Source of the DNA: Octopus sinensis
Taxonomy: Eukaryota
Assembly (NCBI RefSeq): GCF_006345805.1
Contig: NC_043016.1
Location: forward strand, 26,040,001 to 26,104,000
Direction: 5' to 3'
Length of the DNA: 64,000 bases
The notes under the pieces were generated by a model. The model did no database searches and was not told where the DNA came from. It was given only the letters and a program-made list of their open reading frames with translations. Each line of letters starts with the position of its first letter. The stretch's first letter is position 1. The position numbers and the translations under genes are program-made. This document shows positions 1-64,000 of this stretch, one piece after another.

Positions 1-235
1 ATCACCCGGCGTTGCTCGGGTTTGTAAGGGAAATGCGGAAAAATGATGGTAATTTTTTTTTTAAATCGTAGACTCATCATAGACGCGCGCTAATACCCAG
101 AAGAGCTCGATATGAATCACGACTATAAGATACCCGCTTTTGGTTAAACTGAACTGCAAAATGTGGGAGTAGTTAGGAATCTAAATCGGAGTAGACAGAC
201 ACTCACACACACAACTTCAGTTTTATATATAAAGA
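1..235 (-). mobile_element. Short non-autonomous Helitron-like element (3' end runs off window start)
   Basis: On the - strand it starts TCTTTATATATAAAACTG after an A and ends in a CCCGAGCAACGCCGGG hairpin. The same terminal motifs occur in the 45495-47297 element. Confidence 0.65.
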
Positions 236-519
236 TAAAAAATATTGCTTTATATTTATGATTCGCTTCTTTAAAAAGGCTTCCCATTGTCAACTTCTGT
301 ATCAACGTGAAATCGGCGAAGACTCTCAGTCTCTCTATTTTAATGTTCGCTATTTATAAACAACTACGATAAATTATTGAAAGAAATATTTACAAAGTTC
401 ACGAATTTAAATATTCGGTACAGGATAGTTTTTAACATGCTTTTATTTATTTATTTTTAACATGCTTTTATTTATTTATACGATTTTTTCATTCCATGTT
501 TATCTCATGGTTTATATAT

Positions 520-720
520 AGTATGTATGTACACACATACATATGTATGTACGTATGTGTGTACGTATGTATGTATGTATGTGTGCGTACGTGTGTGGAT
601 GTGTATGTATGTATGTATGTATGTATATATATGTATAAGTGTGTGTATGTGTGTATATGCATGCATATATGTTGTATATATGCATATATATTATATGTAA
701 GTATGCATATATATATATAT
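520..720. repeat. Compound (TATG)/(TG)/(TA) microsatellite
   Basis: Direct reading; explains the spurious MYVCVY-type ORF. Confidence 0.9.
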
Positions 721-817
721 AATCAATATTAGGGTAGCAAAAAATTTCAATAGAAATTATTTTGCCACCAGCGGTCTAGTGAGAAAGAGGAAATAGTCAG
801 AGACTATTAATAACTTC

Positions 818-1071
818 AACAACAATTGAGGAACGGCTATAATAGGCCGTTCGACCCACTAGAAATAGCAGCCAGGGCTCCAACCGCAAATAGTAGTAAT
901 TCCGAAATCAGAGGAAAAATTTTTTAAATTAAAAAAATTAAAAAAAATTAAAAAGGTTAATGTTTTTTTAATTTTTCCTCTGATTTCGGAATTACTACTA
1001 TTTGCGGTTGGAGCCCTGGCTGCTATTTCTAGTGGGTCGAACGGTCTATTATAGCTGTTCCTCAATTGTTG

Positions 1072-1073
<2 letters not shown>
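818..1073. repeat. Foldback inverted repeat, 104 bp arms (818-921 / 970-1073), MITE-like
   Basis: AACAACAATTGAGGAAC...GAGGAAAAATT is the reverse complement of AATTTTTCCTC...CCTCAATTGTTGTT with 2 mismatches. Confidence 0.9.
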
Positions 1074-1106
<33 letters not shown>

Positions 1107-1110
<4 letters not shown>

Positions 1111-2590
1111 TATACAAGGGGGTGCTGAAAAGTTCCTGGCTTTGGGTAAAACAAACTGCAGGAAGAGGTTCAGTTACTTATAATATAATTCAATACATTC
1201 CCCTCTCAGATTCACACATTGCAGCAGACCTTCTGTTTTTCTAAAGCCCTGTAAAAATACTTGGAAAGTTGGGCCTCCAGCCAGGTCTTTTATGATACCC
1301 TGAAAACCAGTAACTTTTCAGCACCCCTCATATGTATGTTTAATTAATGAAGCATTATTAGATGAATTATTGCATGATATTTATGGTTAAAATTGAAATT
1401 GCTCAATAGGTCTATGTGTGGCTGTATGGTTAAGAAGTTTACATTGCAACCACTTGAGTTCAGTCTTGCTGCCTGTCACCTTTTACTATAGCCCGGGATG
1501 ACTAAAACTTTGTGAGTGGATTTGGTAGATGAAAACTGAAAGACCTTGTGTGTGTGTGTGTTTGTGGTTGTGTTTCCTTGTTTTAACATTGACAGTACAT
1601 GTCAATGCCAAACAAGCAGTGTCATTCATTTCCAATATTCTTCGAAAGCATGTCTGGCCATGGAAAAGTATTATCTTGCTGGAAATGGGAAAACTAATTG
1701 GTGACTGGTAAGCCATCTGACCATTGAAAATCTGCACCATTAAACTCTGTCTGATTTATGAAAGTATGGAAAAATGGGTGTTTGGTCAATGATGATGATG
1801 TTGCTGATATATGTATACATATATATATATATAATATATATATATATATGTACATATACAAGGGGGTGCTGAAAAGTTCCTGGCTTTGGGTAAAACAAAC
1901 TGCAGGAAGAGGTTCAGTTACTTATAATATAATTCAATACATTCCCCTCTCAGATTCACACATTGCAGCAGACCTTCTGTTTTTCTAAAGCCCTGTAAAA
2001 ATACTTGGAAAGTTGGCCTCCAGCCAGGTCTTTTATGATACCCTGAAAACCAGTAACTTTTCAGCACCCCTCATATGTATGTTTAATTAATGAAGCATTA
2101 TTAGATGAATTATTGCATGATATTTATGGTTAAAATTGAAATTGCTCAATAGGTCTATGTGTGGCTGTATGGTTAAGAAGTTTACATTGCAACCACTTGA
2201 GTTCAGTCTTGCTGCCTGTCACCTTTTACTATAGCCGGGATGACTAAAACTTTGTGAGTGGATTTGGTAGATGAAAACTGAAAGACCTTGTGTGTGTGTG
2301 TGTTTGTGGTTGTGTTTCCTTGTTTTAACATTGACAGTACATGTCAATGCCAAACAAGCAGTGTCATTCATTTCCAATATTCTTCGAAAGCATGTCTGGC
2401 CATGGAAAAGTATTATCTTGCTGGAAATGGGAAAACTAATTGGTGACTGGTAAGCCATCTGACCATTGAAAATCTGCACCATTAAACTCTGTCTGATTTA
2501 TGAAAGTATGGAAAAATGGGTGTTTGGTCAATGATGATGATGTTGCTGATATATGTATACATATATATATATATTATATATATATATATA
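1107..2590. repeat. Near-identical tandem duplication, ~743 bp unit
   Basis: Offset 744->742. The differences I saw are two 1-bp homopolymer indels (GGGCC/GGCC, GCCCGGG/GCCGGG). Boundaries lie in (TA)n tracts. Confidence 0.92.
1113..1332. mobile_element. Mariner-type MITE (second copy at ~1857-2075)
   Basis: TA-flanked TIRs CAAGGGGGTGCTGAAAAGTT ... AACTTTTCAGCACCCCTCA. Confidence 0.75.
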
Positions 2591-2592
2591 TA

Positions 2593-2937
2593 TTACGGAG
2601 ATGTACTCGCATAGCAAGTAATTTGATCTGAGATCGTGTGCTGAAACGAAAACAATTGCAGTGTGGAAGGTGTTTATAAGCCATTTAAGAAACGCACAAA
2701 AGCCGTTCGATTCACTTCAACATTTAAGTTTAATTTGTCAAAATATTTTCATCGCTAAAATCCGCGACCTGTTCACTGACAAAGTCCGAGATGCAGCACG
2801 GACTTTGTCAGTGAACAGGTCGCGGATTTTAACGACGAAAATATTTTGACAAATTAAACTTAAATGTTGAAGTGAATCGAACGGCTTTTGTGTGTTTCTT
2901 AAATGGCTTATAAACACCTTCCATGCTGCAATTGTTT
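2593..2937 (+). mobile_element. Foldback element inserted in (TA)n; 139 bp arms (2650-2788 / 2799-2937) plus ~57 bp unique end
   Basis: Arms are reverse complements around a 10 nt loop. An inverted second copy lies at 24360-24702 and a remnant near 33250-33300. Confidence 0.85.
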
Positions 2938-3167
2938 ATATATATATATATATAATATATATATATATACTTTATTTAAAGCAGAGTCTGGAATGAATTG
3001 ATATATCGGTTCCATTCTAGCAAAAACTGTCTGATGAACGGCAACGAGAAACTCAGAGTAACAGATTTGTTGAATTTTCTGCTGCTTTAAATAAAGCATA
3101 TTACTCTACCACTGGTATTTGAATACTCTTTTTTTCCACCTTGTTTCACATTTATGTGTTTACTCCG

Positions 3168-3204
<37 letters not shown>

Positions 3205-3230
3205 AATTTGTGTGTTTCATGTCTTTTCAG

Positions 3231-3326
3231 TTGATGCAAAACAAAGCCAATATAAATGCAATTAATGAACACGGAAACACACCTCTACACTATGCTTGTT
3301 TTTGGAACTATGGTGATATATCACAG
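3231..3326 (+). CDS. ILK: Integrin-linked kinase exon (ankyrin repeat) [32 protein letters not shown]
   Basis: ttttcag acceptor and gtaaat donor, phase 0/0; matches ILK [14 protein letters not shown]. Confidence 0.96.
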
Positions 3327-4244
3327 GTAAATAAAAATCTATAATTTTATGCATTTTTTTTAATTATCTGATCTAAATGTATTATTTATTCATCAAGTTA
3401 AGTTTCCTTATGCTTGTCCACATCTCTGTGCTCTAATTGTCAAGTTTATTTTTTAATGTGAGCTAATGGGATAATATGGATTAGTCAAATAATAAATTAA
3501 ATGGATGGTCACTATTATAGGATAATAATTTGGAAACTTGGAAATTTAGCCGGCATAAAACTTAATCATTTTACTATTAGCTAATTGCATTGTTCTGTAA
3601 TAATGGTTTCAAAGTTTGGTACAAGGCCAGGAATTTGGAGGGCATGGTTAAGTTGATCACATTGACCCCAGTATCCAACTGGTACTTATTTTATTGGCAC
3701 CAAAAGGATGAAAAGCAACGTCCACCTTGGCAGAATGTGAACACGGACTGTTAAGACGGATGAAATACTGCTGAGCATTTTGCCCGGCATGCTAATGATT
3801 CTGCCGCATCACCATCTTATCACTTTTCTGTTTTAATAGTTAAGAAAATTAGAGGCACTAGCATGACTGTGTGCTTAAGAAGTTTACTTTACAATAACTT
3901 GACTTCAAGTTCAGTTCCAATGCTCAGTATCTTAACTATTACCCCAGACCATCTAATGCCCTTTGAATAAATTTGATTGAGGGGGAAACCCTAGTAAGTT
4001 GATGTATGTTCACAGAAAGACATATGAAGTTACTCGATTTGACAAACAAGTGTTTATTTAAGACTTTGTAATAAATTATTCCCTCTAATTACTCCTGCTC
4101 AATTTTCTAAAGAATCTTCTTACTCTTCAAGCACTTTGTACTCACTGCCCATATTTCATTGTCATATGCTATCATATATATATTATATACACTCCGTATT
4201 GTTCTCTACATACAACACTACAAATCTTGTACATATATTAATTT

Positions 4245-4475
4245 AGTCCTTATTGCCCACAGGGGCTAAACATAGAGGGGACAAACAAGGACAGACAAAG
4301 GGATTAAGTCAATTTCATTGACCCTAGCGTGTAACTGGTACTTAATTTATTGGCCCCGAAAGGATGAAAGCCAAAGTTGACGTCAATGGAATTTGAACTC
4401 AGAATGTAACGGCAGATGAAATACCGCTAAGCATTTTGCCCAGCATACTAATGATTCTGCCAACTCGCCACCTTT
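4245..4475 (-). mobile_element. SINE family B copy (GAGCTGGCAG...CTGAGTTCAAATTCC...GGGCAATAAAGAAAT). Other copies at ~3620-3810, 12160-12350, 12720-12860, 28350-28510, 29270-29475, 39400-39620
   Basis: Recurrent sequence with a B-box-like GAGTTCAAATTCC. Confidence 0.8.
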
Positions 4476-5184
4476 GTAATTTAATCCTGCTCACTTGCTT
4501 TACATTCCCCTACATTTTCCACGCAACTCATAAAACTTCTTTACGTTCATTATACATTTTACACTGACATACAACAGCACATCTTCTTTGCTTGTCATGT
4601 CATCATCTATATTCATGTCATGCACCATCAAACATTTCACATAATCTTCCATATATTTACTGTTGACATGTCAAATATAGTCATTTTTGCTTGTATATAC
4701 TATATTAGAATTTCTATTGACAAGACTACTCAAGACTTCTTACTATCTTAAATACCTGCCACAATGCTAAGAGTAGAGTGAATCCACACTATAGTCATGT
4801 TATTTAGATGGTGTAGAACCTAATACCTCTAGTGAACTATCAGAGTTCTCCATAGTCTTCAATCAATGGTTAGTAATAATTATAGCTATTTTATTGCATC
4901 TTGTGTAACAAAAGAATCTGATAGCCTGTCAGATAATCAAGTAAATTTAATTCCTTTTAATGATATATACAAAAAGCTTGTCATAGTCACCTGGGAAAAT
5001 ATGTAAATGTTCAATACAAGTGGGGAAGTAAAGGAATTTGATTAGTATAATCAGAATATGATTCTCACATTTTGATAGATGAATGAAAGACAAGATAAAC
5101 TGAATAGAAATCTGTTAATTAGTAACCTATATAATTTCTGAGAGATGTCTCTTTTATGAATGACACACCTGTAAAGTACTCTTC

Positions 5185-5480
5185 TGAAGTGGTTAATGTA
5201 TTCGGCCCATGATTGTAAGATCATGAGTTCGATCACTGGTAGTACATTGTGTCCTTGAGCAAGACACTTTATTTCACGTTGTTCCATCTCATTCAGCTGG
5301 CAAAAATGAGCTGTACTTGTATTTCAAAGGGCCAACCATGTCACATTCTGTGTCATGCTGAGTCTCTCTTAAGAACTATATTATGGGCTCCTATGTCTGT
5401 GGAGTACTCAGCCACTTGCACATTAATTTCACAAGCAAGCTATTCCAATTGATTGGAACCCTAGTCATTGTCACCAACAG
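5185..5480 (+). mobile_element. tRNA-headed SINE family D copy. Others at ~34680-34950, 44155-44650, 54335-54640
   Basis: GTGGTTA..GTTCGATC head plus the recurrent body CCTTGTCACATTCTGTGTCATGCTGAATCTC. Confidence 0.7.
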
Positions 5481-6343
5481 AGTGCCAGTTATATATAGTG
5501 GTGGTGGAGGTAGTAATACTGTTTAGTCCCAGATCAGCTCCGATTAATCAAACCTATGATAAAAGATGTAACAATCCATTCATTTTGTATACCATGGACT
5601 ATTTTGTTCAGAGTTTCCTTCATTTTTTTTTCTAAAATGAAGTGTGGGTTTGGAGAGATTTGGTTGCTGTGTCTAACAGGTTGAGGTTCCCTTGTTGACT
5701 GATGGGACAGAGGATAGTACTGGTGGTGGTAGTGGTAGTCATTATTACATACAGCTGCTAGCTCCTGTGAACATTTAAAGGATTAATACACCAACAACAG
5801 GATGTATAGTTTTCATAATTATATGTAGATGTGTTTCATAAAAGAGAGTTCATCTGTTTATACTTAAGACTGTTAGCTTACAATTTGGGTTTCATTAATT
5901 TCATCTCATCTTCGTTTTGTATTGGTATACATTGGACAACCTATCAGTTATCTATTATTTAGTCACACTAGCTGACCCTATGCCATCAAAAATGACAGCT
6001 AATTGTAGTATTTTATATATAAATAAGATACAAAATAAGGTACATAATAATCACTCATACAAACATTCGCATACTTCCCTTGTACACACACACACACACA
6101 TACATATGTGGTGCACCTGAGCACTGTATACAATAATTTCATTATTATATACTCACAGAGTTGAAACATTGATTTTTTTCACCCCTTCCTTCCTTATTCA
6201 TCTATCACCCCTTCCTTTCTCTCATTGCTATTACTTTCTCTCACTCCCTCTCAGTCAAGGGCTATTACTCTTACTACTTCTCCTTCACTGGATTACTATT
6301 TTCTCTCCTCCCCTGTGTCCAGTGTGATTCTGGACAAATATAT

Positions 6344-6730
6344 ACTCTTTTACTTATTTCAGTCATTTGACTGCGGCCATGCTGGAGCACCACCTTCAGT
6401 CGAGGAAATCGACCCCAGGACTTATTCTTTGGAAGCCTAGTACTTATTCTATCAGTCACTTTTGCCAAACCGCTAAGTTACGGGGACGTAAGCACACCAG
6501 CATCAGTTGTCAAGCGATGTTGGGGGGGGACAAACACAAATACACACACACATATATATACATATACATATATACGACAGGCTTCTTCCAGTTTCCATCT
6601 ACCAACTCTACTCACAAGACTTTGGTCAGCCCGAGGCTATAGTAGAAGACACTTGTCCAAGGTGCCACGCAGTGGGACTGAACCCAGAACTATGTGGTTG
6701 GTAAGCAAGCTACTTACCACAGAGACACTC
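6344..6730 (-). mobile_element. tRNA-derived SINE family A copy
   Basis: Reverse complement of the family A sequence seen at 37169-37560. Confidence 0.85.
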
Positions 6731-7128
6731 TACATATACGCAAATATATAAAAACATTATGCTCATTCTTATATTAGGAGATTGTATGTGTGCTAGTAAG
6801 CACACATACAGTTGCTGGAATGGTAATTAATTGACACATTTACAAACCATGCTTGCCTAGAAAATAAGAAATTATTATTTTTAACCATTTTGCTAGCATA
6901 TTTCTGCTGAAATTATCACTTGCTTTGTTTCTGTTAATTTTGAAAATAATGAAGAATTTAGTATAATAGTTCTGTTGTTTTTAAATTTTGGAACATAAAT
7001 TAACACGAAATTTTGATGGAAGGTTTTAATTCAGATTACTTTAGAAAAGTAAGTTTAGGGTGGTCTCAGGTGGATTGGTATCAGGTGAATGGTTGAAAAG
7101 TAATGTTGTTTGATAATTTAAATTGCAG

Positions 7129-7225
7129 GATCTTCTTAATATGGGAGCCCAGTTAGGCATTGCAAATATCTTTGATGAAACACCTTTGGATAAAGCAAGA
7201 CCAGCTCTCAGACAAGTTTTAAAAG
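7129..7225 (+). CDS. ILK: ILK exon DLLNMGAQLGIANIFDETPLDKARPALRQVLK
   Basis: aattgcag / gtattc, phase 0/1; matches [31 protein letters not shown]. Confidence 0.95.
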
Positions 7226-7519
7226 GTATTCACTTTGTGTTGTTTTTTTAATTTATTTTTCATGTATTAAAAACCATGAGTTTTTGGCTTTTACCTTGTT
7301 TAAGCATTAAAAAAACTGTCATTATCATTGTTGTCATCATCATCATTTTGATGACTACTTCTCCATGCTTGCATGGGTCACTTCTGAGATTTTAGATTGA
7401 CAGTGATTGTTGTACCATTTCATCTGTTAATTTTTCATCACGCACGCATACACAAACAAATACAGAGAGAGAGACAGACAGACAGAGAGAGTCATTTCTT
7501 CACTTTGATTCATCATTCT

Positions 7520-7734
7520 TTAACCCTTTAGTATTCAGATTGCTCTGAATACACATTATTTTGCATTAATCATGGATTATCTCATAGTTTTGAGACTTCG
7601 ATGCATGGTTGTTTAATTTTAGAGTGACATTGTAGGGTAGGTGTGAGAGGCCAGATCTGAACAGTTTGATACATAAAATTGGTTTGATACCTAAACTTGG
7701 GCCAAATTTGGCTGGTTTAAATGCTAAAGGTTTA
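7520..7734. mobile_element. piggyBac-like MITE (TTAA + CCCTTTAG TIR). Copies at 16462-16674, 26123-26350, 57637-57862
   Basis: TTAACCCTTTAG...AATGCTAAAGGGTTAA-type termini and a shared internal CACACCTACCCTACAATGTCA. Confidence 0.75.
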
Positions 7735-7812
7735 CAGTTCAACTGCACAATCAAAATATTTACATTTCCATATATTTACAGTTATTATTTTTACTTTTTT
7801 TTTTCTCTTTAG

Positions 7813-7893
7813 ACCGTGCTGTTGAATTAGCTCGAGATCTAAAGAAGATTCCTTTCAAAGATCGAAGTTGGCTTGGTAGTAAAACCCGCAGTC
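7813..7893 (+). CDS. ILK: ILK exon (D)RAVELARDLKKIPFKDRSWLGSKTRS
   Basis: ctctttag / gtaagt, phase 1/1; matches RIPYKDTFWKGTTRTR. Confidence 0.95.
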
Positions 7894-8264
7894 GTAAGTA
7901 TTATATTGCATCTGACCACAACACATTTTTGTCTTCTGTCTTAAATAATCACAAACTTTCAAACTGTTGTTTCATACCAAGAGATATTTAAAAATAGTTA
8001 AAATAAATCATAGAAAATACCATAAACATAGTTATATGTTTTTTACTTGTAAGGAATCATCATTATTGGATTGGTAAAGTTATTAAGTGTGTCAGACAAA
8101 ATATCTTCCTGCATTTTTTCTGGCTCTATGTTCTGGGTTTGGATCCCACCAAAGTCAGCTTTGTCTATCATCATTCTAGGGCTGATAGAAATTATGTGCA
8201 AGTAATGTACTGGAGTCAAATGATATTGACTAGCTTCCTCACCTAAATTTCAGGCTTTGTACAC

Positions 8265-8670
8265 AGGCTTACGAGTGGCTGTGTGGTAAGTAGCTTGCTT
8301 ACCAACCACGTGGTTCCAGGTTCAGTCCCACTGCATAGCACCTTGAGCAAGTGTCTTCTACTGTGGCCTTGGGCTGACCAAAGCCATGTGAGTGGATTTG
8401 GTAGACGGAAACTGAAAGAAGCCCGTCGTATATATGTGTATATGTGTGTATATATATATATGTGTGTGTGTGTATGTTTGTGTGTCTGTGTTTGTCACCC
8501 CAACATCACTTGACAACCGATGCTGGTGTGTTTACATCCCCGTAACTTAGCGGTTCGGCAAATGAGACAGGTAGAATAAGTACTAGGCTTACAAAGAATA
8601 AGTTCTGGAGTCGATTTGCTCAACATGGCCACAATCAAAATGACTGAAACAAGTAAAAGAGTAAAAGAGT
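8265..8670 (+). mobile_element. SINE family A copy
   Basis: GTGGCTGTGTGGTAAGTAGCTTGCTTACCAACC...TGACTGAAACAAGTAAAAGA. Confidence 0.85.
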
Positions 8671-8914
8671 ATATGCTAGAAAATAATTATTTTTATTGAA
8701 AGTAAAAAAAGTGCTTGAAACTGGAGATAAGAATTTTTCTAAGTGAGATTTAGTATTTAGGTATTTATGTTTTATTAGTAATTTGACTGAAGAGTTAGAG
8801 GTTGTATATTGTTTAGCTGTTATTCTAAATGCTAGCGATTAAAAAATCTACTGCATTAACATTAGAAATTGTTTCAATTCATTTATTGATGTAAAATTAT
8901 CTTCAACTTTTCAG

Positions 8915-9000
8915 GAGATGCTACATTATCCAGATACACTGGTATTAAGTGTTCGCAACTGAAGCTTGCACATGTACTTGCCAACACCCATTCAGGACGT
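8915..9000 (+). CDS. ILK: ILK exon (R)DATLSRYTGIKCSQLKLAHVLANTHSGR
   Basis: ttttcag / gtaagt, phase 1/0; contains the degenerate Gly-loop equivalent of NENHSG. Confidence 0.95.
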
Positions 9001-10202
9001 GTAAGTATTAACTTAACTATTAAAATCCAAGGTAAATTTGATTTTTATGGGTTTTGTCAGAAGGATGGCACAATCACTTTGATGTTGATGTGATTAGTGT
9101 TGCCAAAGTTTGGAATTTGATGTCTGTAAAACAAAAAACTTTGTCAAGAAGGGAATTTCAGTGGGATGCTGATATTGAGAGTGGGTATGCAAGTAACAAG
9201 TTCTGATGATCAGAAGCTTTTGTTGTAGCAGTAGAAGATATAGAGTTAGGAGTCTACAACATTATGAAGCCTGGCCTTGTGAGTGGATTTCACAGATGGA
9301 AACTGAAAGACTCTCGGTGTGTGTATGTGCATGACAGGCTTCTCTTTGGTTGGCGTCTTCCCAGTCTACTCACAAGGTTTTTGATTGATTTGGAGTTGTA
9401 GTAGAAGACACTTGCCAAAGTTGCTATGCAATGGGGCTGAAAATGAAAGCACATGGTTCGCAAGCAAGCTTCTTTATTAAAATTTTTTCAGAAATGCTAA
9501 TTATAATTTGTGATTAAGACACATGATCTTTAGCCCACCTCTGTATATTAGTGGCTGGACTCATTTTGAAACCACCATGCCTGAAACCTCCAGTACAAAA
9601 CCTCTCAATTTAAAAATTTCATATTCAAATTTAACTTAATCATAATTTCATCTAAGACCATCTTTTTTATCTTGTTCCAAAGAACAACAGAATGTTATCA
9701 TCATCACAATTGTCATTTCAATGCCCATTTTCCATGCTCAGATGAGATGGGTCAGACACAATTTGTTGAGGCAGATTTTTTTTCTATGAAGATACCCTTC
9801 TTGCCACCAAGCCCTACCTATTTCCAAGTAAGGTCATATTTCCACATGACTAGACATGTTTTTCATAGAAGATTAAGAGCAAAGGACACCACTTGCTTGT
9901 CACTTGTTTACAACTATCATGTGATGTCGAAGCAAAGAGACAGTTACACACACACACACATCTATATGACAGGTTTCTTTCAGTTTGTCTGCCAAATCCA
10001 CTCACAAGGCTTTAATCGACCTGGGACTATAGTAGAAGACATCTACCCCATACTGGCCAAAATATTAATTATTTTGATATATCTTTGCAAATTCTTGATT
10101 ATTTACATAACAATGTAATGAATGGTATTAGAAATATGCTAATGAAAACATTAAGTTAATGCAATTAATGGTCACAACTGTTTGATTTTGTTTTTATTTT
10201 AG

Positions 10203-10312
10203 ACATTGCAAGGTGTTTGGCAGGGGAGTGAAATTGTGGCCAAAGAATTAAAACTGAGAGAGTGTACTTTAAGAATGTCTCGTGATTTTCAAGAAGAATT
10301 TCCTCGATTAAG
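10203..10312 (+). CDS. ILK: ILK exon [36 protein letters not shown](R)
   Basis: ttttag / gtaagg, phase 0/2; VAK lysine (human K220 equivalent) and SRDFxEExPRLR. Confidence 0.96.
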
Positions 10313-11199
10313 GTAAGGATCAGAATCCCAAAGTTCCTGCTATAAATGCTTCCAAATAAATGCATTTTTTAATATCTTATAGAAGATTAAGTTGCACAAA
10401 TTATTTGAACTTTTATTACACTCACTTGCTAGTTATATATTGTTTTAGAAATATAGCATACACTTAGAATATGTCAAGGAACTTACAAAGTTTTATTGAG
10501 AATGGAAAAATTATAGAATTATGCAGAATCAATTTCCAATATGGGCCCGAAGTTTGCTGCCTTATTTGTACACTATTCTTATCATCCACATCATCATCAC
10601 CATCACTGTCATTCTTTCTATTATTCTTTTAGTGGTTTCAGTCATAGGAATGTGACCATGCTGGAGCACTGCTTTAATTTATTTTCTTTGTCTTGTTGTT
10701 GCTTTATGACTAGAAGTTGGGCTATGACTGAGTTTGTAGTAGCTGATCTTCCATGAGTGAATCTTTGAATGATTTGTTTGTCTAGTATCATTGTTAGGAG
10801 TTTATCCAGTGTTTTTTTTTTTTAATGTTTCACTTGAGACCCATCTTATATTTCTGATTTCTTATGGGAGGTGGTTGAACAATTGGGAACTAAATATCAG
10901 ACAAGTACAATAATGTTTTTTGCTCATGATTTCGAAGGGAGTATATTTGGAAGCTGATAGTATCTACCTGTTCATGTATCATCACCATCATTTTGACATC
11001 CATTATTTTCCTTGCTGGTAAAGGTTGAATGCTGTAATCCCACATATTATCACTCCAGTAAAGTCCCACTCAAGTACTGGGGTCAATGGTATTAACTAAC
11101 CCCTTTTCTCTCAAAATTACCAGTCTTGTGCCTGAATTAGTAACCATTATTTTAGTAACTATGCATCTCAACACTGTGTTTGTGACTAATGCTGTTATT

Positions 11200-11950
11200 G
11201 ATGTTACTAATCCTGTATATGTGTGTTTCTTAAGTTTATCAAGCGAGAGATAACATTGATGGATGTTGTAGTGTTCTGTAGTATTGTAGATGTGTTTCAG
11301 CGATGGAGGTGACTGTACATATAGTGTCAGAGACTTTGGGGATGGAAGCTGCTTGCTGCAGCAATAAACTGTGCTCATCTCATGCCCTGGTGGTCTTTGG
11401 CTCTATTGTGCTGGTGTTCAGTGGGTATGGACTGCGTGTAGCCTGTGGTGATATGTTGTGTTCTATTTTAGAGGTTTTGTAATTTGTTGTGAATTCTAGG
11501 CAGGCTTTCAATACTCTCTGATGGATCTAATGTATTGTTTGTTTGCTAATGTTGTTGTTTCTTTCTGTTGGTCAAATACACATGGTTTTGCTTACTTTAC
11601 TATGTCTTCTCTGTGTTCCGGTAGTGTTGCAAAAATGTAACTCTTGGAATTTCTTTTCTTCTGTGTGTGTATATGTATGTATAGGGTATGTTTATTATCA
11701 TTGAGTGGGATTGTCAGTCAGTCATGATGTTCTTTGAGATTGTTGTAGAGAAGGGAGTCAGTGGATTTGGTTAGGTAATTGATTCCAAAAAAAGAGTAGG
11801 TGAAAGAATTGGACCTTGTGGTACTTCACTTGGAGAAATAACAGATATCAAATGTTCTGTTGTTATATTCTACACAGGCTTGTCAACCTGATAGATAGTT
11901 TGCTGGTCAACATTTTATATAGTAGAAGATATTGAATATTTAATCTTTAA
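11200..11950 (-). mobile_element. Decayed non-LTR retrotransposon RT fragment (CR1/L2/Jockey-like)
   Basis: The - strand near 11790-11835 reads SEVPQGPILSPTLF, resembling the GVPQGSxLSPxLF RT motif. The rest is heavily degenerate and boundaries are approximate. Confidence 0.5.
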
Positions 11951-13784
11951 GGTGGTTAAATTAGCAAATTCTTTAGAGTTTTGGATAAAATGTCTGTTAA
12001 TAATTGTTCTGACTTCTGTCTGTGCTTTGGGTTCAAATCACACCAAGGTCACCTTTGACTTTCATCCGTTCAAGGTCAATAAAGTCAGTACTAATCTAGG
12101 TGGTGCACTAGCAGAACAGCCATAACATTAAACTTGTAGTATTTGCTCTTGTTCAAGGCAGCGAGCTGGCAGAAACGTTAGCATGCTGGGCAAAATGCTT
12201 AGCAATATTTCATCTGTCTTTATGTTCTGAGTTCAAATTCCGCCATGGTCGACTTTGCCTTTCATCCTTTTAGGGGTCGATAAATTAAGTCGATCTAATC
12301 AACTGACTCCCTCCCCCCAAAATTTCCAGCCTTATGCCTAGAGTAGAAAAGTATTTGCTCCTGTTCTTTGCATTCTGAGTTCAAATTTCATCAAGGCCTA
12401 TGACCTATGAGGGCAGTAGATTTTTATCTTTTACCCACTTGAAAAATAAAACACCATCTAGACACATTAGGTGCCTTGCAAGCATTTGGGATCAAGTCTC
12501 TGATTTGTGTATACCTTTTTTCTTAACTCCCTCATACCAGTCTTGGAGGTTCATTTCCACTGCATTTGGTTTGGATGTAAAAATTTTTAAATAAAAAAAT
12601 GTGGTTTATTGGGATAGATTTGAAAGTTTTGCTGATGATAGAATGATGCAAATGAATCTTATTATTAAAGCAATTGTCTATTCTTGATTTAATAATATTC
12701 ATGTATAGTGTTTGGATTAAATGTTGGATATTTTACCAACCCTGAAAGGATGAAAGGCAAAGTTGACCCCAGTGGCATTCAAACTCAGCATGTTAAGACA
12801 GACAAAATGCTGCTAAGAATTTTTCCCAGTGCTCTAACGATTTGGCCAGCTTGCCACCTTTAAATTTTCTAAATATCATAAGGATGCACATAGGAAGAAG
12901 TATCTTTGGAATTTGTAGTGCCAGTTTAAATAGTTCTAGATGTTGTTCGGGGTTCCAGTGATTCTTTCAATCTTGAGTATATGTTTGTAACTCTGTCAGA
13001 TCCTAGGGCTTCTGAGTTTAAGGATTTTCATATTGTCTGATGAATATAAACTATCAAAATTATGGTCTAAGTGCAACACTCTAATTAAAATATATAATAA
13101 AATTATTTAATTGAAATATAAATTAGATTCATTATATTTTTTGCTTTTGTCTTCACATTCATTAACATAAAAATGTTTCTTCCTAAATGGAATGTTCTCA
13201 ATTATGTCGTAAACTGAAGTTTTATTACAGAATAAATATAGGGAAATAGGGATTAAATAAAATAAGGCGAATATCTCTTTAAGCTGTCTACAGAAATAGA
13301 ACCCAGTTATTGAAATTGTTCAGTTGATATTTTAGTAATCTGTATAGGTTGTTTTACATTTCTTATGAGCAGTACAATTTGTAAATCTAAAGTATCTTAC
13401 CAATTGTTTTCAGTGTGTTAATCACAAAAAATGAAGATACATTATCAATGATTTATTTAGTTTACAAATGTTTTGAATAGTTTAGCACAATGCGACTGCT
13501 ACACATTATGGTTTTCTTATTTAATCAGTATTTCATTTGATCAATTAATTAACTATGTTAACTTTGTGAAGAATAGTTTGGTAATCAGCAGCTCTGTACT
13601 TCTGGCTAATTTATTGATCAAATGAAGAAATGATTAGATGTGCAAATTGCAATGTGCACCAATTGAATTGTGCTAAACTATTTGAAACATATGTAAGCTA
13701 AATATATCATTGATAATATGTCTTCATTCTTTGTTTCATATAAGTGTACATATATATTCTGATATTATATTCTATACTTTTCAG

Positions 13785-13906
13785 GATATTCAACCATGCC
13801 AATATTCTACCTGTTTTGGCCTGTTGTAATGAACGTCCTAACTTGGTCGTTATTAGTCAGTATATGGTCCATGGATCACTCTATAATGTCCTTCATGGAG
13901 AAACAG
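13785..13906 (+). CDS. ILK: ILK exon (R)IFNHANILPVLACCNERPNLVVISQYMVHGSLYNVLHGET
   Basis: ttttcag / gtaaat, phase 2/1; GSLYNVLH motif. Confidence 0.97.
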
Positions 13907-15276
13907 GTAAATTCCTTCTTTAATATCTAAGAATAGTTAGTGTTGTATGAAATACCTTGTGGTATTTAAATATGTTTTAAAATCTCAACAAAGTTGACTT
14001 TACCTTTCACTGAGGTAACCAAACTAAAGTACCAGTCTAGTGCTGGAGTCACTTTAATCAACTCATCCTCTCCCACTCCCAAATTTGTGGCCTGGTGCCT
14101 ATATTAGAAATCAGTAGCAATAAATATCAGTTATTTTCATCAGGGATAATGACATATATTTTAATTATCATTGTTTTATGTCCATTTTCCATGCTGGCAT
14201 AAGTTGGATTGTTTAACAGAAGCTTGCAAAACTGGGGACTGCACCAGATTCCATTGGCAGTTTCAGTAGGATTTCTGTTGCTGGATGCCCTTTTTAACAA
14301 CAACCATTTTACTGAGTGTACATGATACTTTTAATGTGGCACCAGAACCAATGCCTTTTACGTGACATCAGTATTGACAGGGTCACCAAACACCTTGCAA
14401 GACTAAAACCTCTCAACTGGAAAAGGTGGTTGGCCTGGTGCTAATTGAGAGATTTAAGATATACAAGGGACAGGTATAGGTGTCATGCTGTAGAGTAGAT
14501 ACCCCAGTTGGAAAACAAATAGACTAAGTAGCAGGTTTTAAAAAAATAAATACTGGGGGCGATTTATTTAACTAAAAAATTCCTCAAGGTGGTGCCCTAG
14601 CATGGCCACAGTCTAATGACTGAAACAAATGAAAAATAAATTATGAAATCTCATTAATATGAAACGAAAAAAAGGCTGAATAATTATTGTATGATTTTTA
14701 AAAAGCTGTTTAAGATTACTTGAAATTCTGTTTGCATGAAACACTATACAAAGGATTATGGAAAAATCCAAATGTAAAGTTGGGTAACATGTGGAGCTAA
14801 TATGCTAGATTTACATTAATGTTACAGATACCCTTGTGTAAACTTGGTAACATCTGGTGTCTTGTGGAACCATTTACACAAATTCATTATTGTTTTGATA
14901 TTTAGCCTTGCACTGCAAGAAGATTTGATGAATCTCAACATGGACAGTTAATCTCGACCCTTGCCCTGGCCTGATAGAAAAGTCAGTGTCCATTACCTTT
15001 GCAGGCTTTCTTGCACTTGTAAGATTAATGCCATTAGTGTTTCTCTTGCAATGTCAACTCTTGGTGGGGAAGACATGAACTGGGAGGAAATTCTAGCAGG
15101 CTGACATTCTGAAAAGGAAGGACTGGCCCAAGTTTTAAAGTTTGGCTTATGCTCAGTAATTTCAGGGGCGGGGGATAACTCGATTACATTACCCCCAGTC
15201 TTCAACTGGTAGTTATTTTATCAACCCTAAAAGGGTAAAAGACAAAGTCAACCTCAGCAGAATTTGAACTCAGAAT

Positions 15277-15690
15277 CATCATCATCATCATTATCATTGT
15301 TTAATGTCCGCTTTCCATGCTAGCATGGTTGGACGATTTGACTGAGGACTGGCGAACCAGATGGCTACACCAGGCTCCAATCTGATCTGGCAGGGTTTCT
15401 ACAGCTGGATGCCCTTCCTAACGCCAACCACTCCGAGAGTGTAGTGGATGCTTTTATGTGCCACCGGCACAAGGGCCAGTCAGGTGGTACTGGCAACGGC
15501 CATGCTCAAATGCCACCTGCACAGGAGCCAGTCCAGTGGCACTGGTAACGATTCATTTGCCTCAACAGGTCTTTGCAAGCAAAGTTTAGTGTCCAATGAA
15601 GGAATGGTACACATAAGCGGGCTGGTTACACCCCTGGCATAGGCCATGAGGTTATGGTCTCACTTGGCTTGCCGGGTCATGAAACATCGA
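15277..15690 (-). mobile_element. SINE family C copy with (ATG/TGA)n tail. Others at ~34260-34620, 63438-63760, fragments at 14160-14410 and 60010-60230
   Basis: Recurrent GGCTCCAGTCTGATCTGGCAG..CTACAGCTGGATGCCCTTCCTAACGCCAACCAC next to (ATC)n. Confidence 0.8.
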
Positions 15691-16703
15691 TAAGCATTTT
15701 GCCTGATGTGCTAACTATTCTGCCTGTTCACTTCTCTGAATATTATTATCACATTGTAAGGTAATGAGCTGGCAGAATTGTTACCATACCAGGAAAAATG
15801 CTTAGCAGCAATTTCTCTGATTTTATGCTCTGAGTTCAAATGCTGCTAAGGTCAGTTCTGTCTTTCATCCTTTCATGGTCAATAAAGTAAGTACCAGTTG
15901 AGCAATGGAGCTGATGTACCCCATCCCCAAACTTGCTGGTCTTGTACCAAAATTTGAAATTGATGTTATGGATCACTTAGCACATTAGGCAAAATGCTTA
16001 GCAGTATTTCGTCCAGCTTCACATTAAGAGTTCAAATTCATCTATGGTTGACTTTACCTTTCATTCTTTTAGAGTCAATAAAAATAAATTCTAGTTGAGC
16101 ATCAGGGTCAATGAAATAATTCCCTGAACTTGTTGGTCTTATGCCAGAATTTGAAACCAGTGTTAATGTCACACTGTTAGGAGAGGAGGAGAGATTGAAT
16201 ATATCAGCTAATGCTTCCAATCAAATATTTTAATCAGAAACACCAGTCAAATGTATCGACAGAGCCAACACATTGCAGGTTGGTTTGAGGTTATGATGCA
16301 TAGAAGGCTGCTTATTTGCAAGCCTATTTTCAAAACAAAACTAGTAGGAAAAAAGTAGATGTAAAACCAGAGATGATGAGAGTCTTTTCTTCTTCATATT
16401 TTTACTTTAATATTTTCACCACTGTTGCATGGATCATAATGATATTTTGTTTAAAAGGGCTTTAACCCATTAACATTTAATCTGGCCATAACAAGTCCAA
16501 ATATTCTAACTTTGTGTTAAAACTGACCAGATCCAACTTCTCACACCTACCCTACAATTTCAATCTGAAAATATACCAATTTTGAAGCTACAAGACAATG
16601 CATGATTAATTCAAAGCAACATGAATAAATAAGCATTGCATTTGACAGAGGAATTTGAATGCTTAAAGGATTAATGAAAATTTTATTTTCTATTTTAAAA
16701 TAG

Positions 16704-16825
16704 ATATTGTTGTTGATCAAAACCAAGCATTGAGATTTGCTCTGGATATTGCAAGAGGTATGGAATTTCTTCACTCCATGGAACCCATGATACCAAATAT
16801 TGCTCTTAACAGCAAACACGTCATG
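16704..16825 (+). CDS. ILK: ILK exon (D)[40 protein letters not shown]
   Basis: aaatag / gtaagt, phase 1/0; pseudokinase catalytic loop ALN in place of HRD. Confidence 0.97.
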
Positions 16826-17542
16826 GTAAGTTGATTTTTTTCATGCTTCTTTTCATAATAAAACCATCACTGAGCCTTCATTTAAAATTCATCTCATTTC
16901 ATATCAGCTTTCCTCCCACCACAATCACACAGGTATTTAATTAATTTTTATATGGATTATATTTTAAAATTGTACTTAATTTGTTATTGTTATCATACTT
17001 TACAATTCTTAACTGTTTTCTTTCAAAATAAATTTAAGTAAATATTGTTTCTTCCTTGTAAGCATTTACCATCAGATAAAAATTTTCTGCATTGTTTTTA
17101 TATTCAGTATCTTCAGATATTTAATGTATTAATATAAAATACTTCCTATTTATAATCTCTGTTAATCTTAACCATTATAGGAATCATTTAATTAAATGTA
17201 ACTGTTCCTTTATAAATTTACTCTGACTCTTAAAGTCATTATAATGTTCAAACTGAGCAATTTAATAAATTTTAATTGAAACTTAGCAGTTTTCTATTTT
17301 CTTCTTGCTAGAAGTTATTTTCAAATTTTTGCAGCCTCCATATATTTCTTATGACTTGACATAATTAAATAATCATTTACCAATATCAAACATTTGAATT
17401 CATATCCATGTGTGATGAGTTGTCATCATTAATGAAACGTTAGATCAACCTCTTAATGGTGGAGTTCTTTGATTTATATTGAAGTTCTTTCCCTATCGCA
17501 ATCAGTAAATTTCATTACTTTTGTCAGAAACATTCATTCTCT

Positions 17543-17545
<3 letters not shown>

Positions 17546-17624
<79 letters not shown>

Positions 17625-17660
17625 CTATCTCTATCTCCCTCTCTCTATCTCTCTCTCTCT
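17546..17660. repeat. (TC)n/(TATC)n microsatellite
   Basis: Direct reading. Confidence 0.9.
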
Positions 17661-17843
17661 ACTTTCTTTCTTTTGTTCTCTCTCCAGCTATTTCTGTTTT
17701 CCTTTTCTTTCCTCTTTTTTTTATCTATCTATTTGTAGCTTCCTATATATTTGTCTGCATATTCATATCTATCTGTTGTCTAACTGTCTATGTATCTATG
17801 TATTTGTCTCTCTATGTATCTCTTCCTCTCTCCCTCTCATGTA

Positions 17844-17903
<60 letters not shown>

Positions 17904-19357
17904 ATATATTATTATTTATCCTCTAACCTGTTTTACCTAAATATCTATCTCCCTACAATAATGTACCTATCGTTTGTCTTTCTAACCACCTACCTGTCTA
18001 CCTACATGTCTGTGTATCTGTTTTGTCTAACGATTTGTCTGTGTTTCATGTGTTCCTATCTGCATATCAACCTTGTTGCTTAACTATCATTTAGTCTTCA
18101 CTCAGTTTATTCAATCCTACATCCTCACTCAATCCAATATTGCTTTTAGTTCTCAGTATGTATATTATTGATATTAAAACAGTATTCATCATTCCTAAAT
18201 GTACTTGATTAAAATGGAATTCATCAATTCTTAAGAAGAGAAAATAATTGCCATCAGCTGTGTCCCTGTCAGTACTAACTTATCCAATAATCGTTTTAAA
18301 ATGAATTAATTAAATATATCATTTCACCTTTCTGATATAAATAGTGGTGTTAATACTTATGGTCTCATGAAAAGGTAAATAAATTTTAAAATTATTTCAA
18401 ATAAATGATTTCTCATAATACTTTTCTTAAATTAGATTTAGTTCTGCAACATGTCAATTACATTTTAACTATTATTTCAAAGAAATGATTGATTATTACA
18501 AGACAAAAAATTCCTTTAAGTATGAATAATACAATTTTTTTTTTATAAAAATTATTAAATGATGTTTCATATAATTTTGAAAAGATTTTTTTAATGTAAT
18601 TTCTTGAGTAAATACATAAATTTGTTTGATTAATTAATAATTATTATTAATTAGCTATACATCATATAACATCAGTGTTAGTTTATTTTAAATGTCTTCT
18701 TTAGCTACAAATACCTAGCAATTTCCAGCACCTTTGAATATATCCTTTTACCTCTACTCACTCCCCAGACATGACACATGTCTTCTTCAAATGTAATACT
18801 TATTTGCTCCTGTATACCCAACAAAACTTGTGGCACAAGGTTTTCAGTTTGTCACCAATTTTCTTCCGATTTCTATTCCCCCAGGAGACATGTGACACTA
18901 AATGACAATTTTTTTCACTATTTTTCTTTTATCTCTACCCACCACTTTTTCCACATGTAACACTATATTACTTTACATATTGTCGCCTGCCACTAGCATC
19001 CACCTCCCAACGCAATAAGTATAGTACATTATTATCTAGTCTTGTGTCTTCTGGTCCTACATGATTTTTTTTTCTTTTGTCACGTGTGGTCCTACAAGAG
19101 TTTTCTTTTGCCACATGCAATATCATCATTAGCTTGTCTAGTTCCTTGTAGGAACATGCACACCTATGGTATTAGGACCACTTCTACTTAACCCCTCCCA
19201 CCACATGCAACCATTATCACTTGTTCCTCCCTCTACATGCCCAACATCTCATAATTACTAATCCCCTTACCACTATTACCACAAACTTGTTGTTATCAGC
19301 ATCATAAGCATCATCATCATCTTGATCATCATCATCATCATCATTGTTTGATCTCTT

Positions 19358-19392
<35 letters not shown>

Positions 19393-19457
19393 TGCTCTTT
19401 CTCTTTCTCTCTGTGTGTTTGTGTGTGCGTGTTTGTGATAACTATGTTCTGTTTTAG

Positions 19458-19529
19458 ATTGACGAAGACCTGGCTAAGATAAATATCGATGATCCTAAGT
19501 ATTCTGCTCGGGATGTCGCAATCAATGGG
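19458..19529 (+). CDS. ILK: Putative alternative ILK exon IDEDLAKINIDDPKYSARDVAING, a paralogue of exon 36608-36707; read-through stop at 19566-19568
   Basis: gttctgttttag acceptor, phase 0, compatible with the upstream exon; GTAACA donor at 19530; 10/16 aa identical to the canonical exon, with synonymous differences. Confidence 0.65.
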
Positions 19530-20743
19530 GTAACACAACATATTTGTTTTTGTGCCTGTGTGTTATGACTATTACTATGGTTCATGCAGTTTTAGTTGAC
19601 CATTTGCAGCCACCACTCTGCCAAACCACTAACCTTTTTTTACTTACATACATACTAACACCTTATAGTACTGATGTAGTTATTATTATTATTATTATTA
19701 ATATTATTATTATTATTATTACTATTACTATTACTATTACTATTATTAGATACCATTGCAGTTAGTAGAGCTTTATTTTATTTTATTTTATTTTATTTTA
19801 TGTATTTATATATTTATATTATACTGAATTTTTTTTGTACATTTCCTCACCACCAGCACTCTCAATTCCTTTAGTATTTTAATTCTTACGGCTGTTTTTG
19901 CTAATGTCTTAGACAGAAATTGCTGGTTGCGATAGCTCAATCACAATTATTGCCATTTTCTTTTCTTTTCTTTTTGTTTTATCAACCTTATTATTATCAG
20001 AAATATAATTATCAATGTTATTATTAGTAAATTTTTTAAATTTAAAAAATTTCTATTCCTATCTATTCTTTACAGATAGTTTATGGATGCTATGACAAAG
20101 AGTGTGTGTGCGTGTGTATATATGCGTGCACTTGTGCACGCACTCATATGTGTTCCTGTTTTTAATGCATCTGTAATATATTAAAGTGTTGTACTAAGAT
20201 AATTGAAATTACCTAGTGTAAAAGATATTGGTCTGCCAGTTTTTATTTTCAAATCTTCTGGGAGGATTTTGCTGTGTTTCTAACACTACAGGCTTCTTCT
20301 TTCTGGTTTCATATTCAGTCCTACTGTGTGTCATATTTAGCTTATGTTTTCTATTATAAGCCCTAGGCCAACCAAAGCTTTGTGAATGAAGTGTGTGTGT
20401 GTGTGTATTTTACAGTCTCCTTGCCTTGATGTAATTTAATGATTCTAAGTGTCACTGTCATGCAAGTGACATCTTTTGTTTCTCATCTTCGGTGGTGTCT
20501 GGTCATAAGGAAATATTACCTTTCTTGGAAACAGGTGAAGGTTGGCAACAGAGGAGCATCTGGCTGTAGAAAATCTGCCTCAACAAATTCTGTTTGAGTC
20601 ATGTGAAGATGAAAAAGTGGATGTTAAATGAATACACACACACACACACTCATGGTAAAACAAACAAATGATAGATACATGCATATATATGTATATGTAT
20701 ACGTGTGTATGTGTGTGTATATATATATTTACACACATATACT

Positions 20744-20776
<33 letters not shown>

Positions 20777-22427
20777 TGGATCTTATATATTTATGTAAAC
20801 ACATATATGTATGTCATTCATTTGTTTTGGCATTTAAGTATTTCTCCTTTAATAAGTCTTTGTCTAGCTCATGCTGGCATGGTTTGACTGAATAGTTATG
20901 AATACTTATGAATAGGCAATGTTTTATAGTTAGATGCCTCAATTTTGGCTAATTTTTGCCTACATTCAAGTAAGGGCCTTTTTTTTTTATTTCACTTATT
21001 TTTAAAAGTTAGGAAATGTTACTATAACATCACTGATTTTTGCTCACCACTTTCATTTGAAAATGTGGAATGCAAACATTCATATCAGCATACACCTACC
21101 ACAAGCTTCCCTACAGTTTTCATCTACCAAATCTCTCACAAGACAGCTGTAGAACACATCAGCTAAAGGCACCATGCAGTTTGATAGTATTCAAAACCAG
21201 GTGGTTACAAGGTGCACTCCATAATCACACAGCCATGCCTATGCCAATTCGACACTAACAAGTTGTATAAAGGCTTGTATACAATATATATATATTGTAG
21301 ACATGTGTATTTGATTTTACTTATATGCGTCTATTCTTGTTGTTCATTTACTGGTATTACATTGGAAATTATATATTTTATATTCCTTATTTTACCATTT
21401 ATCAAATTGTTCAAGTTGTTTCTATCAGTGATTATTCCTGGAAACTGTTCACTTCCCTCTACTGTTTCTAAAATCAGTTTTTACAAACTTTAAACTTCCA
21501 GTATATATATGTTTAGATATTGAATGTGTTTATGTACCTGTGTGCATACACATGAATGCAAATATTTATGCACAACATACTTGTACATATAGTATATAAC
21601 TGCATAGTTGAAATTTTTGGAATTTGTGGTCAGAAGAGACAAGCCAAAATTGTACATATTTATACATTGGTCTGTGTGTGTGTGTGTGTAAAGTGTACAA
21701 TGTGTGTTATGTGTATGTATATTGTGATCCTGTATTCTGTTGCAAGTATAAAATAATGTCCTTGATTATTACTTACCCTGATTTCCTGTCTTTACTTAAC
21801 TGAAAAATAGCTACCATAGCATTGCTTATCAAGTACATTTGTTTCTAGAAAATACATTTAGTCATAATCTCAGAAAATATATTCTTGAATTGTAAACCGT
21901 TTAAACAAATCCTTTATTAAGTACAACCTAATAAGACGTGTTCATGTGTGTTTCCATATATGTGTATGTGCGTGTGTGTGTATGTGTGTTAAAGGTATAT
22001 AAAATTATAGATCCATTGCAGCTGGCCTTACTGATTGGCTGTTGTGGATCTTATAATACTGCATGCTTTAATTAATATACTTAATGTACTCTATTGACAA
22101 ATAAACAAATGCCTATTTTTACTGACTTATGACTTCTTAAATGACTACATACACAGTTACATTCACACACACATAGTTACATTAACACACACACACACAC
22201 ACATAGTTATATTCACATGCATAAATAAATGCCAGAAATAGACTAGTTTAAGTTATAACCCATGATGGATATAAAATTATCAAAACTCAACTATCAGAGC
22301 CCTCATTATTCCTTACTGCATTAGATTTTAGTTCATTGAAAGATTTGAAATATTTTTTAAGAATGTAAAGAACAACAAATTTTTTTAAATCTTTTGATGC
22401 ATCGAGCAATATGTTGGTTTCATCTAT

Positions 22428-22812
22428 TACTCTTTTACTTGTTTCAGTCATTTGACTGTGGCCATGCTGGAGCACCGCCTTTAGTCAAGCAAATCGACCC
22501 CAGGACTTATTCTTTGTAAGCCTAGTACTTATTCTATCGGTCACTTTTGCCGAACCGCTCGGTTACGAGGACGTAAACACACCAGCATTTGTTGTCAAAC
22601 AATGTTGGGGGGACAAACACAGACACACCCATACATATATATACATATATATGACTGGCTTCTTTCAGTTTCCATCTACCTAATCCACTCACAAGGCTTT
22701 GGTCAGCCCTAGGCTATAGTAGAAGACACTTGCCCAAGGTGCCACACAGTGGGACTGAACACGGAACCATGTGGTTGGTAAGCAAGCTACTTACCACACA
22801 GCCACTCCTATG
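22428..22812 (-). mobile_element. SINE family A copy
   Basis: Full-length reverse-complement match to family A. Confidence 0.85.
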
Positions 22813-23470
22813 CTTATTGTTACTGAAATTAAACAGTTTGATGCAAAATTATATTTATTTGAATGGAGGTTGTTTCTGATTTAGATTATTTGTTCTCTAT
22901 ATAAAATTACTTTCAGAATAATCTACTGTATGTTATTTGAAAATATTTTGGTTTTAATAGTCATTCATAATGCTTTCCTTAATTGAGAGCAATTAATATT
23001 TTGTTAGTTCTGGTTTGTGTTTGTATGTCTGCTCAATTTAGGTCAAATTGTCAGCCAATGGAAGAACAAAAAAATTTGCCAGATTTTTAACTGAATATAC
23101 AATTATGGCATTGTTATTTATTCTGCCATATTATTTGAATGTTAGAATATAATTTTTGTGATGCCATTTTATTGTTTTCTGTGCAGAACATGAATGATGT
23201 CAGCAGTAAATATTTAGTGTCGAATTATTATTAATAATTTATTTTTACCTTGTTTGTATCACCTGGAATTCTTTTTACCTTTGTACATATGAACATTTCA
23301 AATTGGCTGCAAGAAAAAAAAAAGAAAGTAACCATCATGACTGTTATTGAATAATAATTTTAAAATAGATTGGAATAATGTTTTATAAACGTATATCTGC
23401 TTCTTAAAATGGTATTGTGTGTTGGTAGAAGAAAATACATGCAATAGATAAAAACCAAAACAAAACTATA

Positions 23471-24285
23471 CACTGCATCCCACATTATTAGGCAAATCAA
23501 CCTTCTCTCAATGAATAAATGTATATTCATTCAAAACCAGTTGTTTTCCCTCTGACTTTTGGCAACACCTATCTGTGCACATTCTGTTAAAATAAATCGG
23601 ATCTGCACAGATGAAAACAAACAGTGGCCATTATTGTATAGCAGCAACATTTCTGCTGTCTCAAATTATTAGGCAGGTGCATAATTTAAGTGTCATTATG
23701 GGTCAGAAATGTGAACTTACCTTGAATGAGCAGTTTACCAGTGTGTCAGAGCTTGGAAAAGGGAAAACAGCTATAGAAATATCAAAAATACTGGGAAGAG
23801 ATTACTAAACAGTGAAGAAATTTGTGCAGTCTCCTATTTCTGTCTAGTCGAGAACAGATAAAAATAAGTCGAGCCTTGCTTCAAATCATACTTTGTCTCA
23901 TGTGAAAAGGGAAGTTGTGAAGAACCCATGTCCAACATGTAGAGAAGTTTTCAAATGGGGCAGGGAAGACATATCGAAAACTACCAGGTGTTGCCCCTTG
24001 AAGTAGGTAGTTAGGAATGTTAAACCTGTTACAAGGTTATGTTTTCACCATCACAAATTATTTCACTGTCACAAATTATTAGGCAAATATAATAAAAATG
24101 ATAATAGTTGCCCAATCACAAAAAATGGCCACCATTTGTTGGCATCGGCACAGCTCCGATTCATTTTAACAGAATGTGTGCAGATGGGTGTTGCTAACAG
24201 TCAATGAGAAAACAACTGGTTTTGAACGAATATACATTTATTTATTGAGAGAAGGTTGATTTGCCTAATAATGTGAAACATTATA
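23471..24285 (+). mobile_element. Internally deleted Tc1-like transposon
   Basis: TA + CACTGCATCCCACATTATTAGGCAAA TIR, long inverted arms, inner ATTATTAGGCA repeats; 23699 onward reads MGQKCELTLNEQFTSVSELGKGKTAIEISKILGRDY*TVKKFV (paired-type HTH). Confidence 0.8.
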
Positions 24286-24359
24286 TACATACATGAAAAT
24301 ATAAATATTATTGAAATAATATTAATACACCTGCTTCATATATTTATATATATATATAT

Positions 24360-24702
24360 AAACAATTGCAGCATGGAAGGTGTTTGTAAGCCATTTAAGA
24401 AACACACAAAAACCGTTCGATTCACTTCAACATTTAAGTTTAATTTGTCAAAATATTTTCGTCGCTAAAATCCGCGACCTGTCACTGACAAAAATCCATG
24501 CAGCACGGATTTTTGTCAGTGAACAGGTCGCGGATTTTAGCGACGAAAATATTTTGACAAATTAAACTTAAATGTTGAAGTGAATCGAACGGCTTTTGTG
24601 TGTTTCTTAAATGGCTTACAAACACCTTCCACGCTGCAATTGTTTTCGTTCCAGCACATGATCTCAGATCAAATCACTTGCTATGCGAGTACATCTACGT
24701 AA
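24360..24702 (-). mobile_element. Second copy of the (TA)n-embedded foldback element
   Basis: Reverse complement of 2593-2937, flanked by (TA)n on both sides. Confidence 0.88.
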
Positions 24703-25141
24703 TATATATATATAATGCAAATAAGTAACAAGGATGTCCAGGTAACCGAACTGGTTTGTGAGATGGTATGTTTAACATTAAGATTACTCTATCAAATGTA
24801 ATACTTATTTATTCACATTGTTTTCAGTTTATCCTGCATTATTTTGTAGTGTTGAGATTTCAGTGATGTGACTGTATATTTTTTAGACTAACAGTGGACA
24901 GTAGATGTGAGAGGCTGGATCTGGCCAGTTTGAACATCATACAGGGAAAATATTTTGACTGGATATTGCTAGTTTAAATGCTAAATGATATGTAAAGATA
25001 TGCTGTACTTGAGAGCTGTCCAAATTAGACATTAAAAAGATAATTAAGATGATGAAAATAATAATATTGGATTGATTGACAGAAAGTATGTATTTATTAA
25101 AGTTGTGTGTGTGTGTGTGTGTGCATATGCATGTATCCATA

Positions 25142-25191
<50 letters not shown>

Positions 25192-25194
25192 ATC

Positions 25195-25369
25195 CAAACA
25201 AGAAAACACAACAATGCGAGGATGTGGAACAAATATAGTATTATTGGACGCTCAGGAAAGAAGGAGGGTTTAACGTTTCGAGCGGAGCTCTTCGTCGGAA
25301 ACATAGGAGAAGGAAAGATCCAGAGAAGGGAAGACAGAGGGAAAAAATCGCCAACGGTACATACAAGGT

Positions 25370-25376
<7 letters not shown>
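25195..25376 (-). mobile_element. Penelope-like terminal-repeat fragment containing a minimal hammerhead-like motif (25268-25302)
   Basis: - strand reads GTTT-CCGACGA-A-GAGC-TCC-GCTC-GAAA-CGT-T-AAAC. Confidence 0.55.
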
Positions 25377-25400
<24 letters not shown>

Positions 25401-26965
25401 GAGTCTGTTTCAAAATATGAAAGGTTTTTCTAAAAATTATTAATTTTAAACAAAACTTTTTAAATATTCTCTTAAAATATGAAGCATGTTATTCATGAAG
25501 AGGAAGAAAAAAGAAAGCTTATAATTTGAGTGAACTTAATATAACTATGTAAGAATATTTCTTCTCTACATTCTTTGTATGAAAGTGTGTGGCTTAGTGG
25601 TCAGGGTATCAAGCTCATGATCATTGGTTGGGGGATTCAATGCTTAGACCAAGTAGTATGCTATGTTCTTGAGCAAGGTACTTGAAGAAGGTAGTATGCT
25701 ATGTTCTTGAGCAAGGAGGTACTTGCCTTTGCTCCAGTTTACTTGGCAGAAGCAATTACCAGCTGTGTGCTAATGGAACCCTGCCACCCTCTATCTCTAA
25801 TATCCAACATGTTCTTCTGCTGGGTAAAGGCCAAGAAAGTCAAAACAGTATCTTTTCAACTTGTGACTATGTAGGCACCTACAACAATTAGCAAAAAAGA
25901 ATGGTACTTGCTGCCAAGCTGTATTCACTTACAAATGACAGCAGGCTGTATTTACTAACAGCACATACTTATCACATAGAATATGAAGTATAATGTCTTT
26001 CTATCCATTGCATTTATAATGAGCAAAAATATACTTATAAATGAAATATTAGTATGCCATTGAATGTGCTCCTAAAGGTTTAGTATGTTAGAAATTCAAA
26101 ATAAATAAAGAACAGTTGTTCTTTAATCCTTTAGCATTTAAACCAGCCTTGTCTTTCTGAAGTATTCTACCTGTTATATGTTCAAACTGACCAGAACCAG
26201 CCTCTCACACCTACCCTACAATGTCATTCTGAAAATAAATAACCACATCATCAAAATTCCAAAGCTATGAGACAATATAGGATTAATTCAAAGCAAAGTG
26301 AATAAATAAGTATTAAATTTCACAGAGTAATCTGAATGCTTAAGGGTTAATTAAAGGTGGCATACAATAATGAAATATTCTCCAAAACCTGATGACTGGA
26401 TATCTGAAGGGACAATATGGTAGCTGAAGATATGATATCACCTATTATTTATATTGTTTGTTAACAATAACAACAACAGTAATACAGATAAAATAGATGA
26501 TTATTATTGTTATGGTTATACTGTCCCCCACCTGTCATTTCTGTTCTATGCATGATGACATGTTTTGTAATTGTTTTATTATAAGGCTTGTTATAAAATT
26601 ATATATCCTTCTCCCTTAACATATACATTTGGTATGTATATATGTGCGTGCATATGTATTTACACATACACACAGATACACACTCAAACACACTTATTAA
26701 AGCTGCAAAAACATCACAAAAATATCACTTCTCAGAGTTTCATGATCAAACAGTTGTGATTGAGAACCACAATGTGTGTATGTATGTATGTATGTGTGTG
26801 TGTGTATATATATATATATATACACATATGTTAATAAAATAGAACATATGCATATATATAAACATATATGTACGTACCTACCTCTACATGTACATATATA
26901 CACGCAAATATGTGTACAGGACACCAACATACATATACACATATATATCTATATATGCATATATA

Positions 26966-27515
26966 TGGTGGCTGCCCCCTCGTTATCAAGTATGGCCATT
27001 GCACGAAGCTTAATGTTGTTATTGTGCAATGCCTGTGCAAGAAGATTTTTTTTTAAAGTGAGGAAAGGCTGTGCACTGAGTCAATTCGACTCACTAAGCA
27101 ACAGCAGCCATAATCCGAAAAGAAGAACAAGTCAACATCATTGGTAACCACTGAGCCGCAGGTTTTATGTCGGAGTTATCCCAGTTACCTGAGTTACCTT
27201 CTAGAAGGATGCCCTAACAAAGGCTAGGAGTCCTTCACTCCCAATGGTTTAACCGCACGATCGGGTATTCAGTCCGATTATTTCTATGTCCCCACGCATG
27301 ATACATCCTTAAAACATTTATAGGATGGCTGTTGACTCTCAAAAGTTCCTCCGCCCTTGACGGGCTTTGTTTTTCATCCCGCAGGGTGTCCAATAAATAC
27401 CCTCCTCACAAAGCAAGCTTGGTGGGGTTGCCGGTTTAGTCACCAATGACCCGAACATGCAACAGGTTGTACTGGGTTACATGTTACCAGTAGCACTCAA
27501 AAGTGACCTGACATA
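26966..27515. mobile_element. Unclassified GC/CpG-rich ~550 bp insert between microsatellites
   Basis: Sharp compositional contrast with the flanks, no long ORF, bounded by (TA)/(TACA) repeats. Confidence 0.5.
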
Positions 27516-27987
27516 AATATATATATATATACATACATACATACATACATACACATACATATATATCTATATATGCATATATATACACACACACACACAT
27601 ACATATATATATATACACACACACATACACACACACTCACATTTCTGCTGTGATATGTATTCCTGTGAATGTATTGTGCAGTGTGTGAAGTGACTGACTT
27701 CTAAATTTCAACTATTATCCCAGATTACACTACTGCCTATGGTTTTCTTTATTGCTAAAAGCTTAGTGACTGTGTGCATATGTGTGTGTGTGTGTGTGTG
27801 TGGGAAAGATAACTTTTTGTTTTTGTTATTTCCTTTTTGGGGCTGTTTCAATCCAGCTTTATTGATTTTAACTTTGTAATTTTATGATATTTTTTGTTGT
27901 TGTTATTGTGTTTGTTTTAATTTGTGCAGTGCAGTTGTTGTTTACATTTTTTTGTATATATTACTGTTGTTGTTGTTGTTGTTGTTG

Positions 27988-28046
<59 letters not shown>

Positions 28047-28258
28047 TATATATATATATATAGCTATTGTTTGCATCTTGTTGTGGCAATACAATCTTGA
28101 TGAATAAAGTTCACATTGCAGTTTCCTTTCCAAGTTTGTTTATTCTGCTGGTGCTATTGGAAAAGCCATGAATGTTGTAACATCCCTTTCTCCACTTCCT
28201 ATAAGTCTGCAGTTTCTTACCTGTGCAACAAACCATTATTATTGAATTTTACTATTCG

Positions 28259-28293
<35 letters not shown>

Positions 28294-30447
28294 CATTATT
28301 ATTATTATTATTGTTATACTTATTGTTATTGTTGTTATCGTTATTATTAAGGCAGCAAGCTAACAGAATTGTTAAGATTCCGGACAAAATGCTTGGCGTC
28401 ATTTCGTCCATCCTTACTTTCTGAGTTCGAATTCTGCCTTGGTTGACTGGAGTCGATGTAATCAATTAGCCCCCAAATTTCAGGCCTTGTGCCTATAGTA
28501 GAAAGGATTGTTATTATTATTGTTGTTGTTGTTACTACTACTTCTACTACAGTAGTGGTCTAGCAGAATTGTCAAGAGAAAGTGCCTTGCTTGGATTTCT
28601 TTGGGTGCTTTACAATCTGAGTTCATATTTCACTGAAGTCAGCTTTGCCTCTGATCCTTCCAGGGTTGGTAAAATAAAGTAGTAACTGAGTGCTAGGGTC
28701 AGTGGTATCAACCAGCCCCATCACTTCGAAATTACTGGCCTTTTGCCTAAATTGGAAACAGTTACTATTATTCTGCTTGTCACGCAGCATTTGTTGCTTG
28801 TGGTGCAATACTGGTGCCTACTGTCCACAACCAATGGACCGAGGTGCTTGCTGTCTTTTATTGTCAAGCACTTTTCTAAGTACTCTAGCTGTTCCAAGGA
28901 GTGTTGTTTTCTCTAGGTGCCGTACCCTGATGTTGTCCCCAATTTTCTAAAATTCTAGTGCTCACAACAATTGCGACCACCTCAGCCATTTTCATTGCCC
29001 ACAAATGTTTTATCTACTACTACTACTACTACTACTAAGGTGAGGTAGCATTAGAATGTCAGAAAAATGCCAAGATTACATTTATTCTGACTGATGTTCA
29101 AAGTTCAAATCTTGCTGAGGTCAACTTAGCCTTTCATCCTTTTGGGGTCAGTAAAAAAAGAACCATTAGAGCACCAGGGTTAATGTAATTGACTAGATCC
29201 TTCCCCACAAAAATTCCAGGTCTTGTACCTACAGTAAAAAAAATTGTTATTATTAATTAAGGTGGTGAGCTGGCAGATTCATTAGCATGCCAAGCAAAAT
29301 GCTTACCAGCATTTCATCTGTCCTTACATTCTGAGTTCAAATTCTACCGAGGTCAACTTTGCCTTTCATCCTTTCAGGGTCAATAAATTAAGTACCAGTC
29401 AAGTACTGGAGTCAGTGTGATCTACCATCCCCTGCCCCTCAAATTTCAGGCCTTGTGCCTATAATAGAAAGGATTATTATTATTATTATTATTATTATTG
29501 TTATTGTTGTTATCATTATTATTATTATTATTATCATTATTATTTATTCTTATTATTTTTGTTATATTTGTTGTTATTTTTGTTGATGTTTAGAATTTAC
29601 AGTTTTATTAAATTCTATTTTATTTTTGTGTTAAAACGTTTTGTTTTTCTTGTTGCTGTTATTCTATGATTTGAAAATCTGAAAATGAATATCATTTTGA
29701 TCAAACAATTGCAATCTAGTAGATCATATTAGCCATTTAAAACACATGCATACACATATTCACTTCTATTCAGATAAATATATGGAAATAATTAATGTGT
29801 GTGTGTGTTCATCTTACAGCCATTTTTCTACATTACTATGGGTTAAACAAATACATTGTTTCATAGCCAGATGCCTTTCATGTTAAATAACTCTTGTTTT
29901 TTTTTTTTAAGTCAGGGATTTTTTTATATTCCATATGCTTTTGAATGCACAATGCTAGCAGATAATTTGTTCTCAGAGAATGACAGTATATTTCGTTTGC
30001 AGCACAATGATTTTTCTTGTGAAGTGAAGAATGTAAGCACTCACTCAGACACAAATACACACACACACACACGCACACTCACACACACACACTTTGATCT
30101 TTATGAATTGCCATCAAATTCACTGAAAAGGCCTGGAATTACAGTAGATTCTTGCCCAAGATACCATGCAGTGGAGCTGAACCTAAGACGATGTGGTCAA
30201 CTACACAGCTATGTTTGTGTGTGCATGTGTGGGTATGTGTGTATGCATATATATAAATTATAAGGCACAAAAAGAAAATGACTCTCCCCAGACACAACAG
30301 AATATGCCTGAACATACGAACTCGTATGAAGAATCTTGCAAACCAAATCCAAAAACGAAATATATATATATATATATATATAATTAATATAGGATAAAAA
30401 TTTTATCAATGGTCAGCATATCAAAAAATGTCTTTAAAGGTAAAATT

Positions 30448-30639
30448 TATACATAATTTAGAAGATAAGGACAGAAGAAAAATTCTAATGCCAAATATGC
30501 CGAAACAAAAAATTGTTGATAACCATTATAATTTATGCGTCTCAAAACGCATAAATTATAATGGTTATTGACAATTTTTTGTTTCAGCATATTTGGCATT
30601 AGAATTTTTCTTCTGCCCTTATCTTGTAAATTATATATA
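30448..30639. repeat. Near-perfect hairpin, 93 bp arms, 6 nt loop
   Basis: ...TTATGCGT-CTCAAA-ACGCATAA...; arms 30448-30540 / 30547-30639. Confidence 0.92.
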
Positions 30640-31073
30640 TACAGAGAGAGAGAGAGACACACACACACACAGAGTAAGATCAAGAATGGAATAACTATAT
30701 TAACAACACCTCTAATCTTGGACTTGCTGTATTATACTCCAGTTTGTATGGAAACTTTAATGAAACCATCCACTTTTATGCAGCACCCTGTTAGCCAGTA
30801 TTCACAGGAGTACTGACTGAGGAAAATACTCAGATTTCTAAATCCCCTTTATTCTGATATATAGAGAAAGACAGAAGGAGAGAAGGAGCAATCTTTATAT
30901 TCTATTTGATGTAGAAGTATTGTTAAAATGCTATAATACTGTGAATGAACATCTCATATGTTTATTGCAGTACTATAGCATTCTTACACTATATCTACAT
31001 TAATTATGATGTAGAGGTTGCTATTCAGTACTAATAATATAATGTATGTATTTATATATATATATGCGCGCGC

Positions 31074-31104
<31 letters not shown>

Positions 31105-31184
31105 TCTGTGTGTATGTATGATTTATTAATTCTGAAATAAAATTCCTCAAGATAACAAGAAATATCTTATGTGCAAAATATTTA

Positions 31185-31562
31185 GGCGCAGGAGTGGCTG
31201 TGTGGTAAGTAGCTTGCTTACCAACCACATGGTTCTGGGTTCAGTCCCACTGCATGGCACCTTGGGGAAGTGTCTTCTACTATAGCCTTGGGCTGACCAA
31301 AGCCTTGTAAGTGGATTTGGTAGATGGAAACTGAAAGAAGCCTGTTGTATATATGTATGTGTGTGTCTGCGTTAGTTCCTCCCACATCACTCGACAACTG
31401 ATGCTGGTGTGTTTACATCCCCATAACTTAGCAGTTCGACAAAAGGGACCGATAGAATAAGTACTAGGCTTACAAAGAATAAGTCCTGGGGTTGATTTAC
31501 TTGACTAAAGGCGGTGCTCCAGCATGGCCACAATCAAATGACTGAGACAAGTAAAAGAGAGT
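31185..31562 (+). mobile_element. SINE family A copy
   Basis: GGCGCAGGAGTGGCTGTGTGG...CAAGTAAAAGAG. Confidence 0.87.
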
Positions 31563-31717
31563 AAAGTACTCAATGAACCAGTCAAAAAGAAAATTTGTTC
31601 ACAGTATTATTAACTATCTCATGCAGTAATAAATATATATATTTGGTTATATATATTAAAATGCATACAGACAGATACAGGTCCAACACATGTGCATTTC
31701 TAACATCTGGATATTGG

Positions 31718-32000
31718 CAAAGTCCCTTTAGTCGAACAAATCGACTCCAGGACTTATTCTTTGTAAGCCTAGTACTTATTCTATCGGTCTCTTTTGCCGA
31801 ACCAAGTTATGGGGACGTCAAACAATGGTGGGTGGACGAACACAGGCACATCTTTCAGTTTCTGTCTACCAAATCTACTCACAAGGCTTTGGTTGGCCTG
31901 AGGTTATAGTAGAAGACAATTGCCCAAGGTGTCATGCAGTGGGACTGAACCTGGAACCATGTGGTTGGGAAGCAAGTTTCTTACCACACAGCCAAGCCTG
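31718..32000 (-). mobile_element. SINE family A copy, inverted relative to 31185-31562
   Basis: Reverse-complement match, partially deleted. Confidence 0.82.
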
Positions 32001-32283
32001 TACCTTAATATATATATATTAATGTTTTGCTCATTTTAATATTCAACAATTCTAATAACCTGGGCTTAGAACCCAATATGACATACCCTTCAGAAAAAAA
32101 GCATTAGTCAGGTACAGTGTAATAAAAGATTATATAAATGACAAAAGAACAAGAAATTATGTATCATCTTATAGCTTCAAGATTATGTGTATATTTGTGT
32201 GTGTGTGTGTGTGTGTATATAGATATGCACACACATACACACACATACATATATACACAAATACATACACATGTATACATATA

Positions 32284-33124
32284 TGAGGTCTGATCAATAA
32301 GTGTCTGGACTGACGCCAGAGTAACGCAGCTAAAGCATGTAGAGCGAAGCCACTTGGCACAGATTGACCTTGAACTGTGCTGTGCATGAGCACTAAGTTT
32401 TAACATACTAGCTCACTTCTGCTGTTTACAGCAGTGCTTAGAAGGAAGGTGTGTAGCAGGTGATCATTGCATTGACCATGACAGAGAAAGTTGTCCTGGC
32501 GATACCTGCTCGGAGGCCTGTGCAAGGTTGCAGAAGGTGGATGGAGAGGAGTGTATGAGCCACATACACGTATACGAGTGGTTCAGACGTTTCCAAGATG
32601 GCCAAAAAAATGTTGATATTGACTAACATTCTGGGAGACCCACAATCAACAAAACTGAGAAAAACATTGCAGATGTGTGTGCAGCTGTGAGTTATCAGAG
32701 GATGTGCAAATTAGTTACAGTTCAGTCCATTATCACTGAAGATTTGGGTATGAAGCACATGTCTACCAAGCTTGTGCCAAAACTGCTTTCAGCTGACCAA
32801 AAGGATACTTGGGTTTCAGTTGCACAAGACCTTGATTGTGTCAAGAAAGATGAAAACTTTGCGTAGGCCTCTGAGCAGGTATCGCCAAGCTTTTGGTAAA
32901 ATTTGATGCAGATTCTCTGCTTAACTTTCTCTGTCATGGTCAATGTGACAATGATACACTACCCACTTTTCTTCCAAGCACTGTTGTAAACAGTGGAAGT
33001 GAACTAGAACATTAAAACTTAATGCACATGCACACCAGAGTTCAAGATCAATCTGTGCCAAGCAGCTTCACTCTGTGCTTTAGATTCATTACCATGGCAA
33101 CAGTCTGGATATTCATCAGGCCAC
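32284..33124. mobile_element. Rearranged mariner remnant made of two left ends
   Basis: + strand reads VYEWFRRFQDG..SGRP..EDLGMKHMSTKLVPKLL; - strand reads MTEKVKQRICIKFYQKLGDTCSEAYA; junction at 32860/32861. Confidence 0.8.
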
Positions 33125-34216
33125 ACACACACACACACACGCACGCACGCGCGCGCACACACACACACACATACACACACACCAGTAAAACAAAATAGAA
33201 TATAACAGTGTATGTATAATTTAAATAGTTATTATGACCCTACTAGCTTGTTGCAATTGTTTTTAGCTTGAACTAATGGTCTCAAGATCAAATCACTTGC
33301 TGAAAAAATACAACTCAGAAATTGATTATAATAGTTTAGTAATTAACTTGGAAAGTTGTAGAGTGCAAAGAAAATATATAAATAAATAGAAAATTTATTT
33401 TATTTTCTAGCATGTATTGCTTTGCTGATAAATATAGGTATTAAGAGACTTGTTATAGTATTCCGTAGAGTCTTTCTTACACACAGCATGTAGTCCTTTT
33501 GAGAGAAACGATCCTGGCATTTAGCTGTCAGAAAAAAAAAAAATCTACCCAGATTGCTGTTGAATGTTGCAGTTGGCTTTTATTATTATTGTTATTATTT
33601 TTTTAGTTTGCATTTCTCAGCAGGATCCTGTCACCAGACTGTGCATATGCTTTTTTTTTTTGTGCTGTTTATCTTTTAGTATTTAGCAGCAGAAATATCT
33701 AATGTGTTTTTGAAATTAATTTTCAGTTTTTGTAAATGCGAAAAGAATGACAATAGTAATGGTAAAATAATAACCAAGTGTAAAAATCCACCAGACCTGT
33801 AAGAGGTTGTCTCTCAAAATGTTAGATAATCACAGCTAATGTAATATCTGGATAAAAAGTATGATGGACACAATTGAAAGATCCAGTTTCATAAGTTCAC
33901 AAGACAAAGTAGGTGGGGATCTGAGACTAGATATTGACAATAATAGTGATGCTACATGATCCAGTGATATTGGGGTTGGAGTGAAATGATGCCCCACAGT
34001 GAACTGCACTTGATGTTCCAGGAGCAAAGCACTGTTGTGCAGATAGGTGTGCCTGGGTCACAGTGAAAAATTTCTTTGAAACTTTTGGAAAGGCAATAAT
34101 GGTAATGTTCAATAACAATAGGTTTCAAAGAAAAATACATAGCTTATATATAGCAATTCTACCGCTTAAAGTTATTGTAGAAGACATTTGTCCAAGGTAC
34201 TATGAAGTAAGATTGA

Positions 34217-34260
<44 letters not shown>

Positions 34261-35189
34261 ATCAAATCAAATTACATTCAAATGGAAATTGTAGTTGTGA
34301 TCTCCATGCCGGTTGCACGTAAAAAGCACCACCCAAATGTGGCCAATGCCAGTGCTGCCTTGACTGGCTTCTGTGCCAGTGGCACGTAAAAAGCACCATC
34401 CAATTGTGGTCTATACCAACCCCCTCAGGCCCCTGTGCTGGTGGCACATAAAAAAGCACCCACTACACTCTTGGAGTGGTTGGCGTTAGGAAGGGAATCC
34501 AGCTGTAGAAACACTGCCAGATCAGACTGGAGCCTGGTGCAGCCTTCTGGCTTCCCAGATCCCAGTCGAACCATCCAACCCATGCCTGCATGGAAAACGG
34601 ACGTTAAATGATGATGATGATATATATGTATGTATATACATATACATACTTACATGCGTGATGATACATGTCTTAGTTGTTAGAGTGTGGCACTCCTGAT
34701 CATAAAGTTATGGTTTTGGTTCCTGGACCAGGCAGTGTATTGTGTTGTTGATCAAAACACTTCATTTCAAGTTGCTCTGTGTTCACTTTTGGCATCTGGC
34801 GTGTGACATGCTAAACATCTGTACAGGCGACATTGATTTGGTGGAAGGAGTGAGCTAAATATTTGATCCCTCTAAACAAATCATCTATGCGGATTGTTAC
34901 AAGATGTTGCAGAACCCTCATCTGTCATCCATGACAGGAGAGTCCATCATACATGTATATGCAGGTGTAGAGTTTATGGTACTAGACCGTAGTGGTTATT
35001 TTGCTTCTCAACTATCCATGTCATTTCAGTCCATGACAGGTGTGTATACTGAGGCAGATGGGTTTCAATGAGATATTTATATTGTAGTCAGTTTATTAAA
35101 TCAAGTTTGACTTGACTAAATAAACTGACTGCTTTACTATAAAATGGACCAAATATATTTTTTTGGCTACAGTATTATGGACTATGATT

Positions 35190-35430
35190 AGAATGTCATA
35201 GGAAAGAATTAGAAAACGGATTCTTCAAGCCAAGTCAACTGGCAGGAGACCTAGAGGTAGACCAAGAACATGTTGGTTGGATAATTTTCTTGGGCTCTAT
35301 GAGTCACACTTAAGAATCCTGCTGGAAAGTGTAATAACATTGCTTCTGATAGGATCCTATGAAGGAGGTGCATGAGGACTCTACCCCCACAACCCTCCAA
35401 GGGATAATGGGCCAAGAAGATGGAGAGGTA
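35190..35430 (+). mobile_element. RTE-type LINE 3' fragment (related copy at ~43640-43870)
   Basis: Translates RILQAKSTGRRPRGRPRTCWLDN, typical of the RTE C-terminal GRPxxRW region. Confidence 0.65.
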
Positions 35431-36607
35431 GAAGGAAAACTAGACACATCACAATATATTTCGTTCTCTCTTTCCCTTTCTCATAGCATTAAAACGTTAA
35501 ATTCTATCATTCCATTGAATAATATTCAGTTATAAGCAACAATATAACAGAGCAAATGGATGCATTAGACCAATGGATCTTTAACTTTGGTAGTAACATC
35601 TAGTTGTGGATGGTGAGCTCATACAGTAACAGCTAAGGTTCCATAGGGGTGTACTGGGTGTTTAGAAGGCTTTATAATTTTTTTTTCTTATAAATGAAAT
35701 ATTTAAACTTAGTACAGTATTTATATCCTAAGCATATTTTAAAGAATCTTATATTAGAATATGAATTAGAAATTGTGTTTATCAGTGACCAGAAAATATG
35801 ATTGATGATTTAACAAAGGGGGACACTACACAAATTATACAAATATCTAAAAGAGGGACATATTGGATGAGACAAATACACCACCAGCTTCAGTTTAAAT
35901 AAATCCGCCTCTTGTTTTTCTGTAAAGCATGGAAAAAGGACATTTGTTAGATGCTATTCTATGAAGTAGGGCCGCTGAGCTAAAAATATTGAGGATTACT
36001 GTTTTACACTAAACATCTTTTTGATTGTTAAGTTATTCCCCTCATTTCCATGTTCAAAATCCTGCTGAAGTAAACTCACCATTTCAGTCTTCTTGGGTCC
36101 TTACAGTAAATACCAGAAATATGGTGAGGAAGGGAAAAGGATCAGTGCATACTGGATGCATTTTTCATGCAACCAGCACTAGTGAGATTGCCAAATATGT
36201 TGCAAGACAGAAAAAAGAATGGAAAATGAAGAAAAAAGCCTCCATGGATAAGTGATAGGGGAGTATTTGGGAGTAAGTGGTGACTTTATGTTACAGGCTG
36301 AAGTATGATAGAGGGACAAGCAATGGTCTCTTTCTGTAGAGGACATACATAGCTAGCAAATGTTATATAAAGGTGAATAGTAGTAGTTATGAAGAAGATA
36401 AAAATGGCAGTGATGGAGTGTCAGAGCAAACTCTCAAGGTACAAGAGGATAGGTATAAGAAAGGATATATACTGTAGATTTGGGATAGAAAGAAGAGGGT
36501 GGGTAGTTTCATAAGGGTGTGAGGGTAGCGTAACAGATGGTTAGAGACTGGTATAGTTCTAAGTTGTATACTTGTATTAATACCTGAATGTATTTATCTG
36601 TTTATAG

Positions 36608-36707
36608 ATAGACGAAGATCTTACAGCAAGAATTAATATGGCAGATTACCGTTTCTCATTCCATGAGAAGGGGAAGATTTACTCACCAGCATGGATGGCG
36701 CCAGAAG
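36608..36707 (+). CDS. ILK: ILK exon [33 protein letters not shown]
   Basis: tttatag / gtaaaa, phase 0/1; DYR in place of DFG, APE retained. Confidence 0.97.
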
Positions 36708-37168
36708 GTAAAACATGTCTCTTATACCCATTTATTTTTAATTTACTGTTGGGTGTTAGTTACTGCATAAAGCATCGTGCTTACTTTTATAACTTCGTTA
36801 AACTGAAGAGCAAAAATAAAAATAATAAAGATAGGACTACAGCTGAAAGTGCTCAGGTGACACTGAGACAAAAGGAGAAACAAATTGAAAGATATAAGGA
36901 ATAAACATTCCAATCGGTTAAAACAACATTATATCATTCCCAAATTATCAAAAATCGATAAATATATATTAAAATAATAGGGCATCCGATGGTAAAACCC
37001 AATAGTATAAAATATACACAAATAAAAGGTAATAAAACCTAAAAAAGTAATACAAATGAAGTTGAATGAAAAAATATATACCGAATAAATTCATGCATAA
37101 TAGAGGCGACTAAAAATTTAAAGAAATGGAGCTAAAATAATGTAAATATATAAAAATACAAGAGTATA

Positions 37169-37560
37169 GGCGCAGGAGTGGCTGTGTGGTAAGTAGCTTG
37201 CTAACCAACCACATGGCTCCGGGTTCAGTCCCACTGCGTGGCATCTTGGGCAAGTGTCTTCTGCTATAGCCCCGGGCCGACCAATGCCTTGTGAGTGGAT
37301 TTGGTAGACGGAAACTGAAAGAAGCCTGTCGTATATATGTATATATATATATGTGTGTTTGTGTGTTTGTCCCCCTAGCATTGCTTGACAACCGATGCTG
37401 GTGTGTTTACGTCCCCGTCACTTAGCGGTCCGGCAAAAGAGTCTGATAGAATAAGTACTAGGCTTACAAAGAATAAGTCCAGGGGTCGATTTGCTCGACT
37501 AAAGGCGGTGCTCCAGCATGGCCGCAGTCAAATGACTGAAACAAGTAAAAGATAAAAGAA
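37169..37560 (+). mobile_element. SINE family A, young CpG-rich copy
   Basis: tRNA-like head (GTGGCTGTGTGG, GGTTCAGTCCC), internal (TA)/(TG), tail AAGTAAAAGA. Confidence 0.9.
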
Positions 37561-38961
37561 AGAAAGATATAAATATAAAAAAATAAAGTGTAAGGAAACC
37601 AGAACAGAGTCCATTCAAGCCCATTTCTACGATTGTTTCAAAGGTTGCTGCTTCACATCGTTAATGTACAATTCATTAAGGAAACCCAACAGCAGCACTT
37701 TTTCATCAGGAGAAAACTAAAAGTTAAAATAAGAATTCAGTGGATTCAAGCAAGGATTAGTCCATTGTCCGTTTCAAAGATAAAGAATTTGCTAGAAGCT
37801 TTACTCAGTTTCAATTGTAGATTGAGACTCAGGTGGTCTTCTGAAACATCTAGTATTAATTTTACCCTTATTTTTTATTTTTGTATTTATTCAAGAAGGT
37901 TAAGAAAAACCTATGGTTACAAAAAGGGACCACATCAGAAAATTTATTAAGGAGTTTTGGTCCAAAATATTTAAGAATCAAGTACAATTCCCTTAGGCAT
38001 AATCTACATCTGTATAAATTAGCATTAAAGTAGGGGGCCTTGGACAGGACTGACTATTCAATAGTATAACTCATATTCCTCCTTTTTACATACATGTATA
38101 TGTTTATATATTTGCATGTATATGTATACATGTGTGTGTGTGAATCAGTGTTGATTTGCTTATGTTCCCATAACTTTGCAGTTTGGCAAAAGAGATCAAT
38201 ATAATAAGTATAAGACTTAAAAATAAGCACTGGATTCAATTTGTTCAACAAAACCCTTCAAGATGGTGTCCAAGCATGGCTGCAGTCCAATAATTGAAAC
38301 AATTGAAAAGAAAATAAGATACAGCAATCCATTGCTGGATGTGTCCCTCTTTATACCTCAAAGCTTTTGGTTACACCAGTGAGTCATTAATGCCACCATG
38401 TTAACTTGACACAGACAAGGCACTCTGGCAGCTTAATACTCAACTTTTACCAGCTGAGTGGACAAGGTTAGTGGGAAGTAGAGTGCCTTGCCCAAAGACA
38501 CAACATGCCTCTTGCATTGTGACCTTGTAACAAGGCACTTTACTTTCTAATTAACCAAATTAATGTTTTGGTTTGTTTTAAAATTATTCTTAAACATTTT
38601 TTGTTGACCAGCGTTTTTTTTTTGTTTTTGTAATTTGGGAAGGTTGTTATGCTAATGATAAACACATGAACTTGTTATATTTCACTCCTTATTCATTATT
38701 AGTTAACTATTTAACCAATTAACTAAGCAATGTTTAATTGTTTGGTTAATCAATCAATCAATTATGTTTGTCAAAGTATTTTCATCATAATGTACAACCT
38801 CTTCAATACATCCCTTTCTACATTGGGTCATTTCTTTTCTTTTTTAACTATTATAAGAATTCTATTCCAATATCCCTTTATTATATCTAATTGCTGCATT
38901 ATACTGTATATTCATGTGTATTATGTGTTTTACCATGGTTTCATTTTAATTATTAATGAAG

Positions 38962-39092
38962 CTCTGCAGAAAAAACCTGAAGAGATGAATGTAAAGGCTG
39001 CAGACATGTGGAGTTACGCTATTCTGTTGTGGGAAATGGAAACAAGAGAGGTGCCATTTGCAGACCTTTCGCCAATGGAAATTGGAATGAAG
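38962..39092 (+). CDS. ILK: ILK exon (A)[43 protein letters not shown]
   Basis: Needs the aatgaag acceptor, phase 1/0; EIGMK parvin-binding residues (human M402/K403) conserved. Confidence 0.95.
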
Positions 39093-39345
39093 GTATTTTT
39101 TTTTTCATTTATGTTGCTATACATATTTATTTAAATTATTTACTCTTCTCATTCACAATGGTTTTATATTTCTATGGAAAAAAATTTCCTTTTTTCCTTT
39201 TACATGTTTTAATTGCTGAATTTAAGGAATGATTACAAAATAAATTATAGAAGGCATTGAAGAAAAATTAACTGAAATGTACCACAAATTTAAGAAATCC
39301 TGTTTTCAGTGATTGAACAGTGCTAATAATCATTATTATTTATCA

Positions 39346-39387
<42 letters not shown>

Positions 39388-39759
39388 GATTATGATTATT
39401 GGTAAGGTGGTGAACTGGCAGAATTGTTAACTTGCCAGGCAAAATGCTTAGTGGCATTTCATCTGTCTTTACGTTCTGAGTTCAAATTCTGGCAACGTCA
39501 AACTTTGCATTTCATCCTTTCAGGGTCGATTAAATACATGCCAGTTACACATTGGGTCAATGTAATTGACTAGCCCCATTCCTCAAAGTTTCAGGCCTTG
39601 TACCTTTCGTAGAAAGGATTATTATTATTATCATTGGTAGAATTGTTTGAAAAAGTGGAGAGGAGAGGTGAGGATATTTTACAGTGAATTATTTCAACCT
39701 TTTCAATTATAATTGTAAATCTGTTTCACCTTAATGTTTCTCTTGCTTGTTTTTCTTAG

Positions 39760-39912
39760 ATTACTCTGGAAGATTTAAGAATCAAAATTCCACCAGGAAT
39801 ATCTTCACACATGAGTACACTCTTGAAGATCTGCATGAACGAAGAACCAGGCCGCCGCCCTAAGTTTGACATGATTATTCCTATCTTGGAAAAGATGCGA
39901 CATTCTAGTTAG
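39760..39912 (+). CDS. ILK: ILK last coding exon [50 protein letters not shown]
   Basis: ttttcttag acceptor, TAG at 39910-39912; KICMNEDPxKRPKFDMIxPILEKM motif. Confidence 0.97.
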
Positions 39913-39980
39913 ACAACAAACACTTCGTCATATATTTTAGAAAATTATTATTCTGATAGGGAAACATTAATTTTTCTGAA

Positions 39981-40019
<39 letters not shown>

Positions 40020-42927
40020 TAAATTAAATATTTTCATACATGAATTGAGTACTATATATATATATAAAACTAAAATGAATTATCTATACACTTTATGTTT
40101 TATCTACACCCTTACATGAATTGTCTACACCCTTATATATTATATTACTGCTTTTGAGAAAATATTTACAACCAGAAAGAGATTTTATAGAGATATGTTG
40201 ATATCGATGTATATAAACTGATACTAAACAAATGTTGCTAATTACAACATAGTTGCTAATTACAGCACAACAGGACTAAATTTTACTAATTCTATAATTG
40301 TGATTGATTGCAATCCATATATTAATTAATTATTCTGGTTTTTTAATTATTATTTTAAAGTCTTATAAATCTTATATTTAAACTTAAAAAAAATTTTAAT
40401 ATTATAAAAAAAATTGTTAAATACAATTGTTAAAAATGTCATCAAATTATAAAAGAATTACTGACACATTTAAACTTAAATTTTAAATATGATTAGTTTT
40501 ACCTTTAGAAATGTTAGTGCTGCTTCTTTTAATTCAGTTGGAAAGGTTTGTTTTTTAAATTCACACACACATTCATTTTATTTGATGGCTTATAATCTGG
40601 CAAGAAAACCTCAACTTCAATTACATGAAGAAATTCAAATACATCTTGTTTTCTTTCATTTGTACACTCAGAAACACATGCACACTTACATTTTACACAA
40701 GCTTCCCGAAAATTACTTATTTTAATCTGGAACCTTCCTTCCACTATGTTCCAAATTGGTAATTCATTCTTAATCTGAAACACTCTGGAAAATGATTCAA
40801 ATCGGTATGAATACAACATAAATAAAGTAGTAATTAAAATTTTCTTCCCCTCTTAATATTACCTCATTATTTTCTTAGTTAATTAATATCTCACCTTTCT
40901 TAAAGAAAAAAATTCTATTTAAAAAAGTATTTTAAATTTAACTAAAAGAAGAACATAAAGCCTTTTTCATCTGGATTTCATAAATCTTTCCTTTGAATCA
41001 TTTATTTTTCATTAATTTTAAATCTTAAGCATGTTATTTAAACCAATTTAAATTTCAAAGAAAGTGAAAAAAACTTTAAAAAGAGAAAAAAAGCATTTAT
41101 TTAATTAATAGCCATTTTATTTTTCATACTTTTTTTAGATTTTTTTAAACTTGCTATTGTTTCATTAATTTTAATAAAGATATTTTTATCAAATGCAAGC
41201 TTTTAAAACTATTTTTTATTCTAATTATTTCCTTAATAGTAGTTTTTAATTGTTATGAAAATTAAACAAGTTTTTTTGTTTTTTTAACCCTATTTAACCA
41301 TTTTCGATATCCAATTAAGACCACCCTTGGTCTTTTAATATAAACATACCTGAAACCGCCCATATTAAAGTCTCCATTTTGAAATCAAAATCTTGTTATT
41401 GAAATATATCAGTAGGTAAATGTTCATAATATAAGAACCATTTACAAAATTTTATTTCAATATTTAAAAAAATTAGTTAAATATTTTACTAAACAGTTCC
41501 TTAATGCTTTATTATTATTTAATTTTATTTTTTAAAATGTCTCAAAACACATAGCACTGTATTTTTATTAGAAATACTGAAATAGAAGAATTAAAGGTTA
41601 CTTGCTCTGATTAATTATTTTCTGCTGCTGTAACACTGGTACAGAGCTTAACCAATTTCTATTGTAGATTTGAAATTAAACATTTGACAAGATTTCCTAT
41701 CAATATTTTGTGCCTTATTGCTACCAAAATATACTTTGGCTAGTACATGTCTTGGATTTAGACTTCATGACAATGCTTTTCATTTAGTTAGTAGGTAAAA
41801 AAAAATTTTTTAAACAAAAAAACATAACAATGGTGCCAAGTTACATTTGGAATATAATTTTACAATTCATTCTAAGACTGAGATGTGGAACCTTAAAAAT
41901 AAGTCATGATCTCTTTTTATACTTTTTTTTTTTTTTTTTGCTTAATAAATGATCTGTCTAAGTGATCAAATTAGTCAGAATGTGATAACAACAATGACAG
42001 CAACAAAAGGATCAAGTTGATAAAGTTTAGAAAAGTAGAAGAAAATATCTGCGTTCCAACTGAAACATTTTGAGCAGTAACTTCAGGATACAATCTTTGT
42101 AAATGTTCTCACTCGAAGAACATTGGTCTTCCTTTATTATTCATTTCCTAAGTATTAAGAATGGATTGTAATAAACTTGCTTAATTCTGTGCAGGTTCCA
42201 GGGTCCATGATTGACATTGTTAACCTATAGCAGTGTTAGTAATATAGATTTCAATATTTATTTTAAGAATACAGATGATTATGATGATGCTGCTGCTGAT
42301 ACTGATGACAACAAAAATAGGTTTTTTGTGGGGGTGGGGTGGCAGGGTCAGTTTCTTATGAAAATGCCATTCTCTAAAATCTTGTGATAATGACTAGTAA
42401 AGGAACCCCACTTGATCTAGAAATAGTGTAGTCTGCTTCAAATCACACCTGACCAATGTCTTTAATATTGATCTGCTCAATCAGGCTGTTAAATAACTAA
42501 ACACCTTGTAAAAAAATCTAAATTTGGAAAGAAAAGAAAATATTCTGAGCAAGCTCTCTTGTATCTTAAATGTTAAACTCAATGCTGTGCTAATTGCTTA
42601 GGAGTCCCCCCCCCCTTTTTTTTTAGATTAAACTGTTTTACTTCACTTACATTCAGTCACTAGTGCTCATGGGAAAGGGATGAATGTCACAACACCTACT
42701 TATCCCATTCTATTTACCTCTCTCTAAAACACATTAGCCTTCATTATCTTATTATAAATAAAAATGGATATTTCTCATTCCTGAATTTAATTTAACAAAA
42801 GAGGTCTTTAAAAGATAAAAAAATAACAAAATTAAATATTAAAAAAAATTCTCAGGTATCCAGGTCTTATTTTTTTGCTGATTAAAAAAGACAAAACTAA
42901 ATGTAACTTATTGCTGACTGTGTACTA

Positions 42928-42982
42928 AATAAACATTTTGTATTTAATCTGTTGTATATTGTATTCTTACATTTACAATAAA
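42928..42982 (+). terminator. Candidate ILK polyadenylation signals AATAAA (42928-42933, 42977-42982)
   Basis: Paired AATAAA with TGTA elements at the end of a 3 kb AT-rich stretch, just before (CT)n and the TE-dense block. Confidence 0.5.
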
Positions 42983-42984
42983 TA

Positions 42985-42989
<5 letters not shown>

Positions 42990-43051
<62 letters not shown>

Positions 43052-43055
43052 TCAC
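42990..43055. repeat. (CT)n microsatellite
   Basis: Direct reading. Confidence 0.92.
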
Positions 43056-43142
43056 TCACTCTCCATACCGTGTAAAAAGAAATTGAAATGACACTGCTAT
43101 TTCTCAACACTGAGAAGTTGAAGCTTCCATATGACAAACATA

Positions 43143-43634
43143 TACTGTAAATCCTAGAGTCTAGTCCGCCCTTGAGTATAATACACAGGGGATTTTTTGG
43201 AAGCTGCACTTCTGAAAAACTTAAACCTTGTGTATAATACGCACCCCTTCTCTAACTTGAGTCAAGGAGGTCTATATAACGTCCTTGGTTTGTAAAACTG
43301 TATGCGGTAACGTCCTTTATTATTATTGTAGCTTTTTTCTGCATTTTGTTTGCAGTAAATAAAGAAATAACAGTAATAACGTTTAATAAATGTTGCTTAC
43401 TGCAAGTTATGGATGATTCTTTTATGACTTCATTGCTTTCAGGCTTAGCTTAATGTATTTTCGCGCTCGACATCACAAAATGCATCTGAATAAACATTGC
43501 TAGACAGCAAATAGAGACTCGGACATTGCTTAGAAAATATTTTTCATTTTTAACCTCTTATATAGTACGCACTAGGGATTTTGACCTTAAATTTTTGGGG
43601 AAAAAATGTGGATTATACTCGAGGATTTACGGTA
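43143..43634. mobile_element. pogo/Tigger-like MITE
   Basis: TACTGTAAATCCTAGAGT ... ACTCGAGGATTTACGGTA TIRs with TA ends. Confidence 0.75.
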
Positions 43635-45494
43635 ATTAGAAAGTTATAGGAAAGAATTACAGATGGATTCTTCAAGCTGAGGCAACCAGCAAAGAGACCT
43701 TGGGATTAAACCAAGAATGAGATGGTTGGATAATATCCATGATCTCAGTTGGTTGCACTTGGGAATCCAACAGGAAACTGTAAAGACAGTTGATTCTGAC
43801 AGGACCCTATGGAGGAGGTGCCTGAAGACCATACCCCACAACCATTCCAGGAATAGAGAGCAGAGAAAATGAATGAATGGAACAACAGCAACAACTATTG
43901 TGAGGGCAATGATAGAAATTATTTTTCATGCAGTAATGGATTAAGATCAGAATAACATTGCCTTCGTTATCTTCTGGTAGCAGTGGTAGTGGTGGTAGGG
44001 GCAGTATCAGTCAATCTTCCAGTCAAATCAAGGAAGTTACGTTTCCACTGGTTTTCTAATTGGAGAACCTATCTGCCAGTTGCAACCCCTGATAGAAGTA
44101 TCACTGTTATATATATATATATATACATATATATATGTACACACACACCCACACATGGAGGCACAATGGCCCAGTGGTTAGGGCAGCGGATTTGTGGTCG
44201 TAGGATCATGGTTTTGATTCCCAGACCGGGCATTGTGAGTGTTTATTGAGCAAAAATGCCTAAAGCTCCATGAGGTTCCGGCAGGGGGTGGGGGGTGAAC
44301 TCTGCTGTGCTCTTTCACCACAACGTTCATTCTTTCTTCCTGTTTCTGTTGTACTTATATTTAAAGGACCAGCCTTGTCACATTCTGTGTCATGCTGAAT
44401 CTCCCCGAGAATTACGGTAAGGGTACATGTGTCTGTGAAATGCTTTTCCACATGCACATTAATAAATGAGCTGTGACGTCACTGGTGCCAAGCTGTATCA
44501 GCCTTTGCCTTTCCCTTGGATAATATCGGTAGCATGAAGAGAGGAGGCTGGTATGCATAGGCAACTGCTGGTCTTCCATAAACAACCTTGCCCAGACATG
44601 TGCCTCGGAGGGTAACGTTCTAGGTGTAATCCCATGGTCATACATGACTGAAGAGGGTCACAACAATATACACACACATTTGAAAGGCAGAATTTGAACA
44701 GAGAATGAACAAATCCAGAGAAAAGATAGTACAAGACTGATACTCCTAACTATTCTACTAACCTATCAGAAAGTTCCGGGACTAGTTCTGTAGCACACCA
44801 ACAGATGGCAGCACATGGTTGCAAGTGCAGTGAGAGCTCGCATTGATGTTTGTGTGCCAAGTGACATTGCTGTCTTTACTTTGCAAGTTGTGAATTTGTG
44901 TTTTTGTGATGATGTGCATGCTGGACAGGAAGTTGAAACAAAGAGCCAACATGAAAATTTGGCGTTAAACTTGGTAAGTCTGTTACAGAGACATTGAGCA
45001 TGCTTCAGCAAGCATACAGCGACAGGGCAATGGGTTGTACGCAATGTTTTGAGTGGCACAGATGCTTCGAAAGTGGGAAAACATCCTTGGATGATGATGA
45101 GCAATCTGGAAGACCTGCCTGAGTGTCACTCCTGGAAATGTGGTATTGTGCATCAAAAATTTTTTCCCCAGGGCTAGACCATCAATCTAGAGTTCTGCGA
45201 CATTTTAAAGTGTTTGAGGGAGGACATTAGGTGAAAGTGACCAGATCTGTGGGGCGCAATAAATTGGATTCTTCATGACAACAATACACTCTGTCACCAA
45301 GCTCTCTTCACTCATGATTTTCTCACCAAAAACAATATGGTGTCACTTATGCACTCATCCTATTCACCAGATTTAGCATGTGTGGACTTCCATCTCTTCC
45401 CCAAGATGAAAATGCAGCTTAAAGGTCACTATTTTAACACCATTGTCAAAATCTGGAGTGAATCGCAGAAGGTCCTCAGCTCACTTATAGAAAA

Positions 45495-47297
45495 CTAGCA
45501 TTATGACCCGTCGTTGCCGGGTCATAGTGCTAGTGCATGTATATATGTGTACATATTACATGTACATCTATATATATATACATCTACACATAAAATACAA
45601 AATACAAAGTTATATCTTGATATCGCTAGTGATAACAATACTCAAAATATATAACAGACTGGAATTGTAGACCCGTCTCTTGCAATTTCGATCAATTGTA
45701 TCTTGTCCTCCCTCTTGTATTGAAGTGTGGCTACAATCCACCACTTCTGGTTAGATATCTTTCATAGTCGCACCAAGACACTTTTCGATGGTGCTTTCAT
45801 CCAGGTGTTCAAATCTTTTTTTTTTCTCTACATTGTATACTTTATAGACAATAGTCTTTCCTCTAATTTAATTTTTTATTTCATTTGGTGGTGTTATCCT
45901 AGATTCACCGTCTTTGTCGGTGATCAATCTGAAATAGGTTTGTATTTCTTCCATTTTAATTATAATGAGTTCGTGCCCGCTGACGGCTACAGCGAAATTC
46001 ATTTTGGGACTTTCTTCTATCAAAGGCATTCTAACAAAAATGCTTCCGATAAACGGTGAAAATATTGTCAATTTCCCCAAACAGGGACACAATTCAATTT
46101 TTAAACAATAACCAAAGCTCCTTCTCTCAAAGGGGGAGGGTTACAGTTTACAATTATTTAACAAATGCAACACAACAATGTTTCCCTTACGAGGAACCAA
46201 CAAACGTGATAACAATAGTTAAACAATAATAATAATAACAACAAACCTTATGGTGAATCAAAAAGCAGTACGCAGTTGAAGCTATAGTCCTTTATGTATA
46301 AGAAATAAACCAACAGCAGTACTCAGTAGAAGCGACTGTTTGAGAAAACAGACATTACATACAACCAAACTTCATATAGATACTTAATGCTAGCTAATTA
46401 GCAGATAATCTAATGTAAAAGCCATGGTAAACGGTATGTGCACAGCTCCATCTGGACTATTCCATTTCTGCATGCTAATTTTATTTTTAATTTATTCCCA
46501 TTCATGTGAAACCACTTGTTCAAGTCATTGATGCAATTTTATACCAATTGCTATTTTTACTTTTTTTTATGTTACGATTACATTATACTTTAGTTTGATT
46601 TTAATTATTACTTACTACATATAATTCAATTGTTATTATTATCTCTAATTTTTATTGTTAAAGTGAAAGTATCTGACAAAATAGAGAAACGTTTTTGTTT
46701 CACTTTTAACACATAATACTGAAATAGTGGAGAAGATATGATATTGCTATGGGCTCGCCCTAGGCAAGAAGTTGAACATTTTTTTGCCCATGAAACTACA
46801 TGGACCCTAAGTAAGGCATGTGTAAAATTTGAATGAAATTGGTTGTGTAGTTCTCAAGTTTTAAGGAAACACACAGACAGACAGACACACATTCTCAGTT
46901 TTATATATATACACTACCGTCAGAAATTAATTAGCACCCTTGATTTGCTCTTCACTCAAGGTATGTGCTGTCACCTAGTGGCCATATCTCGAACTATTGC
47001 TTTGTTGCGAGTTCACTGATGCGCAGAACTATGACGTAACTTTGTTTGCAGAGCAGTTTGAGAGTCTACAGCCTTATGATGTTGACATAGCAGTGCAACA
47101 ACAACTTGGAGTGCGGATGCAGACAAATCTTCCTTTGTTTAATAGATATAGGTAGTGCCTCGCAAGGACCGAAATCACACCATACTAAGTTTTCTCATCG
47201 CGTAAGACGTTTTGAACAGCTCATAGGTTAATTGATTTAACCTATTTAATGTAGAAATTTGAGAAGAGCTAATTAATTTCTGACGTAAGTGTAGAGA
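45495..47297 (-). mobile_element. Non-autonomous Helitron, 1803 bp
   Basis: - strand: A|TCTC... 5' end; 3' end TATGACCCG-GCAACGA-CGGGTCATA-ATG-CTAG|T; inserted in an AT dinucleotide with no TSD. Confidence 0.88.
46912..47291. mobile_element. Tc1/mariner-type MITE nested in the Helitron 5' end
   Basis: TA-CACTACCGTCAGAAATTAATTAGC ... GCTAATTAATTTCTGACGTAAGTG-TA. Confidence 0.8.
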
Positions 47298-48159
47298 TGA
47301 CTTCCAAGCCAAATTCCAAAAGTGGTAGGAATGCTGGAACCAGTGCATTGCTGTGCAAGGTGACTATTTCAAAGGAGATGATGTTAAAACTTAGGTAAAT
47401 AAGTTATATTTTATCAAACATAACCAGTCTGGGAACTTTTTGATACCACCTCATGCCATCCTGGATTAGTTCTTTTTTTCACACCCCCACCCCCACCACC
47501 AACAACAAATAAGCGCTATGTTAACTTTGATGGGATTGAAACACAGAGCACAGACAATTGTAACAAAAATTGTAATGCTTTCTATCTAACACCCTAACAA
47601 CTCCATCAATTTTCTGTTGCCTTTTTATATTTTTCTTTCTCACTGTTGGTTCAGTTTGTCCTTAACACTGCACCTACCGAAAGGGAGAGTTATTTTTAAC
47701 CCATTTCAGTTTTTAATTTACCGTTTTTTTATGCAAAATAAAATAGGTAAAAATGTTGAACTTTCACGGTCTTTTACCATGAATTTTGGAATGATTCCTT
47801 TTGAGGAATTCCATTATTTGATATTTTATGTAGTTTTTCCTAATAAGTTTTCACACATTCCTAGAAAGAAGGAGAGTAAAAATATCTGGCACTTCTAATG
47901 CTAAAACTTTCTGGGATTCAAACAAGCCATAACCTGGTAGCAGGAAAACAAATTATATAGGAAATCAGTTTCTTTGATTATATATTTAATGTGTGTGTGA
48001 ATATATTTACATGTGAAGACATTGTCTATAAGAAGGTACTGTGGAAAGATTTTGCTGTTGCACAAACACACACACACATAATCATATCTGACACCAAATT
48101 ATTATGATGATTCAAGTGTTAAGTCACATCATTATTTCTTCCCCTCATTTATATATATA

Positions 48160-51100
48160 CTTGCAGAATTGCCCGGCGATGCTCGGGGCTGAATTGCTTG
48201 AAAGTACTGTTAATGATTGCACTGAATTATGATGATTATTCAGGCAAATATTGATATAAGTTTACGGCGAATGAATGTATTTGTAAGTGTATAGAAAGCC
48301 GTGTAAAGGGGTTCCTACCCCCTCGTAGAATGGTGTAAGAATTGAATGCGAGGTTGCCTTGAAAAGAGCCATGTTATTGTTCTCATAATTGAAAAATTTG
48401 ATAGTCGTGGAAGGCGGTGTAAAACGTTCGCAGGTGAATAGGGTCTCTTCGTTTTCCACGAACGGCAGCGGATGTGCTGTTACAAAACTTCATGCTGTGT
48501 TAAAAGAGAATGGATGCCCTATGTAGGCAAGAGGGGAATGAAGCATGGGTAAGTAAATATGGGTAATTTATAAAATATAGAACAATAGCATCTACTCACC
48601 ATATGTCAGACCAGCAAGACTGTAGTGGTGCTGAATAGATGAATCACAACATAGTAGTGGAGATGTTTTCATTGATGGGCGTTATGATTAAATTTGTTGT
48701 TGTATAAAATGATCTGTTGCTTAGTTTCCAAAGTGTATGTTGCGATTGTGTTGTCGCTTATGTAAACTTTAACAGTGAGAGTGTAGATGTAGGGGGTAGA
48801 TGTGTCATGTACATTGGATATAGAAGATGAGGCTGGTGGTTTGATGATGAATGGATAGAAATAGAGGTGAGCGAAGGACAGGTGTTGGTTAAGTGTGAAT
48901 TAATGTCATGAAACGCCTAAAAATGTAAATGCCATCATAAAAGAGTGTATGTAAGTGAAATACTAACGTGTTCGAAAATGAAACGTAATCCTATAAAACC
49001 TTGTACACAATGTTTTTTGTTTTTCGTTGTGGAACGAATGTGAAAGCATCACTGTTGCTGTCAACACACGAGCAGGCAACATAAAGCTGACCATGAGAGA
49101 AACATGGCTCTCCCAAATGTATTCCCACCACAGACATTGCGAAACATGGCCTTACTGGGAACTGGGAACTGGGACCTCCGAAATATGAAAGGTAGGTCTG
49201 CTCCTGATGGGAAAAGATGCATCGTAGGTATGAGCACAACGTTGCCTCGACCGCACCCTGTGATAATGGTGGCCTCAATCGGATTGAGAGATAAGGACTT
49301 AACGACCAAACGTGTGCCATTGCATTGTTTTGGGGGAACCAAATTTCTAATGAGCATTATAGGGGCACCAACTTTAAGTTTGAGAATGTGTGGTGGTAGT
49401 CAGGGGGGCTCAAAGGAATTGAGTACCTCTATTGGATAGTTGATGACGTCCTCTGGGTCAGGAGTTGTACTGATAGACTTATATACATAGACATCCCCAG
49501 GAATGAGTTTTAGCATTTCATCATTAATATGGTGAACAGTTTTATTCCTCGGAGCCAGAATAGCCCTTTGGCCAATCCAATCCTTATTCTGATAATTAGC
49601 TTGTAGATCTGGGAACACTGCATCTCTGAGATCAGAAGGCGTTTTAACAATGGTACAAATGGAATCGATGGCAATATTACCATTTTCATCCCCTGGTATT
49701 TTGCCTTTGCCAAGTGCAAGGAGGGTAAGAGAAAATGCTGCTGTGATATCACGTCACATATGAGCACGCATATTGGTGTGAAGTTTGAGAGTCTTCACCA
49801 GTGGCCACAATGTGGATGACTTAAGACACGCACTTACTGCATCAGCTCTAGTCCCTTTGGGAATAACGGGAAGTGTTTGTCGGAAGTCCCCTGAAAGAAG
49901 AAGTGTTATGCCTCCCATGGGAGCTGAAGAGTGTTTGATGTCTCTGAGAGATCTATCTAGTGCCTCAAGAGCACTTCTGTGGGCCATCGTGCATTCATCC
50001 CAAATGATAAGTTTGCATCATCTGAAAACTTCTGCCTGATCGGAGCTGTTACTGATGTTGCAAATTGGTGTCTCAGTCTTCGCTAAGTCAAGCGGGAGCT
50101 TGAAAGTGGAGTGAGCTGTCCTGCCGCCTGGCAACAAAGTAGCCGCAATTCCAGATGATGCCACAGCTAGGGCAATGCCTTGTGTTCGCCTAATCTCAGC
50201 CAATATTAATTTGTTGACAAAAGTTTTCCCAGTGCCCCCAGGAGCGTCCAGGAAAAAAATACCCCCAGCTTTGGCCCGGACTGAGTTAACAACGGAGTTG
50301 TAAGCGAACTTCTGTTCTGGAAGGAGCTTTGGCTCATTGTCAGCTACTTGGCAAGATCAACATTAAAACATGTCTCACGCAGCAAATGTGAAGACAGAGT
50401 GTTTGTGCCTTCCCGGTTTGTTGAAGGTAGGCCATAGACCGGCAAGGCACTACTGCCCATATCAAGTACAGTATCTTCGAACGTAGTTTGTTACCACACA
50501 GCCACACCTGTCCCTATGTATGTGTGTGTGTGTGCGTATGGGTAGATATATTATGCATGTATATATGTGTATATATGTGTACATATTACATGTATATACA
50601 TCTACACATAAAATACAAAATACAAGGTTATATCTTGATATCACTAGTGATAACAATGCTCAAAATATATAACAGACTGGAATTGTAGGCCCATCTCTTG
50701 CAATTTTGATCAATTGGATCTTGTCCTCCCTCTTGTATAGAAGTGTACGGCTGCAGCGAAATTCATTTTTGGACTTTCTTCTATCGAAGGCATTTAAACA
50801 AAAATGCTTCCTTAAAGATGGTGAAAATATTGTCAATTTCCCCAAACAGGGACGCAATTCAATTTTTAAACAATAAGCAAAGCCACTTCTCTGAAAGGGG
50901 GAGGGTTACGGTTTACAATTATTTAACAAATGCAACACAACAATGTTTCCCTGACGAGGAACCAACAAACGTGATTACAATAGTCAAACAGTAATAATAA
51001 TAACAACAAACATTTTTAATTTATCCCCATTTATATGAAACCACTTATTCAAGTTGAAGTCATTGATGCAATTTTTATATGAATTGCTAATACACACACA

Positions 51101-52112
51101 CACACATAATAAGGGTGAAAAAATGAACATTAATTTGATTAATATGAATTGAAAACCAGTGGTGTAGCATATAAGACCATAGCGGATCTTCCTCTAGCCA
51201 AAAGGATGACCAGTATTAATGGCTCATCCCTGTTATATAAATACTTTCACTTTAATTGTTGCACACTTGCAAAGAGAAAGTGGGAGAAAGTGTGGTGGTA
51301 ATGGAAGGAGTGAAGCACTTGAAATGAGAGAGGCAAATCGTAAAATATTGAGTTTTCTTGAATTTTTGCTTAATTGGGGGTCAAATTGAAAAAACTTTAC
51401 ATGCCATGACCCAATCGAATCTACTTGGAAAAATCATAGGTAAATTCCAATTGAAGAAATTCTATATTGTAGAATTGTATTAAAAAGAAACATGGGACCA
51501 GGCAGAGAAAATCTGCCTTTTATCATAAGAGATATATATATATACAAACAAAACGCACCCCCCCCCACCGTCCAATGGACGGTGCTGAGTTGTCAAACAT
51601 TTAAACCAAATTTTCTCAAAATAACTTGTCCAACCATCCCATAGGCCTCCCCTTTAAGAAACACTGATTTAACCTAAATTTGAGACGCCAGCAAAAGAAG
51701 AAATAAAGGTAGACTTTTTTTTCTATTTCAAAGAAAAACGATTTTATTCACACAAATATGAAACCGAAGAGTTTAAAGTACCAGTAATGAGAAGGCTGTT
51801 GACTGGAAGAACACAAACATGGTTTAAACAGTAAGCTTGGCAGGAAAGAAACATGCTTTTAAGCAGTACAAAAACAACAAAAAATGGAAGGTGCAGTTAT
51901 GAACAGGCTGACGGAAGAAAAGCAGGACAAAAATGGCTTTATCAATCGCATTCTCACCTGGAATCGATTTTTGTAATTTTTTCAAGATTTATACATGCCT
52001 TGATACTGTCAGTATCTACATATCAAATTTGAGCACAATCGAATGGTGGATGCCTGAGATCCGAGAAGACACACATACACACACTGATAGACAGAACGGA
52101 TTTCATATAAGA
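48160..52112 (-). mobile_element. Composite Helitron remnant
   Basis: 3' hairpin CCCCGAGCATCGCCGGG plus CAAG (CTAG-like) at 48160; helicase inside; candidate 5' TC at 52112. Whether it is one or several elements is uncertain. Confidence 0.65.
48990..50345 (-). pseudogene. Helitron Pif1-family helicase, frameshifted with stops
   Basis: FLDAPGGTGKTF, VASSGIAATLLPGGRTAHSTFKLP, IIWDECTM, LSGDFRQTLPV, RAILAPRN, KVGAPIMLIRNL..CNGTRLVV, YVACS. Confidence 0.93.
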
Positions 52113-52849
52113 TATATATATAAATATATATAAAACTGAATGAAGGACCTATTTGTGGTTTGATAACATGTTGATTGCAGCCACTGTATAGCTGCAGAGA
52201 TTGAACCTATGCCAAATTTAGTAAAACAGCAAACCCTATTTGGTACCCATAACCTGTGAAATAACTTGGCTTGAAAAGTAGCTTTCTGGGTAATTCATGC
52301 ACCAGCAAAGTTTGCAGACATTCACTGGTATGACTACAATTAACCCTTTTATCACCATATTTTGTTTCAATGAATTTTGAAAATAATGAGGAATTCCAGA
52401 AAAATAACTTTGTCACTATTAAACTAATGTTTGGACTGTAAATTAATATGGAATTTTGATGGGAAGTTTTAACTTAGAGCAATTTATCTTTTACTTGCTT
52501 CAGTCATTAGACTGTGGTTCTGCTGGGGCACTGCCTTGAAGGGTTTTAGTCAAATGAAGTGACCCCAGTACTTTCTTTATTTTTTCTAAAGCCTGGTACT
52601 TATTCTTTCAGTCTGTTTTGCTGAACTGCTACATCAACATTAGTTGTCAAGTGATGATAGGGAACAAACTCAAACACGCTCGCACATATAAATTAGGTCA
52701 TTCCATAAACAATGCGATTTCTTCAATTGCATAAACTAAAAGTTGGAGTGATGTGGAATCAATTTACTATAAAAGCAGGTAGTAATTTTACCTTGTACTT
52801 ATTCTTAGTACAAGTTATGAAGAGTGCAGTTCTATTTTAACAGTTATTA

Positions 52850-53815
52850 TTTCAAAGCTATAATGGAAGTGACAAAGGAACAAATTCGACATATTTTGCT
52901 TTATAAGTTCAATAAAGGCAATGACGCAACAGAAAGTGCAAGGAATTAAGGCAGAAAGCTGGCAGAAATGTTAGAACACCAGGCAAACTGCTTAGCGGTA
53001 TTTCATCTGCCGTTACGTTCTGAGTTCAAATTCCACTGAAGTCAACTTTGCCTTTCATCCTTTTGGGGTTGATTAAATAAGTACCAATTACGCACTGGGG
53101 TCAATGTAATCGACTTAATCCCTTCGTCTTTTCTTATTTGTCCCCTCTATGTTTAGTCCCTTGTGAGCAATAAAGAAATAAGAAAGTACAAAGAATGCAG
53201 TATATGGGGATTAGACAATAAATGTAAACTGGTGTCAACAGGAGTTCCAAAAATTCTGAGCTGGAAAATACAACCTAGAAGATACAACCAAGAAGAGCTG
53301 ATGCAGTAAGTGCGTGTCTTAAGTCATCCACATTGTGGCCACTGGTGAAGACTCAAACTTCACACCAATATGCGTGCTCATATGCGACGTGATATCACAG
53401 CAGCACTTTCTCATACCCTCCTTGCACTTGGCGAAGGCAAAATACCAGGGGATGAAAATGGTAATATTGCCATCGAATAGCTGTAGAGCTCAACGAAGAT
53501 GTCCTGTAAACCCTGATGGAACAAAATCCCATTGTAACTGTTGAGGAACTAGCAGAGAAGCTTGGATTTGGTCATTTAACCATTCATCAACACCTGTGCT
53601 AGAAGAAAAATGACCATCTTTAGTTTCAAGACAAATTGTGTTCTATCAGGATAATTCTTGGCTGCGTACAGCGAGGATGACATTCCAAAGGCTAGAGTAG
53701 TTTGAATGGGAAACGATACCCCACCCATTACATTTGCCAGCCATTGCCCCATCTGATTATCATTTATTCTACAGTCTTCAAAATCAATTGGATGGAAAAA
53801 ATGAGTTCTGTAAAG
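52850..53815 (+). mobile_element. Decayed mariner (Hsmar-like) with two insertions
   Basis: MEVTKEQIRHILLYKFNKG.., EELAEKLG..TIHQHL, PAIAPSDYHLFYSLQNQLDGK. Confidence 0.82.
52947..53180 (+). mobile_element. SINE family B copy with ~16 bp TSD-like flanks
   Basis: AGAAAGTGCAAGGAAT (52931-52946) and AGAAAGTACAAAGAAT (53181-53196) flank it. Confidence 0.8.
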
Positions 53816-54671
53816 AAGGTATAGCATATTTGTTTATTTCTTGTTTGTTTGTTCTCTTTCTGTTATGTTTGGTCCCTTGTTCGTTGGCTTGTCGCTTACT
53901 TGTGACTCTTGCTGCTGGTACCACCAGAGGGGACCTATATTATCATTCAAGGTGCGAAATTGTGTTTGGCCCTCTGGCTGATAACTGATGAGAATTTGGT
54001 GTCCTTCTGTGTCTGTTTTCCATTTGTTTGTGCATTTATAATATGTATTTTAACTTTTCATTTAATGGAACACCATGTACTCTTATTTTGTTTACAGCAA
54101 GTAAACACATACATACATGAGGATTCTTTCAGTTTCTGTTTATTAAATCTACTCATAAGGCTTTATTTGAACTCAGGCTATAGTAGAGGACACTTGGTCC
54201 AAGGTGTTGTGCAGTGCGACTGAACCAGATCACATGATTGTGAAGAAAGCAGATGCTCCTATCTGGTGATAAATATAAACAAGACCCTCAGGTTCTGGGT
54301 TGGAAGCTCAATCCTTTGCACATTAAAGTGATGGTACATGGTGTAGTGGTCAGGGTATTCAGCTCATGATCATAAGGTCACAACTTCAATCCCCAGTGGT
54401 GTGTTGCATCCTTGAGCAAGACTCATTATTTCACACTCCAGTCCACTTATCTGGCAAAAATGAGTTGTAGCTGTGATTCAAAGGGCTAGCCTTGTTGCAC
54501 TCTATGTCATGTTGAATCTCTCTGAGAACTATGTTTACGGTATGTGTGTCTGTGGAGTGCTCAGCCACTTGCACATTAATTGCATGTGAAGGCTGTTACA
54601 TTATCGGATCAGCTAGAACACTCGTCATCATAAATGCCTGAACATAAAACAAAGTGCTAAGCAGTATTTCT

Positions 54672-55070
54672 TATTTCTTTATTGCCCACATGGGGCTAAA
54701 CACAGAGGGGAAAGCAAGGACAGACAAAGGGATTAAGTCGATTACATCGACCCCAGTGCGTAGCTGGTACTTATTTAATTGACCCCGAAAGGATGAATGG
54801 CTAAGTCAACCTCGGTGGAATTTGAACTCAGAACGTAGCGGCAGACGAAATACCTATTTCTTTACTACCCACAAGGGGCTAAACACAGAGGGGACAAACA
54901 AGGACAAAGGGATTAAGTCGATTACATCGACCCCAGTGCGTAACTGGTACTTAATTTATTGACCCTGAAAGGATGAAAGGCAAAGTCGACCTCAGCAGAA
55001 TTTGAACTCAGAACAAAATACGGCTACGCATTTCGCCTGGCATACTAACATTTTTGCCAGCTCACCACCT
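54672..55070 (-). mobile_element. Head-to-tail dimer of SINE family B
   Basis: Two consecutive ~185 bp copies joined at GAAATAC/CTATTTC. Confidence 0.85.
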
Positions 55071-55636
55071 TTTAACCTAAGCAATATTTCTTACAGCTCA
55101 TTACACTGAGTTGAAATCCTGCTAAGGTTTACTTTATCTTTCATCCTTTGCAAGTCTATAGAATAAAGTAACAGTCAAAGACTAGAGTCTATGTAATAGA
55201 CTTAAGTCCTCTCAATCAAAATTGTTTACCTTGTGCCAAAATTTGAAATCATTGTTATTATTTATATATAGAAGTAAAAAATGAAAGTAAAGGGAAATAA
55301 AGAAAGCTTCTGACAATGCAGAAAGTTTTACAAAGAAACCTTTATATTTTGGGCACAAAGGCTTATCTTCAGGAGGAAGCAGTCCAAGAAATGTGTATTT
55401 ACATAGATTTTGTTATTTTTGACTGCTCAGTGTTTGGGTTAGCAGCAGCAGCAACTCTCCAGCTATGCCTGAAATATAAAGGGTTTTTGTAAAACTTACT
55501 GCATTGTTAAAAGCTTTATTTCTCTTTTTTTTTCTACTACAATGCTTCAAGCAAACTACAATGCTCTTTGAAATCTAATGTTGGCTCCATACTGATTAGA
55601 TAATACAGTTCTATATTTGAGAGGTGAGGAGTTATG

Positions 55637-56075
55637 TACATTTGACAGTTATTTGTCCTCATCTTGTTTGTTAACACAATGTTTTGGCTGATATACTCTC
55701 CAGCCTTCTTCAGGTGTCTTGGGGAAATTTTGAACCTGGGTTCTTATTCTTAAGGTATTTTTCAATGTTATTATTATCATTATTCAGGTCACTGCCTGGA
55801 ATTGAACTTGGAATCTTGGGGCTAATAAACTGCGCTCTTAACCCCTACGCCATATGCCCATATGGTGTGGTGATTAAAAGCGTAGGCAACTAACCCCAAG
55901 ATTCTGAGTTTGATTCCAGGCAGTGACCTGAATAACAACAACAACATTGAAAAATACCTTGGGAATGAGAACCCAAGTTCGAAATTTCCCCAAGACACCT
56001 GAAGAAGGCTGGAGAGTATATCAGCCGAAACATTGTGTTAACAAACAAGATGAGGACAAATATCCGTTGAATGTA
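55637..56075. mobile_element. Palindromic element: two back-to-back tRNA-like heads, each with a Penelope-type tail bearing a hammerhead-like motif
   Basis: ~220 bp arms centred at 55857-55858; A/B-box-like TGGCGTAG and GTTCAATTCC; CTGAAGA-stem-GAAAC. Confidence 0.75.
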
Positions 56076-58554
56076 AATAATGTACAACGCTCTTGTTATT
56101 TATACAGTTTGTATTATTGTACCTGAAAATGCTGACTTGAACACCACTTTGATAGTCGAGTCAGTAAAACAATGAGTGAAAACAAAAGATAAATTAAGCA
56201 ACGTTAAATTTGTAGGAAAAACAGTAACATTTTAATGAAAAAATACAGAAAAACAATGACTTGTTAACAATTTTATTTGTATTAAAAAGATTAGTAAACT
56301 GTCTTTATTTAAATTAATTTTGAACATAATGAGGAATTTAATTAAATAATTTTGTTATTATTAAAATGGTGTTTGGGACACAAATTACCTTGAAATTTTG
56401 GTGGAAGGGGTATAATTTAAGTCACTATAAAATAGAAATTTGTATTATAGAACCAAGGATGGTTATGAAACTTGTCGTAAACAAACTTTGAAATGTAAAT
56501 GGTATCAAAATATATGTAAGCTTGCCAGACATAAACATTAAAAAAAACCACATTTCTAACTGTTTGTTATTAAGGCATTTTGAAAAATATATTCTGTTGT
56601 TCGGTTTTGCTACATATTTACACTCATTGGTGGATACAAAATTCAAGACTCTTTGTTATGAACTACAGTATAAAAAATATTCATCACAGGCCCTCTAGTT
56701 CCTGTAATAATGATCTGAGAAGCAATACTTATAATACATACATGTAACTGAAAACCTCCAGTTAATATCTTTTGATGATTATTTCATAATTTAAAATGAC
56801 AGTGAAATAGCAAACAGAAGAAGCCAGGTTTTTGTATGTTACAGTTTACCTGTTTGATAAAAACAACATGTACTCTCATTTCAGTTTGGCAGTTGAGAAG
56901 TCTCAACAAAAAAAAGACAGCGGATTTAATTTACAAACTTCATACAAATATGGTTGTGTTTCAAATATGTTATTATATAATAGTCCGTGAGATCCGATGA
57001 GTAAGTTTCACTTTATACATATTGATATAAAAATGTACGGACAAAATTTTGAGTGTGTAACATAATTATTATACTATATAAAAAAGTTTACGAAACAGCT
57101 GTAATTATATAGTGATGATAATTCAATGCTTGTATATATATATATATATATTATATATATATATATATTTGATGTCATAAGAATTTGTACATGAAATAAC
57201 ACTTTTTTGGAATATCTCAAAACACACACATAAGTCTATAAATAATAGCATCTAAATATTGGGGTTCAGAAAGTCCTTTTTAGATAGAAAAAAGGGTATG
57301 TGTATGTGTGCTTATATAAATATATAATATATATATATATATACAAAAGGAATGTTATGACATTGATTAGGAATATCTTCAAAATGGTTAAGGCAAATAT
57401 CTCAATGGAAGGTTCTGCTTGCTAAAATCAAACTTTCCAGTTGGTAGCCATGATCAAAGCATTTTATGAAATCTACTCAGACTGCAACCACAAGATGGAT
57501 GAAATGTCAACCTCAGTACAAAAACAAAAATTCAAGTCTTTTAGACAAATTTTTATCCATACTAGATGAGGTGGTCGGTGGGTTGTTTATTTGCTGAAGC
57601 AATTATTTTTTAACAACTGGATGTGTGTTTCATCATCTAACCCTTTAGCATTTAAACTGACCATATCTGGCCCAAATATTCTACTTTATGCTCAAACCAG
57701 CCATATCCAGCATCTCACACTTACCTAACAATGTTATTCTACAAATAAACAATTACATCATTGAAATCTCAAAACTGAGATAATGCATGATTAATTATTC
57801 AAAACAATGTGAATTAATTAATAAGCAATGCATTTGACAGAATATGAATGCTAAAAAGTTAATACTTGATTGTGAAAAAGATTGAAACAAACCATGGATT
57901 GTTGTGTGTGTGTGTGTGAGAGATAGAGAGAGAGAGGTGGGCAGAGAGTCAAGAAACGAAGAGTTGTCTCATGTATTTAGTAGTATAATTAAAAACAATA
58001 AAGAAATTTTTAGATCAGGTCAAAAATCTGGCCTGTTAAAAAGCCATTTTCACTGCTGTTTGCCTTGGAGAAAAATTTTGACTTTAAGCAAAAGGTGTAA
58101 AACACCAACAGTCATTTCAGAGTGCCCCCTTTGGATTAATATATGTATTTCAAACTGATTATGCTATCATCAGAATTAGGTATCAAATAACAATCTCGCT
58201 GGCTAACTGTGACATCAGCATCTGTTCTGATACTTTATTCTATAAATCACTGATGGAGAGATGAGCCACAGCTATTTCTAGTTGTCAAACATCATTGATA
58301 AGACCAAGAAAATCATATGAACTGGTGGTCTCAGCACTGGAGTTGTGGGGATTTATTTTCCCACTAGCAATATAAACGAGAGTGCATTTTGTACCGAAAG
58401 CAGATATGAAAGTTTAACATATGAAAGTATAATTTGTTCTGATAGAACATCCATATTTCAGTAGGGATAAACTTAAGCTATGTACCATATCCAAGATCAA
58501 CTAAACACCTTGGATCATATCTGCTTCAACTACAGCAACAGAAAATTCAAACAC

Positions 58555-58790
58555 TTATTTCTTTATTGCCCAGAAGGGGCTAAACTTAGGGGGTACTAAC
58601 AAGGATAGGCAAAGGGATTAAGTCGATTACATCGACCCCAGTGTGTAACTGGTACTTAATTTATTGACCCCGAAAGGACGAAAGGCAAAGTCGACCTCAG
58701 CGGAATTTCAACTCAGAATGTAGTGGCAGACGAAATACCACTAAGCATTTCGCCTGGTGTGCTAACGTTTCTGCCAGCTCGCTGCCTTAA
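58555..58790 (-). mobile_element. SINE family B copy
   Basis: Full-length, CpG-retaining reverse-complement copy. Confidence 0.85.
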
Positions 58791-58929
58791 ACTTCAAACA
58801 CTTTTCTCCGATGAGGGTCATGCCACTTTTGTCTCTTTTAATAATGAAAAGACACAAAGAGTATGTTTATCAAGAAATCTTTTAACACACCAATTCTATT
58901 GCCAGGACATGAACATCACATGCCACTAG

Positions 58930-59460
58930 AGCCCTCACAATCTCTTCAAATGCTAGGTCTCACCATCTCTGTGGATCTCCCTCAACAAACACTCTTATAC
59001 AACATTGCAAATATAGCATCTTAAAGAGTGGTCTTCTTCCTCAGAGCCAGAAAAAAAAAACAAAACACCTCAGCCCCGCCCAAAACTACTAAATCTGTAC
59101 CCACAATCGAATACTGCTCCAACATCCGGGACAGTAGATACTGAAAACTGCATCTGAAAAATAGGTAATTTGACTTCAGTCACTCCCTGACACACACTCT
59201 ATCTCCCCCTGCCTCAACACACACTCTATCCTTTGGCCCATGGATATGCTATGTCCTCTCTTTACCTTTTCTAACACTACTACAATGGCCTCTGCTCTTA
59301 AGGCACTATCTAGTCTCACCTCTCACACACACTGAATCACCTTTCTTTCCAGGCCCGATCCAATCCTTCCTCCCCTGCCCCATAATGTTCATCTCTTTGG
59401 AATATATATTCTTTGCACATATTATTTACCTGCAGCTGTGGACTTCAAAAACTGTCCAAG
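58930..59460 (+). mobile_element. Decayed LINE 3' fragment (CR1/L2/Jockey-like)
   Basis: LQMLGLTISVDL.. and PTIEYCSNI resemble the post-RT LGxxxxxDLSW and PxMEYCSxIW motifs. Confidence 0.55.
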
Positions 59461-59657
59461 AAGAATGTTAAAGAAGCATCAGTTTTACCAACCTGAAAGA
59501 ACAGTGGAAGCCACAATCACAGATTCTTTGCCCAGACCAAACAAATAATACAAAGATAAGCAATACAATGATAGTAGCAAGGTTGTCCAGTACCTTAAAC
59601 TCACAGCCACTTGCAATGATGTATAAAATAATTTCGTTTTAAAATACATGGTTGATT

Positions 59658-59663
59658 TTTATT
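59658..59663 (-). terminator. Candidate ENDOV polyadenylation signal AATAAA
   Basis: AATAAA on the - strand ~720 nt past the ENDOV stop, in AT-rich context; more distal signals near 56270-56310 are also possible. Confidence 0.3.
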
Positions 59664-60376
59664 AAAAAAATCTTTTAAAATCATATTAAGAAAAATATTT
59701 GTTCATTTTTGTTTTTGTGTTTTTATAAGCTTATAAAAAAATAACGAAATTTTGGAATTGGATTTGATTGACAAATAAGATGATCAGTGACCAATTTTTT
59801 AAACAGAAGCAATTACGAAATTATGGAAGGGTTATTTTAGCCATTTAAGACCAATTAATCGATGTTATATTCTCTTTCCATATGTATTTCTTAATAGTAC
59901 TGTCTATTATAAATTGCAAAATAAACTTGCATCTCATTCTGTGGAATTATACCAGTGACCAGCCCAAAGAAATACAATGGAATTTTGACACTGTACAAAA
60001 GACAGTATCACCATCATCATTTAAGATCCATATTCCATGCTGACGTGAATTAGAAGGTTTAACAATTCAATGAGCCAGAGGACTGTGCCAAGCTCCAGTG
60101 TCAGCTTGACATGGTTTCAATGGCTGGATGTCCTTCCTAATGCCAACCACTTTACAGAAGGTACTGGGTGGGATTTTTTTGTGGCAGCAGCATTAATGAG
60201 GTTGCTAAGTAACTTGCAAGACTAGCAAAGTAAAAGCAACAAAAACCCTCTCAAAAGTACCTTTTATGAAATAAACATGGAATAAAATATGTCAGTTTTT
60301 TTTTTCCCAGAAAAATGTTTTTTGTTTTAAAAATATTATTGTAGCAAACATTGATATTTCAGAACATTTCAGTTCA

Positions 60377-60424
60377 TTATGAAGTCTGTGATTCTCTGAT
60401 AATTTTCCTGGAATACTGGTCAGC
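60377..60424 (-). CDS. ENDOV: Endonuclease V last coding exon ADQYSRKIIRESQTS*
   Basis: Strong acceptor tcgttttgttcttttcccttttatag; matches ENDOV ADICSREHIR, including the C-terminal catalytic Asp. Confidence 0.88.
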   Translation of the reverse strand, partial: ADQYSRKIIRESQTS

Positions 60425-60789
60425 CTATAAAAGGGAAAAGAACAAAACGATTGAAATATTGCTTTTAAAACCTCCTCTTCTTTTTCCTCCACTATTGCCA
60501 CTATCACCACTATTAATTAAATAATATTAATTGCTTTTTTTCTCTGAGATAATACTTGGTAAATATGAGTTAAGAGCATTGCCAAAGGATACAGTGACAT
60601 GTCTGATATTACTAGAGATATAAGCATGTTAATATCTCTGAAAAAGTGAAAAGTTAATATGTGTCTAAGTCTAGTTTCATGGTGTTAAGCAAATGTGAGA
60701 TAGGCGGCCATTCAACCAAAAGCAGCATTTCTGTAGATGATCTGGTACGTTTTCCTAACAACTAAGTCAAAGGAAACAACGACGCAACT

Positions 60790-60857
60790 GCCGCCGCCGC
60801 CACCGCCGCCGCCGCCACCGCCACCACCGCCGCCGCCGCTGCCGCCGCCACCACCAC
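60790..60857. repeat. (CCG/CCA)n trinucleotide tract
   Basis: Direct reading; explains the poly-Pro/Ala/Arg ORFs. Confidence 0.9.
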
Positions 60858-61600
60858 ATCCACTTTCCCCTCTTTACATGGATCAGATGGTATTTGTTGA
60901 GGCAAATTTTTCTGTTGCCAGGTGTTCTTCCTGTTACCCAACTGTTTATTTCCAAGCTTCTTCATAACCAGAGACATTTTTCACAGAAGACCGGAAACAA
61001 GCAACATCACTTGTGTGATAATGAAACTAGTTTGTAACCATCACATGATATCAAGACAAAAGTACACACAAATACACTCACACACAGAAACACACAAAAA
61101 AACAAACACATTCTTAATTCTTTTATTCTTTCACATGTTTCAGTCATTTGATTGCAGCCATGCTGGAGCACTGCCTTAATTGATTTTAGTCAAACAAATC
61201 GACCCCAGGACTTATTCTTTGTAAGCCTGCTATTTATTTTATTGGTCTTTTTTGCTGAACTGCTAAGTTACAGAGACATAAACAGAAACAAAGACACACA
61301 TACATAAATACATATATATTACAGGCTTCTTTCAGTTTCCATCTACCAAGCTTGCTCACAAGGCTATAACATTGTCATTATTAAGCTGATGTTTAGAACA
61401 TAAACTAACATGACCAACCTTGTCATTCTAGAGTTTTGCAGAACTTCATATTTTAATATATCTTTCCTGTATCAAAGAATGTTGGGTGCTATTTGAAGGA
61501 GATTTAATTGCAATTTCTAACAGCTCATTATTTCATTATTTAATTTTTAGTTTTAACATTAAGTTACACTCTGGATTAAAAGTTCTGCTTCATCACTTAC

Positions 61601-61729
61601 CATACGAACTGGTTCAGGTATCCTGTACTTACAACATTGCTTCACGAGCCATACTGCAGTTGATAGAGATACCTTATAACCTTGGGATATATAAATGGGT
61701 TTCTTGGAATCTTTCGTACTTTTGAGAGC
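61601..61729 (-). CDS. ENDOV: Endonuclease V exon ALKSTKDSKKPIYISQGYKVSLSTAVWLVKQCCKYRIPEPVRM
   Basis: ctttaatttag / gtaagt, 129 nt, phase 0/0; matches ALRS..TRPLYISVGH.MSL..AV.L...CC.FRIPEPVRQ. Confidence 0.93.
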
Positions 61730-61914
61730 CTAAATTAAAGCAATACAAAATCAATATTACAATGCAAAGTATTATATTTTCAAGTGGATTTAAAATTCAC
61801 ATATAAAATTACTAATAAGTGTTTTCAGCAGCATTTATATATATATATATACATACATGCATGCACACGCACACACACACACACACACACACACGTATAT
61901 ATACACAGAGAAAA

Positions 61915-63180
61915 ACCACTACTCGCAGGATGGAGGAGGCAGTAAAAAAGAGCTTCTTCTTGGTTATAGAGCAAGAGAGAGAGAAGTTGTCCCATCCCAG
62001 CCTCACTGCATCCTCCAAGATTACATAAAGCCTCTGGTGATCTTTCTTAATCACATCCAGTCATCTATTTAGTACAAGGCCTGCCACAAGGCCTCTTCCA
62101 GATGGCAGTTGCTGTGTCGAACAAGAGTAAGAGGCTCTGGTAGGATGATCTGGTAGGAAGTAGAGAACATGTCTGTACCAATGCTTGTGGTGGATAGCTA
62201 TGAGGTGGGAAGCTGTGGGGTGATGTGAGTGCACATAGTTCTTCATTGGAAACATGAAGGGACCATCTGATGATCTCAATGGTTCTCAGGGATTTGCTAT
62301 CGAAGTTGTTGATCCTCTTTACCAGGGTCTTTTTGCGGGGCCATGTTTCTGCTCCATAGAGGAGAACTGACATGTTGTAGATGCAGAGTTTTGACTTCCG
62401 AGAGATAGAGCAGTGGCACCAACGGGGCTTCCATTGGGAGTACATGACCCTGGCGGCCAGACCACATCTGTGATTGATTTCCAGGGTCAGTTCACCATTG
62501 CTGGTAACTGCAGAGCCCAGGTAAATGTAGGAGCTAACAAACTCCATAATGTCAGGGCCAATATGGAGAGGAGGAGGGTCTGGACTATCGTCGACATGCA
62601 TCAGCTTGGTCTTCACCCAATTCACCTGAAGGCCAAACTTTGCTGATTCTTCTCTGTAAATGATCAGTGCATCTCTGAGCTAGTTGATCAAGTCACTAAA
62701 TAGGATGGTATCCTCTGCATACTCCAGGTCTGTAAGGTGGTAGTTCCCAAATGTAATATCAGACACTCACTCACTGACTTTGGTCATCAGATGACTGATG
62801 ACACAGCTGAAGAGGTCAGGGGCAGCTATGCAGCTCTGTCTGATTCCACTGTTGATGGAAAACCAGCCAGAGTTCTTCCCATTCACCCACACATAACTCT
62901 TGGCACTGCTATAGAGCTGCTGGGACAAGGTGGTGATCTTGAAAGGCATGCTGACAAGCTTGAGAATTTTCCAGAGGGATTTATGGTTAACCATGTCAAA
63001 TGCTGCCTTGAGGTCAACGAAGATAATGTAGAGGTAGTGATATTTGAGGAACTCCCAAGATCTTTCAATAATAAGACAAAGGGCAAAAATATGGTTGGCA
63101 ATAGATTGATTTAACATGAATGCAGCTTGTTGTAGGTGGCATCTGCTTCTAAGGGCAGGAAGAGCATGGCTAAGGATGAA
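61915..63180 (-). mobile_element. 5'-truncated RTE-clade LINE, degenerate RT, in an ENDOV intron
   Basis: FVDLKAAFDMVNH..LWKIL, SGIRQSCIAAPDLF, EYAED (YADD-like), KFGLQVNWVKTK, GRPCTK. Confidence 0.9.
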
Positions 63181-63274
63181 AATAAAATGACAGATATGTT
63201 CAGTGTTCTAAATATGAGGATGAAGAATGGCAGGAAAACTGAAAAAAAAATAACAAAGTAAATTAAAGACTTAC

Positions 63275-63346
63275 ATAAGCAATAGTTTTGTTGTCAAGTT
63301 CTCGAACTAAAGGAAAACTATCTCCACCATCTTTCATATTCTGTAC
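63275..63346 (-). CDS. ENDOV: Endonuclease V exon VQNMKDGGDSFPLVRELDNKTIAY
   Basis: cctatgttcttcag / gtaagt, 72 nt, phase 0/0; GDSFPL motif as in vertebrate ENDOV; upstream exons lie outside the window. Confidence 0.88.
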
Positions 63347-64000
63347 CTGAAGAACATAGGAAATGAGTTGATAGCTATACTGTAATGTTGTGAATTGTAT
63401 GTGTGAGAGCAAGTATATGTATATATACATACATATATCATCATCATCATCATCGTTTAAACGTCCGTTTTCCGTGCTAGCACAGTTTGGACGGTTTGAC
63501 CGGGGTCTGGGAAGCCAGGGGCTGCACCAGGCTCCAGTCTGATCTGGCAGAGTTTCTACAACTGGATGCCCTCCCTAACGCCAACCACTCCGCGAGTGTA
63601 GTGGGTGCTTTTTACGTGCCACCTGCACAGGTGCCAGGGGAATCCGGCATCGTCCACAATCGGTTGGTTCTTTTAACGTGCCACCGGCACGGAAGCCATC
63701 CAAAACGGTGGCGCTGGCATCGGCCACATTCGGATGGTACTTTTCATGTACCACCGGCACTATATATATATATATATACATATATATATCTACATACAAA
63801 TATACATGCCCACAGTCAAATGACTGAAACAAGTAAAAGAGTAAAAGAGTAACAAATGTTCTTTTAATGAAGTCCTCTGTAATATTTGTCATGCACTAAG
63901 TTACAAACACTCCCTTGTCACACTTACCATCAGAAATTCAATATATCTAAAGCTGGGTTTCCCAACCAGGGGTGTTTCACACCTCTTGGGGGCACAAGCA

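Follow-up and report, generated by a model that had tools for sequence, protein, structure and literature searches.

The ILK gene of Octopus sinensis carries a conserved alternative cassette exon, whose inclusion gives the 474-aa isoform X1 and whose skipping gives the 450-aa isoform X2. This exon is old and conserved, not new. We hold this account very probable, together with the proposed origin of the exon by tandem duplication, the looping out of its product from the kinase-like fold and the control of its inclusion by intronic flanks. An earlier note on the window, which is the whole stretch of 64,000 nt that was analyzed, had presented the exon as hidden and the isoform as novel. This discovery claim falls, as RefSeq already lists both of them, annotated as X1, for O. 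sinensis and for many other lophotrochozoans.

Organization of the ILK gene and its cassette exon

Most of the ILK gene lies on the + strand of the window, where a tblastn search with human ILK found ten collinear coding blocks; the human query served for exon location only. The ten canonical exons, bounded by AG and GT, join into one open frame with a terminal stop, and the first 85 codons are located outside the window. The exons were assigned by tblastn similarity to ILK, splice sites and reading frame. Six upstream exons span 3231..13906 (3231-3326, 7129-7225, 7813-7893, 8915-9000, 10203-10312 and 13785-13906). The following constitutive exon, 16704..16825, ends with ...ALNSKHVM in phase 0 and is the splice donor of both isoforms. 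It shows 86% identity to Argonauta, with an alignment that ends at the exon edges. The canonical constitutive exon of 100 nt and phase 0/1 is found at 36608..36707 and carries β8, the D-x-[KR] pseudo-DFG and APE; it is 65% identical to human ILK residues 327-360 by tblastn. The next constitutive exon (ALQKKPEE...EIGMK) occupies 38962..39092, and the last coding exon, 39760..39912, contains the stop codon TAG. Pfam assigns Ank families and PK_Tyr_Ser-Thr/Pkinase to the protein of isoform X1, which thus displays the N-terminal ankyrin and kinase-like parts of ILK. The PDB sequence matches are to the ILK kinase domain (E = 4e-105) and to the ILK ankyrin domain (E = 2e-68).

The alternative cassette exon, at 19458..19529 on the + strand, is situated 2.6 kb inside the 19.8-kb intron 16825-36608. 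It begins behind the acceptor tgttctgttttag/ATT at 19458, ends at the donor GGG/gtaaca at 19529/19530, and is a frame-preserving AG...GT-bounded exon of 72 nt and phase 0/0. The encoded peptide is IDEDLAKINIDDPKYSARDVAING, which corresponds to residues 324-347 of isoform X1. Read-through past the donor gives GVTQHICFCACVL, with a TGA ending at 19568. The segment, its read-through stop and the phases of the three exons concerned (0 for the one ending at 16825, 0/0 for the cassette, 0/1 for the canonical one) were all found as the earlier note had described them.

The cassette peptide is a paralogue of the first 17 residues of exon 36608-36707. Local alignment gives 10 identities and 4 conservative pairs over 16 aligned residues with one gap, and six of the ten identical residues use different codons in the two exons; these counts, already given in the earlier note, were reproduced by alignment and codon reading. 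Similarity at the DNA level extends 10 nt into the acceptor, and a second D-P-K motif is held by the cassette. The BLOSUM62 score of 41 was the best non-self match of the peptide in a six-frame scan of the 64 kb, where 7-9% of the shuffles of either window or query reached it. When 20,000 shuffled cassettes were scored against the ILK protein, 0.07% reached the same value (p = 0.0007); the best match of the cassette within this protein falls exactly on the start of the adjacent exon. The peptide match is thus significant when measured against ILK, and only marginal against six frames of 64 kb. No third copy of the cassette was found in the window, and the matches at 29039-29185, 3581-3751 and 43265-43396 are scattered chance alignments. 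The cassette thus has the marks of a tandem duplicate: the same orientation, the same 5' phase and significant similarity to the neighboring exon.

Isoforms, distribution among species and transcripts

Joined through the junctions 16825>19458 and 19529>36608, the exons reproduce ILK isoform X1 of O. sinensis (XP_029648883.1, 474 aa). The spliced product of the window equals X1 residues 86-474 and is identical to it along the whole part encoded in the window, with the cassette; over the 60 residues around the insert, identity is 100%. The proposal that the segment serves as an in-frame 72-nt cassette adding 24 aa is therefore borne out, since its product is identical to X1. Isoform X2 (XP_029648884.1, 450 aa), which skips the cassette, is also found in O. 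vulgaris. The cassette is the annotated difference between X1 and X2 and is already known as such from X1 entries that are automated gene models. The 90% cluster of X1 comprises X1, X2, an X1/X2 pair of O. bimaculoides and an X1-like protein of Argonauta hians. Altogether, annotations of the cassette isoform exist for O. sinensis, O. bimaculoides, Argonauta hians and Acanthosepion pharaonis, along with some 30 further lophotrochozoans. The proteins XP_014769821.1 (O. bimaculoides), XP_011444702.1 (Crassostrea gigas) and XP_013399637.1 (Lingula anatina) share the cassette core and the insertion site. Literature searches found no paper describing the cassette, a duplication of ILK exons or ILK splicing in molluscs or Aplysia, and the biology of the cassette appears unstudied.

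The search for the segment in related species, suggested along with the original description, found the cassette kept in molluscs, annelids, nemerteans and a brachiopod. A total of 17 further proteins, with sizes from 255 to 512 aa but mostly 471-477 aa, match the insert region at 51-85% identity, and further X1/X2 pairs lie inside clusters that are represented by the short form. The two members of such pairs differ by 21-27 aa at the cassette site in Octopus, Argonauta, Liolophura, Pomacea, Physella, Haliotis, oysters, Mercenaria, Owenia, Tubulanus, Lineus and Lingula. Gastropods with the cassette are Aplysia, Littorina, Biomphalaria, Patella, Haliotis, Plakobranchus, Pomacea, Physella and Elysia; bivalves with it are Mizuhopecten, Mactra, Tegillarca, Saccostrea, Mya, Solemya, Sinanodonta, Mytilus, Crassostrea, Ostrea and Mercenaria. 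The chiton Liolophura, the annelids Ridgeia, Lamellibrachia and the early-branching Owenia, the nemerteans Tubulanus and Lineus, and the brachiopod Lingula complete the list. The scallop genome likewise has the cassette as an exon of its own, 72 nt long and bounded by AG and GT; it occupies the same intron in the same phase, with the ...KHVM exon about 0.5 kb upstream and the canonical exon 3.6 kb downstream. The 512-aa read-through model of Plakobranchus, which runs on into the canonical exon, looks like a mis-annotation.

In the 39 retrieved proteins, the cassette has a total length of 21-27 aa and is composed of a core, IDEDLAKIN[IVF]DDPK[YF], and a variable tail of 6-12 aa that usually ends in G. 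Positions 9-15 of the core were left free by the retrieval pattern; at each of them, 38-39 of the 39 proteins agree, except at position 10, where I, V or F is found. Conservation of the cassette ends directly after the aromatic residue behind D-x-K. No form longer by 24 aa was present in the opened clusters of chelicerates, sea anemones, amphioxus, hemichordates, a sea cucumber and Priapulus. A word-based search likewise returned no cassette form outside lophotrochozoan groups, a result that is absence of evidence only. The insert appears restricted to lophotrochozoans. The ILK of the monogenean flatworm Cichlidogyrus casuarinus (GCA_045687925) has, at the corresponding position and within a single exon, a divergent insert of some 26 aa, which may be a fixed and diverged version of the cassette. 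As to the origin, the 5' part of the downstream exon, acceptor included, would have been duplicated in tandem in an early lophotrochozoan, and the 15-residue core would have been held almost unchanged since then, followed by a tail that varies in length between 6 and 12 residues.

Tandem duplication of exons usually leads to mutually exclusive splicing of copies of equal length. The cassette shares with alternative exons of this class the adjacent position of its paralogue, the 5' phase, a similar acceptor and alternative use. Unlike the usual tandem duplicates, it is shorter than its parent exon (72 vs 100 nt), differs from it in 3' phase and is spliced in alongside it; the long isoform contains an internal repeat because the cassette is added and not swapped. 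An additive cassette is the less usual outcome of such a duplication. Since tandem-duplicated exons often become mutually exclusive, strict exclusion of one copy by the other had been listed among the possible uses of the segment, and an extended version of 100 nt, 19458-19557 with a donor GT at 19558, would indeed keep the frame with exon 38962. However, the 72-nt form frameshifts against 38962..39092, as had been noted when the option was raised, so that the frame of this exon rules out a replacement of the canonical exon by the 72-nt one. The donor of the 100-nt version is poor (T/GTGTGT), and in Argonauta this version measures 95 nt, which would break the frame. All of the 39 cassette-bearing proteins retain the canonical segment, so that two copies of unequal length occur together, and transcripts joining 19529 or 19557 directly to 38962 were not seen. 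Mutual exclusion in either version is extremely improbable.

Transcripts of the long form were found in relatives of the octopus. Intronless RNA-seq contigs of 1.6-2.5 kb hold complete 474-aa frames including the cassette. Contigs with the cassette come from two runs of a cuttlefish-like species (L001, SRR25158145; L002, SRR9970001), one run of a squid-like species (L003, SRR27666065) and one of an oyster (L011, SRR13374875), and an annelid-like JGI contig (L004) encodes a 477-aa form with the cassette. Precisely the predicted junctions are displayed by these contigs, ...CAYGTYATG/ATTGA...AAYGGG/ATTGA.... Cassette-free contigs (P0115, P0021, P0250) also exist in cephalopods and oyster, so inclusion and skipping are both found as transcripts in relatives; Octopus is represented by the RefSeq X1 and X2 models only, which are automated and without visible supporting reads. 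A junction search had been called for at the outset, and its result is divided: the junctions were recovered in cephalopod relatives, oyster and annelid-like contigs, and a short-ORF search found no octopus RNA fragment spanning them, its matches being cassette-free or from other taxa. The long form is rare, with 2 contigs against 104 short ones in the cuttlefish-like cluster and 2 against 285 in Crassostrea. Numbers of contigs reflect isoform abundance only roughly, and these are a crude sign that X1 is a minor or tissue-restricted isoform.

Given these data, the view that the similarity arose by chance, or that the segment is a decaying pseudo-exon that is never spliced, has a probability close to nil. 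The six-frame p over the window, at about 0.07-0.09, is only marginal and leaves room for it, but it is refuted by the conservation across phyla, the transcript contigs, the invariant core with its synonymous changes and the conserved splice flanks. The cassette is a genuine, selected and paralogous exon, and no doubt is left on its reality because it is conserved across species.

Constraint on the core and on the intronic flanks

Among octopus, cuttlefish-like, squid-like and scallop sequences, the 15-codon core displays 3-6 synonymous differences and no amino-acid difference per pair; the annelid-like core has one conservative amino-acid change. Selection on the protein, which had been proposed from the codon differences between the two exon copies, is thereby upheld, as the core stays invariant despite these synonymous changes. 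Where two sequences have the same residue, they also use the same codon more often in the core (fraction 0.57-0.80) than in the remaining coding sequence (0.33-0.63); this holds for ten of ten pairs, with single-pair Fisher p values of 0.014-0.17. This excess suggests that the core is under extra constraint at the RNA level. Such constraint is common in alternative exons.

Comparison with two relatives delimits the conserved flanks. In O. bimaculoides, a 150-nt stretch with the cassette is 99% identical, like a constitutive exon, compared with an intron mean of 90%. Argonauta aligns in the exons only, save for the cassette, which is conserved together with 28 nt upstream and about 64 nt downstream; only 2-5 nt are kept downstream of constitutive exons. 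The upstream block, 19430..19457 on the + strand, contains the polypyrimidine tract and acceptor (TGTYTGTGATAACTRTGTTCTGTTTTAG) and is nearly invariant among the O. sinensis-type window, O. bimaculoides and Argonauta hians. The downstream block, 19530..19593 on the + strand, comprises the donor GTAACA and a UG-rich element (TTTGTTTYTGTGCCTGTGTGTTATGAC...GGTTCATGCAG). Judged from its pattern of conservation, the downstream block is likely splicing-regulatory and non-coding. A 5-nt indel relative to Argonauta lies within it, so that it is not constrained as a reading frame. The two flanking blocks would probably control inclusion of the cassette.

The (TC)n/(TG)n tracts just upstream of the acceptor had been put forward as the regulators. 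They are real microsatellites and are shared with O. bimaculoides. As they are absent in Argonauta, with which the intron sequence further upstream of the 28-nt block does not align, they were ruled out as conserved splicing regulators, and the conserved flanks are the 28 nt upstream and about 64 nt downstream instead. When the cassette was folded as RNA together with its flanks, the z score was +0.94 and covariation was absent. The 8-bp stem that might form over the 5' splice site (19530-19537 with 19559-19566) is without statistical support.

The downstream block bears as well on the idea that the segment is a terminal exon. Read-through would in this case produce a truncated ILK ending in ...INGVTQHICFCACVL and a stop, which keeps the ankyrin repeats, is devoid of the C-lobe and would be blind to parvin. 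An in-frame stop is indeed present 39 nt beyond the donor, and the nucleotides there are conserved in Argonauta. However, the 5-nt deletion of Argonauta breaks the frame of the peptide, and the conservation is at the nucleotide level only. No such truncated protein occurs among the 108 matches to the region, and the transcript contigs join the cassette to the canonical exon. We regard a truncated product as highly improbable.

The insert beside the pseudo-active site

The canonical exon aligns to human ILK from I327 (PDB 3KMU/3KMW). Its segment ...NMADYRFS aligns to human ...SMADVKFS, with a degenerate D-x-K/R in which the D339 equivalent is kept. In human ILK, D339 holds the single metal ion and K341 contacts the ATP phosphates (PMC4718504). 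By homology, octopus ILK would bind PINCH, parvin and ATP-Mg. Human ILK (Q13418; PDB 3KMW/3KMU with α-parvin) shares with the octopus protein the ankyrin repeats and the pseudokinase, whose kinase domain is 57% identical and superposable, as well as the segment IDED[LM]TARI.MAD with the metal-binding Asp; it differs in having no insert between M326 and I327. The differences among the human forms ILK1-3 lie in the N-terminal and ankyrin/PH-like parts and leave the β7-β8 hairpin unaffected (PMC8799556). In HMMER alignments, both IDEDL copies of the octopus protein align to human I327-M331, and the insert falls between the equivalents of M326 and I327. This site is the β7-β8 hairpin leading to the pseudo-DFG (human D339-V-K341).

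An AF2 model built from a 99-sequence alignment reached a pLDDT of 86 and a pTM of 0.79; the model is biased, as two thirds of the alignment are without the cassette, and the cassette itself is of low confidence. For this second alignment, about a dozen diverse ILKs were added from an all-library HMMER search that was swamped by giant ankyrin-repeat proteins. An earlier run with a low-diversity alignment of 78 sequences gave a pLDDT of 67, with values <50 over 311-375. In the later model, β7 is placed at 322-327, including IDED of the cassette, a loop with pLDDT <50 covers 328-349, and β8 at 351-357 is formed by the canonical copy (pLDDT 84-88). The modeled kinase domain superposes on human ILK 3KMU/3KMW with a TM score of 0.95-0.96 and an rmsd of 1.4-1.6 Å. 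The next best fold matches, CTR1 and TNNI3K, are far weaker, which identifies an ILK-type pseudokinase fold.

According to this model, the 24 residues would enter the β7-β8 hairpin while the ILK fold and the canonical β8, D-x-[KR] and APE stay put, and the parvin-facing C-lobe would be kept in X1. The first four residues of the cassette may act as β7, with the remainder jutting from the hairpin tip as a conserved surface peptide. Such a peptide could provide the ILK scaffold with an additional binding surface or alter an existing one; this would concern a minority of transcripts, and possibly particular tissues.

An invariant core of 15 residues that resembles β8 and D-x-K exceeds the needs of a floppy loop, and a different placement of the two copies has room because of this excess. 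In that placement, the β8-like strand and D-P-K of the cassette would occupy the β8/pseudo-DFG position in X1 and the canonical segment would be displaced. The activation segment would become longer by 24 residues, and both Mg-ATP binding and the parvin-facing surface would be altered; in structural terms, the effect would be that of mutually exclusive exons, although both copies are included. The cassette keeps A, I, N, an Asp aligned to human D339 and a Lys aligned to K341, its conservation stops right behind the aromatic residue following D-x-K, and it directly follows ...KHVM, as the canonical copy does in X2. However, in the AF2 model β8 is formed by the canonical copy and the cassette is looped out, an outcome that the alignment behind the model favors, and the model as a whole fits human ILK excellently when the cassette is treated as a gap. 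We consider the exchanged placement unlikely, and prefer the looped-out insert.

The β7-β8 reverse turn is a docking-groove element in MAP kinases, and the element that receives the cassette in the ILK model is this same turn. MAP kinases offer a precedent only, by which docking at this place in ILK could be envisaged. More generally, the cassette may be a structural switch, in which the invariant β8-like strand with D-P-K would compete with the canonical β8/pseudo-DFG or take its place, or it may present an invariant DDPKY as a docking display. We put this forward tentatively and with rather little confidence.

The interest of the cassette lies in the unexplained invariance of a lophotrochozoan insert beside the ILK pseudo-active site. 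A highly conserved scaffold of integrin adhesion carries a splicing-controlled insert of 24 residues at the hairpin into this site, and the core of the insert has barely changed across four phyla. Constraint of this kind, as read from the sequences, would imply a specific function, for instance that of a partner-binding peptide or of an alternative geometry of the pseudo-active site. No description of a second state of the ILK scaffold was found in the searchable literature. If the switch or docking reading is true, the ILK-PINCH-parvin scaffold of lophotrochozoans would possess a second state, under splicing control and with altered nucleotide or partner binding, and this state would predate the divergence of molluscs, annelids, nemerteans and brachiopods.

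Core motif and flanking intron of the cassette

The core of the cassette, the 72-nt alternative exon of ILK included in isoform X1, contains the invariant motif D-D-P-K-Y (X1 residues 334-338, window 19488-19502), which may be similar to the NPxY-type motifs in integrin β tails. The intronic block immediately 3' of the cassette (19530-19593) is UG-rich (UGUGCCUGUGUGUUAUG) and conserved with Argonauta. An 8-bp stem is possible in this block by pairing of 19530-19537 with 19559-19566 over the cassette 5' splice site, and an A>G change in Argonauta retains the affected pair of this putative stem as G-U. Neither thermodynamic nor covariation support was found for the stem at this splice site. Microsatellites flank the cassette, namely (ATC)n at 19295-19344, (TC)n at 19352-19412 and (TTA)n at 19680-19748; these tracts are shared with O. 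bimaculoides and absent from Argonauta.

Repetitive elements at the ILK locus

Several families of interspersed repeats (~390 bp, ~215 bp and others) are distributed in both orientations in the ILK introns, at ~22430-22820, 31178-31559 and 37133-37552, at ~16460-16680, 24771-24985 and 26120-26350, at 29100-29500 and 39350-39630, and at 34300-34650. Numerous copies of these families are also present at the ILK locus of O. bimaculoides. Located 3' of ILK, a reverse-transcriptase fragment (62767-63117, minus strand; Pfam RVT_1, E = 5e-8) is probably a decayed retroelement, and the adjoining ORF on the same strand (62065-62625) has no Pfam match.

The cassette in a Plakobranchus gene model and a possibly related insert in a flatworm

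The 512-aa gene model P0018 from Plakobranchus ocellatus contains the cassette, followed by an in-frame read-through of the next intron and then by the canonical exon, the next coding exon. This read-through is likely an annotation error that lends no support to a read-through isoform. The ILK protein P0316 of the monogenean flatworm Cichlidogyrus casuarinus (locus L008, GCA_045687925) carries a divergent insert of ~26 aa (residues ~330-355; VTDDLSHVRITGDEEFDLCPEKRHQL) at the insertion point of the cassette, between the equivalents of human ILK M326 and I327. The insert lies inside a single exon and is therefore constitutive; it may represent a copy of the cassette that was fixed and diverged, or else an independent insertion.
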